Shown: in pieces, positions 1 through 64,000 of the stretch | How the letters are laid out: each line of letters begins with the position of its first letter | Numbering within the stretch: the first letter of the stretch is position 1 | Virus record (IMG/VR): IMGVR_UViG_3300042545_001134 | Coordinates: 246,692-310,691 of that record | DNA: 64,000 nt | Reading direction: 5' to 3' (one strand) | Notes under the pieces: model-generated | What the model saw: only the letters and a program-made list of their open reading frames with translations | Database searches by the model: none | What the model was told of the DNA's origin: nothing | Program-made: the position numbers and the translations under genes

Positions 1-2
1 TG

Positions 3-2792
3 GTCAACCCAATATTGGTCGACCAATTCAAGACTGTTATCTACATACATAAAGAATGGGTCTCGTTGTACTCTATTCCAAAATATAACCTCACCATCAG
101 ATAAAGTCATTACTTCATCAAACTTATCTTGACCCTCTTCTTTTAATGGGAAACCACTCACAAGTTCACATTGTGTTTTAGTAAAGTATTGTCTGTCCTT
201 CGGGTCCTCAATTAAAATATCCTCACGAATAGATGGATTAAATGCAACCAATAGTGGTTCCACTCGTTTGTTAAAATTGGTAAGATATCGAGCAATATTA
301 TATTCACCCGTTAAATTGGGGTTATCCATAATCTCCTTTTCAGGAATCATATAACAATTGATTTGAATATAATTGTCGGGGATTGTTGTTCCGTGTTTCG
401 CTAAAAAATCCTCTTGTTGTTTTTTAGTTGCCTTAGTAACCTTTTGAACATCTCCATCTGATTTTTTAAAACCATTGTTTACATAGTATATGGTTTCACC
501 AAGACCAGCGGGATAATCATTTTGAAGAATTAATTCCATGTGGGCCTGTCTTGACATTAACGAACCTGACTTAGTTGTTTTCTGAATATGTTTTCTATAT
601 TCATTTACGGATTGTTTAACACGAGATTTATTGGCAATTTTTGCCAAAGGAATTTCTTGATTATAAATCATCCCCACATATTTGTAGTAAAGTTCTACAA
701 AAGACAAACCATCACCATCTAAAAGGTATTTTAATCCCTCATCTAAGAAGTCAACAACATATTGTGATAATTTTTTAGATTTAATGGTGTTACCTGTTAA
801 TTTAATAACCTCTTTACCTTTTTTATTTAATTTAATTATGTAATTTTTTCTCGATACATTAAGACATGAAGGTGCCACATAATCAATATCTAAACCCATT
901 TCATTTCTCATAAAGATATCGTTAAACTCCGCGGTGTCCGCCTCAATCCCACGATATTCCTTACCTTCGATAACTAATTCATTTAAACCCTTACCTATAT
1001 AAACCGTATCATTAATATTGTCGGGGGTCTCAAAGTTTACACCGTCCGTATCCATTACGAGTGGTTTATACCCTTTCTTCATGTAGAACATAATCATCAT
1101 ACGTAAACATTGACGACCTGTACATGTAATCGTTTCACCCATATTCATGTCACCCCATGGGAATACGTGTGGTGCAGATAACGAACCAAAGTATGCGTTG
1201 ATAAAAATCTTAATCGGTAACTGTTTACGGTCATACATCTCAGATGCAACGGGGTCACTTGATTTTAATTCACCAGCAAGATGTTTGTATTTGATACGAA
1301 TGTTACGGAAGTATTTTAACATTGATTTCTGTACACCCATAACATCACAATCGGGGAACACATCGTATACTAATTGAATAGATGGATATAGTGACGAGTA
1401 GTCAAACTTAACAATGTTCTTTGCATAACCCACATTCAATAAACGAGATAAACCTCCTGTAATTGAACGTCTTTCGTCCTTTGCCGGTATTGCTAAATTG
1501 TTTTCGTATGACCACGCCAACATAATAATCTTCCACAATGTTGCGGTACCCATCGTTGCGATTCTCTCATATGTGGTGGGTACGACTTTCGAAAGTAGAA
1601 ACGTAGATTGACTGAATGAATCATCAACAATCATAGTTTCATACAAGTCATCGTCAAGATATTGTTCGACGATTTTACGACCTGTCCATATTTCAAACTT
1701 ACCGGGATATTTCTCTAATAAACCTTCAGTTCCAACATCACCGATTTTTTTATACTTTCCTGTTTTTGGATTTAAATAATAACTTTCGTTATCTAAATAA
1801 ATCTTTGAAATCCACGCACCATCAACGTAAACACGATTCTCTTTTTCTTTTTCCAAATACTTCGTAATGTACTTCAATCCCCACGATTTAATTTCTGAGT
1901 TGATTGCCTGTGCTCTACGAACTGAGTGTGCAATGTCAATAATGTTAAATCCCCAAATTACGTGTTGAGTGTAATCTTCTTGCTCATTCGCAAGTTTTAA
2001 CATTCCCTTTTTCTCTTTGATTCCTTGTGATGTAAGGATTTGAGTAAGAGAACTCACATCAACATCTAATATTTCGGCACGTTTTAATATAAACGGCCAG
2101 TCAAAGAATGCTGAGTTATATCCACCAATAATAGTTGGTTTTAATTCTCTAATAACATTAAAGAATCTCTCAATACATTTCTTTTCTCCATCTTCACCAA
2201 AGGCAGAGATGGTCTCAGTTACACCACGGTTGTCCTTAACTCCAATCAAAATGATATTACAAGTTTCGGGGTCTAAACCTGTGGTCTCGATATCGAATAC
2301 GAATCGATGAACACCACTATACTCCTCAATACCCTTAAACAATCTTTTTTTCTTTTGAATCAAATATTGTTCTGCGGGGTTCAAAATGGTAAACAACTGT
2401 TTTGTTTTTTCACCCCATGGGTCGATACCACCTTGTTTAAAAAAGTTAATTAACTCGGTGTACCCTTTCATGCACTTAACTAAGTAGGTCATACCAAGTT
2501 CAAGACGTTCATTACCATGGGTTTCCAATTTTTCAATCAGAATACCGTATTCCCCCATTTTTTTCTTTTGGAGTGCCTTGTTGTTTTGATAGAAATTAAA
2601 TCCCGTTAGGTCTCCAACCCAAAGAAAGGGGACAATTGTGTCCTGTTTAACGATTTTACCCTTTTCGGGGTCTTGGATAATTTTGTAGATTTTGTTGGTT
2701 CTGTAGTCATACTCAACCCCTACTATGAATTCTTCGGGGTCCCAACCATTTAAGAAACCCTCGATGGTTTCTTGAGAAATTACTTCTGCCAT
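3..2792 (-). CDS. Family B DNA polymerase with 3'-5' exonuclease (3' end runs off the window; missing from the ORF track)
   Basis: Manual minus-strand translation from ATG 2792 (MAEVISQE...): ExoI FVFDIETTGLD, motif A KFDYSSLYPS, motif B KQLPIKIFINAYFG, motif C VMDTDG. Confidence 0.95.
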   Translation of the reverse strand, partial: MAEVISQETIEGFLNGWDPEEFIVGVEYDYRTNKIYKIIQDPEKGKIVKQDTIVPFLWVGDLTGFNFYQNNKALQKKKMGEYGILIEKLETHGNERLELGMTYLVKCMKGYTELINFFKQGGIDPWGEKTKQLFTILNPAEQYLIQKKKRLFKGIEEYSGVHRFVFDIETTGLDPETCNIILIGVKDNRGVTETISAFGEDGEKKCIERFFNVIRELKPTIIGGYNSAFFDWPFILKRAEILDVDVSSLTQILTSQGIKEKKGMLKLANEQEDYTQHVIWGFNIIDIAHSVRRAQAINSEIKSWGLKYITKYLEKEKENRVYVDGAWISKIYLDNESYYLNPKTGKYKKIGDVGTEGLLEKYPGKFEIWTGRKIVEQYLDDDLYETMIVDDSFSQSTFLLSKVVPTTYERIATMGTATLWKIIMLAWSYENNLAIPAKDERRSITGGLSRLLNVGYAKNIVKFDYSSLYPSIQLVYDVFPDCDVMGVQKSMLKYFRNIRIKYKHLAGELKSSDPVASEMYDRKQLPIKIFINAYFGSLSAPHVFPWGDMNMGETITCTGRQCLRMMIMFYMKKGYKPLVMDTDGVNFETPDNINDTVYIGKGLNELVIEGKEYRGIEADTAEFNDIFMRNEMGLDIDYVAPSCLNVSRKNYIIKLNKKGKEVIKLTGNTIKSKKLSQYVVDFLDEGLKYLLDGDGLSFVELYYKYVGMIYNQEIPLAKIANKSRVKQSVNEYRKHIQKTTKSGSLMSRQAHMELILQNDYPAGLGETIYYVNNGFKKSDGDVQKVTKATKKQQEDFLAKHGTTIPDNYIQINCYMIPEKEIMDNPNLTGEYNIARYLTNFNKRVEPLLVAFNPSIREDILIEDPKDRQYFTKTQCELVSGFPLKEEGQDKFDEVMTLSDGEVIFWNRVQRDPFFMYVDNSLELVDQYWVD

Positions 2793-2855
2793 ATTTGTAT
2801 ATTTTTTAGTTGACCCATTATCTTATGACGGAATTGTCATAGTTTGTCTTAGGGC

Positions 2856-2863
2856 CAAATATA
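2856..2863 (-). promoter_or_regulatory. Bacteroidota-type -7 promoter element (TATATTTG) for the DNA polymerase
   Basis: TAnnTTTG match ~64 nt upstream of ATG 2792. Confidence 0.6.
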
Positions 2864-2881
2864 CAAAAATATATTGATAAA

Positions 2882-3250
2882 TTAAAAAATGGTAATAAAT
2901 AATTTTTCCTTTACGGGTAAAATTAACTTTGTCGTTGGACTTAGACTGGTGTTTAAGAATTGAATTGTAACTTTACCTTCGTACTTACCGGGTTTAATTG
3001 TTTGAGATTCAGTAAATCTATGAACAATATAGTACTCGTCAGTTGTTTGGTTGTATTTTTTGTCTCTCGTTGTGATTTGACAATCGGAATTTAAAATCTC
3101 AGGTTCACCAGTAACCACATCATACATATCAAATGTGATGTCACATAATTCCAATGAGTCATTGAATGATGATTTATCATTTTTACCATCATCAATTAGT
3201 TTCATTTTCAATATGGGTTCAGATGCCCCTTGTCTGATAAAAAATTCCAT
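2882..3250 (-). CDS. BppU-N-like baseplate/virion protein
   Basis: FFIRQG..P.L N-terminus and GKYEG.V.I.F...LILP pattern typical of BppU N-terminal-like domains. Confidence 0.55.
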   Translation of the reverse strand: MEFFIRQGASEPILKMKLIDDGKNDKSSFNDSLELCDITFDMYDVVTGEPEILNSDCQITTRDKKYNQTTDEYYIVHRFTESQTIKPGKYEGKVTIQFLNTSLSPTTKLILPVKEKLFITIF

Positions 3251-3492
3251 TACTTAATTGTTAAAATAAATTCGTTACCTGATTTAAATGGTGCGTTATC
3301 TTCATTTTTTAATTCATTTGACTTACAGTAAAATTCTTCTTTTACTATTTCAAATGGAAATCCCATTTCATTTTTAATAACACCTTTAATGTGTTCAACC
3401 GTTAATGGTTCATTAGTGTTAAAGGTTTTTTGAAACCTTTTAATTTTTTGTTTGTCTTTGATGACTTTAACATCAATATCTAATATTTTCAT
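3250..3492 (-). CDS. Hypothetical protein
   Basis: 80 aa ORF whose stop overlaps the next start. Confidence 0.7.
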   Translation of the reverse strand: MKILDIDVKVIKDKQKIKRFQKTFNTNEPLTVEHIKGVIKNEMGFPFEIVKEEFYCKSNELKNEDNAPFKSGNEFILTIK

Positions 3493-3511
3493 AATCTATT
3501 TTTTTTAATTT

Positions 3512-5620
3512 TTAGTCATTTTGATAAATCCAATCATTCGTAGATTCTTCACTACTATAATCTTGAGTTGTTACTGATGTTATAGTATTTTCACTAACTA
3601 AATAAACTTCAACCGTATCATCCCCATTATAGTTCATAACAACAAATCTATCTTCAACACCATATGTATTATCCCAACCATTAGTCCAAGTTGTTGTTTC
3701 ACTGTTTAATAATGTTCCAGAAAAATTATACAATCTTATTTTAGTTACACCACCGTTAGTTTCATTATATACAAACATAAACTTGCTCTCACCAACTGAA
3801 ATATCAAAACTATTATACTCAGGGAAACTAAACTCATTAGTTATTCCGGTTGATGTTAATACTCTAAAATCTAATTGGTCGGTGTTATATAAAACCATTG
3901 CACCATTGTACTTGTCTGTGCCTGAGAAATGGGAATCTGTGTAATTAAAATTATTATAATAATCTGTTGAGGTAAATCCTGTACTACCACTATATACATA
4001 ATAACCAAGAATGCCCGCAGAAACCCCAATAATTGTAAGATAGGCGGTTTCACCAAAAGAATACATACTTGAACTATAAGGTGAGGTTAATTCATAGTTA
4101 TCTAATGAATCAATTACAACACCTAATTCGTTAATTAATTTGTAAGTTACATTGTTATTACTATTAGTAAAAATCTGTACAGCCGTTCTATTACCCAATG
4201 AATTCCAGTTCAAATTAGTAACACCAGAAAAACTAACATTCATACTTTCTATACGAGTACTACCCGACATAATGGTTAACATAGATACAATACCATCACC
4301 ATTTACACACGGTGTTCTGTAAATGTCACTTAATTGACCGTAAGAATTGATTGTTTTTGATACGTTGTCTGCGAATGTATATGTGCTAAACGATGTTTGA
4401 TTATCAAACATATACATAATATCACAGTATGTAACTTCTGCACCAATATTATTCGAAGTTACAGAATCATATAAAGTTATTACAACACCACCATCATTTC
4501 CCTCACTATCTGGATATAAACCAGAATCTCCATCTATAATGCTTTGAGTATATCCTGTACCTCTAGCGTGTGATGTTTCAATTAAGTTTGATGTGTTACC
4601 ATTATAACTTATTATTTTATATGGTGTTTCTACGTTATTAACATCCCATAGTAATATGGTATATTTGTTTGTTCCGTGAAATTGGTCATTATAACTGCTA
4701 TATGTGGCACCAGTTAATGAAACCGTCTCTAAAATGGTTCCACTTGTGTTATATATTTCAAAATTTGTGAATGTACCTGAGGTACCTTGAGCTTCAGTTA
4801 AAACAGCAATAAAATCAGATGAATTTGTCATTTTATGTCTAATGTATGTTCCATCTGTCCAAGTTTTAAATAAAGTTGTTGTACCGTCAGTTGGATTAAC
4901 TATGTGTGATGTACCTGGTCCATTGTATGTCCATCCACTTAAAGGTGGAACTTCCCATTTTTCGATAATCATTGTACCATCAGACGTGACTGCATTAAAA
5001 TTCCACTCAATATCAATACTATATAATGCTGGGTTCCAAGTGTATGTGTATACTGACACACCATCTGAGTAAGTAAACACACCATTATCCACATCTTCAA
5101 ATGTAACCCACTTACCATCTAAATCGTTACCACTATAACCATTAGTTGTACCACTATATCTTCCAATTTCTTCGTGAATGGCATTTGTGAATATCACTAA
5201 TCTATCATCACCATCGTCAACACCTGTGAAATAGTGCATATAACCTGAATTATCTAACACATATATATTCTGATTATTCCATACATTAGTATCAACACCT
5301 AAGTCAATAATTTCTGCGGTTAAAACATCAAAATTTAAAAACGCAGCACCGTAGTTGTCAGAACCAACCATTCTATTTTGATAAACAAACGATTGAACAC
5401 TTGCATCTGGTTGTGGTATGGTTAACGTGTATGTGTAATCATATTCAGCAAAGTATAGATTATAAACACCATACGGGTGTGTGGTGATGTTATTGAAAGG
5501 GATTACCTTAGTTCCGAGGTTTTGAGTTGTACCCGATGTTGCCCCTGTATATGGTACAAACGTTACTGTTGCCGTTTTACCACTCAGGTGTGTACTTGTT
5601 ATTCTTGCTCCTACTGCCAT
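3512..5620 (-). CDS. Putative virion structural protein (beta-rich, T/S/G/N-rich)
   Basis: 702 aa ORF with late-type TATTTAT motif upstream; composition like tail/fibre proteins. Confidence 0.6.
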   Translation of the reverse strand: MAVGARITSTHLSGKTATVTFVPYTGATSGTTQNLGTKVIPFNNITTHPYGVYNLYFAEYDYTYTLTIPQPDASVQSFVYQNRMVGSDNYGAAFLNFDVLTAEIIDLGVDTNVWNNQNIYVLDNSGYMHYFTGVDDGDDRLVIFTNAIHEEIGRYSGTTNGYSGNDLDGKWVTFEDVDNGVFTYSDGVSVYTYTWNPALYSIDIEWNFNAVTSDGTMIIEKWEVPPLSGWTYNGPGTSHIVNPTDGTTTLFKTWTDGTYIRHKMTNSSDFIAVLTEAQGTSGTFTNFEIYNTSGTILETVSLTGATYSSYNDQFHGTNKYTILLWDVNNVETPYKIISYNGNTSNLIETSHARGTGYTQSIIDGDSGLYPDSEGNDGGVVITLYDSVTSNNIGAEVTYCDIMYMFDNQTSFSTYTFADNVSKTINSYGQLSDIYRTPCVNGDGIVSMLTIMSGSTRIESMNVSFSGVTNLNWNSLGNRTAVQIFTNSNNNVTYKLINELGVVIDSLDNYELTSPYSSSMYSFGETAYLTIIGVSAGILGYYVYSGSTGFTSTDYYNNFNYTDSHFSGTDKYNGAMVLYNTDQLDFRVLTSTGITNEFSFPEYNSFDISVGESKFMFVYNETNGGVTKIRLYNFSGTLLNSETTTWTNGWDNTYGVEDRFVVMNYNGDDTVEVYLVSENTITSVTTQDYSSEESTNDWIYQND

Positions 5621-5692
5621 AGTTTGTTATTTTTGTGTTTATTATAAATACTTTATCTTGTTGTATCTTTTCTTTTTTATTGTTTTTTATTT

Positions 5693-8600
5693 TTAGGAAC
5701 CAATCTGTAATGTTATGGAATCACTTCCCCAATCATACAAATAAGTACCGGGTGTTAATCCCATACTTGATATTGTTTTGTTCGCAAATGTTGCCGTACC
5801 ACTTAAAGGACTACCTGAAGTATAACCTATCGGTAAAATTATATCTTTACCTAGTGACCCATCCTGAATACCAAATGTTTGTCCTGAGTATGATGTTGGT
5901 GCTGTATATCCTGAACCGAAACTATTTGGGTAAACATTTAGATTATTTCCAAAAAATTTCCTAGCAAAAAATAGATTAGATTGACCAATTACCCAATAAC
6001 CCAACGTACCGTTAATACCTCCGGCTGTTTGTACTGAACCCTCAATTAATCCTGTTAGGTTAAGAGAACCAGAACCTGACATTATAACGTCAGAACCAAC
6101 CTCTAAAATTGTTACCACAAGACCTGATGTAGGTGTTGGAGTAGGTGTACTCGTAGGAGTTGGGGTACTTGTTGATGTTGGAGTAGGTGTATTTGTTTCC
6201 GTCGGAGTTGGTGTTGGTGTCTCTGTCGCCGTAGGTGTTGGTGTAGGTGTTGGTGTTGGTGCACAATCAACTAATATTGATTTTACAACAATATTTGATA
6301 GGTTGTTTCTATCTCTCGCAGCGACCCAATATGTTTTCGTGATGTTAGGTATTGGAAGACCGTAACCAACATAACCATTAGGATTCAAAACTGTTGACCA
6401 TTGCGTTTCATTCAATGCCTCCAATTCGGTATCATATAATCCATTACCTCTATCATAAAAACCTGAACCACCAGTGTAGTGATGTGTACTAACCGCACCG
6501 TCATCAACACAAGTACCTGAAATTTCAAAATCTAAAGGACTTTCTGTTGGAGTTGGTGTACTTGTTGCGGTCGGTGTCGGTGTAGGAGTTGGGGTTTCCG
6601 TAGGGGTTGGAGTTGGTGTAGGACAAATCCAAGTGGTTACTGAATCATTATAATTCTGTAAAACATCTGAAGATGAAATTGCACCATCCCATATTTCTAA
6701 TCTACCAAATTTAAGTGCGGAATATGTTCCATCATTTAAGTTTGTACTATCCGTTGCACCTATTGCATAATATAAACCATTACCACTTTGGTATGGTGCC
6801 TCTCTAACAACTGTTGATGAACCAGCACTTTGACCATTTACATATGCGGTTAAAGTTGTGTTGTTGTATACAAATCCAATATAATACCAATTATTAAGGG
6901 GTGTTGATATTGATGATGTTATTTCACTACCATATGGCCACACACTAAACTTCAATGTTCCATCAACTAACTCAATTTGTGAATCGTGCCAACCAATGTT
7001 TAAAACAGCACTACCTTGTTCACTCAATATTACACCATTATCTGTTAAATAAACCCAAAGAAATATAGATGTATCTGTAGAATCATAAAGTGTATTAATT
7101 GAGGTGTTGGTTAAAATATATTGACTGGTACCGTTCAACACTATTGACGAAGTACATCCATCATTTTGATATGATGGTGAACCAATTATACTTGCATTTG
7201 TGTTACCCAAAATGTCCGTAACCGTTGTTCCACTTCCAGAATATGATATTGAATCATTTATGTTTAAGTCAACAATTTTGTTATATGGTACCATTGTTGG
7301 TGTAGGAGTAGGTGTTGGTGTATTAGTTGGAGTTGGTGTACTTGTCTCCGTAGGTGTTGGTGTTGGGGTTTCCGTAGGGGTCGGAGTTGGGGTTATTGGA
7401 CAGACCCCACAATCAGTTCTATATGTTGCGATATTACTCCCATCCATATTAATGGTTTTATAATAACCATTATGGACAATTGTTCCCCAACCACTAAAAC
7501 CAAATCCATCTCCATTTGTTACAAAAACATTTGAATCACAGAACGTTGGCCCGTCACCCGTCACATAAAATCTTGGACATTCTCCCACAGGACAATTACA
7601 AGTTCCCTCAACAGAATCTTCTCCCAATGTTATTTCACCATAAAATACTGCTGGTGGTCTTAATACTGTATATTGAATATCGTTATTCGGTATTAATGTA
7701 TAAGATAAATCGGTATTCGGTATTATTGTATATGTTACATCGTTATTGGGTAAGGTTATATAAAGAACATCGTTGTCTGGAATAAAAGTTGTTGAAAAAT
7801 CACCTGAAGGAATTAATGTATACGTTAAATCGTTATTCGGTATTAATGTGTAAATGAAATCTCCATTTGGAATAATATTATAAATAAAATCATTTTCAGG
7901 TATATAAGGAGTTACTGTTGATGTTGGTGTTGGAGTTGGAGTTGAAGTTAAACACACAACATCAGTACAATCAGAAACCGTTGTTAATGTATCTAAATCA
8001 TAATCGAATGTTGGACCTAAATCAAGACCAACAATTTCGTAACACACACTATTCCCAATACTATAAGTTATTCCAGCTAACCCACTTGTTAAACTTCTAC
8101 CTATCTTATTGTGTGTTCGATTACAATCCCTTAGATAGTAATAATAGTAAACTACCGGAGTTTGTGTTGGTGTACTTGTAGGAGTTGGTGTTAATGTTGG
8201 AGTAATAGTTCCTGTTGGTGTACTTGTAGGAGTTGGTGTTATCTCCGAAAAAATTAATGCCAATGAAACATTATCGTTAAATTGTTCGGTACTATTAGTA
8301 TTAATCACCAATGGAGTGTACTCAAAGAATGTTTTATTCAAATCATCAAAATTTTCGGGTAATGTTTGAGTGTATTGACCTATAAGGTCACCGGCATATA
8401 TTGTAATAGAAATTGGTATTTCTAAAATACTTTCGTCATTTAATTTTAAAGTGTTAGTGGTTGTTAAGGTAATATCATCCGCAATTACCCTATCTATGGT
8501 TGCATCGTAATGACAAACAATTGAACCACTACCGATTACGCCACTAAATGTTAACACAACGGGTCCGACCGTTGTGGTCGATGTTGGCGTGGGAGTTGGA

Positions 8601-9997
8601 GTCGATGTTGGTGTTGGTGTTGGGAATAAAACCCCTATCACCTCATCGGGACAATCCGCAACACATTCAACGATATTGTAATATGGTTTAACATCCACTA
8701 AATAATGGTGCCTAACGTGAACAAAATCAAGAGGTTCTTCATAGTATCGTACTCTCTTAAAGTTAAAACATGAAATACCCATATTGTGAATTCCACCTGA
8801 ATATTCCGTTCCTGACCCCCAAGATTGTATAAAAGGTTGAACACCTCTTGTTGATGGGATAATTTCCTCCCAATCTTTTATTTTATAAACAGGTCTACCA
8901 TTTAGGTATATTTTTAAAACACCTAATCGTCTATTTCTCTCGTCGGCCCATTTTTTATTTAATAATTCAACGGTATTATGTACTGCAATTTGTGTTGATG
9001 TAACCGCAGTAACTCCGGTATTTGGAACATATTCATTTACGATATGTTCAGGAATTAAGTCATTCCACCCACCGTCATTCTCAATATTACAATCCGTCAA
9101 ATGACGATATCTGTCAAAAGTTATTGTGATTTCAAAATCTTCAGATGTTCCATCAATACAAAGTTGAGGGGTTTGTCCCGATGCGATGTAATAACTTTGA
9201 CCATAAACACCATCATCCGAACACGCTCCCGAATAGTGAACTGCTCTCCATTGAATTCTTCTATCATCGGTAAATGAAAATGAAAGATTATTATCGGCAT
9301 AGTCAGAAATACTACTATCTCCTCTTGTACCTAAATAATAAAATACTTTACCCACAGACCACGGTAATTCTTCCCTATTGAATACAAAATCCAAAGTCCA
9401 ACCCTTTTCAGTTCTTCTTTGAATAATTGGATTACAGTCATTTCCCGAGGCGGCACCGTGATTGGTTTGATACGCCCATGGTTTTGCGTTTGATGGTGAA
9501 TCTACTGGACAACAATGGTCTTCCTCCCATAATCTTGGAATACACGCAATTGGTGCACCGACAGTTAATCCTGTGACATTTAAAGAAAATGGATTGGAAA
9601 GTGGAGAATTGTAACTATATGTTCTAAAATAATGGGTAATACCACTAACATCCACGAATTCATATACGTCATTTTGTAAAATTGTGTCAGAATTACCTAA
9701 ACGATTAGTGAAGTCAGAATATGAAAGGGTCCATGTATATGCAGAATATGGGTATGTGGGGTCATTAATTCTATTATCGTACTCGACAATAGTAATCCTA
9801 TCTCGGGAACATAATGTACCCATAAGACCCGTAGTATTTATCTTCAAAGAGGAATAAACGATTGGTGTGGTAAGGTCAAGAACCTCGGTATTGTAATCTA
9901 CCTCAGTTTTACCCACCTCATAATCGTGAAATTCCGATGTATCGAGTTTCAAATCAAATTTGCTACCCCAAAATTTTAGTATATTCTGACTATTCAT
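5693..9997 (-). CDS. Large modular virion protein: LamG/ConA-like domain, (PT)n linkers, 11-aa repeats
   Basis: Several PTPT linkers; LamG-like NNWYYIGFVYN..LTAYVNG; tandem IPNND..Y(T/N) repeats. Confidence 0.7.
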   Translation of the reverse strand: MNSQNILKFWGSKFDLKLDTSEFHDYEVGKTEVDYNTEVLDLTTPIVYSSLKINTTGLMGTLCSRDRITIVEYDNRINDPTYPYSAYTWTLSYSDFTNRLGNSDTILQNDVYEFVDVSGITHYFRTYSYNSPLSNPFSLNVTGLTVGAPIACIPRLWEEDHCCPVDSPSNAKPWAYQTNHGAASGNDCNPIIQRRTEKGWTLDFVFNREELPWSVGKVFYYLGTRGDSSISDYADNNLSFSFTDDRRIQWRAVHYSGACSDDGVYGQSYYIASGQTPQLCIDGTSEDFEITITFDRYRHLTDCNIENDGGWNDLIPEHIVNEYVPNTGVTAVTSTQIAVHNTVELLNKKWADERNRRLGVLKIYLNGRPVYKIKDWEEIIPSTRGVQPFIQSWGSGTEYSGGIHNMGISCFNFKRVRYYEEPLDFVHVRHHYLVDVKPYYNIVECVADCPDEVIGVLFPTPTPTSTPTPTPTSTTTVGPVVLTFSGVIGSGSIVCHYDATIDRVIADDITLTTTNTLKLNDESILEIPISITIYAGDLIGQYTQTLPENFDDLNKTFFEYTPLVINTNSTEQFNDNVSLALIFSEITPTPTSTPTGTITPTLTPTPTSTPTQTPVVYYYYYLRDCNRTHNKIGRSLTSGLAGITYSIGNSVCYEIVGLDLGPTFDYDLDTLTTVSDCTDVVCLTSTPTPTPTSTVTPYIPENDFIYNIIPNGDFIYTLIPNNDLTYTLIPSGDFSTTFIPDNDVLYITLPNNDVTYTIIPNTDLSYTLIPNNDIQYTVLRPPAVFYGEITLGEDSVEGTCNCPVGECPRFYVTGDGPTFCDSNVFVTNGDGFGFSGWGTIVHNGYYKTINMDGSNIATYRTDCGVCPITPTPTPTETPTPTPTETSTPTPTNTPTPTPTPTMVPYNKIVDLNINDSISYSGSGTTVTDILGNTNASIIGSPSYQNDGCTSSIVLNGTSQYILTNTSINTLYDSTDTSIFLWVYLTDNGVILSEQGSAVLNIGWHDSQIELVDGTLKFSVWPYGSEITSSISTPLNNWYYIGFVYNNTTLTAYVNGQSAGSSTVVREAPYQSGNGLYYAIGATDSTNLNDGTYSALKFGRLEIWDGAISSSDVLQNYNDSVTTWICPTPTPTPTETPTPTPTPTATSTPTPTESPLDFEISGTCVDDGAVSTHHYTGGSGFYDRGNGLYDTELEALNETQWSTVLNPNGYVGYGLPIPNITKTYWVAARDRNNLSNIVVKSILVDCAPTPTPTPTPTATETPTPTPTETNTPTPTSTSTPTPTSTPTPTPTSGLVVTILEVGSDVIMSGSGSLNLTGLIEGSVQTAGGINGTLGYWVIGQSNLFFARKFFGNNLNVYPNSFGSGYTAPTSYSGQTFGIQDGSLGKDIILPIGYTSGSPLSGTATFANKTISSMGLTPGTYLYDWGSDSITLQIGS
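7665..7905 (-). repeat. About 7 tandem 33-nt (11-aa) coding repeats, IP(N/S/D)(N/G)Dx xY
   Basis: Visible in the translation: IPENDFIYNI-IPNGDFIYTL-IPNNDLTYTL-IPSGDFSTTF-IPDNDVLYIT-LPNNDVTYTI-IPNTDLSYTL-IPNNDIQY (10-11 aa period). Confidence 0.8.
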
Positions 9998-10052
9998 GTT
10001 ATTGATAAATATCTTTCCCTTCTTTTGATATTTATATAAGAAACAATATTAA

Positions 10053-10802
10053 ATGGATAAATACGTAAAAAATATTATTGAAGAGAAATTTACATCAAAA
10101 TCACAGCAAAGATTCTTCTTCGCAAAGGCCGGAGATAAGGATTTATCGAAGAAAGAAAGGAAGAAGTGGGGTAAGTTGGCTAAGGAATTTTCTGATGATA
10201 CCAATTATGATAAACTTCCTGATAGTGTTGAAACTGACGTTGAAGAAATTGTTGATGTAAATGGTAACATTGCTAGAAGTAAAGTTCCCCTAACAAGAGC
10301 ATCAAAAGGTTCAACACATAAAACTAGTGATGAGGTTGTTAAGGCATCGTCAGGACAGATGGGTAATCATGGTCTTGGTAGAAGTGCACTTACATCTTTA
10401 AGATATTGGGCGGAATCTGATATGAGCGACGCTTTGGGATATGATAAGACTCTTGGTGATGATGCAACATATGATGAAGCATTTGAACATTTTACAAAAA
10501 AATTAGGGTTAGGTGACGAAGAGTCCAAAGAAAGACTAGAAGCACTTGGATACATTCCGGGAGAAAAAGATTTAGTTAGACTTGTTGAGAACCCAAAAAA
10601 ATATATTTCCGATTACGTTGAAAGTGTTTTATCAAAAAAATCTTCTTCCGAAGATTTAATCACTAAAGACCAAACCGAAGATGTGGATAAAGAAATCGGT
10701 CCAATTATTAAAAAACAAATAAAATCTTTAAAAAATACATTAGTTAAGAACAATCTTTCAATTAAAGATGTACTTAAATTATTAAACAAGGACGATGAAT
10801 AA
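10053..10802 (+). CDS. Putative internal head protein
   Basis: N-terminal ..IIEE propeptide-like segment followed by basic KFTSKSQQRFFFA domain; late motif upstream. Confidence 0.55.
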   Translation: MDKYVKNIIEEKFTSKSQQRFFFAKAGDKDLSKKERKKWGKLAKEFSDDTNYDKLPDSVETDVEEIVDVNGNIARSKVPLTRASKGSTHKTSDEVVKASSGQMGNHGLGRSALTSLRYWAESDMSDALGYDKTLGDDATYDEAFEHFTKKLGLGDEESKERLEALGYIPGEKDLVRLVENPKKYISDYVESVLSKKSSSEDLITKDQTEDVDKEIGPIIKKQIKSLKNTLVKNNLSIKDVLKLLNKDDE

Positions 10803-11292
10803 AGATTTAAAGGGTAGACAGTTTGATATCCCACAGGATATCTTGGATAAGATAAACCACACAATCACAGGTTTAAATGGTGGGAATGTGCGTGGAATCC
10901 AAAGAGCAAAAAAACTTTTACAAGACAAATCCGTAAAATACGGTCAGCTCAAAAGAATTATCTACGATATAAAAAACATGGATAAGGTGAATGAAAAAAC
11001 AAAATATGAGTTGTGTGGTGGGGAACTAATGGAAAAATGGGCAATGACACACTTACAAGGTGAAAGAGACTTAATAAGTAATGTTAAACAAGCAAGAAAA
11101 AGAGCAGATGAGATAGGTGGTTTAACAGGACAAAGAAAAAACAGTCACTTAAAGTCACACAGTAAAAATTTTAGTTTTAAAATTCCAACCAATTTGATAA
11201 AAAGTAATTCACATAAAACAAGTATATCGCCAATCACATCTTTGGGTTTGTTTGAAGAACTTGAAAAAATAAAAAAATTAATTACATACTAA
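10795..11292 (+). CDS. Hypothetical protein with C-terminal EELEKIKKLI motif
   Basis: 165 aa ORF coupled to upstream gene. Confidence 0.7.
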   Translation: MNKDLKGRQFDIPQDILDKINHTITGLNGGNVRGIQRAKKLLQDKSVKYGQLKRIIYDIKNMDKVNEKTKYELCGGELMEKWAMTHLQGERDLISNVKQARKRADEIGGLTGQRKNSHLKSHSKNFSFKIPTNLIKSNSHKTSISPITSLGLFEELEKIKKLITY

Positions 11293-11293
11293 T

Positions 11294-11956
11294 ATGCCTA
11301 CTCAATTAGAAATTATTGCCAACAAAGAACGTGTTGAGCACTTAGCAAGAAATGAATACAATTACGGTGACTTGTATGGTTCAAGTAACACAGGAGCATT
11401 ATCTGATGGTGATGAAAGAGGTAAGGGTGAACTAAACGGTCAAATCGGTTCTAAAACAGATATCTTAGAAAGACAATCGTTAGTTGCTAAAAATATTTAC
11501 AATCCAGCATTTTCATATGACTCTAATAACCCTAACGCATTGTCAGATGGTGACAATAAAGGTAAAGGTGAAAATGGAGGAAGTATTGGTGGTTTAATTG
11601 ACATTAATGAAAGAGCCACGTTATTAGCAAAAAACATTTATAATACAGGTTTTGAATATGACTCCAATAACCCTAACGCATTATCTAACGGTGATGAGAA
11701 GGGTAAAGGTGAAGATTCCGGTAATATTGGTGGTTTAACCGACATCAATACAAGAGTTTCATTGTTGGCTAAAAATATTTATAATGGTGGATTTGAATAT
11801 TCATCAGTAAACCCTAATGCTATTTCTGATGGCGACGATAAAGGTCGTGGTGAAAACGCTGGTGGAAGTGTTGGTACAAATAAAGATATAAACGAAAGAA
11901 TTGTCTTAAAGGCAAAAAACAAATACGGAGAAACTAAAACATATCCAGATTTTTAA
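11294..11956 (+). CDS. Tandem-repeat protein (about 4.5 copies of a ~46-aa unit)
   Basis: Repeated R..L.AKNIYN..F.Y.S.NPNALSDGD.KGKGE..G.IG..TDINE. Confidence 0.8.
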   Translation: MPTQLEIIANKERVEHLARNEYNYGDLYGSSNTGALSDGDERGKGELNGQIGSKTDILERQSLVAKNIYNPAFSYDSNNPNALSDGDNKGKGENGGSIGGLIDINERATLLAKNIYNTGFEYDSNNPNALSNGDEKGKGEDSGNIGGLTDINTRVSLLAKNIYNGGFEYSSVNPNAISDGDDKGRGENAGGSVGTNKDINERIVLKAKNKYGETKTYPDF

Positions 11957-12819
11957 TGAGAAATTTTGAAGACATAGTAATTGATATTTTAATGGAGGCA
12001 GCGCCTAAAGGTTCTATTAGAGCCAGGTTAAAGTCTGCCATTGAAAATCGTTACCCTGTTTCATTTTATTATAACGGACCAAAGGGTGAGGTTTTACCGG
12101 GAAGAAGAATTAAGGCGGAGATGGTCGCTATGGGGTTAACAAAAAAAGGTAATCTTGTTGTTAGAGCATGGGTACAACCACCATCAACCTCCAAAAAGGG
12201 GTTTGAAGAACACGGATGGAGACTTTTTAATTTAAAAAGAATGTCAGGTATTCAAATCTATGAAGATGAGACGTTTGACACTAAAAGACCCGATTATAAT
12301 CCTGACGGTGACCGTAGTTTAACCACAATTGACGCTAAGAGTAATTGGGGAACAACCACACCTACTAAGGTTGAACCTAAACCTACTGAAGTTCCAACAA
12401 TAGAAAAACCAATACCAACAGTTGAACCTAAACCACAACCCGAACCAACAACACCCGAATTACCACAACCAAAGAGTGATGAGAGACCTTCACCGGTCCC
12501 AACACCTGAAGTTAAAAGAGATGTTGAGGTTTTTAACGATTTAAAAACAAAAGTAACCGATGTTGAGGGTCAGAAACTAATATCTCCTGATGATTTTAAA
12601 AATTCGATAGATATTCTTTATAAAAAGAAATTAGAGGATTGGAAAGAATTACAAAACCAAGCGGGTGGTAATACAACTGCAGGTGAGGGTACAAGAAGAA
12701 GACTCGAGAAAGACTCGGAATCTGATTTGTATCAATTGATGAAAAATGACAAAATTGTTGTTGGTCAAACACAATTACAAGAATCTATAAAAAGAATGAA
12801 GACTTTAATCTTCTTCTAA
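11956..12819 (+). CDS. WYL-like domain protein with Pro-rich linker
   Basis: SAIENR..VSFYY...R......G....N.VVRAW...GWRLFNLKRM resembles the WYL fold; C-terminal LQESIKRMKTLI. Confidence 0.55.
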   Translation: MRNFEDIVIDILMEAAPKGSIRARLKSAIENRYPVSFYYNGPKGEVLPGRRIKAEMVAMGLTKKGNLVVRAWVQPPSTSKKGFEEHGWRLFNLKRMSGIQIYEDETFDTKRPDYNPDGDRSLTTIDAKSNWGTTTPTKVEPKPTEVPTIEKPIPTVEPKPQPEPTTPELPQPKSDERPSPVPTPEVKRDVEVFNDLKTKVTDVEGQKLISPDDFKNSIDILYKKKLEDWKELQNQAGGNTTAGEGTRRRLEKDSESDLYQLMKNDKIVVGQTQLQESIKRMKTLIFF

Positions 12820-12849
12820 AAATACTTATACTTAAAAAAAAGAAATATC

Positions 12850-13404
12850 ATGTCAGGAAAAGGAGTAATATCAGAAAATGGATTGATGCAAAAATTGGTA
12901 CAAGCCAAAAAAGTGATGAACAAAGTTGATGGTGGAAACTTTGAAAGAGGTAACGTTAACGAAGAAATGTTAAGGTCAATGCCAGAAGAATTGGATGTTA
13001 ACGAAATACAACAACCAAGAACAAGCCAAGTAAACCAAGCCAAAATTATGGAATCTAAATTACCTGAAGCGATTAAAAGAGCAATGATTGAAAATCACAT
13101 CCCACAAATTAGTTTAAATGATTCATTAGATTTTGATTTTGTAAAAAATACTAAAAAATTAATGGAAGCCGAAGGAGTTTCAACAAAATCCAAAAGTTCA
13201 CCATCAAACAACAAATCAACTTCGAACATTGACATGAACGAAATTGCCATTCTAATTGAAAATACTGTCCGTAAGGTTATGGACGAGAAATTAAATCAAC
13301 TTCTAACCGCACAACAAACACTATCAATCAATGAAAATTTAGTTTTGAAGGTTGGGGATTCTATATTCAAAGGTAAAATTACAGGTGTAAATAAATCCAA
13401 ATAA
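12850..13404 (+). CDS. Hypothetical protein
   Basis: 184 aa ORF. Confidence 0.7.
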   Translation: MSGKGVISENGLMQKLVQAKKVMNKVDGGNFERGNVNEEMLRSMPEELDVNEIQQPRTSQVNQAKIMESKLPEAIKRAMIENHIPQISLNDSLDFDFVKNTKKLMEAEGVSTKSKSSPSNNKSTSNIDMNEIAILIENTVRKVMDEKLNQLLTAQQTLSINENLVLKVGDSIFKGKITGVNKSK

Positions 13405-13458
13405 GGTTTGTTTTTCTCGATTTTTTTCTGTATCATTTAGACATACAAGTTTTATTTG

Positions 13459-14676
13459 ATGTCAAAAATTAGAATATTAGCAATACCACCAGACGCTCAT
13501 GGTGTCGGTAAGTACCGAATCTTAGACCCGTTTAAATATATTGGGGATAATCATGCTGAGGATTTCCACGTGGATATTGCGATGAATCCCACCGATGACG
13601 ATAATTTCTTCAAAAATTACGACATTGTTGTGTTTCACAGTTTTATCCATCAAACCACTCACGAAAACAATCTTGAAAGAATTAAGAAATTAAAATCCAT
13701 GGGGATTAAAGTCATTATGGATATTGATGACTTTTGGTCTGTTGACCATAGACACCCTATGTATCACCAAATTAAGGCAAACGAAATCCCAAGAAAAAAG
13801 GTTGAATTAATGAGGTCTTCTGATTGGGTTACATGTACAACGGAGGTGTTTGCTAACACAATCAAAACAAGATTGGGGATAAAGAACGTTATCGTTTTCC
13901 CAAATGCGGTTAATCCCGAAGAACCACAATTTAAATCAAATCCAACGGAATCTGAAATGATTCGTTTTGGTTGGTTAGGGGGTTCAAGTCACTTTCACGA
14001 CATTGAATTAATGTCAAGCGGAATCTCAAGTACGTTGAACAACTATAAAAACACACAATTTGTATTGTGTGGATTTGACCTAAGAGGAAACGTAACCGAA
14101 ATGAACCCAAAGACGGGTGAAAAACGAGTTAGACCAATCCAACCAACAGAGACCGTTTGGTACAGATATGAAAAAATATTCACTGACCATTATAAATCGG
14201 TTGATGAAGACTATAAAAACCACCTAATGACGTTTAATGAAGTTGAATATGATGACTCCACAAAACGTTATAAAAGGGTTTGGACTCAACCTGTTGGAAA
14301 ATATGCAATGAATTACAATTCATTTGACGTATCTTTAGCACCGTTAGTTCCAAGTGAATTTAACGCAAACAAATCACAACTTAAAGCAATTGAAGCGGGT
14401 TTTCATAAGAAGGCCCTGATTGCGAGTGAAACACTTCCCTATACAATTGATTTGGTACACGCACTTAACGAAGGTAAATTCACCGACAAGGGTAACGCAT
14501 TACTAGTTTCCCCAAGTAAGAACCACAAACAATGGGCTCAAAATATGAAGAAATTAATCGAGAACCCAAACATGATTGAGGATTTGGGTAATAGACTTTA
14601 CGAAACAGTTAAAGACAAATATTCACTCGTGAATGTATCAATAAACAGAACACAATTTTTCAAATCAATAATCTAA
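13459..14676 (+). CDS. Glycosyltransferase (GT-B fold)
   Basis: G..YRI..P, MDIDD, GWLGGSSH..D, DVSLAPL....FN..KS.LK.IE motifs. Confidence 0.85.
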   Translation: MSKIRILAIPPDAHGVGKYRILDPFKYIGDNHAEDFHVDIAMNPTDDDNFFKNYDIVVFHSFIHQTTHENNLERIKKLKSMGIKVIMDIDDFWSVDHRHPMYHQIKANEIPRKKVELMRSSDWVTCTTEVFANTIKTRLGIKNVIVFPNAVNPEEPQFKSNPTESEMIRFGWLGGSSHFHDIELMSSGISSTLNNYKNTQFVLCGFDLRGNVTEMNPKTGEKRVRPIQPTETVWYRYEKIFTDHYKSVDEDYKNHLMTFNEVEYDDSTKRYKRVWTQPVGKYAMNYNSFDVSLAPLVPSEFNANKSQLKAIEAGFHKKALIASETLPYTIDLVHALNEGKFTDKGNALLVSPSKNHKQWAQNMKKLIENPNMIEDLGNRLYETVKDKYSLVNVSINRTQFFKSII

Positions 14677-14689
14677 AAACAAAAAAAAC

Positions 14690-14920
14690 ATGCATTATTT
14701 AGTAACAGTAGGTTACGAGTTGGAGCAACTCGACCGCAACGGAAACCCAAGACTTCAAAAAGTGAAATACATTGTTGAAGCAGAATCAGTAGAAGAGGCA
14801 ACAATTGTTGTTTCAAAATACAAAGCAGGAGATATGCGTTCAAGTGAAAGTTTATCAATCGCTAAAATGACAATTGAGTGTATCATCGACAAAAACAACA
14901 CACCCGAATACTACAAGTAA
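14690..14920 (+). CDS. DUF4494-like small protein
   Basis: Y.V.V.YE....NG......KY.VEAESVEEA resembles Bacteroidota DUF4494. Confidence 0.5.
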   Translation: MHYLVTVGYELEQLDRNGNPRLQKVKYIVEAESVEEATIVVSKYKAGDMRSSESLSIAKMTIECIIDKNNTPEYYK

Positions 14921-14941
14921 TCACCTTTTAATAAAAACAAC

Positions 14942-15514
14942 ATGTTGACTATTGAGCAATTAGAATCCAATAAGAAAAAATTTCAGGAAACAAACCTCAA
15001 ATATGGTATTTTTACCGAAGAACTTCAAAACTTTTTAGGTGATGATTTTTATACCGCACCAGCAACAACCACATTAGATATGTACGGTTGTTATCCGGGT
15101 GGTCTGTTAAGTCATTGTATTAAGGCATGTAAGTACGCAGTTAAAACAAATGAGATGTTACCTGAAAACATGAGAGTAGATGTAAATTCAATTCTTAAAA
15201 CTGTTTTCATTTCTCAAATAGGTAAAGTGTTCTTGTTTTGTTTAAACCAAAATGAATGGCAAAAAAAGACACTTGGTAAAATGTACGATTTTACTGAGGA
15301 TATGGTTTCCCTTCGTGTTGGTGAGAGGTCAGTACATTATGCAACAAAACATGGTGTTGTACTAACTGAGGAAGAGTTTCAAGCAATTTTAAATTCAGAT
15401 AAAGAACCCGATGATAAAATGGCAAAATATCGTTCAACCACTCTTTCTCATGTAATAAAAATAGGGTTTGAACTATCAATTTTGGAAGAAAAAAATGGAA
15501 AAAAATCAAATTAA
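14942..15514 (+). CDS. HD-domain-like protein (degenerate active site)
   Basis: FYTAPA......YPGGL.SH motif; SQIGK where HDIGK is expected. Confidence 0.6.
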   Translation: MLTIEQLESNKKKFQETNLKYGIFTEELQNFLGDDFYTAPATTTLDMYGCYPGGLLSHCIKACKYAVKTNEMLPENMRVDVNSILKTVFISQIGKVFLFCLNQNEWQKKTLGKMYDFTEDMVSLRVGERSVHYATKHGVVLTEEEFQAILNSDKEPDDKMAKYRSTTLSHVIKIGFELSILEEKNGKKSN

Positions 15515-16082
15515 CGATTACATCGCCAAATTAAAAGAGATGGAAAAAGAGTTGTCTTCGGATGAACCCGGAGACCTCTCTATCTTTGGTGAATTAGATG
15601 GTTTATTATCATCATTAAATAAAGATGTTCAAAACGCGGTTATGGCTGATGTAAATCAACTAAAAGTGAACATCAAAAAATTACACCCAAATACAGTAAT
15701 TCCATCATATTCAAAAGATGGAGATGCTGGAATGGATTTAGTTAGTACTGAAATTATTTCTGAAACACTAAACCAAATAACCTATGGTACAGGAATTGCA
15801 TTAGAAATTCCAAAAGGATATGTTGGTTTAGTTTTCCCTCGTTCATCAATTAGAAAATACGAATTAGAATTAACTAATTCTGTTGGTGTAATTGATAGTG
15901 GTTACCGAGGTGAAATACAGGTAACCTTTAATAAAGTACATAACCGTTTAGAGGTTTACAAAGTTGGTGATAGAATTGCTCAGATAATGGTTATACCATA
16001 CCCTAAGGTAGTTTTCAGTGAAGTTAATGACTTATCTTCAACTGATAGAGGTGAAGGTGGATTCGGTTCAACTGGAGCATAA
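15495..16082 (+). CDS. dut: Trimeric dUTPase with N-terminal extension
   Basis: GDAGMDL, PRSS, NSVGVIDSGYRGEI, GDRIAQ, RGEGGFGSTG. Confidence 0.97.
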   Translation: MEKNQINDYIAKLKEMEKELSSDEPGDLSIFGELDGLLSSLNKDVQNAVMADVNQLKVNIKKLHPNTVIPSYSKDGDAGMDLVSTEIISETLNQITYGTGIALEIPKGYVGLVFPRSSIRKYELELTNSVGVIDSGYRGEIQVTFNKVHNRLEVYKVGDRIAQIMVIPYPKVVFSEVNDLSSTDRGEGGFGSTGA

Positions 16083-16106
16083 AAATATAATTTAAAATAT
16101 AGATAA

Positions 16107-16823
16107 TTGAGAAAATCAACTGTAAAATCCGGAATAGTAGACGAAAAAAAGAATCTACCTAAAAAAGAAAGAATTAGACAACTTATCAAACAACCAAAAG
16201 AGAAGTTTCTAACTAAACACCAAGAACAATATTGGAACATTTTAAGTGAAAATGAAATCACTTTATGTTTTGGTCCTGCAGGTGTGGGTAAATCTTATAT
16301 CGCAATGAAACGTGCGGTTGACTTGTTATGGGATGACACCAATAAGTACGAAAAAATTATCATTGTAAGACCAGCAGTAGAGGCGGAAGAAAAACTCGGT
16401 TCTCTACCGGGTGGTTTAGAGGAAAAACTTGACCCATACATTTATCCGTCATATTATCTATTAAATAAAATTATAGGTAAAGAGGCAAGAGAAAAACTTA
16501 AAGAAGAAGGGTTCATTGAAGTTGCAGCCCTTGCATACATGAGGGGATGGAACGTTGATAACACTATCCTTGTATTTGAAGAGGCACAAAACACAACTCC
16601 AGCACAAATGAAACTTCTTTTAACGAGAATCGGGTTTAACTCCAAATTCTTCATTTCAGGGGATTTAGACCAATCGGATAAATTTAAAGATAAAACTAAA
16701 ACAGGATTATACGATGCCAAGGTTAGACTTGGGGATATCAGAAATGTCGGCATTTTTGAATTCGATATGGATGATATTGTTCGTAACCCTATAATCTCTC
16801 AAATATTAAAAAGGTACGAATAA
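16107..16823 (+). CDS. phoH: PhoH-like ATPase
   Basis: GPAGVGKS, RPAVEAEEKLGSLPG, AYMRG, EEAQN, LTRIG, GDLDQSD. Confidence 0.95.
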   Translation: MRKSTVKSGIVDEKKNLPKKERIRQLIKQPKEKFLTKHQEQYWNILSENEITLCFGPAGVGKSYIAMKRAVDLLWDDTNKYEKIIIVRPAVEAEEKLGSLPGGLEEKLDPYIYPSYYLLNKIIGKEAREKLKEEGFIEVAALAYMRGWNVDNTILVFEEAQNTTPAQMKLLLTRIGFNSKFFISGDLDQSDKFKDKTKTGLYDAKVRLGDIRNVGIFEFDMDDIVRNPIISQILKRYE

Positions 16824-16862
16824 ACCTTTACTTATAATATTTTTTAAATTATATTTTCCTTT

Positions 16863-17540
16863 ATGGAAGTATATGTTAGTATTGATGGTGTGTTGAGGAA
16901 CATGCTACAAAAATTCGATTATCATTATAAAGATTACTTTGTTGATACGGAGTCAGAAACTGAAGAAACATTTGAATATTCAGTTTCTGAACCCGTTTTA
17001 AATGATGATGTATTGAATTCATACAAATTTCAATCAAATGAAGAATTCTTAAAATTCTTATATCTTGATTTCCCGATTGAAATTTTTGGTCACGCGGGTT
17101 TGAGTTATAATCAGGCGGTGACAGAATTAAACACGTTGATTTTCGAAAATCCTGACGTTAAATTCACATTAATTGGTTTAAGTGAAAAAGCCAAAGCCAA
17201 ACCATCAACATTATTTTTCTTATCACGTAACGGAGTAATCTGTGACAACATATCATTTTCTAAAATAGAAAACGTGAATGAACTTTGGAGAAAGTGTGAC
17301 TTATGGATTACTGACGACAGAAGAATTATAGAGTCGTGTCCACCAAAAAAGAAAGTGGTAAAATTTAATACCGCATTCAATAATCACTTTACAAATACCT
17401 TAAAAATAAATAAATTATCAGAAATAAAAAAAGAATGGTTGAAATTTTCGGAAAAAACTATTACATCGACATTGATGGAATTACTAACAAATGTCAAACA
17501 GGCAGTACAATCAAAAATGAAGACGGTACAGAAACCTTAG
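16863..17540 (+). CDS. HAD-like 5'(3')-deoxyribonucleotidase homolog (degenerate)
   Basis: SIDGVLR (DxDGVL-like), DLWITDD, FN..FN. Confidence 0.55.
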   Translation: MEVYVSIDGVLRNMLQKFDYHYKDYFVDTESETEETFEYSVSEPVLNDDVLNSYKFQSNEEFLKFLYLDFPIEIFGHAGLSYNQAVTELNTLIFENPDVKFTLIGLSEKAKAKPSTLFFLSRNGVICDNISFSKIENVNELWRKCDLWITDDRRIIESCPPKKKVVKFNTAFNNHFTNTLKINKLSEIKKEWLKFSEKTITSTLMELLTNVKQAVQSKMKTVQKP

Positions 17541-17719
17541 AAATAAATTTGTTCAAGTATGAAACAATTAAAATGTGTCTTGACAGGGTTCTAAATGAAT
17601 ACGAGGAACCCGGAGAAGGAAGTATTGGATTGTTTGGACAAAATGAACTATCCATATCATTTAAAATTGCATTTAACACCCTAATCAAATATCAAATCTT
17701 ACAAGAAGATGATGAATAA
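17435..17719 (+). CDS. Hypothetical protein
   Basis: 94 aa ORF; overlaps the tail of the upstream ORF and abuts the downstream glycosyltransferase. Confidence 0.6.
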   Translation: MVEIFGKNYYIDIDGITNKCQTGSTIKNEDGTETLEINLFKYETIKMCLDRVLNEYEEPGEGSIGLFGQNELSISFKIAFNTLIKYQILQEDDE

Positions 17720-18776
17720 AAATAAAGAAAACATAGAAAAACTAGAAAGTTCATTAAGTAAATTAAACTCTAATGAACACACAATCTATTTCTTGACATA
17801 TGACACAAGAAATAACGCAAGAGCATCAGTTAAACATATCTACGATATGGCATTGACATTAAAAGAATCGGGATATAACTCGAAAATCTTGGTTGAAGAT
17901 AAAACATACACAGGTATCAATGCTTGGTTAGGTGACAAATATGACTCATTAGAGGTTGTCACCATTAAAGACGATAGAGTTGAAATCAAAATTGAGGATA
18001 CCATTGTGGTTCCTGAATATTATTCAAACGTGTTGGAAAGTTTGGCTAATATTAAATGTGTTAAAGTAATGCTGGTTCAACAAAAAGAATACCTGTTCGA
18101 AACATTACCAATTGGTAGTCGTTGGTCCGATTATGGTTTTGATAGGGCAATTACAACAACCGACCTATCTAAAAAATACATTATGGAGAACTTCAATGAA
18201 GCATTGGTTCATATTATTCCACCTATGATAAGTGATAATTTTACTCCATCGGAAAAAATGGCAAAACCAATTATTGCCATTTTATGTAGAGACCGTTCAA
18301 TCAATAAGAAATTGATTTCTGAATTCTACATTAGATACCCACATTTAAGGTGGATTACATTCAGAGACATGAACCAAATGACTTATGAAGAGTTTTCAGA
18401 CAACCTTAAAGAGTGTTTGGTTTCTGTTTGGGTTGATGATGACTCAACATTCGGAACTTTTCCATTAGAATCGATGAAATGTGAGGTACCAGTAATTGGT
18501 AAAATCCCAAAGAACGAACCCGATTGGATTGGTGAAAATGGTATGTGGACATACGATGAATCTAAATTAACTGAAATCCTTGGTAAGTTCGTTTTAGCGT
18601 GGTTAGAAGGTGTTGAGATTAATGACGAGGTAAAACAAAAAATGAAAGAGTCATTATTACCTTACGATTCTGAGATTACAAAAACCAACATAATCTCAAT
18701 TTTCAATTCATTTAAAAATAACAGAGTTCAAGCCATCGAAAAGGCATTAGAAAAATTAAACAGCGAGGAAGTATAA
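17712..18776 (+). CDS. Glycosyltransferase-like protein (GT-B)
   Basis: IVVPE, STFGTFPLESMKCEVPVIG (EgFglpplEAMacg.pVi-like). Confidence 0.75.
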   Translation: MNKNKENIEKLESSLSKLNSNEHTIYFLTYDTRNNARASVKHIYDMALTLKESGYNSKILVEDKTYTGINAWLGDKYDSLEVVTIKDDRVEIKIEDTIVVPEYYSNVLESLANIKCVKVMLVQQKEYLFETLPIGSRWSDYGFDRAITTTDLSKKYIMENFNEALVHIIPPMISDNFTPSEKMAKPIIAILCRDRSINKKLISEFYIRYPHLRWITFRDMNQMTYEEFSDNLKECLVSVWVDDDSTFGTFPLESMKCEVPVIGKIPKNEPDWIGENGMWTYDESKLTEILGKFVLAWLEGVEINDEVKQKMKESLLPYDSEITKTNIISIFNSFKNNRVQAIEKALEKLNSEEV

Positions 18777-18778
18777 CC

Positions 18779-19558
18779 ATGAAAAATATAACAGTAATAT
18801 TACCAATTCATAAATGGGACGAAGAATACTCAACGATGTATGAGAATTCAGTTAAGTCCGTAGAACAATTTTACAATGACGTTAAATTAATCGTTGTGGG
18901 ACCATCTACAGTAACATCAAAAATTACATTTACATCGGATAAATTAGAAACTAAAATTGTGGTAAACGAAGGTTTAACAGATTTTTGTAGTCAAGTTAAC
19001 TTGGGAATCGATAATTGTGAAACCGAATGGTTTTCACTTTTAGAAGTTGATGATGAGTATAAATCATCGTGGTTGAAGTCTATGGACTCCTACATGAAAG
19101 AAAACCCAACGGCTGAGGTCTTCTTACCAATCGTAAGAGATATCAACGTAGAGGGTAAATTCTTGAGTTATACAAATGAGTCTACTTGGGCGTATGGTTT
19201 TACTGAGAAACAAGGCACTCTTGATAATGAGGCACTTTTAGACTATCAAAATTTTCAAATCAGTGGTGGATTGTATAAAACATCTGTGATTAAAGAACAA
19301 GGTAAGTTAAAAGACAACATCAAATTAACTTTTGGGTATGAGTTCTTATTAAGATTAACACACAATAACATTGTGGTTATGACAGTACCTAAAATCGGAT
19401 ATCAACACGTTAACTTCAGAGAGGATTCTTTGTTTTGGTCATATAAAAACGATGAAACAATAAAGATGACAGAGAATGAGGTTAAATTTTGGTTAGAGAC
19501 CGCAAAGAAAGAGTTTTTCTTTAAAAATAAACGAGACATAAATTATGTAAATAACTAA
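18779..19558 (+). CDS. Glycosyltransferase family 2-like (GT-A)
   Basis: ITVILP, VNLGI....TEWFSLLEVDD, YEFLLRL. Confidence 0.8.
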   Translation: MKNITVILPIHKWDEEYSTMYENSVKSVEQFYNDVKLIVVGPSTVTSKITFTSDKLETKIVVNEGLTDFCSQVNLGIDNCETEWFSLLEVDDEYKSSWLKSMDSYMKENPTAEVFLPIVRDINVEGKFLSYTNESTWAYGFTEKQGTLDNEALLDYQNFQISGGLYKTSVIKEQGKLKDNIKLTFGYEFLLRLTHNNIVVMTVPKIGYQHVNFREDSLFWSYKNDETIKMTENEVKFWLETAKKEFFFKNKRDINYVNN

Positions 19559-19560
19559 AA

Positions 19561-20259
19561 ATGCCACGCAAACGTACCCAAAAAATATATTTTGGGGAGG
19601 ACCAAGAACAAGCGGTGGTACGATATCTAGAATCAGAATCCGAATCAGAAAAGAATAAGATATTCAATGAATATTTAAGAGAACCTCTCATTATAATGGT
19701 TGAAAGTATCATTCGACGTTATAAATTATATAGAAAAAATTTAGAATTTGTGGACATCCACACTGATACAATGTCCTTTTTGATTACTAAAATCAATAAG
19801 TTCGACCATACAAAGAACCATAAGGCGTATTCGTACTTTGGTACCATTTGTAAGAACTATTTGATGGGGGCAATCCAAAAAGACACTAAGGAACAAAATA
19901 GAAGTGTTTCCTATGACGATATTTCATCATCATTAGAAGAGAGTCCTGAACACTCCTATGTCATCGATGAAACTCATGTTGATTATAGGGACGTTATCAT
20001 AAAGTTCAACATCCAAATGGAGGAATTTATGGAATCGGAAGAATTAACTGATAATGAACAAAAGTTAGGATATGCCCTTTTAGAAATCTTTGGCAATTTT
20101 GATAAAATCTTCCAAATAGGAGATGGAAACAAATTCAATAAGAACCTGATACTCTTATCTTTAAGGGAGATGACCTCCTTATCAACTAAGGAAATAAGGA
20201 TATCTCTTAGAAAATACAGAAAATTATACGAAGGTGTAATGTTAGGGTTCATAAATTAA
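19561..20259 (+). CDS. Phage sigma factor, T4 gp55-like (late transcription)
   Basis: Region-2-like KINKFDHTKNHKAYSYFGTICKNYL. Confidence 0.75.
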   Translation: MPRKRTQKIYFGEDQEQAVVRYLESESESEKNKIFNEYLREPLIIMVESIIRRYKLYRKNLEFVDIHTDTMSFLITKINKFDHTKNHKAYSYFGTICKNYLMGAIQKDTKEQNRSVSYDDISSSLEESPEHSYVIDETHVDYRDVIIKFNIQMEEFMESEELTDNEQKLGYALLEIFGNFDKIFQIGDGNKFNKNLILLSLREMTSLSTKEIRISLRKYRKLYEGVMLGFIN

Positions 20260-20280
20260 AAATAACCCTATTTATAGTGT

Positions 20281-20655
20281 ATGAGAGAGAGAAAAAATAT
20301 CATAGCACTCGATACAGACTCAGCGTTAGCGTTGATGCAGGAAATCTACAATGATATTGTGGAGCAAAAAAACACCGCATCAATGATAACGAAGAAAATG
20401 TTAACCTTCATGAAAGATGCGGAGGATATGAGTGTAATTGGTCCTGTTATTAAGGAACAACAAAAAATACTAAACGACTGTACCGAGAAGAAGATTTCGT
20501 TGGTTAAGTTACAAAGTGCATTATTAAAACAAACTCAAGGAACGGGCGCAAATTCTGGTGGTAAATTAAGTTTAACAGACGAAGATAGAACTCTTCTTGA
20601 GAAATTAATGAATGAACCCGACGACGAACCAAAACAAGGAACTTATAGAACGTAA
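20281..20655 (+). CDS. Hypothetical coiled-coil protein
   Basis: 124 aa ORF; late motif 5 nt upstream of ATG. Confidence 0.7.
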   Translation: MRERKNIIALDTDSALALMQEIYNDIVEQKNTASMITKKMLTFMKDAEDMSVIGPVIKEQQKILNDCTEKKISLVKLQSALLKQTQGTGANSGGKLSLTDEDRTLLEKLMNEPDDEPKQGTYRT

Positions 20656-22604
20656 TGAGCAAGTTAAAAAATACCAAAAAGAAGTTAGTTTCGAGGATTG
20701 AGGGAATCAAAAAAATAAGTGATGACCCAAAAACATTAGCAGATAATACTTCGGATACCTATTTAGGAAATATTCCGTCAGCGGAAGACTTTGTTGGTAA
20801 AAAACTTGATGCGTTAAAAAAGAAAAGAGCACAGAAAAAAGAAAACAAAAAAGACATTTTTAGTGAGTTACTTGAAGTTGTTGAACAATTTTTAGGTACC
20901 GAAAAGAAGTCTTCAGGTAATCAAACCGATACCGTACAAAGTGGTACAACCACCAACCCCGTTAAGAACAAAGATAAAAAAAGATTAACCCAACACGCAT
21001 TATCAGCATCTGACACAACATTAAGTCAGGCAAAAGAAATTGTGGTTAAAAGATTATCGGAGGCACTTTTTTTAGGGGATGGAATTTGTGGTACCGAATC
21101 AGTATTCAATGTGGATGCAATTAGTATCAAACCAGAAGAATTCGATGTTTTGGATATTCTTACAATTGACCCCGAAACTTCTTGTGGTCAAATCATCTAT
21201 GAACCAAAAAGTCCCGATAAGAATAAAGAAAAGGTAAATAGGGAACTATATAATTCCTTCAGTGGAGGTACCTATACGTTTACTTCAAATAACGGTAACG
21301 ATTTGTTTACCTCAACATGGAATCAAACAAATCAAGAATTCCAAATCACAGGATTAACACAGGGAGCGACCGGTGTAACCAAAGTACAAGATTTTATTAA
21401 CGATTATTATTCATCTCTCGAACTACCCGATGGGGAGGCAATTGCCAAAACGGCAATGTTACTAACCATCCAAGGAGGAGGTAAATGTGGTAAATCTAAA
21501 AAATTTGATGCATCATTAAATAATTTAGATAGACTAATAAAAAAATTACTTTCGATTTGTGGTTCAGAAACCAAAACAGATGAGTTAAAAAATCAAAATG
21601 CCGTTAATATGTTTGATGAATCGGAAGAAGACATTGAGTTTTATTTTGATTTTGATGACGTTGAAGGGATTGATTTAGATGACGAGGATTTAAGATATAG
21701 AAGAGTACTAAGATTCAAAGATTGTTACAATTTTGAAATTGACGTAGATGATACTCACATTGAGGACTTTGTTTACTTAGTAAAGAATAAAGACCCTAAA
21801 CAGGCGATTAACGAGGCACTTAATAAAGTTGCCACGGATGCGAGTGAACAATCTGATGGGTCTCTTTCAATATCTGATTTGTTAAATAACTTATTAAATA
21901 ATTTTATCCTTAGTTTACCAAAGGCATTAATTATGACGGTTTTATCTGCAAAGGTTTTTTTACCACTAATAATGATTTATAAAATTTTCAAACAAATGGC
22001 CCTAAATGTTGTGATAAACATAAAGGAATTAATGAAAAAGTTTTATAAGGCGATTAGTTTAATTATAAAAGATTTGTTTTGGATTTTTATCCGCGCATTT
22101 TGGAACTTAGTTAAGATTGATTTAATTGCATTTGTGACTAAATTAGTTCAAAAAATTATTAAAAGAAAATACAAGAGATATCTGTTGATTATCACATCCC
22201 TTCTGGCGTTACTTAAAAAAATATCAGAAACGGAAATGGATAGTTGTTATGAGATATTTCAGACAATCTTGGATACTATAACAGGGGCCATTAATATGAA
22301 AACACCCCTTACTGTTCCAAGTTTTCTTTTATTTGTTGCAGACTCGGCACCGGGTTATAGTCAAGATAGGGCGTTTTTGAATATTGTAGAAAGGTTAGAA
22401 TCCGCAGGGGTACCAACAGGTCCAATCTACGGTGAAAGTAATGACGTGTTAACATTAGTTAAATCCGTTATTGATGGACACACAGAAGAAGAAGATACGA
22501 ATTCATTTATAAAAATTGTTCTAAAAGGTGGAATATTACCAGGACCTACAGGTGGTGCGGTAATTCCTCCGGCATTAATATCTGGAGTTGGTAAAAAGTT
22601 TTAA
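20655..22604 (+). CDS. Putative baseplate/tail-associated protein with hydrophobic helices
   Basis: 649 aa ORF in an operon with a gp5-like gene. Confidence 0.55.
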   Translation: MSKLKNTKKKLVSRIEGIKKISDDPKTLADNTSDTYLGNIPSAEDFVGKKLDALKKKRAQKKENKKDIFSELLEVVEQFLGTEKKSSGNQTDTVQSGTTTNPVKNKDKKRLTQHALSASDTTLSQAKEIVVKRLSEALFLGDGICGTESVFNVDAISIKPEEFDVLDILTIDPETSCGQIIYEPKSPDKNKEKVNRELYNSFSGGTYTFTSNNGNDLFTSTWNQTNQEFQITGLTQGATGVTKVQDFINDYYSSLELPDGEAIAKTAMLLTIQGGGKCGKSKKFDASLNNLDRLIKKLLSICGSETKTDELKNQNAVNMFDESEEDIEFYFDFDDVEGIDLDDEDLRYRRVLRFKDCYNFEIDVDDTHIEDFVYLVKNKDPKQAINEALNKVATDASEQSDGSLSISDLLNNLLNNFILSLPKALIMTVLSAKVFLPLIMIYKIFKQMALNVVINIKELMKKFYKAISLIIKDLFWIFIRAFWNLVKIDLIAFVTKLVQKIIKRKYKRYLLIITSLLALLKKISETEMDSCYEIFQTILDTITGAINMKTPLTVPSFLLFVADSAPGYSQDRAFLNIVERLESAGVPTGPIYGESNDVLTLVKSVIDGHTEEEDTNSFIKIVLKGGILPGPTGGAVIPPALISGVGKKF

Positions 22605-22605
22605 T

Positions 22606-22806
22606 ATGGAAAAAGAAAAATTATTAGACGTAATTGAAAATGTAAAAGATAAATCAAACAAAGATTTATTAGACGCAGAAGGTTTCTTATTTGAGGAACA
22701 TGAAAAAACAAAAGAGTTAATCATAGAATTAACTCGACATTTAGATGGAATCGCAGATTTACATTCTAAAGTCGTTAAAGAAATTGAAAATAGAAAAGTA
22801 ATATGA
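22606..22806 (+). CDS. Hypothetical coiled-coil protein
   Basis: Short ORF coupled on both sides. Confidence 0.65.
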   Translation: MEKEKLLDVIENVKDKSNKDLLDAEGFLFEEHEKTKELIIELTRHLDGIADLHSKVVKEIENRKVI

Positions 22807-24362
22807 AAATAATAGATTTAGGTGTCTGTATCGATAACAACGACCCAAAAGTTTTGGGTAGAATACGTTGTATTGGTTATGATGATTATGTTTCAGGTAA
22901 AGAGAATTACAAAAAGTACACTCCATATGACGAGAATGACCCTTTTGTTGCCTTACCGTTTTTACCTAACAATATTAATTTTATACCTGAAGTTAACCAA
23001 ACAGTAAAAGTATTAAGATATAACACGGAAAAAACAACCGTGAACCAAGAATACATTGCCGGTCCATTTACTACAAGATACGATTATTCATCACAAACGT
23101 TTTCACAACAAATTGCACCAACAACCTTTGGTGTTGGGGTAAAGAAAAAGAAGGATATATTTAAAAACGGGTCATTACCACCTGATTGTGCAAATACCTT
23201 AGCAAAAAATACGGATTACGCAATTTCAGGTAAGTACGGTTCGGATGTTTTAATGACAGAAGGTGGTTTAGTTTTAAGGGGTGGTAAATTATTGTCAAAA
23301 CAAAGTGCGTCAGCACCAGAAAGAGAACGATTAGCGGATTTTCCATTATCATCTAAAAAGGTTGCCAAATTACAACTTAAAAAATTCCCCGAAAAAAGAA
23401 TTAGTAAGATTGATATTGTTAAAAAAACAACATATGAAAATGCGAACTTAAAATACATTATTGAATATGATTTAGATAGCCTAACCTCACCTCAAATTGT
23501 TAGTTTCTTTGTATATAAAATACAAGAAGGTACATATGGGGATTTATTTAAAACAAATACATTTACCGAATTCACCGATACATCAACATTACCTGTTGTC
23601 TTATTAAATTCAGATAACACCACGACCACACCGACGTTGACTGTAGATATGTCAACAATGGTAGGTTTTAACGATTTTGGTGTTGATGGTAAAATCACAT
23701 TAATTTGTTCTGAGATTAGGACTAAGTTATTAAAAATTAAAGAGGATGGTTTTATTGGTTTATTTAATGCGGATGTAAATAAAAAATTTAGTAATCCCGA
23801 AGAATTAACTAACATTTATCCGTTCTTTTTTAGACCTACCACTTCATTTAGAACAACTCAAACCAGTGACACAACCGTGTTAGAAAGAAAAGATGCGGTA
23901 CTTTCAAATATTAGATTAGCGAAAGGTGTGGTACAAAGCGGTTTAGTTTGGTCAGCAATTCAATTTAAGGCTCCGTCATTCACCAAAGAGGAGGAAGTTG
24001 AAAAACTAATTAAAGATAGTTCATCAAGAGAACAGACATTTGGTAGTGTGGTTGCAGATAAGTTATACCTACTATCTACAGACACAAACTTTACAGGTAA
24101 AAGTATTGATTTTGAGAAATTGGATGGATACGAGTATACCCAAGAAAATTATTTAAACCTTATTGACCCAAATACGTATGGTGTCGTTAGGGGTGAGATT
24201 TTATTGGAATTTTTAAGGTCAATGTTCAACGTAATGTTGACACATACCCATAACATTAATAAACCATATGCGAGGACCGATTACGAGGCACATAACACTA
24301 TGGCAGAACTTTACAACAAACTTGAATCTGAGTTATTAAATAAATCGGTTAGAATCAACTAA
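22803..24362 (+). CDS. Baseplate hub/spike protein, gp5/VgrG OB-fold-like N-terminus
   Basis: G.CIDNNDPK.LGRIR...P..NQTV; C-terminal V.GE.L...L......HTH. Confidence 0.7.
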   Translation: MKIIDLGVCIDNNDPKVLGRIRCIGYDDYVSGKENYKKYTPYDENDPFVALPFLPNNINFIPEVNQTVKVLRYNTEKTTVNQEYIAGPFTTRYDYSSQTFSQQIAPTTFGVGVKKKKDIFKNGSLPPDCANTLAKNTDYAISGKYGSDVLMTEGGLVLRGGKLLSKQSASAPERERLADFPLSSKKVAKLQLKKFPEKRISKIDIVKKTTYENANLKYIIEYDLDSLTSPQIVSFFVYKIQEGTYGDLFKTNTFTEFTDTSTLPVVLLNSDNTTTTPTLTVDMSTMVGFNDFGVDGKITLICSEIRTKLLKIKEDGFIGLFNADVNKKFSNPEELTNIYPFFFRPTTSFRTTQTSDTTVLERKDAVLSNIRLAKGVVQSGLVWSAIQFKAPSFTKEEEVEKLIKDSSSREQTFGSVVADKLYLLSTDTNFTGKSIDFEKLDGYEYTQENYLNLIDPNTYGVVRGEILLEFLRSMFNVMLTHTHNINKPYARTDYEAHNTMAELYNKLESELLNKSVRIN

Positions 24363-24385
24363 TTTGATATTTATTAAATAAAAAG

Positions 24386-25762
24386 ATGTCATACTTCCGT
24401 TCATATTTTGAGAAGAACAATACCATACTTAAAAATAAGTCAGTAAATACGGCCAAAAACCCTACTACTGAGATATTTTATGGTTCAGGTTTTTCTAAGT
24501 TCCTTTTTAAAGTGGACTTCACAGATTTAATCAATAAAGTCACAAATGGTGATTTAGTAATTGATTCAAATACCAAACATTATTTAAAAATGACTAACAC
24601 CGTATCGGGTGATGCAACATTAGTTGGTCAGAAAAGAAATACAGGTAGAGAAAGAACAACTTCTTTCGATTTAATTGTATTCAAAATCCCCGAAAATTGG
24701 GATGAGGGTGTTGGTTTTGATTATGAAGATGGTGGGTACGACTACACCACGGGTAACGAAACTTTTGATGAAAGACCATCTAACTGGTATTATAGAACCA
24801 CATTAAATCAATGGACAGCGGACGGTGTTTATGGTATTAACCCAACAGTTGTTGAGACTATCCACTTTGATAATGGAGATGAGAACATTGATGTCGATAT
24901 CACTAATTATGTGAACGGTATCGTTGTCTCAGGTAACACTAACCATGGTATAGGTTTGGCATTTGCGGTCTTATATCAAGACCTAACCGCAGAATTCGAC
25001 CAATCTGTTGCATTTTTCACAAAATACACACAAACATTCTACGAACCATTTGTTGAGACTGTTTTTGAAGATAGAATTCAAGACCATAGACAGAGTTTCA
25101 TTGGTGAGAGACAAAACAACCTTTATTTGTATGTAACAAAGGGAACCAACTTCTATGATTTGGATAATTTACCAACCGTAGATATATTGGACAGTTCAAG
25201 TAGCCCAATTTCGGGTTTAACGGGTCTCACAACGACTAAAATCAGAAAGGGTATATACAAGGTTACTTTTGGTATTTCAGGTCATCTATGTGACGGAAAA
25301 CGATTCTTTTATGATAAATGGAAGAATCTAACAATCGACGGTGTATCAATTGCCGATGTTGTACAAAAATTTGTACCAAAACCATTCACCGCACAATACT
25401 CATTTGGGGCAAATCCCACGGAAATACAAAAATACGTTACTCAATTCTCGGGAATTAAACAAAACGAAAGAATCATCAGAGGAGAACTTAAAAAGATTGT
25501 TTTAGGATTCAAATCAATTGATGTACCAAACGCTCAACTATTTGATGAGGTACATTATAGAATCTTCGTTAAAGAGGGTAGAACCAATGTAATAGTTAAT
25601 GATTGGACCCAAGTTGACATGACGACTACTGAAAATTCATTCTACTTAGATACATCTTATATGATTCCGAGAGAGTACTTTATGGAATTTAAAGCAAAAA
25701 CACATACTGAGGAGATTTTCTACGATGAGTATGTAAAATTTGAAATATTATCAGAAAAATAA
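24386..25762 (+). CDS. Virion structural protein (DNRLRE-like N-terminal domain)
   Basis: I.ENWDEG.G, SNW......W...G, DITNYVN....N.GIGL pattern; late motif upstream. Confidence 0.55.
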   Translation: MSYFRSYFEKNNTILKNKSVNTAKNPTTEIFYGSGFSKFLFKVDFTDLINKVTNGDLVIDSNTKHYLKMTNTVSGDATLVGQKRNTGRERTTSFDLIVFKIPENWDEGVGFDYEDGGYDYTTGNETFDERPSNWYYRTTLNQWTADGVYGINPTVVETIHFDNGDENIDVDITNYVNGIVVSGNTNHGIGLAFAVLYQDLTAEFDQSVAFFTKYTQTFYEPFVETVFEDRIQDHRQSFIGERQNNLYLYVTKGTNFYDLDNLPTVDILDSSSSPISGLTGLTTTKIRKGIYKVTFGISGHLCDGKRFFYDKWKNLTIDGVSIADVVQKFVPKPFTAQYSFGANPTEIQKYVTQFSGIKQNERIIRGELKKIVLGFKSIDVPNAQLFDEVHYRIFVKEGRTNVIVNDWTQVDMTTTENSFYLDTSYMIPREYFMEFKAKTHTEEIFYDEYVKFEILSEK

Positions 25763-25777
25763 AAACAAGTTTAATAT

Positions 25778-26047
25778 ATGTCCGAAAATCAAAGTAGTAT
25801 TACTGACACTTTCTTTACTAAATTAAAAGAACAATCGTTTACAATTATATTGTTGGTTGCGATGTTGTGGTATCAAAACAACACGTATAAAAACAATTTA
25901 GAGGGTTATAAATTAATGATTAGAGAGAAGGATGATATAATATTAAAAATGATGACCACTGAGAGACAAATAATGCTTGAACGTAATGAACGTTTGATGG
26001 AACAAAGAGACGACTATGTTGAAGAACTAATTAACTCAAAAAAATAA
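25778..26047 (+). CDS. Single-TM coiled-coil protein (possibly holin/spanin-like)
   Basis: Hydrophobic FTIILLVAMLWY followed by coiled coil. Confidence 0.5.
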   Translation: MSENQSSITDTFFTKLKEQSFTIILLVAMLWYQNNTYKNNLEGYKLMIREKDDIILKMMTTERQIMLERNERLMEQRDDYVEELINSKK

Positions 26048-26060
26048 GGTATTTATAGTT

Positions 26061-26786
26061 ATGAAAAATTTAGAATCAATTATAAGAAAGAATCTTAAAC
26101 AGATGATTTCAGAACAACCTTCGGAAACTAACTACATGTTCTTTTCTAATTTAGAACAAATTAAAAGACAATGTGAAATGTTACTTGAGATGGACCACGC
26201 TGTTCTTGATAATATTATCATTAATGGGCACGATTGGGCTGATGACCATGTGTCTGAGGCAAAAAACAATATGGACCAAGTATTTGACTTTTTCATGAAT
26301 GAAACCAAAAAAAGTGACAATCCCGATAACCTAAATGAAGAAGAATCAATTGATGAGGGTAAAAACAAACCAACAAATTCTAAATTGTGGTCTCGTGCAA
26401 AATCTTTAGCAAAATCCAAATTTGATGTTTACCCCTCAGCATTGGCAAATGGTTGGGCGTCAAAATGGTATAAAGAACACGGTGGGGGATGGAGAAAAAA
26501 AACAAATGAAAGTATTGATGGGTCAAAAAAAAATGATGACGTGTATCACAAGACATACACATCAGCAATTAATACTGCACTCGAATATGCCGAGAAAAAA
26601 GGTTACACATATGACAAGGAAGAAGTTGCACGTGAAATTGGGATGGGTCCAAGAAAACCAAAAGATGGGGATACAAATCGTTTCACAATAAGTTTGAAAA
26701 AAGACGATAAGGAACAAAAAAAATCACTTCATATACAAGTTTATGGTATGAAAGAGACATATGAACTAAATTGTTATATTAATTAA
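26061..26786 (+). CDS. Modular putative internal head protein
   Basis: Domains separated by xxE sites (ISE, LNE, IDE, TNE); basic KPTN..LW..AK..AK.KF.VYPSA.ANGW domain. Confidence 0.6.
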   Translation: MKNLESIIRKNLKQMISEQPSETNYMFFSNLEQIKRQCEMLLEMDHAVLDNIIINGHDWADDHVSEAKNNMDQVFDFFMNETKKSDNPDNLNEEESIDEGKNKPTNSKLWSRAKSLAKSKFDVYPSALANGWASKWYKEHGGGWRKKTNESIDGSKKNDDVYHKTYTSAINTALEYAEKKGYTYDKEEVAREIGMGPRKPKDGDTNRFTISLKKDDKEQKKSLHIQVYGMKETYELNCYIN

Positions 26787-26789
26787 TTT

Positions 26790-27203
26790 ATGAATATCAT
26801 CGTATCTAAAGAAGATAAAGAGTACATCAATGAATGTCTTAAATCAGGTGAGGTTTTAAAAGAAGACCTTAGGCGTTGGTTTAAAGAAAAATGGGTTGAT
26901 GTCAGTAAAAAGGTTGATGGTAAACATCCACCATGTGGTAGAAAGGATGCCGATGGTAAATCGTATCCAAAATGTAGACCTTCAAAGAAAGTCTCAAAGG
27001 AAACCCCAAAAGTTGTATCATCTTATAGTAAAAAAGAAAAGAAATCCATGACCACACAAAAAAGACGTGCGGAAAAGGAAGACCCAAAAATTGGTAAAGG
27101 AAATAAACCTACCATGACAAGATTCGATGAGGAAATAAAAAAAAGACAACTAATCAAAATAACCGAGGAACAATTTAAAAAATTGTTTGAATCAAAAAAA
27201 TAA
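26790..27203 (+). CDS. Basic phage protein (LRRWFKEKWVDV...PCGR...YPKCRP)
   Basis: Domain common in large phages; ends in IKITEEQFKKL. Confidence 0.7.
   Translation: MNIIVSKEDKEYINECLKSGEVLKEDLRRWFKEKWVDVSKKVDGKHPPCGRKDADGKSYPKCRPSKKVSKETPKVVSSYSKKEKKSMTTQKRRAEKEDPKIGKGNKPTMTRFDEEIKKRQLIKITEEQFKKLFESKK
27138..27196 (+). repeat. 59-bp direct repeat, copy 1
   Basis: 58/59 identical to 28116-28174. Confidence 0.95.
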
Positions 27204-27228
27204 GCCCACAAACCCTAAATTTAAATTA

Positions 27229-28113
27229 ATGAAAAGGTTAATACTCACATTATCATTACTTTGTATGGGGTTCATATCAAACGCACAAACACCGGATACG
27301 TTAAAACTATCACCAAAAGAACTATTTGGGGAAAGTGGTAATTTAAATAAAGTAGGGGTATTACAATCCTACGTGAATTTCTCAAAAGACGTTCTTTCAA
27401 CATCAAATCTTTCAATTGGTGTAATTGGTAAACAAATATCTACCACCTTAAATTTAGGATATAGTAGGACATCTAATAATAATAAATGGGGTCACTCATT
27501 CGCATCATCAATAAATCCTATTTGGAAATATTATGGTGTGGGTTACGGTCTTAGTAGAAATGTAGAAAAAAGAACCACCACATTACAGACATTCTTTTCA
27601 ACGGATTTTGATTTTCAAAACGATATCACACTATCATTTATAGATGTGATTAGAACTAAAAAATATGGAACCTTCGGTTACAGTTTAGTTGTATCTAAAA
27701 CCTTTTGGGGTGGTTATCAAGGTCAATGGCAAGGTGAATATATTGTTGATTCAAACGGTAATTGGTTGTCTAATGTATACCCACAAATGTCTCCATCTAA
27801 TGAAATGAATTATAGAGGAATGGTGATGTATACGTATACGTACAAAACAAAGATTGTTAACATATCTCCTCAGTTATTCTTTATGGGTGACATATATAAA
27901 ACATTCCAAGACGATTCTTTAAACATATCATATCTAAATAAATTTAATTTAGACTTGTATTATGGGACATCTATGGATTGGAAAATAACTAAAAGGTATG
28001 TATTAAATACTAATTTCAGATATAACACAACTTGGGATAAATTAAGTGAATCAGTCGGGTATAAAAAGAGTAATCCTTTTGTATTTATGATAGGAACAAA
28101 CTTTCAATTTTAA
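27229..28113 (+). CDS. Outer-membrane beta-barrel-like protein with signal peptide
   Basis: Signal MKRLILTLSLLCMGFISNA/Q; alternating aromatic strands; C-terminal ...GTNFQF BAM-type signal. Confidence 0.7.
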   Translation: MKRLILTLSLLCMGFISNAQTPDTLKLSPKELFGESGNLNKVGVLQSYVNFSKDVLSTSNLSIGVIGKQISTTLNLGYSRTSNNNKWGHSFASSINPIWKYYGVGYGLSRNVEKRTTTLQTFFSTDFDFQNDITLSFIDVIRTKKYGTFGYSLVVSKTFWGGYQGQWQGEYIVDSNGNWLSNVYPQMSPSNEMNYRGMVMYTYTYKTKIVNISPQLFFMGDIYKTFQDDSLNISYLNKFNLDLYYGTSMDWKITKRYVLNTNFRYNTTWDKLSESVGYKKSNPFVFMIGTNFQF

Positions 28114-28517
28114 TGAAAAAAAGACAAGTAATCAAAATAACCGAGGAACAATTTAAAAAATTGTTTGAATCAAACGAAAATGTACACGTATTAAGTTACG
28201 ATGATGAATTTGGTTCAGTGGAAAATACCTCATTTGAGGCATATGGTTTATTAAACGAGGCCGAATACCAAGGACGTAAGGTACAACTTGGTAAGATTAT
28301 GCAAGGTGACATTAAGAAATTTAAAGTTTACGTTAAGAATGACAAAGGAAAAGTCGTAAAGGTAAACTTTGGTTTTGGTGGTAAATCCGCAAAGGGTAAG
28401 AGAATGGTTATTAAAAAGAATAATCCCGCAAGAAGAAAATCATTTAGAGCGAGGCACCATTGTGAGAATCCGGGTCCACGTTGGAAACCAAGATATTGGG
28501 CCTGTAAAACTTGGTAA
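28113..28517 (+). CDS. Basic phage protein (AEYQGRKV...RRKSFRARHHC...RYWACKTW)
   Basis: Domain common in large phages, after an LNE site. Confidence 0.7.
   Translation: MKKRQVIKITEEQFKKLFESNENVHVLSYDDEFGSVENTSFEAYGLLNEAEYQGRKVQLGKIMQGDIKKFKVYVKNDKGKVVKVNFGFGGKSAKGKRMVIKKNNPARRKSFRARHHCENPGPRWKPRYWACKTW
28116..28174 (+). repeat. 59-bp direct repeat, copy 2
   Basis: 58/59 identical to 27138-27196. Confidence 0.95.
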
Positions 28518-28522
28518 TTAAT

Positions 28523-28930
28523 ATGAACTTACAAGAGAACATACAAAGAATTAAAGAGGTGATGGGAATAATCAATGAAGGATTACATGACACATCTTGG
28601 GAGAACGAAGAAGGAAATAAAATAACCCTTATGGATTTATTAAATGCCACGGAAAATATTCCTGTGGAAAACATATCTGTAGAAGAATTAAAACCACACC
28701 TATTAACTTGGGACGATGATGAAGGTGAGGTTAAGAAAATAGATGGTGCCGACTTACAATACCCCATACTAATCTTTGTTAATGATGACGGTGAGTTTAT
28801 ATCAATTATAGACGGACACCACAGAGCACAAAAGGCGGTAAGAAAAGAGTTAAAAACAATCAGGGCAAAAGTAATACCAATTAACTCTTTACCCAAAGAT
28901 ATTAGAAAAGTGTTTAGTCACATGAATTAA
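28523..28930 (+). CDS. ParB/Srx-like domain protein
   Basis: ADLQYPIL......IIDGHHR..KA; N-terminal LQENIQRIKEVM. Confidence 0.75.
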   Translation: MNLQENIQRIKEVMGIINEGLHDTSWENEEGNKITLMDLLNATENIPVENISVEELKPHLLTWDDDEGEVKKIDGADLQYPILIFVNDDGEFISIIDGHHRAQKAVRKELKTIRAKVIPINSLPKDIRKVFSHMN

Positions 28931-28950
28931 TATGAACCTACAATAAATAA

Positions 28951-29391
28951 TTAATAAAACATTACCTGTACACCACACTCATTAAGTAATTGAATACTTT
29001 TAAGTTGGGATTCCTCCCACTTTTCTTTATTCTTAGTTGTACATGTTCTTTTACACCATATAACTTTAATTCCCGAATTTACAATCCCTCTGGAACAATC
29101 CATACAAGGAACTCCCGATGTTAAGTAAATCTTGGAGTTTTTTAATGCCGTTCCGACACGTGCAGCGTTATAGATTGCGTTACGTTCAGCATGTTCGAAC
29201 CAGAAGTACTTTTCAGGTCTTTCCTGACGTTCTTGTTTAGAATCATCCATTCCCCTCGGAAATGAATTATAACCCGTAGAAAGTACCTCATTATCCTCCC
29301 CAACGATAACTGCACCTATCTGTGTAGATTCATCTTTTGATTTTAATTTTACTTGTTCGGCAATGTTCAGGAAATACTCGGTCCAATTCAT
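28951..29391 (-). CDS. dCMP deaminase
   Basis: SKD.STQIGAVIV, TGYN, HAERNAI, PCMDC. Confidence 0.95.
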   Translation of the reverse strand: MNWTEYFLNIAEQVKLKSKDESTQIGAVIVGEDNEVLSTGYNSFPRGMDDSKQERQERPEKYFWFEHAERNAIYNAARVGTALKNSKIYLTSGVPCMDCSRGIVNSGIKVIWCKRTCTTKNKEKWEESQLKSIQLLNECGVQVMFY

Positions 29392-29729
29392 GTAAGTTTT
29401 TGTTTAGAATTATAATGTATACGGTCATTCGTGTACATACCTATGTTTTTAGCAATACCTTTAGAAACTAATTGACCCATTTCATTTAGATTTTTGGTAT
29501 CATTTAATGCAATGCCAACAATAAACGAACCATCGGGTTGTTTATCATACGTAATAGGTCTAACGTATTTTTCCTCATCGTCTAACTTTAAATGTTTGAT
29601 GATTTCTTCTTTGGTTTGTTTACAATCGATATTTCTACCATCTATTAACATCTTTAAGACATCCACCCTTAATTTTTCGTAGTCTACTTGGTCAATACTT
29701 TCTTCAGGTATTTTTTTTATTTTCGACAT
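29388..29729 (-). CDS. Hypothetical protein
   Basis: 113 aa ORF; TAnnTTTG at 29736-29743 upstream. Confidence 0.7.
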   Translation of the reverse strand: MSKIKKIPEESIDQVDYEKLRVDVLKMLIDGRNIDCKQTKEEIIKHLKLDDEEKYVRPITYDKQPDGSFIVGIALNDTKNLNEMGQLVSKGIAKNIGMYTNDRIHYNSKQKLT

Positions 29730-29760
29730 ATTTTACAAATATACTGAATTTCTATAAAAT

Positions 29761-29790
29761 AAAAAAGGGTCCCTTTTGAGGACCCTTTCT
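29761..29790 (-). terminator. Intrinsic terminator after the major capsid gene
   Basis: AAAGGGTCC-loop-GGACCCTTT hairpin with U tract on the minus strand. Confidence 0.8.
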
Positions 29791-29808
29791 TTATGACTGA
29801 TAATTAGA

Positions 29809-31539
29809 TTATCTTAATGTGTCAAGACTGAATGTAGCCAATCCATGTACGTCAATTAAGCCATAGTAACGGTTATTAACCATTTTCTTAGCGTATCTTG
29901 TCATAATACCCTTAATTGGGGTAAAGTTGAACGGGTTATACATTGTAGGAGTCAATTGTAAAGGAACGTAAGGTGCGTAAATGTAACCTGCGTCTAACAA
30001 TGATTTTCCTTTGTGACCGATGATTACTTTACCTGCTGGTAAGTAAGGGTCACGGTAAACTTGGTAACGACCAGCTAATGAACCGATTTTCTCGATACCC
30101 ATGTTGTAAGTGTCAGCCTCTGGACCAGCACTTGATACGTGGAAATATTCTAAGTCATCGAATACTGCTGATACTTCAGAAGAAACAACAACCCAGTTAG
30201 CTCCACCACGAAGAGTTGTCTTGTGGATTTGAGCAGAGATTTGGTTGATTTTGGTAACCAAAGTTTGGTTCCAATCTTTCTGAGTGTAACCCATGAAAGG
30301 AGTGTTACCGGTTGCTCCGTATTTCCATTCGTTATAGTCCCACTTAGTTCTCCAAGCGGCACCTTTACGGATGTCACGTAAAATTTCACGGTCAATTTCT
30401 GCCGCAACTTGCTCAGACAATAAAGCTGTTAATTCAGCCTCAGCGTCGATGTTGTGGAATGCAGAAACGTCTTGTGCTAATTCTGGAGACCAGCTAGCTC
30501 TTAGTTTTCTTTCAGTTACAGAAACTGTTACTGACTCAAGGTCGAAAGAAACCTCACCGATTTCTTCTTCGAATTCAAGAGAAGCATAAGTGTTGTAAGA
30601 AACAACTAAGTTAGCAAGTGCTAAGTCGTTAGAACTAAAGTCAGATGCAGAGAAACCATTTGTTGTACTGTAAGATTCGAAATCTACATTTAAGTAAATT
30701 TTACCTTCTTCGTCACAAATGTCATTGTATTTAGCAACACCACTACCTGATTTTTGTCCGTACTCAACGATACCTTTACCATATTTCTGAGTTACAACGT
30801 TAAAGTTTTTAACACCGTTTTGTGCTGTTGTGTTACCAGTAACTGTGATTGCTAATGAAGCTAAAAATTCTTCAGTGTCCATAATGTTACCATTAGCACC
30901 TACCATTTTACCTTCACCTGCTGTAGTGAAACCACTAAGAACAACGATTGCACTTGATACTGAATCTCCACTCAAAGCGGCTGTACTTTCAGATGCAGCA
31001 CCATTACTGAATGTTACGAATGCGAAAGGTGCTGCTGCGATTGCAGTAACTGCTCCTTTAGAATAATCGAACAAACCTGAAGTTGCTGTGTCATCTTCTT
31101 CGTAGAAACGGTCGTACAAGTTAGTACCTGTGTAACCTGAAGTTGGGTTAGTTTGAGACGAAGGGAAACCATAAGGTTGGTTATGGTAACCACCTGAAGT
31201 TCTTTCCTGAATTTTAGGGATAAAGAAGAACAATTTACCAATAGGTAAGTTCATTGCTTGTACCGAAACGATGTCGTTTGCTAATAATTTAGAGAATACA
31301 CGACGGATAATTGGGAAAACTACAGTCTCGAAAGAACCACTAGCATCAGAAACTGCTGCTTCGTTGATTAAGTAAGACGCTTGGTTTTCATACAATTGCG
31401 CGATGTTATCTTTTTTATGGCCTTCAAGGCCTTCTAGGAAACCTAAGTCATCCCATTTTTTGATGGTATCTTCTTTGATAACTCTAAGGTGTTTTAACCC
31501 GATGTTACCTACCATACCTGATTCTAATAATGCTCCCAT
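29809..31539 (-). CDS. gp23: Major capsid protein, T4 gp23-like
   Basis: IVSVQAM, RKLRASWSPELAQD, AEAELTALLSEQVAAEIDREI, YAPYVPL, GIMTRYA. Confidence 0.97.
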   Translation of the reverse strand: MGALLESGMVGNIGLKHLRVIKEDTIKKWDDLGFLEGLEGHKKDNIAQLYENQASYLINEAAVSDASGSFETVVFPIIRRVFSKLLANDIVSVQAMNLPIGKLFFFIPKIQERTSGGYHNQPYGFPSSQTNPTSGYTGTNLYDRFYEEDDTATSGLFDYSKGAVTAIAAAPFAFVTFSNGAASESTAALSGDSVSSAIVVLSGFTTAGEGKMVGANGNIMDTEEFLASLAITVTGNTTAQNGVKNFNVVTQKYGKGIVEYGQKSGSGVAKYNDICDEEGKIYLNVDFESYSTTNGFSASDFSSNDLALANLVVSYNTYASLEFEEEIGEVSFDLESVTVSVTERKLRASWSPELAQDVSAFHNIDAEAELTALLSEQVAAEIDREILRDIRKGAAWRTKWDYNEWKYGATGNTPFMGYTQKDWNQTLVTKINQISAQIHKTTLRGGANWVVVSSEVSAVFDDLEYFHVSSAGPEADTYNMGIEKIGSLAGRYQVYRDPYLPAGKVIIGHKGKSLLDAGYIYAPYVPLQLTPTMYNPFNFTPIKGIMTRYAKKMVNNRYYGLIDVHGLATFSLDTLR

Positions 31540-31572
31540 TTTAGTATTTTTTTTGGTTTTTTATTTTTATGT

Positions 31573-32760
31573 TTATTTTATTTTTGTCATCAAATCTTTC
31601 ATTCTCTTAAATTGAGGATTCTCATAAGCCTTTGACTCAGATAAAACTTCAGTAGAAGATGAACTACTCGGTGCTGACGTGATTTTTTCAACCACTGATT
31701 CTGAAATTGGTTTTTTAACTTCAAATTCAGATTTTAATGTACTATACAAGTTCTTAGATTCTTTCAAGGTTGAAATTGAATCGAATCTCTTTAAGATGTT
31801 TAACTTTTCTTGTTTTGTTGTTGAATGTTCAGTGAACAAACGTGTAGCGTACGCTAAGTTTGCATTGAACACAGCAACTTCATTAAGTTTCTCTTTGAAC
31901 AATATAAGGGCCTTTTTGTATTCAGAGTTTTGTTTTTTCAAGGTCTCAACTTCTTCGTTGATTGCTCCTGCTGCAAATACTTTTTTACCTTTGATACCTG
32001 TTCTGTTCGCTCCGGCTTTATCACCGTGTGCGTTCCACTTAGTTCTAGCGGCTTCTTCTACATCACCCTCCATTGGTTCTGCAAATTCCTCTTCAGAAAC
32101 TTCTTCTTCACCAATTGGTTCGTCAAGTTCGATTTCATAAACTACTTCTTCATTTTCTTCTCCTTCAGCATCTGCACCATCAAGGCCAGCACCTGAAAGG
32201 TCGAAAGAATCGTCTTCGTTCATGTCAAATGATTCTTCTTCCGTAGATTCATCTTCTAACTTGATGATGTATTCGTCATCGCCATCTGATAATTCAATGT
32301 GATTGTTATCTTTCTTAACGATGATACCATCTTCAGGACCCATTGCTTTGAAAACTTTTAATATTTCGTCTTCGTCAGCATCAGTCATGTCAACAACATC
32401 TTCTTCATCTTCAGAATCCATACCCATACCCATATTAGGCATTTCGTCTTCATCTTCAAAATCCATTGAATCGATATCTTTTGATATTTCTTCATCGTCA
32501 GATGATTCTTCACCTGATTCATCATTATTAAGACCGTCTTCTTCATCTCCAGCTTCAGCTGGTACATCGTCTTGTGTCTCTTCTTCAGAATCGGGTTGTT
32601 CTGCAACAACCTCTTCCTCTTCTTCCATAGATTCTTTTAGCAAATCATTTAGTTCTTGTTTCATGGTAGAAGCAAGTATACCTTTTGCATTTGCCCTTAC
32701 TGCCTCTTCAAGTGTCTGCACCTGAAGTAACGCTTGTTCTAAGATTGATTTTTCGCTCAT
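31573..32760 (-). CDS. Prohead core scaffolding protein (gp22-like)
   Basis: Very acidic coiled coil between protease and major capsid genes. Confidence 0.75.
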   Translation of the reverse strand: MSEKSILEQALLQVQTLEEAVRANAKGILASTMKQELNDLLKESMEEEEEVVAEQPDSEEETQDDVPAEAGDEEDGLNNDESGEESSDDEEISKDIDSMDFEDEDEMPNMGMGMDSEDEEDVVDMTDADEDEILKVFKAMGPEDGIIVKKDNNHIELSDGDDEYIIKLEDESTEEESFDMNEDDSFDLSGAGLDGADAEGEENEEVVYEIELDEPIGEEEVSEEEFAEPMEGDVEEAARTKWNAHGDKAGANRTGIKGKKVFAAGAINEEVETLKKQNSEYKKALILFKEKLNEVAVFNANLAYATRLFTEHSTTKQEKLNILKRFDSISTLKESKNLYSTLKSEFEVKKPISESVVEKITSAPSSSSSTEVLSESKAYENPQFKRMKDLMTKIK

Positions 32761-32840
32761 TTTAAAAAATTAGTTTATTATAAATATTGTGATTATGTAA
32801 AAAAGTACTTTTTACGGTATTATAATCTTAAATAAATTAG

Positions 32841-33524
32841 TTATTTAGATAAAAAACTATCCAACTTATTCATTAGATTTATCATTTTGTTAGACTGTTC
32901 AGGTCTTTCTTGGGTTGATTCCTGATATTGTTCTCTCTCACTTGGGTCCTTAAATACATAGGCACCGGGGGTAGATGGAGATGATACTAAATCGTAACAT
33001 ACGAGTTCAAAGTCCTCTTGTACTATATTCTGACCTCTAACATTCTTTAAGGAACCGACACCTCTTGATGATATACCCAACGTTGCCCCGTTCATAAGTA
33101 ACATTGCGGCTTGGTCACCCTTAGTACTAACGATACCCATCTTCTTCCAACCTGGTGAAGTGAATAGTTTAATTTTACCCATTAGGATTTTACCATCCCA
33201 CCAAGTTTCAAGGATTGAATGGGAAACCCTATCTAAATCGATAAGTGATGATGATGGGTGATTTAACTCATTTAGAGCACCACCTTTTTTAATAAGGGTT
33301 TGATATTTCTCGTTTTCTCTCTTTAATAATACTTCAGGGTAGATTCTACCGTTCTTATTTGGAGTATCATATTTTTGTAAAACAGCATACAAAATAATAT
33401 CCTGAGAGAAGTCTGTATCTTTCATCTCGGATATTATTTTTTTATTGTCTTGGGGAGAAACGTGACCGGCGTCGTATTCTATTAATATACCTCTTCCGAT
33501 TTCATTGGGTCCGAGTATTTTCAT
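32841..33524 (-). CDS. gp21: Prohead core protease, T4 gp21-like
   Basis: NKNGRIYP, ELNHP, VSH, LGISSRGVGS, DLVSSPSTPGA. Confidence 0.95.
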   Translation of the reverse strand: MKILGPNEIGRGILIEYDAGHVSPQDNKKIISEMKDTDFSQDIILYAVLQKYDTPNKNGRIYPEVLLKRENEKYQTLIKKGGALNELNHPSSSLIDLDRVSHSILETWWDGKILMGKIKLFTSPGWKKMGIVSTKGDQAAMLLMNGATLGISSRGVGSLKNVRGQNIVQEDFELVCYDLVSSPSTPGAYVFKDPSEREQYQESTQERPEQSNKMINLMNKLDSFLSK

Positions 33525-33558
33525 TTATCTTTTTCATAATAAATACCCCGTTCCTACA

Positions 33559-33984
33559 TTAATTCTTCGTTTCGTTGAAATTAAAGAGAGTTTCGTCAGT
33601 TAAAACGTTATCAATTAGTGTCTCAGATAAATCTGCAACGATTTGTTTTATCTCTTTTGACCTTACATCAAAATATTTTTCAACGTATAATGTAATTTCT
33701 AGGTCCATAAATGACCGTTTATTAATTTTAACTCCGCTGGTCTTTATGTCCAAATCCACAATTGATTGTGGTTTAAAATATTCGCAGTTTAAATTGTGAA
33801 TATTTTCTTTTATTTGTCTTCTTGTTTTGTTAATCAATCTATCGAAGTCACAATCCTCTGTATCGGGTTGTGTCCATGAGTTTAATTGGATATAGATTGT
33901 CTTTAGGTCTTTGTAGTCAACTGTACCGTATCCTATTTTAACATTGTTGTGGACACCAATTGGAATAAATTTTCCTCTTTTCAT
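33559..33984 (-). CDS. Hypothetical protein
   Basis: 141 aa ORF. Confidence 0.7.
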   Translation of the reverse strand: MKRGKFIPIGVHNNVKIGYGTVDYKDLKTIYIQLNSWTQPDTEDCDFDRLINKTRRQIKENIHNLNCEYFKPQSIVDLDIKTSGVKINKRSFMDLEITLYVEKYFDVRSKEIKQIVADLSETLIDNVLTDETLFNFNETKN

Positions 33985-34081
33985 TTAATATTTTCATACT
34001 TAGTTATTTTATGGTGTATTTAAAATATACAAAAAAAAGTCAAGAAATCAAAATAATTTCATTATAATTGTAAAAAAGAAT

Positions 34082-34273
34082 ATGATAATCATCAATGTAC
34101 TAAAAGAAAAAAACCTTGAAGTAGCACTTAAAAAGTACAAATTCAAGGTTCTTAAAACTAAACAAACTGAACAACTAAGAGAGAGACAACAATTTGTGAA
34201 ACCTTCGGTTGTTAAAAGAAGTGAAAAGTTAAAGGCGATTTACAAACAGCACAAGAACAATCCCGAGGATTAA
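34082..34273 (+). CDS. rpsU: Ribosomal protein bS21 (phage-encoded)
   Basis: LEVALKKYKFKV.KTK...QLRERQQFVKPSVVKR matches the bS21 pattern. Confidence 0.92.
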   Translation: MIIINVLKEKNLEVALKKYKFKVLKTKQTEQLRERQQFVKPSVVKRSEKLKAIYKQHKNNPED

Positions 34274-35001
34274 TCCAAGTTATTCTTCAACTCTGTTAAT
34301 CTAAAATAGTTGTATTTCGATACTACCGATTCATTAACGTCGTTTTTAACGTTAGTTAATTTATCACGTAGTTCATTGTCTGATTCGGTTAAAAGAGAAT
34401 CAATCTTAGTATTAAGACTTTCCTTTAATGTTTCCATTTCAGATTTTAATTCAGTTTCATCCATAGAAACAATTTTCTTAAACATTTCTTTTTGACCCTC
34501 ATTCATAAAATCAACAAACTTGGTGTTGAAGTTATTCACCAAAACCGCATTCAATAAAGATTGATTATCGGTATGAGTTGATTCTGAAACTTGAGATGAT
34601 TTCTTTTTAGTAAGGTGTGAGATTAATGTTTGTTTAGACTCAACCTTCTTCTCAATGTTTAAAAGGGTATTCTTTTCAGAAATAATATCTAAACATTCAT
34701 AGATTACATTCTTTTCAATTGATACATCACCCAATATCTTATTCAAAGATTTACAAGATTCTTTAATCGAGTTTGATTTTTCAATCAACAATGATTCAAT
34801 TTGTTCAACGAACAATTTGGCGGTATCGGTACTTGAGATGTGTTTATTTTCGATATCTTCATAGAACAAGTACATTTCTGACAAGTTCTTATCTGATTTA
34901 ATTTGTTTTAATAATTCTTTTACGTCTGATTTTTTATCAGAAGTGTAAGATTCTGTTAATTTGTTTAACAGTTTTGATTTTACATTACCAAAGTTTGACA
35001 T
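34270..35001 (-). CDS. Hypothetical head-module protein
   Basis: 243 aa helical ORF directly after the portal gene. Confidence 0.7.
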   Translation of the reverse strand: MSNFGNVKSKLLNKLTESYTSDKKSDVKELLKQIKSDKNLSEMYLFYEDIENKHISSTDTAKLFVEQIESLLIEKSNSIKESCKSLNKILGDVSIEKNVIYECLDIISEKNTLLNIEKKVESKQTLISHLTKKKSSQVSESTHTDNQSLLNAVLVNNFNTKFVDFMNEGQKEMFKKIVSMDETELKSEMETLKESLNTKIDSLLTESDNELRDKLTNVKNDVNESVVSKYNYFRLTELKNNLD

Positions 35002-35003
35002 TC

Positions 35004-36815
35004 TTATTGTTCGTTTAGTATATCTTTTAATTTATTTTCTATTTCATAAATATTCTGTTGTGCCCTATTCATATCGAATAAATCGGTAAACTCTTCGCTC
35101 TCACCCAACATTCCTAATATTTTACGTTTTTTTGATGATTCCGCTAACGGTTCGGCTCCACCCGATGGAGGTGCCTCCGCCGCTGGCGCTCCACCACCCA
35201 TATCCATTCCACCTGGTTCTCCACCACCTTCCGGTGCATCACCACCCTGTTCTCTTTCTTCCTCAGGAACACCGTACTTAGTATCTACTTCATCAAATAC
35301 ACCTGAACGTTTAATAACATTCTGAGTGTTTGTTAATTCAAATCCCATTGCTCTTTCAAGACGTTGTTGTTGTAAATCAAGTATAACCTCACTATCACTC
35401 ATACCAAGAATATTTTTCTTAGCCCATGTGTGGGATACTGGTAATATACCAACTTGTGATGTGTCAGACGTTGCATCTTTATATAGAACAATTTTTTCTT
35501 TCCACTGCTCAATACGTAATAAGTCTGATTGTGCTGAAGGGTTAGTTAATGATAATGTGAAATTATCCAACTCATCCTCCAATCCAAGAAGATACAAATG
35601 CATAAGTGCAATTTTGTTTAATTCTTGAATCATAGACTTTTGAATTCTATTGATGGTTCTAGCGAAACGGATATCCATTAACGCTAAAGTTTTACCGTCA
35701 CCAACCACCTCTTCAAAACCTAAGAATGCCTTAGGTATACGAAGTGCCGCCAACATTTTCTTTTGGATGTATTCAATATCCGCAATCTCACCTAAGTTTT
35801 GTGCTCCCGGTAGAGTTTCAATTGGATTAGTTTGTGCCGCATCACGTACAGGAATGAAATAATCTTGGTCAACAGCCATTTGGTTATATCTCATATCCAC
35901 TTGACCATTTCTACTGTCAACTATTTGGTCCCTTTTAAATTTGTTCGCCACACGTTGCACATACGCCTCGATATCTTTATCATCCATGTTACCAACGAAT
36001 ACTTTGAATACACGTCTTTCGGGTGCTCTTGTTGTTCTATAAATTAACATCGCATCTTCGGCAAGAAGTAATTGTTTCCAAATTCTTCTAATCTTATCCA
36101 ACATTGATGTACCATATGGTAACTTTCTATCGTCACCCAGTAATCTAAAGTGGGCAATTTCCCATGCTTGGAATTCTAAATCTTTATTTTTCCATTGGAA
36201 CCTTAATTCTCTCGATGGCATCTTAGAATCATTTTGGTTAGGTGCTTTAGTTGAGCCACCCTCCATTCTTTCAATCTCAATATTCGGTAATTGTTGACAA
36301 CCAACAATACCTTTTTCGGGGTCAATTTTTAAATAAACAAAATCATCACCGTACTTACACACACCACGAGCCCACATTTGTAGGTTAGTGTTCAAATCTA
36401 AACGATTAATGAATAAGTCCTCAAGTATGGTTTTAATTCTTGAAGATTCTGAAAATATAGTAAGAATTTCACCTTTTTCTGATAATGTAGTAGATTCTTC
36501 TGCATAGATGTCTAATGCCGCCGAAATCTCAGGAGTAAACTCCATTGATTCATAATCATAATACGCCGACATTCTATTTGGTTCATAATAAACCGATTGG
36601 TTATATAATGATTGTTCAAGTTTTGTCCACTTGTCAGCAACGTATTGACTCTGTTGAGCCTGTAACATCGCCTTTTCGTATTCTTCCCTACTATTGGTTT
36701 TTAGTATTTCTTCTCTCGAGAAATTAAATGACGGTGAATCCTCGGGTTTTACTTGTCCCGGGAAACCAAACATCTTGGTTAACCTCTGAAATACAGTTAT
36801 GTTATTATCTGCCAT
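35004..36815 (-). CDS. gp20: Portal protein, T4 gp20-like
   Basis: PEISAALDIYAEE, EDAMLIYR..RAPERRVF.V.VGN, DYFIPVR, IETLPGAQNLGEIADIEY. Confidence 0.96.
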   Translation of the reverse strand: MADNNITVFQRLTKMFGFPGQVKPEDSPSFNFSREEILKTNSREEYEKAMLQAQQSQYVADKWTKLEQSLYNQSVYYEPNRMSAYYDYESMEFTPEISAALDIYAEESTTLSEKGEILTIFSESSRIKTILEDLFINRLDLNTNLQMWARGVCKYGDDFVYLKIDPEKGIVGCQQLPNIEIERMEGGSTKAPNQNDSKMPSRELRFQWKNKDLEFQAWEIAHFRLLGDDRKLPYGTSMLDKIRRIWKQLLLAEDAMLIYRTTRAPERRVFKVFVGNMDDKDIEAYVQRVANKFKRDQIVDSRNGQVDMRYNQMAVDQDYFIPVRDAAQTNPIETLPGAQNLGEIADIEYIQKKMLAALRIPKAFLGFEEVVGDGKTLALMDIRFARTINRIQKSMIQELNKIALMHLYLLGLEDELDNFTLSLTNPSAQSDLLRIEQWKEKIVLYKDATSDTSQVGILPVSHTWAKKNILGMSDSEVILDLQQQRLERAMGFELTNTQNVIKRSGVFDEVDTKYGVPEEEREQGGDAPEGGGEPGGMDMGGGAPAAEAPPSGGAEPLAESSKKRKILGMLGESEEFTDLFDMNRAQQNIYEIENKLKDILNEQ

Positions 36816-36872
36816 GTATATAAATAGTTTTCTTTATAATATAAATAATTTTAAGGGGATATTAAAGTCGTG

Positions 36873-38642
36873 TTACCTCTTTTTGGAAAATAACCACGAA
36901 TATTCTTTATAGTGGTCCTTAGTCGCATTACCGTGTATCTGTTGAACCACATTAGCGTCCGTACCCATTGAACCTATTTGGTCAAATGCGGTACCATATG
37001 AATAAAACGATTTGTTCGGTTCGTAGGTTCTTTCAGTTACCGTCCACGACTCCAACATTGCCTTATTTGCGTTCTCGTTTTTTTCTAATTGACTAAAACA
37101 CATATCGGCCGCGTAAAGTGCCATCGACATACTCATAATTGCATCATCATGATGTCCTTTCATGTGGTCAGGTCTACCGTTGATATAAACAAATGTGTTT
37201 AATTCATTTACTAATCTACTTGACCTAACTTGGAATCCTTTTCTTAATTGTTCTTCAAATGCGGCAACAATCTGAGTTCTTTTATTGTTAAAATTTAATC
37301 CGGGGATTTTTTCCATCGCCTTCGAATTATATTCCCAAATATTCTTTGTATTAACACCATCAATATACAGGTTCCTATAATTCATCTCCTGTAATTTTCT
37401 GGATGTTGCCACACCCATACCACCGGTGATATCAATTACAATAAACGCCTCATATAAAATTCCCCATTTATATGCAACTGACGCTAAATCGTCGGGTGGA
37501 ATCTTACCTATATATTCCGCAACTTGTTCCCTCTCATCAAAGTCAATTATATTAATAGATGAGAAGTCTTCACTGTCCCCTCTACTCACATCGACACCCA
37601 TAATGTATTTATGTCCTTGTACCGGTTCTTTCCATTGCCAAAAGGTACCTTGCATGTACTTTTCTTTTGGTGTGCGTAACATGTTCTTAGTTATATTATC
37701 TTGAATATCACCCGGAATAACACCATCACCCGAACCCAAGAAGTCACACTCTAACTCTTGCGCAATCTTACGTCTATCATATTTGAACTTTTTTGACATT
37801 GATTCAAACCATGAAGAAAACGGTTTATATCCCAATTCTTCAAGTTCGGCATACTTTTCTATGTCAAAGTCATATATTATCACTTCAGTATCGTCATATT
37901 GTTCTCTATTCAACATGTAATGACATATATCCTGACATTTAACCCAACGTAAGTCCTTTGTGTAACGAGGGTCTTTAAACCACCTTAAATCGGTTATATG
38001 GAAGTCATTGATACCTCTCATCGCTTGGTCATAAACACCATAGTAAATTGGGTCATATCCATTCGGAGTAGAAACAAGAATAATCTTACCACCTGTAGAT
38101 AGGGATGCCATAGATGCCGCCCAAAAATCTTCACCGGCTTCGATATATGCCGCCTCGTCAAATACAAGGATTGTTGGGGTATAACCACGTAACGCATCCG
38201 CAGATGTCGCAACCGCCTTAACCTCACACCCGTTGTTTAACCTAAATCTACTTTCTGAATTTTTATCGGGTGAAAACCCAACATTCAACCAATCTGGCCA
38301 TTGGTCTAAGAAATGACGAACCTTATTGGCCATTTCCACCGCGGTATCCTTTTTGTTGGCAATTAATAATACCCTTTCAGGGTTTTCTGGTTTTGCCAAT
38401 TGTAGTCTTCTGGAAATCCATGCGGCAGTTACTGTGGTAACACCGGCCTGTCTATATTTCCTCGTAATATTTTCGTTGTATACTTCGTAATCCTTGATTA
38501 ACTGAACTTGGTCAGGGAATAACTCTAAAGGAACATATTTCTTTTGCGTATTGTCATATGTCGTTAAGTATGTTTTTAACGCATATGGAGCATCCTTCAT
38601 TATACGAGCATACTCTTTTAATTGTTCTATCTTATTACTCAT
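36873..38642 (-). CDS. gp17: Terminase large subunit, T4 gp17-like
   Basis: KYRQAGVTT, LVFDEAAYI, STPNG, QELECDF, GVDVSRG..EDFS, HDDAIM. Confidence 0.96.
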   Translation of the reverse strand: MSNKIEQLKEYARIMKDAPYALKTYLTTYDNTQKKYVPLELFPDQVQLIKDYEVYNENITRKYRQAGVTTVTAAWISRRLQLAKPENPERVLLIANKKDTAVEMANKVRHFLDQWPDWLNVGFSPDKNSESRFRLNNGCEVKAVATSADALRGYTPTILVFDEAAYIEAGEDFWAASMASLSTGGKIILVSTPNGYDPIYYGVYDQAMRGINDFHITDLRWFKDPRYTKDLRWVKCQDICHYMLNREQYDDTEVIIYDFDIEKYAELEELGYKPFSSWFESMSKKFKYDRRKIAQELECDFLGSGDGVIPGDIQDNITKNMLRTPKEKYMQGTFWQWKEPVQGHKYIMGVDVSRGDSEDFSSINIIDFDEREQVAEYIGKIPPDDLASVAYKWGILYEAFIVIDITGGMGVATSRKLQEMNYRNLYIDGVNTKNIWEYNSKAMEKIPGLNFNNKRTQIVAAFEEQLRKGFQVRSSRLVNELNTFVYINGRPDHMKGHHDDAIMSMSMALYAADMCFSQLEKNENANKAMLESWTVTERTYEPNKSFYSYGTAFDQIGSMGTDANVVQQIHGNATKDHYKEYSWLFSKKR

Positions 38643-38654
38643 ATATATAAATAC

Positions 38655-38682
38655 AAAAAAAGGAGGTTAAAAACCCCCTTTT
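38655..38682 (-). terminator. Putative intrinsic terminator
   Basis: AAAAGGGGGTT-loop-AACCTCCTTTTTTT on the minus strand after the 477-aa gene. Confidence 0.55.
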
Positions 38683-38687
38683 AAATA

Positions 38688-40121
38688 TTATCGATTATCG
38701 TCATCATCGTCATCCGATAAACTAATACCTAAATCACCTAAAAGATTTCTCATATCATCATCAGTAAAATCATCCGCAACATCATCTAAATCATTATTAA
38801 ATGATTCCATTGCATCTTGGTAATCTTGGTCTCTAAGTAATTGTTCAATCCCTAACATTAATTCATTCATTAATCTTTTACCATTTGCAGAACCTGAAAC
38901 AACCTCCTTTGCGAATACCAATAAATTTTTTGCTGGTAATTTGAAAATTGTCATTAGTAATCTATTCTGTAGATGCATCTTATTTACATCGGTTAAGATG
39001 TCTTCAGGAAATTGTCTTCTCATCCTTTCCCATATTGCTGGTCCTAATCTCAAATCCCATACTTCTTTTTCTAAAGTATCTTCTGATTGTTGTACCGCAT
39101 TAAAAGTTTCTAAATCATCTGGGTCACCGGCGTATGAAATTAAATCCATCACCGCTTTAACTAATTCATGGACAAGTACGGGAAAATTAACAGCTTCTAT
39201 TGTTATTTTAGGGGGGTTGGAATTTCTATCTGTTTTTTGTTTACCAGCCATACTTGACCCACCTTCTCCGCCTCCACCCATCATCATTTTCATTTGTTCG
39301 TCACTTAATTGCCAATAAAGTGTATCGTTAATTGACATTAAAATACCGTATTGATTTATCAAGTTTTCAGAACCAGTAATTTCTTCAATTTTATCAGGAA
39401 CATAATGATACATATAGTGAGCCTTTTCTGATGCACCTTGTATCATACTATTAATAAATCTTCTTTTTGCTTTTTCTAAATCAAGTTTTTCCAAATCACC
39501 CATTAAATCCTCCTCAACCTCAATATTTACTTCTGGAGCATTTTGTTGTTGACCTTGTTCTCTATTGAAATCACTCGAATCAATTTCACCTGTATTAACA
39601 ATTTTAACATCAAATTGTAAAATATTTACTTTTTTTCTAGTTGTTCCGGTTATTTGATACTTATATGCCATATATACACCATCAATAAATTCAACACCAG
39701 CACCTTCTTCAATCTCCTTTGGTTTAAAAACATTCAGTTCTTTTACAACTAAATCAACTGATAATTTTTCTAATTCTCCTCTATGTGCTCTTTCGGTTTG
39801 TACAATTTGATTATGAGCAGTCATCATCATTTGAGCTAATGGCATTATATCATTAATAGTCCTAAGAGGTGTATTAATACCCGTATATTGTCTTAGGTTA
39901 CTAATTACTTGTCTATATCTTTCAGATGCTAAAAGTTCTTGGAAATTTTTATTGGGTTCATCACCTGTTTTAGGAAATGGAATTTTTTTCAATGGAGTAT
40001 CTCCTTGAGCTAGTTTATTTTGTATACCTTGGTCAGGTCTATCTTCCGTATCGAAATCCATTGCCATCTCTTCTAAATTTTCTTTAATTAAAGATAACAA
40101 ATTTTTTTTACTAAATTCCAT
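38688..40121 (-). CDS. Hypothetical protein (conserved-looking, head module)
   Basis: 477 aa ORF; contains HELVK, an HExxK-like segment. Confidence 0.7.
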   Translation of the reverse strand: MEFSKKNLLSLIKENLEEMAMDFDTEDRPDQGIQNKLAQGDTPLKKIPFPKTGDEPNKNFQELLASERYRQVISNLRQYTGINTPLRTINDIMPLAQMMMTAHNQIVQTERAHRGELEKLSVDLVVKELNVFKPKEIEEGAGVEFIDGVYMAYKYQITGTTRKKVNILQFDVKIVNTGEIDSSDFNREQGQQQNAPEVNIEVEEDLMGDLEKLDLEKAKRRFINSMIQGASEKAHYMYHYVPDKIEEITGSENLINQYGILMSINDTLYWQLSDEQMKMMMGGGGEGGSSMAGKQKTDRNSNPPKITIEAVNFPVLVHELVKAVMDLISYAGDPDDLETFNAVQQSEDTLEKEVWDLRLGPAIWERMRRQFPEDILTDVNKMHLQNRLLMTIFKLPAKNLLVFAKEVVSGSANGKRLMNELMLGIEQLLRDQDYQDAMESFNNDLDDVADDFTDDDMRNLLGDLGISLSDDDDDDNR

Positions 40122-40707
40122 TTTTAATTCTTTTTTTTTCAGCTAATGCTTTTGGAGCATGATTAGGTCCCGGTTTAGGACTAAATGGGTCATCAGTTTT
40201 AGGTTTTTCTGTTGGTTTCTCTCTAACAGGTCTTTCTCTAACCGGTGTTTCGGTTTCTTTTTCTTTGGTTGATGATGACATGATTGAATCATAAGTCATA
40301 AATTCAGGAACACCGTTGTGTCCTTTGTTTGCCTTAGTTGCCGGCATTGGTGTTGAAGTTTCTTTAACTTTAGAACTAATAATTTCCATAATTTCACTTT
40401 TTTTCGTAAAATTACTAAATTTTTCCTCAGCCAAATTTAAAACCCAAGATTCAACCTCATTTTCTTTTTGAACATGAGACCATTCTTCATTTTCATCCCC
40501 TTCTTCACTCTTTTCTTCGTAAGTTTCAATTGTCTTACCTAATTTTTTTGCATTTTCAATGTCCTTAACGTTATCTGACTTAATTATTACCGCTTCTTTT
40601 AAAACAGTTTTGGCTAAAACGGTAAGTTCCTTGTCTCCCATACGAGAAAGGGTCTTTTCAGAAAACCCCTCAGATAATAGTTTTTCGATTATATCTTTTC
40701 TTTTCAT
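40111..40707 (-). CDS. Hypothetical protein
   Basis: 198 aa ORF in operon. Confidence 0.7.
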   Translation of the reverse strand: MKRKDIIEKLLSEGFSEKTLSRMGDKELTVLAKTVLKEAVIIKSDNVKDIENAKKLGKTIETYEEKSEEGDENEEWSHVQKENEVESWVLNLAEEKFSNFTKKSEIMEIISSKVKETSTPMPATKANKGHNGVPEFMTYDSIMSSSTKEKETETPVRERPVREKPTEKPKTDDPFSPKPGPNHAPKALAEKKRIKNGI

Positions 40708-41105
40708 AACGATTTAAATTTTAATTCTTGGGTTTCTAAAATATAACCTCTTGATTTTAGTTTTTTCTCTACTGATTCCATGGATTCACCAAAACGGAAA
40801 AACATTCTATCTTCATCCATGTCGAAATTAGATTTTTCCCATGCCATGGCAATTATACCATCCACAGCATCAATAACACCGAAATAGTCAGAATTTTGTA
40901 TTAATTCAAAAACCACATCGGTGTCACGTAAAAGACCTACAAGGTCAATATATTCAATACTTGGAGACTTTGAGGTCATTGTTGAAGATGCTGGAACGTC
41001 AAACCATTCCTCCATGTCAATTTCTACGCTTTCACTAAAAATGAATTCGTACTGTCTTTGACCTTTAAAATCGGAACCGATTTCATTGACGTATATTAAA
41101 CGCAT
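40704..41105 (-). CDS. Hypothetical protein
   Basis: 133 aa ORF in operon. Confidence 0.7.
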   Translation of the reverse strand: MRLIYVNEIGSDFKGQRQYEFIFSESVEIDMEEWFDVPASSTMTSKSPSIEYIDLVGLLRDTDVVFELIQNSDYFGVIDAVDGIIAMAWEKSNFDMDEDRMFFRFGESMESVEKKLKSRGYILETQELKFKSL

Positions 41106-41106
41106 C

Positions 41107-42084
41107 TTACTTGAAATATTTACCTAAAGTTTCCCCGATATTTCTGTTAATTTCTTTCTTTATTTCCTCCAAGTCGATTTCCATTACGTCATCTTCTTGT
41201 ACCGAACCTAAATCAGCATAATTGCTCAAATCAATTTCTTCGTCTTGAACTGCTGGCATATTAACAAAACTCTCCAATTTATCCATTATTGACATTTCAC
41301 CCAAATCTTCGTCTGCTTCAGGTTCTTCTGCCGGCATTTCAGGTTCTTCTGCAGGAATCCCTTCCTCATCACCAAAATCCTCTTCATCTCTGTCGAATTT
41401 TTTAGCGATGTCTTCGATGTCCTCAATCTCAAGTTTGTTAAGGTCAACCGCCGAGATAATCATGTTAAGTACGTATTTGATATCGTCACTTTCCATTTTT
41501 TCTTTTTGGTCTCTTAATTCTTGACCTAATTTACCTGCGAATTTTTGAACTTCAGCCATGTAATCAGATGGTTTGGGTGTGTTTTCATCACCCATTTCAG
41601 GTTCCATTGATGTATCATCAGAAGGAACATCTGAACCCATATCATCCATAGATGTTACCGGTGTCTCGTCTGCAGATGGTTCTGATGGAACATCAGTTGG
41701 CATCGGTGCTGGCGCATCAACAGGCATTGCAGGTTCTGTGGTTTTGTTTTGTTTTAATACATATTTTGTGGCTTCCTGTAATTGTTCTTGACCATTTAAA
41801 AGGTCAAGTCTTTTCAATGCCTCAGCGTATGAACTAAATTTGTTTTTATTTTTCATGAAAAGACCACCAATGTAATCCAATGAACTTTCATTTAAACCTT
41901 TCTTTACGAAATATCCATCTTTTTCTTTGACGATACCGTATACACCGTTTACTGATTCTGAGATATACTCAGCCTTAGACGATGTGTTGTTTGTTTTATT
42001 ACCGTAATAAGTCAACTCAAGAATTCTCTTTAATTTGTCGTCTCCTTGAAGTTTCTCACTTCCTAATGGTTTTAAGTCTGCCAT
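41107..42084 (-). CDS. Acidic hypothetical protein (possible prohead core component)
   Basis: 325 aa, acidic low-complexity segments; late motif upstream. Confidence 0.65.
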   Translation of the reverse strand: MADLKPLGSEKLQGDDKLKRILELTYYGNKTNNTSSKAEYISESVNGVYGIVKEKDGYFVKKGLNESSLDYIGGLFMKNKNKFSSYAEALKRLDLLNGQEQLQEATKYVLKQNKTTEPAMPVDAPAPMPTDVPSEPSADETPVTSMDDMGSDVPSDDTSMEPEMGDENTPKPSDYMAEVQKFAGKLGQELRDQKEKMESDDIKYVLNMIISAVDLNKLEIEDIEDIAKKFDRDEEDFGDEEGIPAEEPEMPAEEPEADEDLGEMSIMDKLESFVNMPAVQDEEIDLSNYADLGSVQEDDVMEIDLEEIKKEINRNIGETLGKYFK

Positions 42085-42159
42085 GTTTTTTAAATATTGA
42101 TAATGTGTTATTCTTAGTATCCTATAAATACATGCATATAGGTAAAAAAATTATGATTA

Positions 42160-42945
42160 CTACTGTGGAAGGGACAATTTCTTATTCCTCACACTCGTTT
42201 TTATGTTCATCAATTTTTCAATGTACCCATTTCTTCTGAGTAATTTGAAGGTTAGATTCTCATAAGAATACTCCCCACCACTCTCAAGACCACATTGTCT
42301 GAACTTTTTTATCTTTGATTTTAATTCATCAACCTCTTTTGTTGTATCCTCACCCATCTCTTCTCTATTAACCATAAGGTCAATTTGTTTGGCGTATTCT
42401 TCCGACTTTTCTAAAATTTTTTTCTCATCTAAGTCAAAAGGTGAGTCTAACTTCTTTGGTTCAACAACCCATTCATTATTTAAAATAGAGTAAACCCCCG
42501 TTGATAGATGTTCTTCATCTACGTCTTGTACATATAACTCAACCTCAAAATCCTTTACTTTAATGTCGGTGGTTGTGTTCCAAATTACCTTTTTACTATC
42601 AAAAAACTCTTTAACGATTTGGTGGTATATGGTTGGGGTAACTTTATTCCCATCAAATTCATCCAAATCAATTAAGATGTGTAAATCAACATCAGAATAT
42701 TTTGACCAATTAAAGTTTGCTAAAGAACCTGTTAGAACGATGTCGTGAACAAAAAAATCAATACCAATGAATTCTAAGAACTCATTTGAAATTTCCAATA
42801 ATTTTTCTCTAATTTCTTCGTTTAAAACATAAGAGTCACCCTTCAAAGAAAAGATTGTTTCGGGCAACGTATCTTTAGGGATGAATGATTTTACAATCTC
42901 ATTATCCTTTTCAATATCCTCTATTAGTTCTTTAATTAAACTCAT
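42160..42945 (-). CDS. Pol-beta superfamily nucleotidyltransferase
   Basis: LTGSLANFNWSKYSDVDLH (GS...DxD) and VELYVQD. Confidence 0.8.
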   Translation of the reverse strand: MSLIKELIEDIEKDNEIVKSFIPKDTLPETIFSLKGDSYVLNEEIREKLLEISNEFLEFIGIDFFVHDIVLTGSLANFNWSKYSDVDLHILIDLDEFDGNKVTPTIYHQIVKEFFDSKKVIWNTTTDIKVKDFEVELYVQDVDEEHLSTGVYSILNNEWVVEPKKLDSPFDLDEKKILEKSEEYAKQIDLMVNREEMGEDTTKEVDELKSKIKKFRQCGLESGGEYSYENLTFKLLRRNGYIEKLMNIKTSVRNKKLSLPQ

Positions 42946-43187
42946 TTTACTTTTTGATACTTGTATGTTTTAGAAATACTTGTATTGAAAAACTTACCCT
43001 GAGATTCCGCCATTCGGAATTTAGTGAAGATTTCCCATGGTACTTCATTATACTCATAAATAGCACCATTATTAAATTCCACCATCAGAGTCTTTTCTTC
43101 GGTGTTATATGTTGCACTTTTAAGATTAGACGATGTTATTAACACCTCAATCAGAAGACCATTAATTTTTTCAGATGTAATTCCCAT
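42942..43187 (-). CDS. KTSC domain protein
   Basis: SSNLKSATY....L.VEFNNG..YEY..VP......F..AESQGKFFN..I. Confidence 0.92.
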   Translation of the reverse strand: MGITSEKINGLLIEVLITSSNLKSATYNTEEKTLMVEFNNGAIYEYNEVPWEIFTKFRMAESQGKFFNTSISKTYKYQKVK

Positions 43188-43431
43188 AATGTTTTTTTAT
43201 CTGATAATATACACAATAAATACCAAATAAAAAACCCCGATTCCTCGGGGTTTAACTTAATTCAACAAAATAATATGTTAAAGTAATTTTTTTTCATATA
43301 TTCGTATCAAAATATATTCCGAATGAATAAATAAGACAATATGTCAGTTATATCTTTATACTAACTGAAAAAATGTCATCATTTTGTTTTTAGAATTATT
43401 TTTGTTATCTTTATTAAAAACACATTATATA

Positions 43432-45450
43432 ATGGCAGTAGATTTTTTCGAAGAGGGTCAGACCTCCACTCCAAAGAGGGGTAAAAAGGGTTCTACAACC
43501 CCAATCCTTGATAACTTTTCAAGGGATTTAAACAAACTTGCCGAAGAGGGTAAAATCGACCCTGTGATTGGTAGAGACAAAGAGGTAAAGAGAATCGCTC
43601 AGATTCTTTCAAGAAAGAAGAAAAACAATGTGGTTGTTGTTGGTGATGCCGGTGTTGGTAAATCTGCTCTTGTTGAGAAATTAGCATTGTTAATTGTTAA
43701 AGGTGAATGTCCAACCAATCTTTTGGAAAAAAGAATAATGTCGTTGGATTTAACTTCATTAGTTGCAGGTACAAAATACCGTGGACAGTTTGAGGAGAGA
43801 ATCAAGGCAATTTTAAATGAGTTACAACACGAACCAAATGTGATTGTCTTTATTGACGAATTACATACAATGATTGGTGCGGGTAATGCAAGTGGTTCAA
43901 TGGATGCCGCAAATATTCTTAAACCCGCATTGGCAAGAGGAGAAATTCAATGTATTGGTGCCACAACTTTTGATGAGTTTAAAAAACATATTGAGAAGGA
44001 TTCCGCATTAGTTAGACGTTTCCAAAAGATTATTTTAAAGGAACCGACTCACGAGGAAACCATTCAAATTTTGGATAACCTAAAAGATTCTTATGAAAGT
44101 TACCATAAAGTACACTACGAAGATGGTGTTGTTAATATAATTGTTAAACTTTGCGGTCGTTTCATCACGGATAGACAATTCCCCGATAAGGCAATTGATG
44201 TATTAGATGAATTGGGTTCAGATAAAAAAATCAACACTAAGGTTCCCGAAATAATTGAAAAACTAAAAAAAGAATCTGACGAACTTAAAGAAAAAAAGAT
44301 TCAAGTTGTAAAAAACCAAAACTACGAGCAGGCGGCGAAACTCAGAGATGAGGAACGTAAAATTCTAACCAAGTTAGAAGAAGAGAAAACATTATGGTTA
44401 GACAAACAAAAGGATAACAAAGTCCCTGTTTGTGTTGACGATGTTTATGAAATAATCTCACAAATGACAGGTGTCCCAATTACCAAATTGGATGATAGAG
44501 AAACTCAAAACCTATTAAAATTAGAAGAGAGGTTATCGGCGAAAGTTATTGGTCAGGAAGATGCGATTTCAATTATATCCAAATCAATCAGACGAAATAG
44601 GGTTGGTATTAAAGACACAAACAAACCAATTGGTTCGTTTATCTTTTTAGGTTCGACAGGTGTCGGTAAAACTTACCTCGCCAAGTCTATTGCGGAGTTG
44701 TTATTTGGTGACCCCGAAAAAGTGATTAGAGTAGACATGAGTGAGTTTATGGAAAAACATAATGTATCTCGTTTAATCGGTTCTCCTCCGGGTTATGTTG
44801 GTTATGATGAAGGTGGTCAATTAACTGAGAAGATTAAAAACAATCCATTCTCAGTAGTATTGTTCGATGAGATTGAAAAGGCACACAAAGACGTGTTTAA
44901 CATCCTACTTCAAATTTTAGATGAAGGACATTTAACGGATTCATTTGGTAGGAAGGTTAACTTTACCAATACCATCATTATTATGACCTCTAACGTAGGT
45001 GCAAAAAAAGTATCAGATTTCGGAGGTGGTGTTGGATTCACAACTAACTCAAGTGAGGAACAAAAACACGAGGTTAGGAAATCAATCATTCAAAAATCTT
45101 TGAAACAACATTTCAATCCCGAGTTTCTTAATCGTATTGATGATATTATTTTGTTTAATAAATTGAATGGTGATACTATTAATAAAATTATCGAAATTGA
45201 GTTAGGTAAATTACTCATTCGTTTAAAAGAAAAGAATTTCAATGTAGTATTTGATAAAAGTGTAATATCTCGAATTTCCGAGTTAAATATTCAAGAAGAA
45301 TATGGTGCACGACCAATTAAGAGAATCATTCAAAATCTTTGTGAGGATTTCCTCAGTGAAGAGATTTTAAGGGGTTCGATTAAGGAAAACGAACTTACAA
45401 CATTGAAATTTAAAGACGGTCAACTAAAAATATTTAAGAAATTGGTATAA
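43432..45450 (+). CDS. clpC: ClpC-type AAA+ chaperone lacking the N-terminal domain
   Basis: Two Walker A motifs (GDAGVGKS, GSTGVGKT), UVR-like QNYEQAAKLRDEE, RLIGSPPGYVGY, VGF loop. Confidence 0.92.
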   Translation: MAVDFFEEGQTSTPKRGKKGSTTPILDNFSRDLNKLAEEGKIDPVIGRDKEVKRIAQILSRKKKNNVVVVGDAGVGKSALVEKLALLIVKGECPTNLLEKRIMSLDLTSLVAGTKYRGQFEERIKAILNELQHEPNVIVFIDELHTMIGAGNASGSMDAANILKPALARGEIQCIGATTFDEFKKHIEKDSALVRRFQKIILKEPTHEETIQILDNLKDSYESYHKVHYEDGVVNIIVKLCGRFITDRQFPDKAIDVLDELGSDKKINTKVPEIIEKLKKESDELKEKKIQVVKNQNYEQAAKLRDEERKILTKLEEEKTLWLDKQKDNKVPVCVDDVYEIISQMTGVPITKLDDRETQNLLKLEERLSAKVIGQEDAISIISKSIRRNRVGIKDTNKPIGSFIFLGSTGVGKTYLAKSIAELLFGDPEKVIRVDMSEFMEKHNVSRLIGSPPGYVGYDEGGQLTEKIKNNPFSVVLFDEIEKAHKDVFNILLQILDEGHLTDSFGRKVNFTNTIIIMTSNVGAKKVSDFGGGVGFTTNSSEEQKHEVRKSIIQKSLKQHFNPEFLNRIDDIILFNKLNGDTINKIIEIELGKLLIRLKEKNFNVVFDKSVISRISELNIQEEYGARPIKRIIQNLCEDFLSEEILRGSIKENELTTLKFKDGQLKIFKKLV

Positions 45451-45489
45451 ATATTTGGGTTTTTTTAAAAATCATATATATTTATATCA

Positions 45490-45586
45490 ACAAGGAAATC
45501 TTTGCCGAAATCCTTTCGTTTTTTAGTCCGTGGGGTTGAACCCACAAAAATGACCTTAAGCCCCGATTCCCGTCGGGGCTTTTTTT
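45490..45586 (+). ncRNA. Putative ~100-nt small RNA
   Basis: TATTTAT at 45479-45485, two hairpins, then terminator AAGCCCCGA-TTCCCG-TCGGGGCTT-U tract; no credible ORF. Confidence 0.45.
45558..45586 (+). terminator. Intrinsic terminator
   Basis: 9-bp GC-rich stem plus U7. Confidence 0.85.
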
Positions 45587-45615
45587 ATTCCGTAATTTTT
45601 CGTATATTTGTAACT

Positions 45616-45792
45616 ATGAGAAAATATACTTTGATTTTCGCAATTATCGCAACAGTTGCGATGACTGCATGTGGTAACGAGTCTACCACATCAACCGAAA
45701 CAACCGACTCAACTGCAACTGTTGCTGATACAACAGTTGTTGCTGATTCCGATGCAACACAGGAAACTGTGGATAGCACTGTGAAACAGTAA
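45616..45792 (+). CDS. Small lipoprotein (58 aa)
   Basis: MRKYTLIFAIIATVAMTA-C lipobox, T/D/S-rich tail; TAnnTTTG 5 nt upstream. Confidence 0.8.
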   Translation: MRKYTLIFAIIATVAMTACGNESTTSTETTDSTATVADTTVVADSDATQETVDSTVKQ

Positions 45793-45886
45793 TTAAATGA
45801 GTGCTCACTACCGTTGGTGGAAATGTGGGTTAAATGTATTGATTGTGACACCACAGCTCGTTTTTTTAATTTAAAAATTTTAAAAT

Positions 45887-46270
45887 ATGGAATTAATATT
45901 AGTAAGGGGTTTACCGGGTTCAGGTAAATCAACATTCGCAAAATCTTTGGGTTGTCCTTGTTTCGAGGCAGATATGTATTTCATCAACGAAGATGGGGTG
46001 TACAACTTTGATGCGTCAAAAATTAAAATGGCCCATCAATGGTGTAAAGACAGGTTAGTACAACTCATGGAAGTGGACATCAAAAAAATTGCGATATCGA
46101 ATACATTCACCCAAGAATGGGAAATGGATGATTACTATAAATTGGCGGAACAATACGGGTACACCGTGTTTAGTGTTATCGTTGAGAATAGACATAACGG
46201 AAAAAATGTTCACGGGGTACCTCAGGACAAATTAGAAATCATGAAAGAAAGATTTCAAGTGAAACTTTAG
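45887..46270 (+). CDS. P-loop kinase (AAA_33 / polynucleotide-kinase-like)
   Basis: LILVRGLPGSGKST, EADMYF, SNTF, HGVP. Confidence 0.85.
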   Translation: MELILVRGLPGSGKSTFAKSLGCPCFEADMYFINEDGVYNFDASKIKMAHQWCKDRLVQLMEVDIKKIAISNTFTQEWEMDDYYKLAEQYGYTVFSVIVENRHNGKNVHGVPQDKLEIMKERFQVKL

Positions 46271-46275
46271 ACATT

Positions 46276-47340
46276 ATGTTAGACATTTTAGAAAGATATC
46301 ATAAGGATGGTTTGTTACATAAACAAACCCACCCAACTCTTGATTTGACCATATGGAATTATTCGCCGAAAGTTCAATATGAAAGACTGTGGGATGAGAT
46401 AACTGTGCAATGTCGTGGTCTTGTTACTAACAGTAAAGGTGAAATTGTTGCGAAACCATTCAAAAAGTTCTTCAACTATGAAGAACATAAACCAGAAGAA
46501 ATACCAAATGAGTATTTTGAGGTTTATGAAAAAATGGATGGTTCTTTAGGTATATTATTCAACTATAATGGTGAATGGGTAATGGCAACCCGTGGTTCGT
46601 TTATTTCTGAACAATCAGTTAAAGGTCGTAAGTTACTTGAGAAATATGATTATAATCGGTTACATACCGACTACACTTATTTATTTGAAATAATCTATCC
46701 CGAAAATAGAATTGTGTGTGTTTACGATTTTGAAGATTTAGTTTTATTGGGTGTAATCCACACAGAAAGTGGTAACGAGGTTAATATTCATAACCTCAAT
46801 AATGAAGATATCCGATTAAACAACATGATTGGTAATTTAGGTTTCAGAGTCGTTACCTTATATAAAACATGGGGTGAAGGATTTGACGTACTGAAAGAAG
46901 AAATATCAAAAGATAGAGAAGGATACGTTATTCGTTTTAGAAATGGTTTTCGTATGAAAATCAAAGGGGATGAATATGTCCGTTTGCACCGAATATTAAC
47001 CAATATATCTAATAGAGACATTTGGGAGTATTTGAAAGATGGTAAACCTATGGATGAAATCTTAGATAAAGTACCCGATGAATTTTACGATTGGGTTAAG
47101 AACACCAAAAATGATTTAATTACACAATTCAATATATTAGAAAAAGAATATCAATGGATATTCAAAGTAACAAACAGGGTTCACGGTATTGAGAATCGTG
47201 CAGTCTTTGCTGAGTACGCAAAAAAATACAAACACCCCAACTTATTATTTAATATGTTGGATGGTAAAGACTATTCGCAACAAATATGGAAACTTCTGTA
47301 CCCAACATATTCAAAACCATTTAAAAAAGATGAAATATAG
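46276..47340 (+). CDS. RNA ligase 1 (T4 Rnl1/RnlA-like)
   Basis: CRGLV, KFFN, EKMDGSLG, ATRGSF, FEIIYPENRIV, EGYVI, MKIK. Confidence 0.92.
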   Translation: MLDILERYHKDGLLHKQTHPTLDLTIWNYSPKVQYERLWDEITVQCRGLVTNSKGEIVAKPFKKFFNYEEHKPEEIPNEYFEVYEKMDGSLGILFNYNGEWVMATRGSFISEQSVKGRKLLEKYDYNRLHTDYTYLFEIIYPENRIVCVYDFEDLVLLGVIHTESGNEVNIHNLNNEDIRLNNMIGNLGFRVVTLYKTWGEGFDVLKEEISKDREGYVIRFRNGFRMKIKGDEYVRLHRILTNISNRDIWEYLKDGKPMDEILDKVPDEFYDWVKNTKNDLITQFNILEKEYQWIFKVTNRVHGIENRAVFAEYAKKYKHPNLLFNMLDGKDYSQQIWKLLYPTYSKPFKKDEI

Positions 47341-47764
47341 AATTTATTTAGACGATGTTAGAACACCAATTAGTCCAAACAATGAATGGGTGGATGGTAT
47401 TGAGGAATGGACTGTTGTTAGGAATTACGTGGAATTCGTAGAGAAAATAACCGAGATTGGTTTGGAGAACATAGAATTAATTTCTTTGGACCACGATTTA
47501 GGTGATACCGCAATGGCCGAATGGCATCGTAATGTTTATCACAACTATGAGTTGGATTATGATAATATCCTTGAAAAAACCGGAATGGATTGTGTTAAAT
47601 GGTTGGTTGAAAAATGGATGGATGGTGAACCCGTGGTTACTGTTGTTGTACACTCGGCAAACGCAATCGGTAGTGGAAATATGATGGGTTATATAAACAA
47701 TTACCGACACATCAATAAATTACCACAAAATTGTATTAGAGTTCAGTGGGAACACACGGTGTAA
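47330..47764 (+). CDS. Cyclic-phosphate-processing receiver domain protein
   Basis: YLDDVR.P, ISLDHDLG, TGMDCVKWL, HSAN..G; coupled to the ligase. Confidence 0.8.
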   Translation: MKYRIYLDDVRTPISPNNEWVDGIEEWTVVRNYVEFVEKITEIGLENIELISLDHDLGDTAMAEWHRNVYHNYELDYDNILEKTGMDCVKWLVEKWMDGEPVVTVVVHSANAIGSGNMMGYINNYRHINKLPQNCIRVQWEHTV

Positions 47765-47826
47765 AAATCGTTTGGATAATTTAATTTTTTTAATCACCTT
47801 TGTACTGAACCAAACAATTTATTAAA

Positions 47827-48156
47827 ATGGATACAAATACTAACTCAATTGCGACCAAAAAATTATTAATAAAAGGAAAGTATGAAGGTTTTAAAGACTT
47901 TTATGATGTTAACAAAATTGTTATTTACAAAAACATTTTAAAACTTTTTACCAACTTCAAAAAACAAGATAAAGACCAATTAGTTCTTATCATTTCGGCA
48001 AAGATTAGTAATTTAGATTGGGAAACCGAATTGAAATTTCAAAGAAAAGAGTCCATCGTTTTAGTTCGTGATATCATGCCGTACTTCGAGCAAATCGAAG
48101 ACTATGAAACATGTGGTCAAATCTGTGACCTATACAAAAAAATACAATCAGTTTGA
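47827..48156 (+). CDS. Hypothetical protein
   Basis: 109 aa; C-terminal EQIEDYETC is UVR-like. Confidence 0.65.
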   Translation: MDTNTNSIATKKLLIKGKYEGFKDFYDVNKIVIYKNILKLFTNFKKQDKDQLVLIISAKISNLDWETELKFQRKESIVLVRDIMPYFEQIEDYETCGQICDLYKKIQSV

Positions 48157-50439
48157 TGAGTGAGATAAGTTTGAATCACCTTTAACAATATACTTTATGT
48201 TAAGGGTGACAGAACTTGTCACAAAATTTATAGTAAAACTCGTAACGGGTGTTACTGTTTTATAATTTGATGGAGTTATCGAATTAAAATCTGACGCAGT
48301 ATACCACCACACTTTATCAAACGTAATCATACCTGTAAGATTTGCACCAAGTAAGTACGCATCAGGTATGGTAACAACACCGTCATCATTAATGTCACCA
48401 GCCCTCATTTTAGGTCCACTGTTCAAATGTATTCCTGAAAGTGTATTGTTGGGTGTATTTTCATTTTGAGACTCGTTAAACACCAAATCAAAGTCTGATG
48501 AAGTTAGTGTTGGCGTAAATGAAGGTACAACTTTGAAAGTTGCATTATGTTTTGTTGGATTCAATGTATATGTTCCGTTTGTTGCGACCGTTACGGTTTG
48601 TAATAATGTGTCCGTAGTACCCACAACCAAATATAATTTAACCTGCGGTCTTGTGGATAGTCCAGATGGAATTGTAATTGTACCACTAATTGTTTCAGTT
48701 ATAATTGAAACCGTACCATTACTACTATATGCAAATCCACAAGTACCACTTTGTAATTGTGCTCTAAATAATGTTTTGGTTGTAATGTTTGTATAACTAT
48801 TACTTGCAGTTGTGTTTGTTATGTCTGTCCAGTTGACACCGTCATTAGTAGACTTCTGCCATTTAACAATAGTTCCAGTATAACTACTTAATGTCAATGT
48901 ACCTGAGTTTGTTGTACTCGTGTGAGTTGCTGATGACACACCACCACCAACAGGGGGTGTTCCCGATGTTACGCTGATAGTTTTAGCACCTGATAATACC
49001 GCACTACCACAACTCGGTGTTTGGACTTCAACACGATAATAATATGTACCAGCGGAACTTATGGTTTCTGTTAAACTTGTTGTTGTGTTAGAGATATTAG
49101 TCCAATTCACGTTGTCCGTTGAGCGTTGCCATTTATTTACATTACCCTGTTGACCTGATAATGTTAATTCAACTTGACCACCGGCACATATAGAATTATT
49201 TGCCGCGAATACCGACCCCGATTTAGTTGGTTTTACGGTAACATAGACACTTGAGGTTGCCAATCCCGAACAACTAACAGGACTTGATGAATTCACAATT
49301 GCTCGGTAATATGTTGTCTTCGTTAAATTGGTTACCGTTATACTTGTTGATGTACTTGTGATAGTTGTTCCTGCAGTAAAAAAGTTATCGAAAGATGATT
49401 CCCATCTAACAACACTACCCGATAAATTATTTAATGTTAATGTCGTACTATTACTTCCTGAACATACGTTAACATCACCACCACTTATGTAACCACTTGA
49501 AGAGTTACTGACCTCAATATTTCTTGTTAATATAGTTGTACTCGTTGTTATATCACCCGGCATGTCACCATACTCACAAATATAACCCGGTAGAGTACTA
49601 TTTGCTAAGTCATTCCATTGACCACTATTTGATGAATAGAATTGTCCAAACGCTTCCGAGGTACCATTTGGTTCTCCACCCGCCCATTTATGATACATAC
49701 CCGATACTAAGGTTGTACTTGGGGTATTTCCATTTGAAAAGTTTTGACCTTTTTCAGGACCTGTAACCCAGTGCCACTTTCCTTCTGATGCGGATTGACT
49801 CGCATAAACAGTTGAACCCTTTGCAGTGTTGATATAGTTGTAATCATCCGATGCACCAAACCAAGCATCGTTTGCCATTAATTTCCAAATAAAGTTATTT
49901 TCCGCCTCGGATAAAACTGTTGCCAAATAACCAACCCTTCCGAAGTATGATTTATTACTTGCGTTTGTATATGAATTAGTCCAACTTGTATTACCCGACA
50001 CATATTCATAAAAGTGTTCGGTTAATGGATTATAAAAAACAGTACCTGCAACGAAAGTCACTCTTCTTTGAAGTGCGTAACATGTGGAGGTGGTTGATTT
50101 AAATTCAACACCCCTTAATACTGATTCCCAATTTGTTGCAGTTGTTGAACCACTAAAAATTAAAACACCCGTTGTGGTATTAAATGATGAAGAAACTCCC
50201 GATGGAAGTGTTGCCGTTGACCTTAATTGGTCACCACTCGTATATGTTTGAGATATTTGAACTCTAAAACCTGTAATCGTTCCATTTGCGGTTAAAGTTA
50301 GATTTGGGTCAACTTTAGTCCACGTATTATATGTCGATGAAAGAGCACTCGTACTTGATGTTCCAAGACTAACAGATGTTGCCTGTGAAAAACCTAAGAC
50401 TGGTAACAATAAAAATAATATGTATAGTAGTTTTCTCAT
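48148..50439 (-). CDS. Secreted C-type lectin, Ig-like repeats and C-terminal dockerin-like domain
   Basis: Signal peptide; GYLATV.S.AEN, WFGASD, EGKWHW, W..GEPN, WNDL, YICEY; three G..V.WQ.S repeats; AGDINDDGVVTIPDAYLL. Confidence 0.85.
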   Translation of the reverse strand: MRKLLYILFLLLPVLGFSQATSVSLGTSSTSALSSTYNTWTKVDPNLTLTANGTITGFRVQISQTYTSGDQLRSTATLPSGVSSSFNTTTGVLIFSGSTTATNWESVLRGVEFKSTTSTCYALQRRVTFVAGTVFYNPLTEHFYEYVSGNTSWTNSYTNASNKSYFGRVGYLATVLSEAENNFIWKLMANDAWFGASDDYNYINTAKGSTVYASQSASEGKWHWVTGPEKGQNFSNGNTPSTTLVSGMYHKWAGGEPNGTSEAFGQFYSSNSGQWNDLANSTLPGYICEYGDMPGDITTSTTILTRNIEVSNSSSGYISGGDVNVCSGSNSTTLTLNNLSGSVVRWESSFDNFFTAGTTITSTSTSITVTNLTKTTYYRAIVNSSSPVSCSGLATSSVYVTVKPTKSGSVFAANNSICAGGQVELTLSGQQGNVNKWQRSTDNVNWTNISNTTTSLTETISSAGTYYYRVEVQTPSCGSAVLSGAKTISVTSGTPPVGGGVSSATHTSTTNSGTLTLSSYTGTIVKWQKSTNDGVNWTDITNTTASNSYTNITTKTLFRAQLQSGTCGFAYSSNGTVSIITETISGTITIPSGLSTRPQVKLYLVVGTTDTLLQTVTVATNGTYTLNPTKHNATFKVVPSFTPTLTSSDFDLVFNESQNENTPNNTLSGIHLNSGPKMRAGDINDDGVVTIPDAYLLGANLTGMITFDKVWWYTASDFNSITPSNYKTVTPVTSFTINFVTSSVTLNIKYIVKGDSNLSHSSN

Positions 50440-52067
50440 AGATTAACCTTACTACCTATTAAGAAGAAAGATAAAATAGGAATTTCGGGGTTCGAACTTA
50501 TATTCGCCTTATAATTCATGTTTATTTTAAATCTTTTTGAGATTTGATAATCAAATCCACTACCCAAGAATCCACTAAAAAATCTATCGGTTATTGTTAC
50601 TTGTTCTTTTGTTGAGTAAACCAACGGTGTTGACATTACATATAATTCGGGTGACACCATTAATTTTTTACCGACCTTAAACGGTCTGGTGTAAAACGCA
50701 GTTACAGATGGTGAATAATAACCACTCTTATCTTCTGAAATGATTGATACCGCACCACTTACGTTAAAACCCGTAACACCCCATTTACCTGCGTTTAAAA
50801 TACCACTATATCCTAAGAAACCAAGTATATTTCCATAGGTGTATACACCAGTTAGACTAGCGTTATGTATGTACTTTATTGTGTTCTTTTTATTGTAATG
50901 TAACTTAGTATATTTTGTCGATATCGCAAATTGATTAAGATTTGCCCAAATCATAGCGGTCGCCCCGAAACTCGATAAACCTGTCATTGATGACCTGTTT
51001 GCACTCAAGTTAAGAATTGGAGTAAATGTTTTATTTAAATTTTGTGCGGTTGTTAAATCAGAAGAAACAATCAATGGATTTGAACTACCTGATTTACCAC
51101 CACCTGATTTACCACCACCTGATTTACCACCACCCGATTTACCACCACCTGAACTACCACCACCACTACCATTATCGTTGTGAGCGTCATTATTCATTGT
51201 TGTGGTTGCCCCAACCTCTTCATTACTTTGACTGTTTGAATTGTTACCCGACCCCGTTCCACCACCTGTTGTACTTCCGCCTGTGGTTCCACCCGAACTA
51301 CCCGTAGAACTACCATTACCACCGGTTCCACTTCCACCTGTTGTACTACCGCCAGTTGTTCCTGAACCACCCGTTCCACTTCCTCCTGTTGTACTACCGC
51401 CAGTTGTTCCTGAACCACCTACAGGTGGCTGAGACGAGCCACTTCCCCCTTGAGGTGGGTTACTTGAACCTGTGCTGTTTCCTCCCTGTGTTCCAGTTGA
51501 ACCTCCCTGAGAAGAATTAGTTCCTCCAGTCGACCCAGTAGTTCCTCCTGAACCTTGGGATTGACCTCCATTCTCGCCTCCCTGAGAAGACGAACCACTT
51601 CCGTTATTGTTATTACCTGACCCATTTGAATTTCCATTAGATTGTTTATTCCCATCTTTTTTATTATTCCCACCGGCATTAAGATTACCCCCACTCGATG
51701 ATGATTGAGCGGATGACATAATACTACCAACAACCGATTGTACGGTACTACTAATAATTTGGGATGTGATTTGATTTTGTGTTACTTGACCTTGTTGTTG
51801 TGAACATGGGTTTGTTTGACGATACTCGGAGTATGTTTGATTAACCCAACTTGAGAATACTCCACTGGCAACATCCGCAGCGGTAAAGTATTGACTTTTA
51901 TTTAAAAAAAATATTGTAGTACCACCTTGTAATGGTACGGTAAAAAGAGTTACTTCTTTTGTACATGGGTCGATAAATGTTTGCACCGACACCTGAGCCT
52001 TTATATTCTGACTAAACAGAACAAAAAAACTTATAAAAAATAATGTCTTTATTGTTTTCCAATACAT
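50436..52067 (-). CDS. Secreted protein with long Gly/Ser/Thr linker and C-terminal beta-barrel-like region
   Basis: Signal peptide, ~200 aa G/S/T/N low complexity including GGGKS x3-4, then alternating strands ending GSKVNL. Confidence 0.7.
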   Translation of the reverse strand: MYWKTIKTLFFISFFVLFSQNIKAQVSVQTFIDPCTKEVTLFTVPLQGGTTIFFLNKSQYFTAADVASGVFSSWVNQTYSEYRQTNPCSQQQGQVTQNQITSQIISSTVQSVVGSIMSSAQSSSSGGNLNAGGNNKKDGNKQSNGNSNGSGNNNNGSGSSSQGGENGGQSQGSGGTTGSTGGTNSSQGGSTGTQGGNSTGSSNPPQGGSGSSQPPVGGSGTTGGSTTGGSGTGGSGTTGGSTTGGSGTGGNGSSTGSSGGTTGGSTTGGGTGSGNNSNSQSNEEVGATTTMNNDAHNDNGSGGGSSGGGKSGGGKSGGGKSGGGKSGSSNPLIVSSDLTTAQNLNKTFTPILNLSANRSSMTGLSSFGATAMIWANLNQFAISTKYTKLHYNKKNTIKYIHNASLTGVYTYGNILGFLGYSGILNAGKWGVTGFNVSGAVSIISEDKSGYYSPSVTAFYTRPFKVGKKLMVSPELYVMSTPLVYSTKEQVTITDRFFSGFLGSGFDYQISKRFKINMNYKANISSNPEIPILSFFLIGSKVNL

Positions 52068-52080
52068 AATAATAAATACT

Positions 52081-52104
52081 AAAAAGGGGGTTATTAACCC
52101 CCCA
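52081..52104 (-). terminator. Putative intrinsic terminator
   Basis: GGGGGTT-AAT-AACCCCC plus U tract on the minus strand. Confidence 0.55.
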
Positions 52105-52135
52105 AATTTTTAATTATCAATAATAAAAAATAACA

Positions 52136-52903
52136 TTAATTAGGAAAAACACCCTTCTTAATCATCCTAAGTAGGATTCTACTACATGCGATGTCCAATG
52201 ATTTTTTTGTTGCGATTCCAATTGTTGATTGGTTGAATTTTACTTCACTTAGATTATCATCGTTTAATAAACTTAATTCTCTTACCGTCGTCGCCTCACC
52301 CAAACCACTAGCACCAATAATGGCACCCGTTTCTGCGTCTGTGAATCGAACTTGCATACCAATACGAGTTGTTACAGTATTTTTAACTCCATTTGCCATG
52401 TTTACTGTTTCATCTTCACTAACAGAATAATCATATAGTTCAATTGTAACAAAGTAATGTGCCAAACGTATTTTACCTCTACCGTTTAAAGTATCTTGGG
52501 AAATACCCGCTTGAGATGCTTGGAATTGTTTTACCATTCTATTCTTAATCTCTGTTTTATCCTCAGTGAAAATAAAACGATTAAGATTCTCAAGATATTC
52601 AAGTGTCATATTCGCAACACCCAAACCAACTTTCTTTTCCTTTAGTTCAGGGTATAGTTCATATACCTCATCACTAATACCGATTTTTAATATCTGTATT
52701 GGAATTTGAGGTCCCTCATAATCCATTAAAGAATCGATATTAACACTGGTTTCAAAAGATGCCTTATATTGTTCTGTTTGTGTTTTACCGATAGTTTGTG
52801 CGGTTGCCTTATTGGCAAACGCAAACATTAAAAGAAACCATAAGATAACAACCATGATTGGCATCAAATATTGTTTTACTTTATCGTTATTTAATAGTTT
52901 CAT
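52136..52903 (-). CDS. CsgG/HfaB-family-like protein
   Basis: GLGVANM..E.L...NRF...E......., A.YFV...L.DY, IGMQVRFTDAETGAII. Confidence 0.65.
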   Translation of the reverse strand: MKLLNNDKVKQYLMPIMVVILWFLLMFAFANKATAQTIGKTQTEQYKASFETSVNIDSLMDYEGPQIPIQILKIGISDEVYELYPELKEKKVGLGVANMTLEYLENLNRFIFTEDKTEIKNRMVKQFQASQAGISQDTLNGRGKIRLAHYFVTIELYDYSVSEDETVNMANGVKNTVTTRIGMQVRFTDAETGAIIGASGLGEATTVRELSLLNDDNLSEVKFNQSTIGIATKKSLDIACSRILLRMIKKGVFPN

Positions 52904-52904
52904 A

Positions 52905-53459
52905 TTATAAACTGCCTTCTTCTTTTATTTTTCCGCACTTTAAACATTCTTCTTCACCATCTCCGTCAGCATCACCCCAAACGTGTTCACACTGTCTGTG
53001 GTCAAAATACTCATCGATGATTCCGTCGTTGTCAAAGTCTAATCCGTCCATAACACCATCTCCATCTTCATCGATTTCAACACCTTTTTTGGCAACTTGG
53101 ACAGGTTGTTCAAGTTCCTCGATTATGGGTGACGATGTTGGTCCACTTGGTATATCAGACGTGTTTGATATCGAAATACCGTCCTCCTCATCCATTTTCT
53201 GAACTAACATTTTATCCTTATCGGTATCACTAAACCAATAGTCAATGATTTTCCCGTAAGAACCAATAAATGCACCTAATAAAAGGAGTAAAAGTTCTTT
53301 CCACTCTCCTTCAATTGGTGATTTGGAGAATATCGCAAAAAACATTCCGCCAACGATGAACATGAACCCACCTAATACTAAAGCGGTAATGTACCATCTT
53401 CTACGCATCATTGCATATAATAATTGCTTAAATCCGTCTGGTTGTTGTGTATTTGACAT
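52905..53459 (-). CDS. Two-TM membrane protein with Ca-binding DxDxDG loops
   Basis: Two hydrophobic helices; DEDGDG, DFDNDG, DADGDG; CEH...CLKC. Confidence 0.7.
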   Translation of the reverse strand: MSNTQQPDGFKQLLYAMMRRRWYITALVLGGFMFIVGGMFFAIFSKSPIEGEWKELLLLLLGAFIGSYGKIIDYWFSDTDKDKMLVQKMDEEDGISISNTSDIPSGPTSSPIIEELEQPVQVAKKGVEIDEDGDGVMDGLDFDNDGIIDEYFDHRQCEHVWGDADGDGEEECLKCGKIKEEGSL

Positions 53460-53483
53460 ATTTCTTTTTTTTACTTTAAATTA

Positions 53484-53804
53484 TTACCATTTTGGCTCTT
53501 CAGCCGCAAATTCGTCTTTTTTCTTTTCTTTAGGTTTTTCAGCTGGTGCTGATGCCGCTGGTTTTTCAACAACTCTTTCAATCACTTTGGTTGTACCACC
53601 TGATTGTTGTTGTTGGTTAGCGTTACTGTTAGTAATGTTAATAACGGGTGCTGCTTGTTGAACTGGTTGTGCTTCTTCAGCACCTCCACCTAACATTGTT
53701 GCGAACCATGTACCGGCGCCTAATACTGCTGTTGACAATACACCGATTATGGTTTTTTTAAGTCCTGTCCAAGTTCCTTCTTGTTCTTGTGTTTCTTCGC
53801 TCAT
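53484..53804 (-). CDS. Single-TM hypothetical protein
   Basis: 106 aa ORF in operon. Confidence 0.7.
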   Translation of the reverse strand: MSEETQEQEGTWTGLKKTIIGVLSTAVLGAGTWFATMLGGGAEEAQPVQQAAPVINITNSNANQQQQSGGTTKVIERVVEKPAASAPAEKPKEKKKDEFAAEEPKW

Positions 53805-53808
53805 AAGT

Positions 53809-55716
53809 TTAGAGTTTTATAAATTGTTTTGTTAATTGGTTATTTTGATTGTTTAATACTAAATAGTAGTGACCCGTACTTGATGATGTCATGTCAATTT
53901 GTTTGTATCCCACTGTGGAACCTTGACCTGAAATTTCACCAATGTGTTTCACCAATCTACCTTGCATATCATAAATACTACCATTTAACTTAATATTCGG
54001 GTCGGGGAAAAGAACCTCAATCTCAAACCATCCTGTTACTGGATTTGGTCTAATAAGTGCGCTAATTTCTTTAAATTCACCGGGTAAAGTGGTTGGTGAC
54101 ATTTTATAGAAAAGTGTGGTCACTTGACTTGCTAAGTTTATTTCCAAATGGTCACCGTTATTATCAGATGCATCCATTAATTTTCTCACATAAATGTTTG
54201 TACTAACATCAACATTACCAATTGGACTAAATTTTATTTTAAATGGAGTGTGTGAACCAACCAATCCGTCTTTTTGTTGGTTGTTCATACCACCGAATCT
54301 GATGGTTCCCGCGGCCTCATCATGAGTTAAGTATTGTAACCAAGGACCACCATTAAAGTTGGAAACTATTTCATCAAATTTAACCTTTGTTTTATCGTAC
54401 TTCATCTCAAACTGTAAACCGTAGTTTTGGTCACCATTTGTGTTGATGTTAAATGGAACATACATTGGTTGTCCAAGTGATGATGTATTAGGAATTTCAA
54501 CATCTAATTTACCTTTATAAACCGCCTTAGCAACTAATACACCTGAACTGTTATAAACAGGAGATGAATAAGTTCTATCAACGTCACCTAATACAAAGTA
54601 CTTAATATCGATGTTAGTTAAGTTAGTGGTACCAATACTATCCACAACATAATTGTATGCGGTTGAGTGGTTTGTCCATTCTGTCCATTGGTTAGCGCCT
54701 AACACTAATGAATCAAATACATTTCTGTGGAATGCGTGAATCATTGTGGTTGTGTCAATCTTTTTAAGACCACTTATGTTTGCGTAAATCAAATAAGGGT
54801 CACCACCATCGATTTTACCGTTTTTGTTAACATCACCAATCAAATACGCCAAACCATGTTTCAAGTAGTTTTGTGATGGTGTTTGACTAACATCGGTAAC
54901 CGAATATTCATCATATGTTTTAACCGCATCAGATATAGTAACACCATAATCTCTAATAGTAGTCATACTATCTGCTGGGAATCTTACTGTTAATTTATAT
55001 TTTGTATTTTTATCTACGTTGTTAAGAGAGTAAAGACCTGCAGTATCCACTTGTTGTGAAGATACAAATTCACCTGTGTTAAATTTAGTACAAATGATTG
55101 TAGGTCTCATTCCAACACCTACCATAGTAGGTGGTAACCATACTTTACCACTAATAACCAAGTTACCCAAAAGTTCAAGATGCATATCCTGTACGTTCAA
55201 GGTCGCAATGTTATCACCAATTGTGGTACCATCAAATTTGAACATACGAGCCCAGTTAATTTCAAGACTATCCGCGTTGAAGTTTGATGTAACATCATTT
55301 ATGATAAATTTGTTATGTATTAAGAAAGTATCCGCAGTAATCTGAGAACCACTTGATAATACTAAGTAATTTCTGGCAACAGTGTAGTTAGTATCGGTTG
55401 CATATGTGTACGAACTTGTACTTGAGTTGTAACCCGAATACTTGTAGTCATTAAAGAACTTAATAGACAACGAAGGGGTCATACTACTAACGGTAGCGTC
55501 AACAGTTGTTGATACGTGAGTAAAAAGTTGTTTTCTATATTGAAAATCAACTTGGAAGGTTCTTATGTCCACAGATGACGATGCGTCATATTTGAACACC
55601 ACATCTAATGTGTCTCCTCTTTTAATGGTTTTATAGGCAACTGGGTTACCTATACCTTGTGCAAATGCCGACGATGATGTAATTAATACAACAAGGGCTA
55701 AAATTAGTTTTTTCAT
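53809..55716 (-). CDS. T9SS-tagged scaffold protein: cohesin-like, Ig-like, dockerin-like, cohesin-like, T9SS type A CTD
   Basis: Signal peptide; GDTLDV...FQVDFQY; GDVNKNGKIDGGD; VPF.I.....YGLQFEMKYD..KVKF; IRPNP...IYDMQGRLV...GHYYLVL...TKQFIKL. Confidence 0.8.
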   Translation of the reverse strand: MKKLILALVVLITSSSAFAQGIGNPVAYKTIKRGDTLDVVFKYDASSSVDIRTFQVDFQYRKQLFTHVSTTVDATVSSMTPSLSIKFFNDYKYSGYNSSTSSYTYATDTNYTVARNYLVLSSGSQITADTFLIHNKFIINDVTSNFNADSLEINWARMFKFDGTTIGDNIATLNVQDMHLELLGNLVISGKVWLPPTMVGVGMRPTIICTKFNTGEFVSSQQVDTAGLYSLNNVDKNTKYKLTVRFPADSMTTIRDYGVTISDAVKTYDEYSVTDVSQTPSQNYLKHGLAYLIGDVNKNGKIDGGDPYLIYANISGLKKIDTTTMIHAFHRNVFDSLVLGANQWTEWTNHSTAYNYVVDSIGTTNLTNIDIKYFVLGDVDRTYSSPVYNSSGVLVAKAVYKGKLDVEIPNTSSLGQPMYVPFNINTNGDQNYGLQFEMKYDKTKVKFDEIVSNFNGGPWLQYLTHDEAAGTIRFGGMNNQQKDGLVGSHTPFKIKFSPIGNVDVSTNIYVRKLMDASDNNGDHLEINLASQVTTLFYKMSPTTLPGEFKEISALIRPNPVTGWFEIEVLFPDPNIKLNGSIYDMQGRLVKHIGEISGQGSTVGYKQIDMTSSSTGHYYLVLNNQNNQLTKQFIKL

Positions 55717-56213
55717 AGTAGTTTATCGAGTAAGTTTATTGTTGTTTTCTTTATTGCAGAACTTGCGGATTCTTGATTGAATTTACCTCCCTCATCAATA
55801 ATGATTGTTGAAGTTGATATTTCAGTCGATTTACCTTCCGCAAATTCAGTTTTAATTTTTTTATCTCCTTTATAGAGAACACCCTTCATTCTAATGACGG
55901 TGGTACTTTTATCTTGGTGAAATACAGCAATTCCTGATTTAGTATTGACGATATCAAAGAATATTAATTCAACCTGTATTGAGTATTCGGCCTTTTCTTT
56001 TACCCCAATCAAGACCAAACTATCTTGTTCATTTATTATTTCTTGAACAATGTTTTTTACTCCAAACGCCAAATTTTTGTTACCAACAAGAGTACCAACA
56101 CGGATGTTGTTAATCACGGGTTCAACAAAAATAGTCGGTCCTGTCTGAGCAGTTACGCTCAAAAAGGGACATAGGAATAGCACAGAAAAAATTATACTTT
56201 TGATAAGTCTCAT
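55713..56213 (-). CDS. Secreted protein (possible CsgG/TolB-N-like alpha-beta fold)
   Basis: Signal peptide; GVKNIVQE and FNQES.S.AIKK echo the 255-aa CsgG-like protein. Confidence 0.55.
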   Translation of the reverse strand: MRLIKSIIFSVLFLCPFLSVTAQTGPTIFVEPVINNIRVGTLVGNKNLAFGVKNIVQEIINEQDSLVLIGVKEKAEYSIQVELIFFDIVNTKSGIAVFHQDKSTTVIRMKGVLYKGDKKIKTEFAEGKSTEISTSTIIIDEGGKFNQESASSAIKKTTINLLDKLL

Positions 56214-56237
56214 GGTTAAACAGTGGAATAAATTAGA

Positions 56238-56498
56238 TTATTCAGAGATTTCGTCTTCCGATTTTTTATTCTTGTTGTTAATCCACTTATCGACAGATGC
56301 GATACCGAATGAACCTAACGTGATTACTAAAAATCCGTCAAAGATAAATTCGTTAATTAGTAATTCTTTACCCATCCAACCTGTAATAAGGTCAACGAAT
56401 AGAGAGATTACCATCATGAGAAACGCGATGAATCCCACTACTGATTTCTCGTTAATTGTGTTGTTATCGTTAAATAACTGGCTGAAAAATTTTTTCAT
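56238..56498 (-). CDS. Small two-TM membrane protein
   Basis: Two hydrophobic helices; first gene of the operon. Confidence 0.7.
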   Translation of the reverse strand: MKKFFSQLFNDNNTINEKSVVGFIAFLMMVISLFVDLITGWMGKELLINEFIFDGFLVITLGSFGIASVDKWINNKNKKSEDEISE

Positions 56499-56632
56499 AG
56501 TTGTAGTTTGTGTTTGTTTTTATGTTTGGTTATCAATAAATATCCCGGCAAAGTGTTAAGGAAAAAAAATTCGAGAAAATCAAGTCTAAAAAAATTTTAT
56601 ATCTTTTTTGATACTTTTCTTTGTTTTTTGCA

Positions 56633-56650
56633 TACTTATTGTTATCTTTG
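56633..56650 (+). promoter_or_regulatory. Promoter elements for tRNA array 1 (TACTTAT and TATCTTTG)
   Basis: Late-like TAYTTAT at 56633-56639 and Bacteroidota TAnnTTTG at 56643-56650. Confidence 0.6.
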
Positions 56651-56681
56651 TAAAAGATTTAAAAACTAAATAAAAAATTCA

Positions 56682-56771
56682 ATGACACGCAACACACATA
56701 CAATGTCGTTTACTATCTGTTCGAAATGGGCGGAAGTGATTGATATTGCCATGTCTCGAGGTGTCTTGTAA
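56682..56771 (+). CDS. Putative attenuator leader peptide 1 (29 aa, MTRNTHTMSFTICSKWAEVIDIAMSRGVL)
   Basis: ATG after an A-rich tract; contains TCTCGAGGT (56754-56762), the exact complement of the terminator 5' arm. Confidence 0.7.
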   Translation: MTRNTHTMSFTICSKWAEVIDIAMSRGVL

Positions 56772-56800
56772 GTTGTTTAGTTTTAAAACGATATTAAAGG

Positions 56801-56830
56801 AACCTCGAGAGAAATCTCGGGGTTTTTTTT
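56801..56830 (+). terminator. Intrinsic terminator/attenuator upstream of tRNA array 1
   Basis: AACCTCGAGA-GAAA-TCTCGGGGTT plus U tract, ending 6 nt before tRNA-Ala. Confidence 0.88.
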
Positions 56831-56836
56831 GTTTTA

Positions 56837-56909
56837 GGGCTGTTGGTATAGTTGGCTAACACACGACATTTGCACTGTCGAATCCCCGGTTCGAAGCCGG
56901 GACGGTCCA
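56837..56909 (+). tRNA. tRNA-Ala(TGC)
   Basis: Cloverleaf, CGACA-TT TGC AC-TGTCG, G3:U70. Confidence 0.93.
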
Positions 56910-56940
56910 CAAAGTGTTCTTTGACATATTGGTTTAATTT

Positions 56941-57013
56941 GGTACCGTAGCTCAGTTGGTAGAGCGTCGCCCTGAAGAGGCGAGCGTCACTGGTTCGAAT
57001 CCGGTCGGTACCA
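56941..57013 (+). tRNA. tRNA-Phe(GAA)
   Basis: TCGCC-CT GAA GA-GGCGA. Confidence 0.93.
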
Positions 57014-57018
57014 CATTT

Positions 57019-57092
57019 GTCTCCGTAGCTCAGTTGGTTAGAGCACCTCACTTTTAATGAGGGAGTCACGCGTTCGAGTCGCGTCGGGGACA
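57019..57092 (+). tRNA. tRNA-Lys(TTT)
   Basis: CCTCA-CT TTT AA-TGAGG. Confidence 0.93.
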
Positions 57093-57094
57093 CA

Positions 57095-57229
57095 AAGGTT
57101 GATTGGGGAATGATTATGTCGATAGTTCGAGAGTGAATACTGACTGACATAATCGGAGTTTGGAGGTGTTCACCTAAGTAATGCCAATCATAAAAGTAGA
57201 TGTCCACTGAACCATCTTCTACTTTCCTT
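57095..57229 (+). ncRNA. Unassigned structured RNA A
   Basis: Helices TGATTGG/CCAATCA, GATTATGTC/GACATAATC, AAAGTAGA/TCTACTTT. Confidence 0.6.
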
Positions 57230-57234
57230 TATTT

Positions 57235-57307
57235 AGTTCCGTAGCTCAGTTGGGAGAGCATCTGCCTTACATGCAGAGGGTCACTGGTTCGAACCCAGTC
57301 GGAACTA
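57235..57307 (+). tRNA. tRNA-Val(TAC)
   Basis: TCTGC-CT TAC AT-GCAGA. Confidence 0.93.
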
Positions 57308-57316
57308 CAAATACAC

Positions 57317-57388
57317 ATGGGTGTGGTGCAATGGTTAGCATAAGAGTCTCCAAAACTTTTGATGGGAGTTCGAGTCTCTCCACCCGTG
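57317..57388 (+). tRNA. tRNA-Trp(CCA)
   Basis: AGAGT-CT CCA AA-ACTTT. Confidence 0.9.
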
Positions 57389-57409
57389 CAAACTTTAAAA
57401 ACAAATAAC

Positions 57410-57838
57410 ATGGAAAGAGATGACAACATCGATGCCGTCAAAATGAGATTTGAGGCGGAGAAAATGAAATTAAGGGAAGAAAGGGAAAAAACAATTAAAC
57501 AGTATTGGGAAAATTTACCAAAACTTAATAATCCTGAAGATGTACCAACACTCCCAAGAGTTGATGAAAAACAATGGAGGGAGTTTTATGTCCCAAAATT
57601 AATCGAAGCGGGAGCAATCCCAAAAAATGATTTAATTCATGGTCAAATTTATATTGGTGAACATAGAAACACAACCATCGCAAGATGGAATCAAGAAACA
57701 GATAAATTTGTACACATGAGATATAAGTTTGGTTGGAGAGAAGATGAATGTAATCACTTTGAGGATGATAATGGATTTGCGTTGTTTGTACCAATTAGAT
57801 TGGGTACACAAGAAGAATGGGATGAAAGAATTAAATAA
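57410..57838 (+). CDS. Hypothetical protein within the tRNA array
   Basis: Start re-assigned to ATG 57410 because the track start lies inside tRNA-Trp. Confidence 0.75.
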   Translation: MERDDNIDAVKMRFEAEKMKLREEREKTIKQYWENLPKLNNPEDVPTLPRVDEKQWREFYVPKLIEAGAIPKNDLIHGQIYIGEHRNTTIARWNQETDKFVHMRYKFGWREDECNHFEDDNGFALFVPIRLGTQEEWDERIK

Positions 57839-57845
57839 TTAAGTT

Positions 57846-57919
57846 ACTCTCGTAGTTCAATGGATTAGAACATTTCACTACGGATGAAAGGGTTGGGAGT
57901 TCGAGTCTCTCCGAGAGTA
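57846..57919 (+). tRNA. tRNA-Arg(ACG)
   Basis: TTTCA-CT ACG GA-TGAAA. Confidence 0.92.
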
Positions 57920-57925
57920 CGATAA

Positions 57926-57995
57926 GGTCAGTTTGGTCGTGGAGGCCGGTTAGTCTGCAAAATTAACGGAGTTGGTTCGATTCCAACATTGACCT
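57926..57995 (+). tRNA. tRNA-Cys(GCA)
   Basis: TTAGT-CT GCA AA-ATTAA, U73, short D-loop. Confidence 0.85.
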
Positions 57996-58001
57996 CAATA
58001 T

Positions 58002-58079
58002 GGTGGATATAGTTCAGTTGGTTAGAACGTCTGATTGTGGTTCAGAAGGTCGCCGGTTCGAATCCGGTTATTCACCCCA
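58002..58079 (+). tRNA. tRNA-His(GTG) with G-1 and encoded CCA
   Basis: TCTGA-TT GTG GT-TCAGA; G-1:C73. Confidence 0.93.
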
Positions 58080-58082
58080 TAT

Positions 58083-58156
58083 TGGAATATAACTCAGTTG
58101 GTTAGAGTGTCATCCTGATACGGTGAAAGTCGGTGGTTCGAGTCCACCTATTCCAA
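58083..58156 (+). tRNA. tRNA-Ile(GAT)
   Basis: TCATC-CT GAT AC-GGTGA. Confidence 0.92.
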
Positions 58157-58163
58157 CAAACAT

Positions 58164-58237
58164 TGCGGGGTGGTCTGGAGAGGTTCCAGCTCGGTCTCAT
58201 AAGCCGAATCACGTGGGTTCGATTCCCACTCCCGCAA
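58164..58237 (+). tRNA. tRNA-Met(CAT)
   Basis: TCGGT-CT CAT AA-GCCGA; initiator-like acceptor TGCGGGG; atypical D arm. Confidence 0.85.
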
Positions 58238-58301
58238 CTTTTTAAAAACATTTTGAAGTGTGACTTTTATTATGTATATTTGAAATGTTCTTTGATTTAA
58301 T

Positions 58302-58378
58302 GCCTCCTTAGCTCAGTTGGCCGGAGCGCCTCACTTGTAATGAGGATGTCGGCGGTTCGAATCCGTCAGGAGGCTCCA
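58302..58378 (+). tRNA. tRNA-Thr(TGT) with encoded CCA
   Basis: CCTCA-CT TGT AA-TGAGG. Confidence 0.93.
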
Positions 58379-58380
58379 TT

Positions 58381-58453
58381 GGTCCCGTGGTTGAATGGTT
58401 ACAATTCCACCCTGTCACGGTGCGAGGTACGGGTTCGAATCCCGTCGGGACCG
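58381..58453 (+). tRNA. tRNA-Asp(GTC)
   Basis: CACC-CT GTC AC-GGTG, G73. Confidence 0.92.
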
Positions 58454-58455
58454 CG

Positions 58456-58660
58456 TTGAGTAAGAGATACTCACTAAGTTTGGTAACGTTCTTTCAAGAT
58501 GTTATAGTTGTCGCCTTCCACAACTTTAAAGAGGAGGTCGTCGGAGTATGGTCGTAACAAAACCACCGAGTATGTTTGACGTTTATGTGCGGGTAAGACC
58601 GTCTCGTGTTTTCAATACGAAAACAGAAGAAAAATCTACTCATTGGAATCTCAGGTGGGA
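58456..58660 (+). ncRNA. Unassigned structured RNA B
   Basis: Hairpins TGAGTA/TACTCA, TAACGTT/GATGTTA, AGTTGT/ACAACT, TGTTTTC/GAAAACA; GC-richer than flanks; no ORF. Confidence 0.5.
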
Positions 58661-58665
58661 AAATT

Positions 58666-58751
58666 GGAAGGATGGCAGAGTTGGTCTATCGCATCGGTCT
58701 TGAAAACCGAAGTACTGAAAGGTACCGTGGGTTCGAATCCTACTCCTTCCG
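58666..58751 (+). tRNA. tRNA-Ser(TGA)
   Basis: TCGGT-CT TGA AA-ACCGA, long variable arm. Confidence 0.93.
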
Positions 58752-58797
58752 CAAACGATTGTTGTTCTTTGACAAATTAAAAACAAAATTAAAAGAT

Positions 58798-59088
58798 ATG
58801 GATACATTATCATTTATTTTAGGAATGTCCTCGGTGGTGGTTATCGCAATTGCGGTAGTTGCTGTTAAAGGATTTTTTAAGGTCAGAAATGTTGAGAAAC
58901 ACTTCAATGAATACAAACAAAACTTTACAGTTGAGTTTGATAATAGAACAAAAGATATTCATGATAGTATGAATCGTGTGAATGATGAATTACATCGTAG
59001 AATTGATAACACAGAAAGAGAAGTCTTTTCCCAATTAGACTCTCGATTAGATAAATTGGAAACTAAGTTAACGAGCCGTAAGGCATAA
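58798..59088 (+). CDS. Single-TM coiled-coil protein
   Basis: Start re-assigned to ATG 58798 (MDTLSFILG...). Confidence 0.75.
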   Translation: MDTLSFILGMSSVVVIAIAVVAVKGFFKVRNVEKHFNEYKQNFTVEFDNRTKDIHDSMNRVNDELHRRIDNTEREVFSQLDSRLDKLETKLTSRKA

Positions 59089-59122
59089 TAAATAAATCGT
59101 TAAAGACAACAATCGTTTATAT

Positions 59123-59194
59123 GGCCCTTTCGACTATCGGTTAGGTCGTCAGGTTTTCATCCTGAAAAGTCGGGTTCGATTCCCGGAGGGGCTA
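59123..59194 (+). tRNA. tRNA-Glu(TTC)
   Basis: TCAGG-TT TTC AT-CCTGA. Confidence 0.92.
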
Positions 59195-59217
59195 CAATGG
59201 AATTAAATTAAACCAAT

Positions 59218-59457
59218 ATGTTAGAAAGAATATTAGGAATTTACGAAGATGAAGGATTACTTATCGCTGATGGATTCGATGATGCAGTAATTGGAATTGA
59301 TGAATCGTCAATGAGAGTAATCTATTCGGTTGCCAAATGTCTCCACATTTTAGAACGTGATATGGAGATGATTGATGCGATTGAATACTTTGAATTTAAC
59401 GTAAAAGGCGCATACGTTGGAGACAAGACTCCGATATGGTGTGAAGATTTTTTTTAA
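59218..59457 (+). CDS. Conserved phage hypothetical protein
   Basis: ADGFDDAVIG...EYFEFNV.GAYVG..TP motif seen in many phages. Confidence 0.8.
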   Translation: MLERILGIYEDEGLLIADGFDDAVIGIDESSMRVIYSVAKCLHILERDMEMIDAIEYFEFNVKGAYVGDKTPIWCEDFF

Positions 59458-59459
59458 TT

Positions 59460-59669
59460 ATGATTAATTATTTAGGTTACTTCGCAACATTCTTAACTCT
59501 ACTTTCTTTTTCTTTTAAAAATATTACAAAATTAAGAATTGTTAGTTCAACGTCATGTGTGTTTTGGATTGTTTATGGGTGTTTAAAAAATGATTATCCA
59601 ATCATCAGCACAAATGTTTTAATAATCATAATACATGTGTACTACCTACTAAAAACAAAAAATAAATAA
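59460..59669 (+). CDS. YgjV/PQ-loop-like small membrane protein
   Basis: LGY.AT...L.SF......KLR......FWIVYG.....P.I.TN. Confidence 0.7.
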   Translation: MINYLGYFATFLTLLSFSFKNITKLRIVSSTSCVFWIVYGCLKNDYPIISTNVLIIIIHVYYLLKTKNK

Positions 59670-59676
59670 ACTTTTG

Positions 59677-59695
59677 TATATTTGTATATACTTAT
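59677..59695 (+). promoter_or_regulatory. Promoter elements for tRNA array 2 (TATATTTG and TACTTAT)
   Basis: TAnnTTTG at 59677-59684, TAYTTAT at 59689-59695. Confidence 0.6.
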
Positions 59696-59702
59696 TAAAA
59701 CA

Positions 59703-59801
59703 ATGATGAACTTGGATAACATACAACAACTGTCTAACAACCCGATAAGTGGTAATGGGAGAGGTACGTATTTATGTCACCCAAGTTCGGAATCCAAATG
59801 A
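59703..59801 (+). CDS. Putative attenuator leader peptide 2 (32 aa, MMNLDNIQQLSNNPISGNGRGTYLCHPSSESK)
   Basis: Same layout as leader 1; GTTCGG (59785-59790) is complementary to CCGAAC in the terminator 5' arm. Confidence 0.65.
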   Translation: MMNLDNIQQLSNNPISGNGRGTYLCHPSSESK

Positions 59802-59830
59802 ATGTAAGAATTTTAAACTCTATACTCACG

Positions 59831-59872
59831 AGACCCGAACATCCCAAAAAGATTTTCGGGTTTTTTGTTTTT
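59831..59872 (+). terminator. Intrinsic terminator/attenuator upstream of tRNA array 2
   Basis: ACCCGAA-C-ATC-loop-GAT-T-TTCGGGT plus U tract. Confidence 0.82.
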
Positions 59873-59929
59873 AGAGATATTCTTTTGTATATTTGTGATG
59901 TAGTTCTTTGACATGTTGGTGAAAAAAAT

Positions 59930-60014
59930 GCTGAGGTGATGGAATGGTAGACATGACAGACTTAAAATCTGTTGAGTAGTAATGCTCGTGTGGGTTCGAC
60001 TCCCATCCTCAGTA
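59930..60014 (+). tRNA. tRNA-Leu(TAA)
   Basis: ACAGA-CT TAA AA-TCTGT, long variable arm. Confidence 0.93.
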
Positions 60015-60015
60015 C

Positions 60016-60218
60016 AAAAAACAATACCTTACATAAGACGGATTAGCACCGTTGAAAGGAACCTTGGCTTCAATCGGAGTAATTACCGTAACCGAAGTAA
60101 TAATGACCCAAGGTACTATGTGATGGACCCTGCTCTATGGTGCACTCATAACAGGTGAACAGTAAACTATGTTCAATCAAATTCAAAACCACGGTGAGCG
60201 TGGAAGGTATTGTTTTTT
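60016..60218 (+). ncRNA. Unassigned structured RNA C (multibranch, ~200 nt)
   Basis: Perfect 15-bp closing helix AAAAAACAATACCTT/AAGGTATTGTTTTTT enclosing five helices. Confidence 0.7.
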
Positions 60219-60225
60219 ATTTAAC

Positions 60226-60300
60226 GCACCCGTAGCTCAGCTGGATTAGAGCAACTGCCTTCTAAGCAGTAGGTCACAGGTTCGAATCCTGTCGGGTGTA
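60226..60300 (+). tRNA. tRNA-Arg(TCT)
   Basis: ACTGC-CT TCT AA-GCAGT. Confidence 0.93.
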
Positions 60301-60341
60301 CAAATGGAGTCCTTTACTTTATCCTTTTATATTCATATAAT

Positions 60342-60986
60342 ATGGAAAAAAGTATGAGATATAAAAAAAAATTAAACAGTGAGTGTAAATGGTGTGGGGA
60401 AACCTTTAATGTAGAAGATAAACCAAAAGGTTTCATGGCAAATCATAGTAGATGGTGTGTAAAAAACCCAAATAAAAATGATTACATGAAAACTCTATCA
60501 AAAAATAGAAAATCAATTACCGAAGAATCCAGAAAATTGGCAGGAAAATCGATATCGAAAGCATGGGAAAACGGTTCGTATTCTCATGTTAAGTTTAATA
60601 GCTTCCAAGGAAGAACACACACCGAAGAAGCGAAAGAAAAAATAAGAAGAGCACAACTATTATTAAATTACCGAAGACTTAGAAAACATCAAGTAATGTA
60701 TAAAGATGTGTTATTAGATAGTAGTTGGGAATTAGCGTTAGCAATCCGTTTAGATGAATTAAACATAAAATGGATACGACCTGAACGCATTATGTGGATT
60801 GATAAAAATAATTTAAAACGTTCATATTATCCTGATTTTTATTTAAACGATTATGATATGTATTTGGACCCAAAAAATCCAGCGGCATATCAAAATCAAA
60901 TTGAAAAAATTGAAATTTTAAAAAACACAATTCCAAATTTAAAGTTCATTTTAAGTTTGAAAGAATGTAAGGAGTTTAACATATAG
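60342..60986 (+). CDS. Free-standing homing-endonuclease-like protein (Zn finger, NUMOD3, PD-(D/E)xK)
   Basis: CKWC...H..WC; GRTHTEEAKEKIR; DSSWE...YYPDFYL......DPK. Confidence 0.8.
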   Translation: MEKSMRYKKKLNSECKWCGETFNVEDKPKGFMANHSRWCVKNPNKNDYMKTLSKNRKSITEESRKLAGKSISKAWENGSYSHVKFNSFQGRTHTEEAKEKIRRAQLLLNYRRLRKHQVMYKDVLLDSSWELALAIRLDELNIKWIRPERIMWIDKNNLKRSYYPDFYLNDYDMYLDPKNPAAYQNQIEKIEILKNTIPNLKFILSLKECKEFNI

Positions 60987-61058
60987 GGAATTAGCGTAGT
61001 TCGGTATCGCGCTTGGTTTGGGACCAAGAGGTCGTCAGTTCGAATCTGGCATTCCCTA
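60985..61058 (+). tRNA. tRNA-Pro(TGG)
   Basis: CTTGG-TT TGG GA-CCAAG. Confidence 0.92.
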
Positions 61059-61063
61059 CAAAT

Positions 61064-61137
61064 TCCTCGATAGCTCAGTCGGTTAGAGCATTTGACTGTT
61101 AATCAAAGGGTCCCAAGTTCGAGTCTTGGTCGGGGAG
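61064..61137 (+). tRNA. tRNA-Asn(GTT)
   Basis: TTTGA-CT GTT AA-TCAAA. Confidence 0.93.
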
Positions 61138-61146
61138 CAAATAAAT

Positions 61147-61220
61147 ACCTTCGTAGGAGAACTGGTATATCCACTGCACTTAGGATGCAGATTTTGTGGG
61201 TTCGAATCCCACCGAAGGTA
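61147..61220 (+). tRNA. tRNA with TAG (Leu) anticodon and short variable loop
   Basis: CTGCA-CT TAG GA-TGCAG; 5-nt variable loop; A73. Confidence 0.85.
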
Positions 61221-61225
61221 CAAAT

Positions 61226-61353
61226 AGTCAGGTGGCGGAAAGATTACGGCGCTGGGATAAAAACTGGGGCCTTGATAATCGTGGTAGACGCCCTGTTTCT
61301 AGACGATGGCCGAAAGCAAGATTTCGGTACAGGTTCAAATCCTGTCCTGACTA
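61226..61353 (+). ncRNA. tRNA-like RNA with D-loop insertion and irregular anticodon arm
   Basis: Acceptor AGTCAGG/CCTGACT, T arm ACAGG-TTCAAAT-CCTGT, split GCGGAA...TGGTAGACGC D arm. Confidence 0.75.
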
Positions 61354-61363
61354 CAAACATTAT

Positions 61364-61445
61364 TGGAAGGTGGGTGAGTGGTTAAAACCGACAGACTGTA
61401 AATCTGTTCCCATTGGGTACGGGGGTTCAAATCCCTCCCTTCCAA
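61364..61445 (+). tRNA. tRNA-Tyr(GTA)
   Basis: ACAGA-CT GTA AA-TCTGT, long variable arm. Confidence 0.93.
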
Positions 61446-61461
61446 CTTAAAAATTATTATT

Positions 61462-62037
61462 ATGGCAAGAAGTAAAATTTTATCTGACTTATTAAAATCC
61501 ATAACTCCTGAAATGGAAGAAAAGTGGAAACAGGAAAGAATGAATTATAAAAAAAGTTTAAGTATCGAATATCAATTGGGGTATTATGTTGGGTTGGAAA
61601 TTGTACATCGTTACTTACCAACACTATCAACTGATATGATTCAATCGAATTATGTAATTGAGGTATCTCAGATGGATTCTGAGGAGAACAAACGATTAGA
61701 AGTGGAATGGTTCACAACCACCAAACACGGTGGAGAATGGGATGGTAAAAGTGATAACGGTAATAAAGAAAGATGGGATGATTTATTTGACCACAATAAA
61801 ATGTTGGAGGTAAAATATCTACCACATACTTTAACATGTCACATGGATGTTTTGAACATCAACGACATGAAACAATTTAAAGAGGGAATAAGAACAAGTC
61901 TATGGGATTGTGATATGTGTTCATATAATATCGATATCGAAAACATAAAAATTTATGACGATGAGGATATTAGATTTACAATTATTGAATTCACATTGGA
62001 TTCATTAAATGATACTAAAACAGATGAAGAGATTTAA
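61462..62037 (+). CDS. Hypothetical protein
   Basis: 191 aa ORF. Confidence 0.7.
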   Translation: MARSKILSDLLKSITPEMEEKWKQERMNYKKSLSIEYQLGYYVGLEIVHRYLPTLSTDMIQSNYVIEVSQMDSEENKRLEVEWFTTTKHGGEWDGKSDNGNKERWDDLFDHNKMLEVKYLPHTLTCHMDVLNINDMKQFKEGIRTSLWDCDMCSYNIDIENIKIYDDEDIRFTIIEFTLDSLNDTKTDEEI

Positions 62038-62713
62038 GATTATATCAGTAGTGGTGGTAACACTAACAATTTTATTTGCGTCACTCATGTTAATTTCAAG
62101 TCAATCCTTGAAAAGTGTGAAGGTAAAAAAAGATGTGGTTAAATCACCGTCTTTAAATGTGGATACGGTTGTTGATGTGAATGGTAAACATGTTTTGTTT
62201 ATTGGTGATTCTCACACCGCAAATCATGACTTTGGTTGGCAAGTTATTCTGTGTCAGAAAACGGGGATGAAAATGAATAACACCGCAGTTATAGGTAAAC
62301 ACTTACCATGGATGGTATCTGTCGCAAGACAAACAATTTCACCCTATTATGATTATTGTTTTATCTACGGTGGTGCAAATGATATCCATGGAAATCGAAA
62401 TCCATATTCTGTTGTTAAAGACGTTCAGAAGATTGTTGAGATGTGCACAATGAATGGGGTTGAGGCAATTGTTCTTACAGGGTTTAATGCAGAAGAATGT
62501 GTTAGACCGTTAAAAGGACAAGAATTTTATCCAAAGGCGTACACTCGTTATCAAAAAATATTGATGGATAGTATCGTAGATGCAACTGTTGTTGATACAA
62601 GAGTGGTGGTGAGAACGGATTGCGGTGATTGGACTTGTCACATGCACCCAACGGGACATAGAAAAGTGGCAAACGCAGTTATTAAACAAATGAACTTTAA
62701 AACAAAAAACTGA
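62024..62713 (+). CDS. SGNH/GDSL hydrolase with N-terminal membrane anchor
   Basis: FIGDSHT, GGAND, D..CH...GH. Confidence 0.85.
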   Translation: MKRFKIISVVVVTLTILFASLMLISSQSLKSVKVKKDVVKSPSLNVDTVVDVNGKHVLFIGDSHTANHDFGWQVILCQKTGMKMNNTAVIGKHLPWMVSVARQTISPYYDYCFIYGGANDIHGNRNPYSVVKDVQKIVEMCTMNGVEAIVLTGFNAEECVRPLKGQEFYPKAYTRYQKILMDSIVDATVVDTRVVVRTDCGDWTCHMHPTGHRKVANAVIKQMNFKTKN

Positions 62714-63318
62714 TGACAAAATATACCTTAGTAATCGGTGGTTGGGAGTTGAACGCTTCCGGTCATCAACTCACAAACGAAGAAGTTGTAAAACTTAGAA
62801 ACCACATGTCTGAAAATGGTATCGATGATTTAAGTTCAATGGGATTTGACATTGAAGAAGTTTTAAATTATGATATATTCGATGCGAATATGTGGGTGAT
62901 GGATAAACCTCTTTGGAATGGTACACCACACTTCATGGTATTCAAATCGGATGACATGGAAAATAGAGTTCTTGAATTCGAAGAAAAAGAAATGTCTGAC
63001 CATTATGAAGTAGATGAAGATGCAGATTACGGTGACACATTTAACGGATTTCCAATTGAAGGTGAGGAGGAAAATATCATCCTTTGGTTAGAAGAAAATA
63101 AAGGATGGGTATGTGACTTTGAATTTGAGTCTGATGAAATTCCAACTGCAAAAGATTTCAGTATGGTTGGTGGTTGTATTGAAACACCTAACGGAGATTG
63201 GGACTTTATTGATAAAATGTACTTCAAGGGTAAAGAACTTCAGATGGACTTTAACCACCAAGAAACTCGAGGTAAGGCATTAACAATAGAACTTTGGACA
63301 TTAGAAAACACCAAATAA
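62713..63318 (+). CDS. Acidic hypothetical protein
   Basis: 201 aa ORF. Confidence 0.7.
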   Translation: MTKYTLVIGGWELNASGHQLTNEEVVKLRNHMSENGIDDLSSMGFDIEEVLNYDIFDANMWVMDKPLWNGTPHFMVFKSDDMENRVLEFEEKEMSDHYEVDEDADYGDTFNGFPIEGEEENIILWLEENKGWVCDFEFESDEIPTAKDFSMVGGCIETPNGDWDFIDKMYFKGKELQMDFNHQETRGKALTIELWTLENTK

Positions 63319-63319
63319 A

Positions 63320-63535
63320 ATGAACGAAAATTTAGATAACAACTTAAAATCAATTATTGCTGAAAAAATTGAAAACTCCGGATTTTATAAACTTCAAGGA
63401 GTAGCCCCTGACGGATTCAAATTATTACCAATTGAGGTAATCGAAGATTTGAAAGAATTTGAAAATTGGAAAGAGTTCAAACACAACGAACAATGGCTTG
63501 ACGCTCAGTCAAAAATCTATATGAAAGACAAATAA
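63320..63535 (+). CDS. Hypothetical protein
   Basis: 71 aa ORF. Confidence 0.65.
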   Translation: MNENLDNNLKSIIAEKIENSGFYKLQGVAPDGFKLLPIEVIEDLKEFENWKEFKHNEQWLDAQSKIYMKDK

Positions 63536-63598
63536 TTAAAAATATTTGTTTATTTAAAAAAATGATTGTATCTTTGTATTACTAAAAGAAATAAAGAT

Positions 63599-63856
63599 AT
63601 GCCAAAATTTAGCACCTACGTAGATGTTGATATCCATGAATTTATGGGAGAATGTAGCAAAAGAGAAATTAAAGAACTTATTGATTATTTGGTTCAAGAT
63701 GGACACATTAATTCAAGTTCAATCATCGTCCCAAGTAAGAAAAACTCATTGATGGAAATTGAACACATCGAAACATGTAATAAATTATCATCAGTTTATC
63801 TTAGAATGAATCGTGAAGACTGGGAGTTAATAAAACAAATCGCATCGAAATATTAA
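63599..63856 (+). CDS. Hypothetical protein
   Basis: ATG 63599 downstream of TATCTTTG (63569-63576). Confidence 0.65.
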   Translation: MPKFSTYVDVDIHEFMGECSKREIKELIDYLVQDGHINSSSIIVPSKKNSLMEIEHIETCNKLSSVYLRMNREDWELIKQIASKY

Positions 63857-63868
63857 TCATAATTAAAT

Positions 63869-63940
63869 TGGGCATTAGCTCAGCGGTAGAGCTCTCGACT
63901 GTTAATCGAGTGGTCCTAGGTTCAAATCCTAGATGCCCAG
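63869..63940 (+). tRNA. tRNA-Asn(GTT), second divergent copy
   Basis: CTCGA-CT GTT AA-TCGAG, G73. Confidence 0.92.
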
Positions 63941-63948
63941 CAATATAT

Positions 63949-64000
63949 TGCGATATTGGTGTAAGGTCGGTCTCATGAGCCGAGTTGGTAGATATACCCC
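63949..64000 (+). tRNA. Partial CAT-anticodon tRNA-like element (cut by the window end)
   Basis: TCGGT-CT CAT GA-GCCGA arm; D arm unclear; T arm not visible. Confidence 0.35.

Follow-up and report, generated by a model that had tools for sequence, protein, structure and literature searches.

Why large phages carry arrays of tRNA genes, and when they use them, has been debated for decades, with proposals that include codon compensation, replacement of degraded host tRNAs and escape from anticodon nucleases. A 64,000-nucleotide stretch of an uncultured phage contig (positions 246,692 to 310,691 of IMG/VR record IMGVR_UViG_3300042545_001134, hereafter the window) raises the question of whether such genes might be switched on when translation runs short of tRNAs. 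In this large phage of Bacteroidota, each of two tRNA gene clusters is preceded by a short leader ORF, predicted to be translated, and a terminator, and each leader spells out almost exactly the codons read by the tRNAs behind it. The original prediction held that the first of these units is a codon-sampling attenuator, in which ribosome stalling at any of the listed codons would turn on the downstream tRNAs. To address whether this is so, we checked each sequence element, searched for relatives of the unit, and tested statistically the correspondence between leader codons and tRNA genes.

All of the elements described in the original prediction are present, in the order promoter, leader ORF, antiterminator strand, intrinsic terminator and tRNA-Ala (Table 1). 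The promoter is of the Bacteroidota type, with a -7 box of the TAnnTTTG class separated by a 19-nt spacer from an upstream TTTG. The -7 box and its flank are conserved in most relatives, though the bare motif is not enriched in this AT-rich window, with 81 matches against 96 expected. The terminator ends in an 8-T run, and tRNA-Ala starts 6 nt later, leaving no room for a promoter of its own. The upstream genes are divergent, so this terminator cannot be the end of another operon. Codons 25-27 of the leader are the exact reverse complement of the terminator 5' arm, and none of 300 shuffled leaders paired as well. One point in the original prediction required correction. Pro and Tyr had been described as absent from the array, but this is true only for the first sub-array; the array does not end with tRNA-Glu. 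The window holds 21 tRNAs, and tRNA-Pro and tRNA-Tyr are found in a second sub-array that sits behind its own leader and terminator.

Table 1. Positions of the two predicted attenuators, the tRNA sub-arrays and associated elements within the window
Feature	Coordinates	Strand	Description
Promoter 1	56620-56650	+	Bacteroidota sigma-A type; -33 TTTG at 56620-56623, -7 box TATCTTTG at 56643-56650
Leader ORF 1	56682-56771	+	29 codons plus TAA (56769-56771); codons 2-21 form the sensing part, with conserved core H-T-M-S-F-T-I-C-S-K-W-A-E/D
Hairpin within leader ORF 1	56717-56733	+	Conserved, 7 bp (codons 12-18); possible RNA polymerase pause or 1:2-type element
Region 2	56754-56762	+	5' strand of the antiterminator (codons 25-27); pairing extends to about 56752-56767
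Terminator 1	56802-56830	+	Region 3 (56802-56810), loop GAAA, region 4 (56815-56823), T-run to 56830
tRNA sub-array 1	56837-59195	+	Ala (starts at 56837), Phe, Lys, Val, Trp, Arg-ACG, Cys, His, Ile-GAT, Met, Thr, Asp, Ser-TGA, Glu, with small ORFs interspersed
Promoter 2, -7 box	59677-59684	+	TATATTTG, in front of leader 2
Leader ORF 2	59703-59801	+	32 codons plus TGA; rich in Asn, Leu, Pro, Gly, Gln, Tyr, Arg-AGA, Ile-ATA and Ser-AGT codons; antiterminator strand GTTCGG at 59785-59790
Terminator 2	59833-59866	+	5' arm 59833-59843, 3' arm 59851-59861, T-run to 59866
tRNA sub-array 2	59930-61446	+	As far as the window shows it: Leu-TAA, Arg-TCT, Pro (60985), Asn, Leu-TAG, Tyr (61364)
Additional tRNA-Asn	63869-63941		
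17-nt motif	56916-56932	+	GTTCTTTGACATATTGG, conserved, role unknown
17-nt motif	59903-59919		
17-nt motif	58764-58780		Weaker

We next asked whether the unit is conserved. It occurs in about 23 distinct variants in uncultured phage contigs of IMG/VR, the neighboring proteins of which are down to about 40-48% identical to those of the window. The leader ORF is kept in these variants, its indels are in frame (+6 nt in one variant and +3 nt in another), and variable sites in the core fall mostly at third codon positions (10 third, 6 second, 3 first), which supports that the ORF is coding. However, much of the nucleotide conservation of the core, including its purine-only third positions, can be explained by the hairpin within the ORF and cannot be credited to codon sensing alone. 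In an RNAalifold consensus all 23 sequences keep every pair of this hairpin, with two pairs changing on one side only, and in the window it forms part of a longer leader hairpin (-39 kcal/mol).

The competing helices are also conserved. The isolated antiterminator (2:3) hairpin of the window folds at -22.8 kcal/mol, and the 2:3 helix is present in all 23 variants, at -11 to -20 kcal/mol and with p <= 0.05 against shuffled leaders in every one. Notably, compensatory changes on both sides occur at four pairs of the 2:3 helix and at four pairs of the terminator (3:4) helix. To examine the geometry of the proposed switch, we folded the transcript with a ribosome masking successive codons. Before region 4 exists, the 2:3 helix has a probability of 0.89-0.99 for A-site codons 2-21, 0.39 at codon 22 and 0.00 from codon 23 to the stop. 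Thus, by this geometry a ribosome finishing the ORF would mask the antiterminator strand while an upstream stall would leave it free, and the same holds for the second attenuator, though in the clade with leaders of 32-34 codons region 2 ends 15-20 nt before the stop, and a terminating ribosome would mask it only marginally. At equilibrium, the full-length leader prefers the terminator for most stalled positions (terminator-stem probability about 0.9 or more from codon 6), and the switch must therefore be kinetic. In addition, without any ribosome the transcript truncated before region 4 also forms 2:3, leaving the untranslated state ambiguous.

Strikingly, codons 2-21 of leader 1 contain a codon decodable by each of the 14 tRNAs of sub-array 1, as checked at the anticodon level, with Asn the only extra amino acid. 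This is far beyond chance, as none of 15,678 equal-length windows in the phage's own genes reaches 14 (mean 6.3, maximum 12). The second unit, which has the same design, lists the codons of the second sub-array instead. Codons 2-24 of leader 2 sample all 11 array-2 tRNA species known from relatives, which 0 of 15,531 gene windows do. Its antiterminator strand lies 7-13 nt before the stop in all variants, its terminator is conserved in all relatives that carry leader 2, and TATCTTTG or TATATTTG occupies the place of its -7 box in relatives. When the leaders were held fixed and tRNA species shuffled between the two arrays, the observed match (score 23, against 1.1 +/- 6.4) was reached in 0 of 20,000 shuffles for the window (p < 1e-4), and in at most 2 under the other three settings; in 11 relatives p ranged from 0 to 0.007. 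The match reaches codon level, with Arg CGN versus AGA, Ile ATC/ATT versus ATA, and Ser TCR versus AGT partitioned between the leaders.

Interestingly, composition is kept when positions change. Thr and Met swap places, F10I comes with a new Phe codon at position 22, and I12T comes with two inserted Ile codons. K15I occurs only in phages whose array 1 lacks tRNA-Lys, and these keep Lys codons at positions 2 and 5; the clade whose leader lost Val mostly has tRNA-Val in array 2 or absent from array 1. The tracking between phages is nevertheless imperfect. A Gln codon sits at position 3 of many leader 1 variants although tRNA-Gln is in array 2, one relative keeps three Thr codons without tRNA-Thr in array 1, two others lack Phe, Lys and Ser tRNAs in array 1 but their leaders keep those codons, and another has tRNA-Val but no Val codon.

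Collectively, these data support the interpretation in the original prediction, and the three comparative tests it proposed, of ORF conservation, helix covariation and correspondence of leader codons with the array, all came out positive. The most likely mechanism, to which we assign a probability of roughly 0.7 in the absence of experimental evidence for translation, termination or read-through, is ribosome-mediated transcription attenuation acting as feedback from tRNA supply. In this model, transcription starts at a host-type promoter and the leader is translated as it is made. A ribosome that runs through to codons 23-29 or the stop covers region 2, so that region 3 pairs with region 4 and transcription ends before tRNA-Ala. 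If instead the ribosome is delayed anywhere in codons 2-21, region 2 is free when region 3 emerges, the 2:3 helix forms, the terminator cannot, and RNA polymerase reads into the 14-tRNA sub-array. A shortage of any one of the listed tRNAs, or generally slow elongation, would thereby raise transcription of the whole set, and ample supply would shut it down, with the second unit doing the same for its sub-array. However, the conserved 17-nt motif just downstream of both attenuators could be a promoter, which would give attenuator-independent expression of most tRNAs. Most tRNAs are represented by only one codon, and sensitivity to a single codon is unproven here, though single codons measurably change his-leader attenuation (PMC4046918). 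A wider reading, which we consider only slightly more likely than not, is that large phages regulate their own tRNA genes by demand, opening a terminator whenever any listed tRNA is limiting through depletion, host shut-off or cleavage by anticodon nucleases. This would be the first case of tRNA genes controlled by ribosome-sensed tRNA supply and would also constitute a built-in sensor of tRNA-targeting host defense, though anticodon-nuclease attack as a trigger is pure speculation. Such an element would show that these arrays are deployed on demand, and the leaders could also serve as compact, programmable multi-tRNA sensors. Only a Bacteroidota host is indicated by the data; that it is Flavobacterium remains an inference.

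Other explanations are less well supported. It is possible, though unlikely, that the unit is a real leader-peptide attenuator in which codon identity is not the signal, and that it senses overall translation rate or transcription-translation coupling, or encodes an arrest peptide that responds to a small molecule or to ribosome state. Indeed, the order of the 13-residue core is almost invariant, as is typical of arrest peptides, its I-C-S-K-W stretch may resemble the S-K-W of TnaC, the hairpin in the ORF could act only as a pause signal, and one codon per tRNA is a weak sensor. However, this does not explain why two leaders in one genome have nearly disjoint codon sets that each match the array behind them, nor why lost residues reappear elsewhere in the leader. 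Moreover, Pfam, including the Tna leader family, gave no hit even at E = 10, and the distance from Trp to the stop varies from 13 to 17 residues between clades, unlike TnaC-type arrest at a fixed distance.

Somewhat less probable still is that the ORF and terminator form a self-contained small gene, encoding a micropeptide or a structured RNA of roughly 170 nt, and that the tRNAs are transcribed from their own promoters, for example the GTTCTTTGACAT motif or the TATATTTG boxes at 58275 and 59888. The leader transcript is strongly structured (-60.8 kcal/mol, z = -7.4), in one relative the equivalent of terminator 2 follows tRNA-Glu directly with no leader, as an ordinary operon terminator would, and small arrays in L020-L023 (our designations for related loci) are driven directly by a promoter. 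The 17-nt motif lies just downstream of each attenuator, about 15-18 nt before a tRNA or about 20 nt before an ORF. Yet tRNA-Ala, or its degenerate equivalent, starts so close to terminator 1 that it can only be made by read-through, and a stand-alone gene leaves unexplained both the competing strand, which lies inside the last codons of the ORF and covaries with the terminator, and the codon match to the arrays. No Rfam family matches the leader, the best being His_leader at 21.8 bits against a threshold of 49 (E = 4.1). A chance resemblance, in which an accidental ORF precedes an ordinary terminator in an unremarkable intergenic region, is very unlikely. Although the bare promoter consensus is common in AT-rich DNA and short ORFs are abundant, the conservation, in-frame indels, covariation and empirical and permutation p-values, at or below 1e-4 for the window, argue strongly against it.

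The leader-peptide attenuators of amino-acid operons, trpL, hisL, pheL, leuL and the multivalent thrL and ilvL, share with this unit a promoter-proximal short ORF, mutually exclusive antiterminator and terminator helices that share one strand, and, in the proposed mechanism, read-out of ribosome position at regulatory codons, and ilvL and thrL already sense more than one amino acid. However, those leaders use runs of 2-8 codons of one to three amino acids and control biosynthetic enzymes, whereas here about 14 (leader 1) or about 11-13 (leader 2) different codon types occur, mostly once each, the putatively regulated genes are the tRNAs that read those codons, in a phage, and region 2 lies inside the last codons of the ORF rather than after the stop. 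In the whiB7 5' leader of mycobacteria, stalling in a uORF leads to antitermination, depletion of many different amino acids, tRNAs and synthetases activates it, and the coding content of the uORF determines what is sensed (PMC10274678). The whiB7 uORF is Ala-enriched and variable and controls a transcription factor for a stress and resistance regulon; the present leaders, which are not homologous to it, are near one-of-each lists matched to downstream tRNA genes and come as two complementary units. As is proposed here, T-box riboswitches couple the supply of a specific tRNA to read-through of a terminator without a protein regulator, but they bind uncharged tRNA directly through a specifier codon, need no translation, sense one tRNA each and control synthetase or amino-acid genes, mainly in Firmicutes, and no T-box match was found here. 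The arrest-peptide leaders TnaC, ErmCL, SecM and MifM are short conserved peptides whose translation status controls downstream expression, but they act through the nascent chain in the exit tunnel at a fixed stall site, whereas the conserved property here is codon composition matched to tRNA genes. Finally, phage tRNA arrays have been considered as codon compensation or as counter-defense against tRNA-cleaving systems (PMC10264068). That work concerns tRNA sequence and function, and we found no prior description of translation-sensed control of their transcription.

The order of the tRNA genes in sub-array 1, as identified with ARAGORN and Rfam, is kept in relatives. The contigs of the window phage end about 150 nt beyond the window, but in relatives the second sub-array continues with Ile-TAT/Met, Val, Thr, Gly-GCC, Gly-TCC, Gln and Ser-GCT.

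Analysis of the sequence confirmed the arrangement described in the original prediction, in which a short ORF and a terminator precede a tRNA array. A Bacteroidota-type −7 box, TATCTTTG, with an upstream TTTG element, is followed by a 29-codon ORF, a hairpin with a GAAA loop and eight T's, and then tRNA-Ala. Codons 25–27 of the ORF are the perfect reverse complement of the 5′ arm of the terminator, and none of 300 shuffled leaders paired as well. ARAGORN and Rfam find 21 tRNAs in the window, the first 14 of which are those listed in the original prediction. At the anticodon level, codons 2–21 contain a codon for each of these 14 tRNAs, with Asn as the only extra amino acid. However, one correction is needed. 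The original prediction held that Pro and Tyr are absent from the array, but tRNA-Pro and tRNA-Tyr do exist further on, so that the 14-tRNA array is really the first of two sub-arrays. The sigma-70 scan and the bare TAnnTTTG motif were uninformative with regard to the promoter in this AT-rich DNA.

Coordinates of the two predicted attenuators and of neighboring features (window positions unless a relative is named)
Feature	Position	Strand	Remarks
FtsH-like ATP-dependent protease gene	43384-45450	+	phrog_4871, 804 bits
Gene for 635-aa protein	53809-55716	-	Por_Secre_tail, 32.9 bits
Upstream gene	55713-56213	opposite to the leader
Upstream gene	56238-56498	opposite to the leader
TTTG element	56620-56623
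−7 box of unit 1	56643-56650		TATCTTTG
Leader ORF 1	ATG at 56682, TAA at 56769-56771		29 codons
Hairpin inside leader ORF 1	56717-56733		7 bp
Region 2 (antiterminator strand)	56754-56762		codons 25–27
Terminator 1, 5′ arm (region 3)	56802-56810
Terminator 1, 3′ arm (region 4)	56815-56823		eight T's ending at 56830
tRNA-Ala	starts at 56837
First 14 tRNAs	up to 59195
17-nt motif	56916-56932, 58764-58780, 59903-59919		GTTCTTTGACATATTGG
Small protein gene in sub-array 1	57410-57838
Small protein gene in sub-array 1	58798-59088
Small protein gene in sub-array 1	59218-59457
Small protein gene in sub-array 1	59460-59669		MtN3/SWEET-like half-transporter, 25.7 bits
Second unit	59677-59866
Leader ORF 2	59703-59801		32 codons
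Antiterminator strand of unit 2	59785-59790		GTTCGG, 9 nt before the stop
Terminator 2	59833-59866
tRNA-Leu(TAA)	starts at 59930
Rfam freshwater-1 RNA	60119-60181		73.4 bits, threshold 72
tRNA-Pro	60985
tRNA-like gene with insertion	61226-61354		Rfam tRNA score 30.4 bits
tRNA-Tyr	61364
Decayed copy of the leader region	L092:2214-2423
tRNA with anticodon CTA	L105, reverse-complement coordinate about 11559		labeled Pyl by ARAGORN

The three genes upstream of the leader are on the other strand and diverge from it, and terminator 1 therefore cannot belong to another operon. The window is phage DNA, encoding a portal, a large terminase and a full-length FtsH-like protease. The portal is T4-like and gives only distant relatives, being 37% identical to that of Flavobacterium phage immuto and 42% identical to that of a Microcystis phage. 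A protein with a type IX secretion C-terminal sorting domain, together with the promoter type, points to a Bacteroidota host, though the genus is not established.

To examine whether the element is conserved, IMG/VR was searched with the neighboring protein and with a degenerate core pattern, which gave about 23 distinct versions of the leader region (the relatives are denoted here by L numbers). In some of these phages the neighboring protein is only 40–48% identical to that of the window. All keep an ORF of 29–34 codons with the core H-T-M-S-F-T-I-C-S-K-W-A-E/D. Within the core, variable sites are at third codon positions in 10 cases, second in 6 and first in 3, and length differences inside the ORF are multiples of three. 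The ORF therefore evolves as coding sequence. In contrast, blastn of the region and tblastn of the leader and of the neighboring protein against 50,697 phage records revealed no relative, with only tRNA hits, and a scan of 185,579 reference bacterial and archaeal genomes with the core pattern gave 12 hits, all of which are chance matches inside unrelated ORFs. A metagenome scan, for which the pattern was too loose, returned 120 stretches, of which only L182 is genuine.

Every variant has a leader segment that pairs with the 5′ arm of the terminator, at −11 to −20 kcal/mol. Because MAFFT put the antiterminator strand of the two clades, and of L049 and L087, out of register, pairs were counted with anchored coordinates. 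With these registers, helix 2:3 has both-side compensatory changes at four pairs (C-G/T-A, T-A/C-G, G-C/A-T, A-T/G-C), and helix 3:4 also has them at four pairs. RNAalifold recovers the terminator with covariation. In addition, a 7-bp hairpin inside the ORF is kept in all sequences and may act as a pause or 1:2 element. This hairpin explains part of the nucleotide conservation. Indeed, purine-only third positions in four-fold boxes resembled an anticodon-specific constraint, but they are also required by the hairpin, and from codon usage alone the pattern is only about p = 0.04; hence, we do not count it as evidence. In L063, L074, L082, L084, L090, L098, L102 and L107, which belong to the 32–34-codon clade, an extra small AT-rich hairpin spans the leader stop codon. 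Its stem sequence differs between variants while pairing is kept, and it is absent from the clade of the window. L092 carries a decayed copy in which the leader has lost the segment holding region 2, the terminator has lost its T-run and a different tRNA follows. It looks like a natural "constitutive" variant.

To model the effect of the ribosome, 28 nt were masked around each A-site position. Before region 4 is transcribed, helix 2:3 forms with probability 0.89–0.99 for A-site codons 2–21, 0.39 at codon 22, and 0 from codon 23 to the stop, which is the interval assumed in the original prediction. At equilibrium, however, the complete leader prefers the terminator, and folding of the full leader does not by itself predict antitermination on stalling. 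The choice must therefore be kinetic. As only the co-transcriptional approximation predicts the switch, we regard the energetics as compatible with it rather than as proof. The untranslated state is also ambiguous in the folding models, and in the longer clade region 2 lies 15–20 nt before the stop.

The codon list in the leader is not due to chance. In the phage's own genes (16,707 codons), 20-codon windows sample on average 6.3 of the 14 array-1 tRNAs and never more than 12, whereas the leader samples 14, which 0 of 15,678 windows achieve. A second unit of the same design, with a −7 box, a 32-codon ORF, an antiterminator strand at the ORF end and a terminator, precedes the second sub-array, and it too is conserved in relatives. 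Its conserved core is made of Asn, Leu, Pro, Gly, Gln, Tyr, Arg-AGA, Ile-ATA and Ser-AGT codons, and the tRNAs behind it are Leu-TAA, Arg-TCT, Pro, Asn, Leu-TAG and Tyr. The contigs of the window phage end about 150 nt past the window, but in relatives with complete arrays Ile-TAT/Met, Gly-GCC, Gly-TCC, Gln and Ser-GCT follow. Codons 2–24 of leader 2 sample all 11 of these species, which 0 of 15,531 windows achieve.

We next asked whether each leader matches its own array by holding both leaders fixed and shuffling the tRNA species between the two arrays. In the window, the observed match score was 23 against 1.1 ± 6.4. None of 20,000 shuffles reached it under the default setting, and at most 2 did under the other three settings. 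The result is similar in L097, L049, L090, L105, L114, L007, L008, L013, L018 and L019 (p = 0–0.002) and in L115 (p = 0.007), and it holds with strict or relaxed wobble rules and with or without the last eight codons. The split reaches the codon level within one amino acid, with Arg being CGN in leader 1 and AGA in leader 2, Ile being ATC/ATT in leader 1 and ATA in leader 2, and Ser being TCR in leader 1 and AGT in leader 2. These phages share ancestry, so this is essentially one strong observation that has been maintained over long divergence, not twelve independent ones.

Where a core residue changes, the lost codon type usually reappears elsewhere in the sensing part; composition is kept when positions change. 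Thr and Met swap places in L006 and L016. Phe10 becomes Ile in L007 and L008, with a Phe codon at position 22, and Ile12 becomes Thr in L009, L105 and L106, with two Ile codons inserted upstream. Lys15 becomes Ile only in L063, L074, L114 and L115, whose array 1 lacks tRNA-Lys and which keep Lys codons at positions 2 and 5. The 32-codon clade has no Val codon in the sensing part, and in most of its members tRNA-Val is in array 2 or missing from array 1, while leader 2 of that clade carries extra Thr and Val codons. However, there are exceptions. A Gln codon sits at position 3 of many leader 1 variants, Thr codons are kept in L090 without an array-1 tRNA-Thr, L063 has tRNA-Val but no Val codon, and L114 and L115 lack several tRNAs whose codons remain in their leaders.

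On the basis of these sequence data, and in the absence of experimental evidence, we propose that the unit is a ribosome-mediated attenuator acting as negative feedback on tRNA supply. In this model, smooth translation leads to masking of region 2 and termination, while a delay at any listed codon leads to antitermination and transcription of the tRNA set. The literature supports its plausibility: single codons measurably shift his-leader attenuation (PMC4046918), and the whiB7 uORF responds to depletion of many amino acids, tRNAs and synthetases according to its coding content (PMC10274678). The idea that anticodon nucleases are the trigger is attractive in the light of PMC10264068, but it remains pure speculation on which our data do not bear. 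A conserved 17-nt motif, GTTCTTTGACATATTGG, which occurs only in the tRNA region, bears on how much of each array depends on the attenuator. It follows both attenuators, coming after tRNA-Ala in unit 1 and directly before tRNA-Leu in unit 2. It lies 15–18 nt before tRNA-Phe and tRNA-Leu(TAA), and it also lies about 20 nt before the ORF at 58798. It is found in the same places in L008, L097, L105, L049, L090 and L026. The motif may be a promoter, in which case most tRNAs also have attenuator-independent expression, or a processing site, in which case it does not affect the model.

By its proposed mechanism, the unit belongs with trp/his-type leader-peptide attenuators, the structural criteria for which were tested and fulfilled. 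It is not a member of any curated leader family, as an Rfam search of 56000-64000 at a permissive E-value found only sub-threshold His_leader and trpB hits for the leader, and a Pfam search with both leader peptides found nothing. It differs in three ways: it uses one-of-each codon logic, it comes as two complementary units, and it controls, in our model, tRNA genes in a virus. Full-text literature searches found no description of such control.

In many relatives (L009–L019, L049, L063 and others), the first element after terminator 1 is a degenerate tRNA-Ala(TGC)-like sequence with a mismatched acceptor stem, which ARAGORN does not call. It is nevertheless conserved, and the leader keeps its Ala codon; it might serve as an RNase P punctuation mark. 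In the window, an Rfam freshwater-1 RNA lies between tRNA-Leu(TAA) and tRNA-Arg(TCT). Relatives with a short Leu-Arg spacer seem to lack it, which suggests that this orphan motif is a phage tRNA-array passenger. A tRNA-like gene with a good acceptor stem and T arm carries a roughly 34-nt insertion in the anticodon region and is called Phe(aaa) by ARAGORN with introns. It fills a gap between tRNA-Leu(TAG) and tRNA-Tyr that is only about 10 nt in relatives. At the far end of the array of the relative L105, ARAGORN calls a tRNA with anticodon CTA, an amber reader that may be a suppressor tRNA. Finally, small protein genes are interspersed in tRNA sub-array 1 and would be cotranscribed with it. 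One of these encodes a MtN3/SWEET-like half-transporter, while another, at 58798-59088, looks from its translation like a membrane-anchored, possibly coiled-coil protein.

Follow-up and report, generated by a model that had tools for sequence, protein, structure and literature searches.

In E. coli, the trpL leader and the leaders of his, leu, thr, ilv and pheA contain a short ORF upstream of the genes which they regulate. In attenuators of the trp type, four segments of the leader RNA can pair alternatively as helices 1:2, 2:3 and 3:4, the regulated genes lie behind an intrinsic terminator, and the stop codon is positioned such that the terminating ribosome masks segment 2. For E. coli pheST, preceded by the pheM leader, a component of the decoding machinery is controlled by ribosomes which stall at specific codons of a leader peptide. 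T-box riboswitches also report the status of a tRNA by a terminator/antiterminator switch in the leader; however, they bind the uncharged tRNA directly and do not require an ORF. In phage T4, small ORFs, homing endonucleases and structured RNAs of small size occur among the clustered tRNA genes, but we know of no leader-peptide attenuator described for this cluster, and a survey of the literature identified none for any phage tRNA array.

The locus compared here to these systems lies in a stretch of 64,000 nucleotides, referred to as the window, the end of which coincides with the end of the IMG/VR contig at position 310,691. The window codes for a Gp23 capsid protein, a T4 portal protein and a T9SS-tail protein and contains promoters of the TAnnTTTG type, and its source was classified by these markers as a T4-like jumbo phage with the Bacteroidota as predicted host group. 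In a similarity search of isolate phage genomes, the region matched tRNA genes only, showing that the phage has no close cultured relative.

We interpret the sequence from 59677 to 59872 as a trp-type, ribosome-mediated transcription attenuator with a leader peptide, located ahead of a tRNA array designated array 2, with an estimated probability of about 0.55. All features described in the following are located on the plus strand. The element starts with a -7 box of the Bacteroidota type (TAnnTTTG), TATATTTG, at 59677-59684, here named P1. It is followed by the leader-2 ORF at 59703-59801, consisting of 32 codons and a TGA stop codon, while most relatives stop at a TAA equivalent to 59805-59807 of the window. 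Within the ORF, segment 1, GAACTTGG, covers codons 2-5 (59708-59715), and segment 2, CCAAGTTCGG, is located at 59781-59790. The 3' part of segment 2 is the hexamer GTTCGG (59785-59790), complementary to CCGAAC at 59835-59840 in segment 3, which forms the 5' arm of the terminator (59832-59840). Segment 4 (59855-59872) comprises the 3' terminator arm TTCGGGT and the T-tract. The intrinsic terminator thus defined, with a stem at 59832-59862 and a T6 tract at 59861-59866, was calculated at about -12.6 to -14.4 kcal/mol and separates the ORF from the tRNA genes; across the lineages, the values range from -12.6 to -17.7 kcal/mol, and all pairs of the stem are conserved or wobble. A second -7 box with the same sequence, P2, follows at 59888-59895. 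Array 2 (59930-61446) codes for Leu-TAA (start at 59930), Arg-TCT (60226), Pro-TGG (60985), Asn-GTT (61064), Leu-TAG (61147) and Tyr-GTA (61364), and is interrupted by a freshwater-1 RNA, an endonuclease-like ORF and a tRNA-like element, resembling the organization in T4. The leader, terminator, promoters and tRNAs had been described in a first-pass annotation of the window; all of these items were confirmed, either exactly or at most 1-2 nt from the positions given, while the interpretation of the element as a codon-sampling attenuator was supported in part.

The leader-2 element has been kept in 14 related phage lineages, which are not independent samples, with an identity of 70-93% in relatives from IMG/VR and metagenomes. 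Three of these lineages were gained by a pattern scan of metagenomes, in which 13 of at least 120 loci contained the terminator, most of the matches being due to chance. The ATG is conserved and the ORF is 32-34 codons long in all 14 lineages, with 0 stop codons in its frame as compared to 54 and 38 in the other two frames. The stop codon is located 2, 8, 11 or 14 nt 3' of GTTCGG, always past segment 2 and at least 24 nt 5' of segment 3. As in attenuators of the trp type, a ribosome terminating there would mask segment 2.

These findings bear on the question of whether the element might be a structured non-coding small RNA with its own terminator, like the stable RNAs of the T4 tRNA cluster, with the ORF being incidental. 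Its location in a tRNA cluster beside the freshwater-1 RNA, a conserved and covarying secondary structure and the strong conservation of synonymous sites would fit such an RNA, and some of the indels fall in trinucleotide repeats, so that their length of 3 nt requires no coding explanation. However, the ATG and the open frame are present even in the divergent L094/L111 clade, in which the N-terminal half of the ORF is rewritten, the stop codons vary only within a narrow and mechanistically meaningful zone, and the same maintenance of an ORF is found for the sister leader 1 described below. A non-coding RNA is therefore regarded as very improbable.

The peptide encoded by leader 2 is well conserved, with the motif NPLSGNGRG.YLC.PSSE. 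Variable sites are distributed over the three codon positions as 9, 8 and 13, without a concentration at third positions, and synonymous sites are invariant in AGTGGTAATGGGAGAGGT, TATTTA and the TCG codon, while adjoining conserved codons vary synonymously. This suggests that the sequence itself is constrained rather than the protein. Segment 2 is invariant among the relatives, including the synonymous site of its TCG codon. A type I toxin or a RiPP precursor was also considered and was rejected, since the peptide is hydrophilic and no modifying enzymes are encoded nearby.

In addition to the conserved ORF, the terminator and the GTTCGG:CCGAAC pairing, the attenuator architecture includes a covarying helix 1:2 which had been missed by the first annotation. 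Here, GAACTTGG at 59708-59715 (codons 2-5) pairs with CCAAGTTC at 59781-59788 (codons 27-29), the 5' part of segment 2, making it an anti-antiterminator helix. In L096/L109, a compensatory change from T-A to A-T was identified in this helix, coupling Leu4Met with Ser28Cys, and G-U wobbles were found in other lineages. Helix 1:2, the antiterminator 2:3 and the terminator 3:4 are mutually exclusive. RNAalifold returned a hairpin spanning the ORF together with the terminator. In the leader-2 alignment, 96.7% of the cells were paired, compared to at most 48% when the partners were slid, and six pairs were altered on both sides, a value reached in none of 500 shuffles.

The first annotation had cautioned that the antiterminator 2:3 is short. 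It was found to consist of only 6 bp around a loop of about 44 nt, with a stability far below that of the terminator. With the 3' arm of the terminator withheld, its predicted pair probability was 0.5-1.0 in 9 of 12 lineages, and 0.01-0.3 in the remaining three. The spacing of strands 2 and 3 is held at 41-46 nt. The hexamer is invariant, and the helix offers no discriminating covariation, unlike its covarying counterpart in leader 1.

In the mechanism proposed for this element, transcription from P1 or from farther upstream would produce a leader RNA in which the ORF of 32-34 codons folds, with segment 1 pairing to segment 2. When the ORF is not translated, or when the ribosome moves smoothly to the stop codon located 2-14 nt 3' of segment 2, this segment would be unavailable, the terminator 3:4 would form and transcription would stop. 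A ribosome stalled earlier in the ORF would open helix 1:2, so that GTTCGG could pair with CCGAAC; with helix 2:3 formed, no terminator would arise and RNA polymerase would enter the tRNA genes. Nearly all of the stall-sensitive codons are decoded by tRNA species encoded downstream, and a shortage of any of these tRNAs would therefore raise their own transcription, resulting in a negative feedback on decoding capacity. Leader 1, possibly a paralog, may act in the same way on array 1 with another set of codons. Translation of the ORF, control of read-through and sensing of tRNAs are inferred here from sequence. An argument against the stall model is that ribosomes stalled past about codon 10 would leave segment 1 physically uncovered.

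For the assignment of the promoters, the pattern of the Bacteroidota primary sigma factor was used, with TAnnTTTG at -7 and TTTG at -33, about 19-21 nt upstream. P2 conforms to this pattern, with TTTG at 59864-59867 placed 20 nt ahead of its -7 box, and the TTTG doubles as the end of the terminator T-tract. P1 is a putative promoter represented in the window by its -7 box, and a TTTG at -33 was found only in the relatives, 18-19 nt upstream of the -7 box. Matches to the 14-mer promoter motif are more frequent in the window than expected (13 versus 4.4). P2 is conserved in the relatives, which gives weight to the earlier caveat that a second TAnnTTTG lies past the terminator. Moreover, in L037/L044 a homologous module of terminator and P2 follows an ordinary gene of 140 aa, and no leader is present. 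It is therefore likely that array 2 can be transcribed without passing the attenuator, and P2 probably provides a basal expression of array 2 independent of attenuation. The tandem promoters P1 and P2 of rRNA operons offer an analogy, since there, too, a regulated entry point upstream and a second promoter downstream of it lead into one stable-RNA operon; it is an analogy only, as regulation in the phage would be exerted by attenuation between the promoters and not at initiation.

The same promoter findings raise the possibility that P1 simply drives an independent mini-gene for a protein of 32-34 residues which ends at an ordinary terminator, with array 2 being transcribed from P2 and the codon match explained by coincidence or composition bias. 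The conservation of P2 and of the peptide and the module in L037/L044 are in agreement with this, as is the recurrence of a terminator followed by the promoter motif at 45579/45598 in the window. A further argument in its favor is the persistence of leader 2 in the tRNA-poor L093 group, where the leader is almost unchanged despite no more than four tRNAs (Leu-TAA, Arg-TCT, one with a CAT anticodon and Gly-GCC) within about 5-10 kb. An ordinary gene, however, would account neither for the distribution of variable sites and the invariant synonymous sites of the core, nor for three mutually exclusive helices with covariation and a stop codon always placed just past segment 2. It is further contradicted by leader 1, which has no bypass promoter, and by the match of codons to tRNAs (P below 1e-5). 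Overall, a mini-gene is considered unlikely.

Returning to the attenuator, its relation to the downstream tRNAs was addressed at the level of gene content and of codons. Leader 2 was found only at loci with tRNAs downstream. The prediction made earlier that tRNAs for Gln-TTG, Gly-GCC/TCC, Ser-GCT and the Ile codon ATA should follow array 2 proved correct for the relatives, since the first three, and an Ile-TAT and/or a CAT tRNA, are present downstream in all of those with enough sequence. However, this prediction discriminates poorly, because agreement with it would be expected of every phage whose tRNA set is nearly complete. A search for the continuation of array 2 past position 64000, using a query protein encoded inside array 2 of the relatives, yielded 80 loci, none of them from the phage of the window. 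The last 59 nt of the window were considered as a truncated tRNA with a CAT anticodon, which was rejected on the basis of an unfit arm spacing, the lack of an Rfam call and the lack of a homolog in the relatives.

The codons listed earlier for codons 1-24, namely TTG, TTA, CTG, AGA, CCG, four AAC and one AAT, and TAT, were correct. For the statistics, random windows of the phage's own genes served as the null, and codons 2-24 were taken as the sensing zone, a choice made post hoc on mechanistic grounds. Compared to the six tRNA classes encoded in the window, the coverage is modest, with a P of 0.017, and 11 of the 23 codons belong to the set (P 0.02). Compared to the full downstream set as seen in the relatives, 19 of the 23 codons belong to it, with 8.9 expected and the value reached in 0 of 100,000 random windows, and all ten downstream classes are covered (P about 1e-4).

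Leader 2 thereby departs from the known leader-peptide attenuators, as judged from its sequence, in that a broad codon enrichment replaces the cluster of regulatory codons: none of the codon classes forms a run, and about ten classes are represented by 1-4 codons each. Further differences are that the element is phage-borne, that it has an antiterminator of 6 bp and a second promoter past the terminator, and that it would regulate tRNAs, where the trp-type leaders regulate biosynthetic enzymes. The pheM leader is specific for one amino acid and governs a synthetase, while leader 2 would respond to many codon classes, its products being tRNAs. Compared to the T-box riboswitches, leader 2 contains an ORF, and neither a specifier or T-box motif nor an Rfam T-box match was found in it. 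In a cmscan search of 55000-64000 with E values up to 1, no leader family was identified at 59690-59872 or 56660-56830.

An attenuator of this architecture might also sense a signal other than the tRNA supply, such as the general supply of ribosomes or their coupling, one particular amino acid, for which the conserved Asn-Asn and Gln-Gln pairs would be the candidates, or a ligand or host factor arresting the nascent peptide. The architecture would be the same. The tandems AAC-AAC and CAA-CAA are conserved, Asn accounts for 5 of the 32 codons, the core of the peptide is conserved as in arrest peptides, and the leader is unchanged where the arrays shrink. On the other hand, no single codon class forms a run, the coverage of all ten downstream classes by the sensing zone has a counterpart in the 14 of 14 complementary classes covered by leader 1, and the conserved core, which takes part in predicted helices, shows its constraint at the level of nucleotides. 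A different signal appears quite unlikely, somewhat more so than the mini-gene.

The more specific reading of two, possibly paralogous, codon-sampling attenuators, each of them sampling exactly the tRNA species encoded behind its leader, is given somewhat less than even odds. The partition of the genetic code between the two leaders proposed earlier holds insofar as both are enriched for their own array, but is leaky, with 11 of the 32 leader-2 codons belonging to array-1 classes. The reported absence of Ala, Phe, Val and Trp codons from leader 2 applies to the window (P about 0.01) but not to the relatives, most of which have Val at codon 5 and some of which have Phe, while carrying Val and Phe tRNAs in array 1. 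The split of the serine isoacceptors was not upheld, because leader 2 contains two AGT codons but also TCT, TCG and TCC. In the divergent L018/L111 clade, the leaders compared to their own arrays still gave an enrichment with a P of 1.8e-4 to 1.3e-5 for leader 1 and of 0.008 for leader 2; in this clade, Val and Ser-TGA tRNAs are located downstream, leader 1 has no Val codons, and Val and additional TCN codons are found in leader 2. Across the lineages, the correspondence of leader codons with gain or loss of tRNAs is mixed, with Val and Ser-TGA fitting and Met not fitting. In L110 and the L093 group, the leaders were not adjusted to the changed tRNA content; in L110, the tRNAs for Phe, Lys and Val were lost and leader 1 is unchanged.

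Both the reason why phages carry large tRNA sets and the mode of their expression are a matter of debate; according to the main ideas, the sets compensate for codon usage, substitute for a host pool in decay or help to evade defences directed at tRNAs. If codon sampling is true, a shortage in any of about 25 decoding classes would turn on the corresponding tRNA array, be it due to a codon usage differing from that of the host, to host shut-off or to defence nucleases which cleave tRNAs. Decoding capacity would be under a feedback control encoded by the virus and acting on each codon, and this would be the first known case of tRNA genes regulated by a leader-peptide attenuator. A classical mechanism would thereby gain a new regulatory logic, with tRNAs supplied on demand during infection, and synthetic biology would obtain a small, naturally occurring sensor for translation stress at specific codons. 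Codon sampling aside, the element is a predicted, conserved leader-peptide attenuator ahead of tRNA genes in a Bacteroidota phage, of which no example was found in Rfam 15 or the literature.

The leader-1 element (56644-56830) consists of a promoter box, an ORF of 29 codons (56682-56771), the antiterminator strand TCTCGAGG at 56754-56761, and a terminator with arms at 56803-56810 and 56815-56822 and a T-tract extending to 56830. The gene for tRNA-Ala starts at 56837, and between it and the terminator there is neither a promoter nor room for one. The antiterminator has 9-13 bp, and a compensatory change from T-A to C-G links the ORF to the terminator arm. In leader 1, 25 of 28 codons belong to array-1 classes (P 7.5e-4), and its coverage of all 14 array-1 classes was reached in 0 of 100,000 random windows. 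A pattern scan of viral contigs for leader 1 was unspecific, with at least 117 chance matches, and was left out of the results, and no further copies of leader 1 or leader 2 were found within the window. The two leaders had been described as unrelated in sequence, a view weakened by blocks which they have in common and which may identify them as distant paralogs. In global alignments of leader 1 and leader 2, one pair gave a z of 5.9, the others 1.6-3.8, and an nhmmer cross-hit between the leaders (E 6e-4) was obtained for L018 only and is absent in the window; for a distant paralogy, these values are suggestive only. The shared blocks, if homologous, are read in different frames in the two leaders, which argues against a signal at the level of the peptide.

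Read from its sequence, the element preceding the second tRNA array of this phage (leader 2) is best explained as an attenuator of the trp type that responds to ribosomes, with array 2 on one side of it and, on the other, an upstream promoter and the transcription unit of array 1. The source of the window is a T4-like jumbo phage with a Gp23-type major capsid protein (29809-31539), a T4-type portal (35004-36815) and a GC content of 32-39%. TAnnTTTG boxes and the T9SS domain, a sorting tail on the protein encoded at 53809-55716, point to a Bacteroidota host; a 14-mer around the box is over-represented in the window (13 matches, 4.4 expected). ARAGORN and Rfam concordantly identified 21 tRNA genes, all on the plus strand: 14 in array 1 (56837-59195), six in array 2 (59930-61446), and a second tRNA-Asn at 63869. 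In isolate phage genomes, similarity to the region was confined to the tRNAs.

All elements that the first-pass annotation had described for leader 2 were found, on the plus strand. A promoter box, P1 (TATATTTG, 59677-59684), is followed by an ORF (59703-59801) carrying GTTCGG near its end (59785-59790); CCGAAC (59835-59840) lies in the terminator, which has its stem at 59832-59862 and a T-tract. A second TATATTTG follows (P2, 59888-59895), and since a TTTG at the end of the T-tract (59864-59867) precedes it by 20 nt, P2 has both Bacteroidota promoter elements. The homologous terminator-P2 module is kept at three related loci (L037, L038 and L044), where it follows an ordinary 140-aa gene. This comparison marks the predicted P2 as a junction promoter that works by itself, and shows that read-through is not a necessity for array 2. 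From P2, array 2 would be expressed at a basal, attenuation-independent level. The module would also suit a less probable rival reading, in which the leader is a separate mini-gene that ends at an ordinary terminator. Among 80 loci sharing a neighbouring 79-aa gene, leader 2 was present only where tRNAs follow.

A terminator followed by a promoter seems to be a design that this phage uses generally. At 45579-45611 (plus strand), a strong terminator (GCCCCGA...TCGGGGC and seven T residues) has the same promoter motif, TTTCGTATATTTGT, immediately after it. Upstream of P1, a 69-aa SemiSWEET/PQ-loop-like membrane ORF was identified (59460-59669, plus strand; PF03083, E 1.2e-5). It is 99-100% identical in lineages L081 and L086, as compared to only ~72% for the flanking DNA, and therefore behaves as a recently exchanged cassette; through its insertion, the -33 TTTG of P1 was lost in the lineage of the window. 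Between P2 and tRNA-Leu, GTTCTTTGACATGTTGG (59902-59918, plus strand) hardly varies in most lineages, and may serve as a processing signal or as the 5' leader of a pre-tRNA; the L093/L331/L386 group has a different conserved block in its place.

Relatives were collected from IMG/VR and metagenome contigs via the 79-aa gene and then by a conserved DNA pattern; sequences recovered by the pattern are biased at both pattern blocks, which were already invariant in the first, unbiased set. The element was identified in 14 distinguishable lineages with 70-93% identity. All 14 retain the ATG and an open reading frame, with no stops in this frame versus 54 and 38 in the others. The stop codon lies 2, 8, 11 or 14 nt past GTTCGG and 24-41 nt ahead of the terminator arm. 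Variable sites fall 9, 8 and 13 times on the three codon positions, with no third-position concentration. Synonymous sites are invariant in the core AGTGGTAATGGGAGAGGT, in TATTTA and in a TCG codon, and adjacent conserved codons vary synonymously. The open frame and the invariance of synonymous sites therefore indicate that the sequence is under dual constraint, at the level of the ORF and at that of the RNA.

For 12 lineages, RNAalifold predicted that the ORF folds on itself, with GAACTTGG (59708-59715) paired to CCAAGTTC (59781-59788) around several inner helices, followed by the terminator. In this predicted fold, 96.7% of the cells are paired, as compared to at most 48% after sliding the partners by 1-3 columns, and six pairs were changed on both sides, a number reached in none of 500 shuffles. 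The basal helix, 1:2, contains a T-A to A-T swap in L096 and L109, corresponding to Leu4Met and Ser28Cys in the peptide, and G-U wobbles in other lineages. A non-coding structured RNA, the least probable rival reading, would account for such a fold, and the frame maintained in every lineage stands against it. Segment 2 (CCAAGTTCGG) is common to helix 1:2, the anti-antiterminator, and to the GTTCGG:CCGAAC pairing, the antiterminator 2:3; CCGAAC is also part of the terminator, 3:4. Because segment 2 and CCGAAC each serve two helices, the three are mutually exclusive, as in trpL. Helix 2:3 is the weakest link of the attenuator model: it has 6 bp, and its partners lack discriminating variation across lineages. 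Its predicted pair probability, with the 3' terminator arm left out, was 0.5-1.0 in nine of the 12 lineages and 0.01-0.3 in three. The spacing between GTTCGG and CCGAAC is held at 41-46 nt despite divergent spacer sequence.

The sister element before array 1, leader 1 (56644-56830, plus strand), has the same layout, and with the stretch up to 56836 is the stronger case. TCTCGAGG, in the last codons of its 29-codon ORF, is perfectly complementary to the terminator arm CCTCGAGA. The antiterminator pairing of 9 to ~13 bp is the predicted minimum-energy fold of the truncated transcript, and a T in the ORF strand and an A in the arm co-change to C and G across lineages. This ORF, too, is predicted to fold as a long hairpin. 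Since tRNA-Ala begins 7 nt past the T-tract, with no promoter ahead of it, array 1 is reachable only through the leader-1 terminator. In L094, a degenerate tRNA-Ala(TGC)-like gene (7204-7273, 29.7 bits, with acceptor mismatches), missed by ARAGORN, lies directly after this terminator; a counterpart occupies the equivalent site in L018, L096 and L105. The two leaders had been described as unrelated in sequence, which is too strong: they have ACATACAA and AATGGG.GAGGT in common, one pair reached z = 5.9 in global alignment with the other pairs marginal, and nhmmer gave a weak cross-hit in L018, but none between the two leaders of the window itself. The leaders are possibly paralogs; the shared blocks, if homologous, are read in different frames.

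For the codon content, codons were grouped into 24 decoding classes according to the anticodons seen, and the null consisted of random windows drawn from 38 of the phage's genes, with 15,060 codons in total. In leader 1, 25 of the 28 post-start codons belong to array-1 classes (P 7.5e-4), and its 29 codons cover 14/14 of these classes, as did 0/100,000 random windows. The sensing zone of leader 2 was taken as codons 2-24, at which a ribosome that stalls would still leave GTTCGG exposed. Here 11/23 codons fall in the six tRNA classes of the window (P 0.02), all six being covered (P 0.017). With the full downstream set known from relatives, the count rises to 19/23 (8.9 expected; 0/100,000 random windows), with 10/10 classes covered (P ~1e-4); the family consensus gives 20-21/23. 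Of the whole leader-2 ORF, 11/32 codons belong to array-1 classes (P 0.007). The proposed partition of the code between the leaders is thus statistically real but leaky. The codon inventory itself was correct, except that three TCN codons in leader 2 spoil the clean serine split.

Identical contigs are present in IMG/VR, and the window stops exactly where one of these, of 310,691 bp, ends; the tRNAs predicted downstream were sought in relatives. In every relative with enough sequence, tRNA-Tyr is followed by a homolog of ORF 61462-62037, Ile-TAT and/or CAT tRNA, Gly-GCC, Gly-TCC, Gln-TTG and Ser-GCT, and the stretches between them showed neither another leader nor a promoter gap or terminator. 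The prediction of Gln, Gly, Ser-GCT and Ile-type tRNAs is thus borne out in this family. As evidence it is weak, because in any tRNA set close to complete the remaining species have to lie somewhere. The divergent L018/L111/L094 clade encodes Val-TAC and Ser-TGA behind leader 2. Correspondingly, Val codons are missing from its leader 1, as are TCN codons from the sensing zone, and its leader 2 contains Val and more TCN codons. Both leaders of this clade remain enriched for their own arrays (P 1.8e-4 to 1.3e-5 for leader 1, 0.008 for leader 2). Other cases count against leader codons tracking tRNA content. Leader 2 has Val, at codon 5, in most relatives and Phe in some, although their Val and Phe tRNAs belong to array 1; L110 has lost Phe, Lys and Val tRNAs with its leaders unchanged; and in the L093 group a nearly intact leader is accompanied, within 5-10 kb, by no tRNAs other than Leu-TAA, Arg-TCT, a CAT tRNA and Gly-GCC. 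The last two cases would suit a less probable rival, an attenuator responding to another signal, against which the codon enrichment counts.

In the trp-type reading, the ORF would be translated and tRNA availability would be the signal. Shortage of any sampled tRNA would stall the ribosome in the leader, segment 2 would be freed, the terminator would be blocked and more of the tRNA array would be transcribed. Mechanistically, it would work like the classical leader-peptide attenuators; however, these contain a single regulatory codon run, which leader 2 lacks, and here the element is viral and its targets are tRNA genes. No family of Rfam 15 matches either leader, T-box features are absent from both, and literature searches turned up no description of tRNA genes, or of tRNA arrays in phages, being controlled by leader-peptide attenuation. 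The idea of codon sampling is specific, unexpected and testable by simple reporter and in vitro assays. It fits the mixed-codon enrichment of leader 2 and its mirror image in leader 1. The first-pass interpretation is partly supported: its core has gained strength, and several of its details are weakened or do not hold. A structured, translated, attenuator-like leader is quite probable; for an attenuator with codons matching the downstream tRNAs we estimate a probability of about 0.55, and codon sampling proper falls slightly short of even odds.

Several further features were identified in array 2, all on the plus strand. A freshwater-1 RNA motif (RF02979, 60119-60181), at 73.4 bits barely above the gathering score of 72, lies between tRNA-Leu-TAA and tRNA-Arg-TCT; it looks like an optional insert, because the L008/L086 lineage has no gap there. 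Between tRNA-Arg-TCT and tRNA-Pro, a 214-aa endonuclease-like ORF (60342-60986) belongs with PHROG endonuclease/Holliday-junction-resolvase families, and is probably a homing endonuclease, because the L006 lineage has only ~150 nt at this site. The TAG-anticodon tRNA (61147-61221) has only 75 nt, without the long variable arm that a bacterial leucine tRNA should have, and may have an amino-acid identity other than Leu; in the L006 lineage it is 82 nt long. A tRNA-like element (61226-61353, 30.4 bits), not called by ARAGORN and absent in relatives, where Tyr directly follows Leu-TAG, has good acceptor, D and T arms, a long variable arm and 54 nt in place of the 17-nt anticodon arm; possibly it is a class II tRNA that is interrupted or carries an intron. 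Downstream of array 2, the relatives L232 (~7859) and L233 (~8630) contain a CTA-anticodon tRNA of the amber-suppressor type, labelled Pyl by ARAGORN.

What the first reader, a model, noticed from the sequence alone, without database searches (positions are those of the whole stretch)
60016..60218. Unassigned ~200-nt multibranch RNA between tRNA-Leu and tRNA-Arg
Seen: a 15-bp perfect closing helix enclosing ACGG/CCGT, ACCTTGG/CCAAGGT (with nested GCTTC/GAAGT and CGG/CCG), CCTG/CAGG, TGAACA/TGTTCA and CCACG/CGTGG. There is a possible pseudoknot or alternative pairing GCACCGT/ATGGTGC. I see no tmRNA, RNase P or SRP signature. Processing of the flanking tRNAs would release it.
Basis: seen in the sequence. 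Interest (0 to 1): 0.65.

Follow-up and report, generated by a model that had tools for sequence, protein, structure and literature searches.

The report
Phage tRNA-island RNA with self-pairing loops
The ~205-base stretch between two phage tRNA genes is a real, conserved structured RNA: its core is the Rfam motif "freshwater-1" (function unknown), the motif is only a third of the whole molecule, and two fast-changing loops that always stay self-complementary suggest that copies of the RNA pair with each other.

Summary
The RNA is not "unassigned", though: 60119-60181 matches Rfam RF02979 (freshwater-1) at 73.4 bits, above the family cut-off of 72.

That 62-nt model is a fragment of a ~205-nt RNA. 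I collected 138 distinct homologues from viral and metagenome contigs. All are conserved end to end, and 42 of 51 base pairs show compensatory changes (95% paired against 78% in shuffles).

In 141 of 169 loci the RNA starts flush with the 3' end of a same-strand tRNA, and often another tRNA follows. No protein gene is a conserved neighbour. The carriers are uncultured phages; this window's phage has a gp23-like capsid.

The new point is that two loop tips stay self-complementary while they change fast. The P5a apex is GUGCAC, UGGCCA, GUCGAC, UGUACA, AUGCAU or GUGCGCAC. The P4b loop is UAAUUA, UAGCUA or UGGCCA. There were at least 10 and at least 8 independent switches. Published work on GOLLD and OLE reads this pattern as symmetric kissing loops between copies.

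My best reading is a stable RNA cut out of the tRNA precursor that forms homodimers or oligomers. Its biological role is unknown.

The parts
59930..60015 (+). tRNA-Leu(UAA). Its 3' end defines the 5' end of the RNA.
   Evidence: ARAGORN; Rfam tRNA 56.4 bits. The same flush arrangement is seen in 141 of 169 homologous loci, with varying tRNA identity.
60015..60222 (+). The full-length structured RNA (extended freshwater-1). There is one copy in the window.
   Evidence: Covariance model R1, built from 139 sequences: 218.1 bits, E 1e-68, model positions 1-206, the only hit in 64 kb.
60016..60030 (+). P1, 5' strand of the closing helix. It pairs with 60204-60218.
   Evidence: Perfect 15 bp in the sequence. 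All 10 inner pairs covary, with AU, UA, CG and GC all seen.
60031..60035 (+). P2, 5' strand (ACAUA). It pairs with 60117-60121 (UAUGU) and closes the 5' domain.
Evidence: Covariation: GC 67 / UA 31, and AU 87 / GU 7 / UA 5.
60037..60053 (+). P3 hairpin: 5-bp stem and a conserved 7-nt loop, AUUAGCA.
   Evidence: 4 of 5 pairs are compensatory and 99% of cells pair. The loop is very conserved, with 0.19x the mean difference density.
60054..60060 (+). J3/4, the conserved junction GAAAGGA. G60059 pairs with C60116.
   Evidence: Nearly invariant columns. The extra pair covaries, GC 59 / AU 27.
60061..60114 (+). P4 arm: P4 (60061-67 with 60108-14), P4a (60068-71 with 60094-97), P4b (60075-77 with 60086-88).
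   Evidence: All 7 P4 pairs are compensatory and 99% of cells pair. A metatranscriptome contig carries the compensatory change C60075G with G60088C.
60078..60085 (+). L4b, the 8-nt loop AGUAAUUA. It holds the 6-nt palindrome UAAUUA (60080-85; GUAAUUAC 60079-86). Candidate symmetric kissing loop.
   Evidence: Variants are UAAUUA, UAGCUA and UGGCCA. Self-pair test: 88% against 73.6% in shuffles, central pair GC 65 / AU 33. At least 8 independent AAUU-AGCU switches. Fast-evolving, 2.1x.
60119..60181 (+). Stretch matched by Rfam RF02979, freshwater-1.
   Evidence: 73.4 bits against a gathering score of 72, E 4e-15, model positions 1-62 of 62.
60122..60128 (+). J2/5, GAUGGAC: an almost invariant unpaired junction.
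   Evidence: Nearly invariant columns; 0.15x difference density. Part of this conservation was imposed by my search pattern.
60129..60155 (+). P5 (60129-32 with 60152-55) enclosing the P5a hairpin (60137-49).
   Evidence: P5 is invariant. The P5a pairs covary, GC 53 / AU 39 and UA 49 / CG 16.
60140..60145 (+). Apex of P5a, GUGCAC: a UGCA tetraloop plus its closing G-C pair, forming a palindrome. Candidate symmetric kissing or duplex dimerisation site.
   Evidence: 137 of 138 distinct homologues have a perfect palindrome of 6 nt or more here. The types are GUGCAC, UGGCCA, GUGCGCAC, GUCGAC, UGUACA and AUGCAU; the one exception, UGCG, self-pairs with wobbles. At least 10 independent UGCA-GGCC switches.
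60156..60175 (+). P6 hairpin: 6 bp and a conserved 8-nt loop, GUAAACUA.
   Evidence: All 6 pairs are compensatory. The loop is conserved, 0.13x.
60176..60188 (+). J6/7, an A-rich single strand containing AAAU(U/C)C.
   Evidence: Conserved columns.
60189..60203 (+). P7 hairpin CCACG-GUGAG-CGUGG, directly abutting the 3' strand of P1.
   Evidence: All 5 pairs are compensatory (CG/GC/UA and others). Absent in subfamily B.
60204..60218 (+). P1, 3' strand.
   Evidence: See the P1 5' strand entry.
60219..60225 (+). 7-nt spacer AUUUAAC, which is also the 5' leader of tRNA-Arg. RNase P cleavage after 60225 would set the RNA's 3' end (inferred).
   Evidence: Sequence. A downstream tRNA follows in 78 of 169 loci, 47-73 nt after the core anchor.
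60226..60301 (+). tRNA-Arg(UCU).
   Evidence: ARAGORN; Rfam tRNA 71.9 bits.

Best explanation
This is a phage gene for a stable, non-coding RNA of about 205 nt: the full-length form of the Rfam 'freshwater-1' motif.

Shown: it is conserved end to end in uncultured phages. It folds on the + strand into a long closing helix (P1), a 5' domain (P2 enclosing the P3 hairpin and the branched P4 arm) and a 3' domain (P5/P5a, P6, P7).

Inferred: it is transcribed within a tRNA precursor. Its 5' end comes from 3' maturation of the upstream tRNA. Its 3' end comes from RNase P cutting the downstream tRNA, or from the end of the transcript where no tRNA follows. P1 then locks both ends into a helix.

Inferred from the pattern of sequence change: the tips of two arms (L5a and, in most members, L4b) carry self-complementary sequences. 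Through these, two or more copies of the RNA pair with each other by symmetric loop-loop (kissing) contacts or extended duplexes, giving homodimers or larger RNA-only assemblies.

These two tips change fast between alternative palindromes while the other loops stay fixed. That suggests they set partner specificity (inference).

The cellular role of the assembly is not known. The nearest analogues, GOLLD and ROOL, are also phage RNAs found near tRNA islands, and their role is unknown too.
For: Family and structure:
- The Rfam hit is above the gathering score.
- There are 138 distinct homologues, all conserved over about 205 nt.
- Covariation: 92-95% paired against 76-78% in shuffles and 33-44% when slid; 42-43 pairs are compensatory; 0 of 500 shuffles reach the observed values.
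- Strand: an almost invariant G.U pair in P3 (97 of 99) and many other G.U pairs would be A.C mismatches on the other strand.

Context:
- A same-strand tRNA ends flush with P1 in 141 of 169 loci, and its identity varies across 12 anticodon types. A tRNA follows closely in 78 of 169.
- No protein family is found in more than 14% of loci.
- Only 2 hits in 185,579 species genomes, both MAG contigs and both next to a tRNA.

Expression:
- Contigs from two metatranscriptome studies cover 59945-60246 and bridge both tRNA junctions. None lies on the neighbouring ORF at 60313-60918.

Self-pairing:
- The P5a apex is a perfect palindrome in 137 of 138 sequences, in six different versions.
- L4b holds a 6-nt palindrome in about 100 of 138, in three versions.
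- On supported branches of a tree built without those columns, there are at least 10 and at least 8 independent palindrome-to-palindrome switches.
- Among close relatives, differences concentrate in L4b (2.1x) and P5a (1.9x), while L3, L6 and the junctions are 5-8 times below average.
- L030 and L090 are 99.4% identical outside these loops, yet carry GAUGUGCACGUC and GUGUGGCCACAC.
- Kretsch et al. (bioRxiv 10.1101/2024.12.08.627333) showed by cryo-EM that this kind of palindrome covariation marks intermolecular symmetric kissing loops in OLE and GOLLD. They argue that adjacent nucleotides cannot pair within one chain.
- Predicted gain on dimerising the P5 domain is -14.7 kcal/mol, against -2 to -6 for control hairpins.
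Against: - No experiment shows dimers. Everything about self-association is inferred from sequence.
- L5a is only a tetraloop, which is geometrically poor for a classic kissing complex. It would need the closing pairs to open, or an extended duplex.
- About 38 of 138 members carry a non-palindromic L4b (RUCGCAA, self-pairing only with two C.A mismatches).
- One natural copy (L061) lacks the whole 5' domain including L4b.
- The tree rests on about 190 columns and recombination is likely, so the switch counts are approximate.
- The expression evidence comes from assembled contigs that are 88-99% alike. These may come from related phages or from carried-over DNA, and the flanking ORF may be missed simply because it is less conserved.
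- RNA ends were not observed.
- GGACCCUGCUCU and AACAGG were fixed by my search patterns, so their invariance is partly circular.
Confidence: 0.6

Rival explanations
1. It is a stable phage RNA cut from the tRNA precursor that works as a monomer, by binding a host or phage protein or the ribosome. In this reading the palindromic tips are recognition sites for a symmetric (dimeric) RNA-binding protein, or have no role in RNA-RNA contact.
For: The junctions and the L3 and L6 loops are extremely conserved and unpaired, as expected for a protein- or ligand-binding core. T4 RNAC and RNAD occupy the same position and have no known multimeric behaviour. According to the text quoted, GOLLD bound ribosomes in pull-down assays.
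Against: A sequence-specific protein would not tolerate six different apex palindromes (GUGCAC, UGGCCA, GUCGAC, UGUACA, AUGCAU, GUGCGCAC). What is conserved is complementarity, not sequence. No conserved protein gene lies nearby.
Confidence: 0.2
2. It is a small ribozyme or ligand-binding RNA. The conserved multi-helix junction (GAAAGG, GAUGGAC, CUCU, AA) would be a catalytic or binding pocket, for instance one that processes the RNA out of the tRNA transcript.
For: Invariant unpaired nucleotides are concentrated at junctions. The RNA is structured, lies in a transcript that must be cut, and has no protein partner nearby.
Against: No Rfam ribozyme or riboswitch family matches, even at E-values up to 10; the only such hit is an 18.5-bit RAGATH-1 hit that lies outside the element. 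The tRNA enzymes already explain both ends. There is no downstream gene under its control: the next gene is usually a tRNA. This reading does not explain the palindromic loops.
Confidence: 0.08
3. It acts at the DNA level. The palindromes would be protein-binding or cleavage sites, for instance for a homing or restriction-type nuclease or a recombination site in the tRNA island, and the 'RNA structure' would be incidental.
For: The apex hexamers are perfect DNA palindromes. Homing-endonuclease-type ORFs sit in phage tRNA clusters, such as T4 segB, and there is an uncharacterised ORF at 60342-60986.
Against: G.U pairs are tolerated only on the + strand, including an almost invariant one. 42 of 51 helix pairs covary over the whole 205 nt, which a DNA site would not need. 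The palindrome sequence itself is not conserved. RNA-library contigs cover the element.
Confidence: 0.04
4. It encodes a small protein: the ORF at 59982-60158, 58 aa.
For: An ATG-started ORF overlaps the region.
Against: The ORF starts inside tRNA-Leu. Homologues differ by indels that are not multiples of three, and by paired compensatory changes. Conservation continues well past the ORF's stop.
Confidence: 0.01

Closest known systems
Rfam RF02979, freshwater-1 RNA motif (which I recall as one of the 224 candidate RNAs of Weinberg et al. 2017, PMC5737381; function unknown)
   Same: Window 60119-60181 matches the whole 62-nt model above the curated cut-off. It has the same two hairpins (P5/P5a and P6) and the same conserved 5' stretch, UGUGAUGGAC. 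It also shares the habitat: freshwater and estuary metagenomes with no cultured carrier.
   Different: The model describes 62 nt; the conserved RNA is about 205 nt. The motif's 'unpaired' 5' end (UGU) is in fact the 3' strand of helix P2. A 5' domain (P3, the P4 arm), P7 and the closing helix P1 are not in the model. Three things are absent from the Rfam model and from any text I could search: the tRNA-flush position, the palindromic loops and the phage origin. The original supplement was not available, so I cannot exclude that some of this was noted there.
GOLLD and ROOL RNAs (and OLE): large 'ornate' RNAs that form RNA-only multimers (Kretsch et al., bioRxiv 10.1101/2024.12.08.627333)
   Same: GOLLD and ROOL are phage or prophage RNAs of unknown function, often next to tRNA islands. 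Their quaternary contacts include symmetric kissing loops. [quoted passage not shown] The same signature is seen here in two loops.
   Different: There is no sequence or structure homology: no Rfam hit to GOLLD, ROOL or OLE. This RNA is 3-4 times smaller (about 205 nt against roughly 580-800 or more). Multimerisation here is predicted, not observed.
Phage T4 RNAC and RNAD (species 1 and 2 RNAs)
   Same: They are small stable RNAs of unknown function, encoded in the tRNA cluster of a T4-type phage. They sit directly 3' of a tRNA: rnaD starts 1 nt after the end of tRNA-Arg (PMC3014915; PMC9697503). The window's phage has a gp23-like capsid protein.
   Different: They are not homologous: model R1 finds nothing at rnaC or rnaD with filters off. 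They are shorter (139 and 119 nt). In the sequence I read a tRNA-like T-arm in RNAC (CCGGGUUCGAAUCCCGG), which this RNA lacks.
HIV-1 dimerisation initiation site (my own recollection, not tested here)
   Same: A hairpin loop displaying a 6-nt palindrome (GUGCAC or GCGCGC in HIV-1) that drives a symmetric kissing dimer, which can mature into an extended duplex. Alternative palindromes define compatibility groups. L4b (an 8-nt loop with UAAUUA, UAGCUA or UGGCCA) has this layout, and the P5a apex even reads GUGCAC.
   Different: It is an unrelated molecule in an unrelated biological setting. P5a has only a 4-nt loop.

Membership tests
Rfam RF02979 freshwater-1 | Covariance-model score at or above the curated gathering score of 72 bits | tested here: met
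   73.4 bits, E 4.3e-15, model positions 1-62 of 62, at 60119-60181 on the + strand. It passes by only 1.4 bits.
Rfam RF02979 freshwater-1 | Two adjacent hairpins preceded by the conserved UGUGAUGGAC, with CCUG/CAGG and the internal CUCU | tested here: met
   The alignment to the model consensus. The same elements are invariant or covarying in 138 homologues.
Rfam RF02979 freshwater-1 | Occurrence in aquatic or freshwater metagenomes, not in classified organisms (my recollection of the family description) | tested here: met
   Homologues occur in IMG/VR and JGI/ENA metagenome contigs. None of 50,697 deposited phage records carries it. Only 2 MAG contigs among 185,579 species genomes do.
GOLLD / ROOL / OLE (RNA-only multimers) | Match to the family covariance model | tested here: not met
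   No hit at the gathering threshold over the window, nor at E-values up to 10 over 59700-60400. It is not a member, only a functional analogue.
GOLLD / ROOL / OLE (RNA-only multimers) | Phage-borne, near tRNA islands (GOLLD and ROOL) | tested here: met
   The window has 21 tRNAs plus capsid, portal and terminase genes. 141 of 169 loci are flush with a tRNA.
GOLLD / ROOL / OLE (RNA-only multimers) | Covariation between alternative palindromes in a loop, the signature of a symmetric intermolecular kissing loop | tested here: met
   The criterion is as stated.
GOLLD / ROOL / OLE (RNA-only multimers) | Homo-oligomer observed physically (cryo-EM or biophysics) | not testable with these tools
   This needs in-vitro RNA work. 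There is only a thermodynamic hint: a dimer gain of -14.7 kcal/mol for the P5 domain.
T4 RNAC / RNAD | Small stable RNA gene directly 3' of a tRNA in a T4-type tRNA cluster | tested here: met
   T4 annotation compared with window.
T4 RNAC / RNAD | Sequence or structure homology | tested here: not met
   R1 run with filters off on T4 69500-73500: nothing at rnaC or rnaD above noise. The best hit is 8.9 bits, elsewhere in the stretch.
tmRNA, RNase P RNA, SRP RNA, 6S, Y RNA, known ribozymes and riboswitches | Match to any of the 4227 Rfam models | tested here: not met
   Apart from freshwater-1 and the tRNAs, only sub-threshold chance-level hits. ARAGORN finds no tmRNA.

The most novel reading that the evidence does not exclude
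A natural RNA of only about 205 nt, made by uncultured T4-like phages from their tRNA transcripts, assembles without protein into symmetric dimers or closed rings or cages. It does so through two independent self-recognition loops. These loops switch rapidly between orthogonal palindromes, so that the RNAs of related co-infecting phages do not cross-assemble, acting as a 'self/non-self barcode' on a small relative-in-kind of GOLLD and ROOL.
Probability: 0.3. Interest if true: 0.8.

Novelty: new variant of a known kind. Interest (0 to 1): 0.55.

Why it matters
Freshwater-1 is in Rfam as a 62-nt candidate small RNA, and no function or carrier was named in anything I could search. Three things change here.

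First, the motif is the core of a ~205-nt, two-domain RNA. Second, it belongs to phages and sits flush against tRNA genes, as T4's still-unexplained RNAC and RNAD do. Third, it carries the sequence signature that was recently shown, for the much larger GOLLD and OLE RNAs, to mark RNA-RNA assembly.

If the prediction holds, this would be a small, easily made model for natural RNA-only quaternary structure, with built-in, naturally varied specificity loops. It would also add a third, unrelated RNA class to the pattern of structured RNAs in phage tRNA islands that multimerise. That would sharpen an open question: what these RNAs do during infection.

If the prediction fails, the result is still a corrected and much enlarged model of an existing Rfam family.

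Tried and rejected
I counted it on the model-aligned set. Pairing equals the shuffled level and there is no compensatory signal. Rejected as unsupported.
- **All-against-all column covariation scan for pseudoknots.** It recovered the nested helices plus one extra nested pair (G60059-C60116) and possible alternative pairing of U60030 with G60122. It found no tertiary helix. The invariant junctions cannot be tested this way.
- **Pairing of L4b or L5a with the P3 loop, or with each other.** There is no consistent complementarity across loop types.
- **A conserved protein partner.** I clustered 1,847 ORFs from 134 distinct loci. The commonest family is present in at most 19 of them.
- **Homology to T4 rnaC or rnaD.** None.
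- **A cultured phage carrying the element.** blastn against 50,697 phage records hit only the flanking tRNAs.
- **A bacterial host from genomes.** There are 51 pattern hits, but only 2 are real, and both are MAG contigs that may be mis-binned phage DNA. The Chitinophagaceae bin and the Flavobacterium-phage-like capsid are at best a weak hint of a Bacteroidota host.
- **Literature.** 'freshwater-1' occurs in no searchable full text, and the supplement of PMC5737381 is not held.
- **Promoter and terminator scan of 59100-61100.** Nothing above chance on the + strand.
- **The small-ORF reading.** Rejected (see rival explanations).
- **Second copies.** None in the window, and one copy per locus in 99 loci.

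Full report
**1. What is there**

The window region 59930-60301 reads tRNA-Leu(UAA) at 59930-60015, then a 210-nt spacer, then tRNA-Arg(UCU) at 60226-60301. It lies inside an array of 21 same-strand tRNA genes at 56837-63941.

The spacer begins with AAAAAACAATACCTT (60016-60030) and ends with its perfect complement AAGGTATTGTTTTTT (60204-60218). The minimum-free-energy fold of the + strand reproduces them at -57.5 kcal/mol, z = -3.8; the - strand gives z = -3.0.

The window belongs to a tailed phage. It has a major head protein (29809-31539), a portal (35004-36815) and a large terminase (36873-38642). The capsid is gp23-like, 30-40% identical to the capsids of Flavobacterium, Microcystis and Rhodothermus T4-type phages.

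**2. It is not unassigned**

A scan of all 4227 Rfam families places RF02979, 'freshwater-1 RNA', on 60119-60181. The score is 73.4 bits against a gathering score of 72, E 4e-15, and the whole 62-nt model is matched. Nothing else beyond the tRNAs reaches threshold, and ARAGORN sees no tmRNA.

The model covers less than a third of the element, however. It also annotates its first ten positions (UGUGAUGGAC) as unpaired.

**3. The family is much larger than the Rfam motif**

I ran exact-pattern scans on viral contigs, metagenome contigs and genomes. One of them used a pattern taken only from the 5' half, which the Rfam model does not cover. Together they gave 186 loci and 138 distinct full-length sequences.

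Conservation runs over the whole ~205 nt. I built a covariance model from these sequences (R1; 206 positions, 51 pairs). It finds one copy in the window, 60015-60222, at 218 bits. It finds one copy in each of 99 representative loci, at 138-223 bits.

**4. Structure, in window coordinates**

| Element | Coordinates | Notes |
|---|---|---|
| P1 | 60016-30 with 60204-18 | closing helix |
| P2 | 60031-35 with 60117-21 | new; its 3' strand is the 'unpaired' start of the Rfam motif |
| P3 | 60037-41 with 60049-53 | loop AUUAGCA |
| J3/4 | GAAAGG | G60059 pairs with C60116 |
| P4 | 60061-67 with 60108-14 | |
| P4a | 60068-71 with 60094-97 | |
| P4b | 60075-77 with 60086-88 | loop AGUAAUUA (L4b) |
| junction | GAUGGAC | |
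| P5 | 60129-32 with 60152-55 | |
| P5a | 60137-40 with 60145-49 | loop UGCA (L5a) |
| P6 | 60156-61 with 60170-75 | |
| junction | A-rich | |
| P7 | 60189-93 with 60199-203 | abuts the P1 3' strand |

- On the MAFFT alignment, which was not fitted to any structure, 92.0% of cells pair. The figures are 76.5% in column shuffles and 34-44% when partners are slid by 1-3 columns. 43 of 53 pairs have compensatory changes, and 0 of 500 shuffles reach any of the five measures.
- On the model-fitted alignment the figures are 95.3% against 78.0%, with 42 of 51 pairs compensatory.
- P2 covaries: G-C 67 against U-A 31, and A-U 87 / G.U 7 / U-A 5.
- Only P5 never varies, and part of that was imposed by my search pattern.
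- An almost invariant G.U pair in P3, and many other G.U pairs, fix the + strand as the RNA strand.
An all-against-all covariation scan found no tertiary helix.

**5. Context**

- In 141 of 169 loci with enough upstream sequence, a same-strand tRNA ends 102-114 nt before the core anchor, which is flush with the start of P1.
- The identity of that tRNA varies: Leu-UAA 56, Gly-UCC 31, Tyr 14, Phe 13, Glu 9 and seven others.
- In 78 of 169 loci another tRNA starts 47-73 nt after the anchor, just past P1. Some carriers have only that one tRNA nearby.
- No protein family recurs near the element; the commonest is in 19 of 134 distinct loci.
- No deposited phage genome carries it.
- Among 185,579 species-representative genomes only two MAG contigs do, each next to a tRNA.

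The arrangement mirrors phage T4. There rnaD starts one nucleotide after tRNA-Arg, and rnaC follows it. Both are 'small stable RNAs' whose roles remain unknown (PMC3014915; PMC9697503). R1 detects no homology to them.

**6. Expression**

Contigs from two independent metatranscriptome studies (freshwater 2017, estuary 2025) lie on 59945-60246. Several bridge the tRNA-Leu/element and element/tRNA-Arg junctions. None lies on the neighbouring ORF at 60313-60918 or on 59505-59605. One contig carries the compensatory change C60075G with G60088C in P4b.

This is consistent with co-transcription and accumulation, but it is weak evidence. The contigs are 88-99% alike and may come from related phages, DNA carry-over is not excluded, and no RNA ends can be read from contigs.

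**7. The self-complementary loops**

*P5a apex.* In 137 of 138 distinct sequences it contains a perfect palindrome of 6 nt or more, centred on the loop. The versions are GUGCAC (most), UGGCCA, GUGCGCAC, GUCGAC, UGUACA and AUGCAU. The single exception, UGCG, still self-pairs with two wobbles.

*L4b.* In about 100 of 138 it is an 8-nt loop ending in UAAUUA, UAGCUA or (once) UGGCCA. The rest carry RUCGCAA, which self-pairs only with two C.A mismatches. The central L4b pair reads G-C in 65 sequences and A-U in 33, with one exception.

*Independent switches.* I built a tree without these columns. On its supported branches there are at least 10 independent UGCA-GGCC switches (14 on all branches) and at least 8 independent AAUU-AGCU switches (15 on all branches).

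*Rate of change.* Among relatives at least 92% identical, differences are enriched in L4b (2.1x), the P5a hairpin (1.9x) and P1 (2.7x). L3, L6 and the GAUGGAC junction are 5-8 times below average. L030 and L090 are 99.4% identical elsewhere, yet carry GAUGUGCACGUC and GUGUGGCCACAC.

*Interpretation.* Complementarity between adjacent loop nucleotides cannot be satisfied within one chain. Kretsch et al. use exactly this argument, confirmed by cryo-EM, for symmetric intermolecular kissing loops in OLE and GOLLD. GOLLD and ROOL are also phage RNAs near tRNA islands. A cofold estimate gives the P5 domain an unusually large gain on dimerisation: -14.7 kcal/mol, against -2 to -6 for the other hairpins.

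**8. Interpretation and confidence**

| Claim | Confidence | Basis |
|---|---|---|
| A real structured RNA gene, the full-length form of freshwater-1, carried by phages | about 0.95 | shown |
| Released from the tRNA precursor by tRNA-processing enzymes, with P1 sequestering both ends | about 0.7 | inferred from position and bridging contigs |
| Self-association through L5a, and usually L4b, into dimers or higher assemblies, with the loops acting as fast-changing specificity determinants | about 0.55-0.6 | inferred from sequence evolution and analogy |

The biological role is unknown. The main weaknesses are:
- the tetraloop geometry of L5a;
- the non-palindromic L4b class;
- a natural mini-variant lacking the 5' domain (L061);
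- the approximate tree;
- the lack of any physical measurement.

**9. Novelty**

The locus belongs to a known Rfam family, so it is not a new class. Relative to the 62-nt Rfam model and the texts I could search, the following are new:
- the threefold larger architecture;
- the P2 helix, which absorbs the motif's 'unpaired' end;
- the tRNA-flush phage context;
- the two palindromic, rapidly switching loops that predict RNA-only self-assembly.

I could not read the original supplement, so some overlap with what its authors noted cannot be excluded.

Noticed in passing
window 59834-59872: Just upstream of tRNA-Leu there is a terminator-like hairpin: CCCGAA (59834-39) pairs with TTCGGG (59855-60) around a 15-nt loop, followed by TTTTTTGTTTTT. 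The automatic scan missed it because the loop exceeds its limit. Weak sub-threshold Rfam hits (RAGATH-1 hammerhead 18.5 bits, RybB 13.4 bits) overlap it. If it works as a terminator, tRNA-Leu, the RNA and tRNA-Arg might form a separate transcription unit, but no promoter-like site was found between it and 59930.
   Followed up: partly
window 60342-60986 (+): A 214-aa ORF sits between tRNA-Arg and tRNA-Pro. It has no Pfam match and only weak PHROG hits: phrog_22215 (unknown function) and phrog_9019 ('Holliday junction resolvase', 1.7e-7). Its position inside a tRNA cluster recalls the homing endonuclease segB in the T4 tRNA cluster.
   Followed up: partly
window 56837-63941: There are 21 tRNA genes on one strand, covering 18 amino acids (Gly and Gln are absent), with duplicate Arg, Leu and Asn. 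They are interrupted by small ORFs without family matches. ORF 62009-62713 has a sub-threshold GDSL-lipase match (29.3 bits against a cut-off of 32.9), and ORF 59460-59669 a short MtN3/SWEET-like match.
   Followed up: partly
L061:7908-8034 (-): A natural 127-nt 'mini' copy. P1 and the first pairs of P2 are kept, the whole 83-nt 5' domain (P3 and the P4 arm with L4b) is replaced by 4 nt, and P5-P7 are intact (123 bits). This suggests that the 3' domain (the Rfam core plus P7 and P1) can stand alone.
   Followed up: partly
L179:2349-2620 (+): One copy carries a 68-nt insertion inside loop L4b. It looks like a partial tandem duplication of the J3/4-P4-L4b segment. The rest of the RNA is intact (195 bits).
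   Followed up: no
L025, L050, L076, L096, L109, L116, L119, L133, L138, L139, L171, L196, L197, L206, L234, L303 (element region of each): These form a subfamily. It has UGUU(U/C)AGGACCC instead of UGUGAUGGACCC, reads (A/G)ACAG instead of UUACAG at the P1/P2 boundary, and has no P7 hairpin. P1, P2-P6 and the palindromic apex are retained.
   Followed up: partly
L037 (IMGVR_UViG_3300042545_001134, 310,691 bp), L019, L068, L082: These contigs carry an element identical to the window's, between the same two tRNAs. The window may therefore come from a phage genome of roughly 310 kb (jumbo size).
   Followed up: no
NC_015287 / GU071098 Synechococcus phage S-SSM7, 216582-216726: The most similar tRNA-Leu and tRNA-Arg pair in a cultured phage lies directly adjacent: 145 nt in all, with no intervening RNA. 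So the element is an insertion or loss relative to that arrangement.
   Followed up: no
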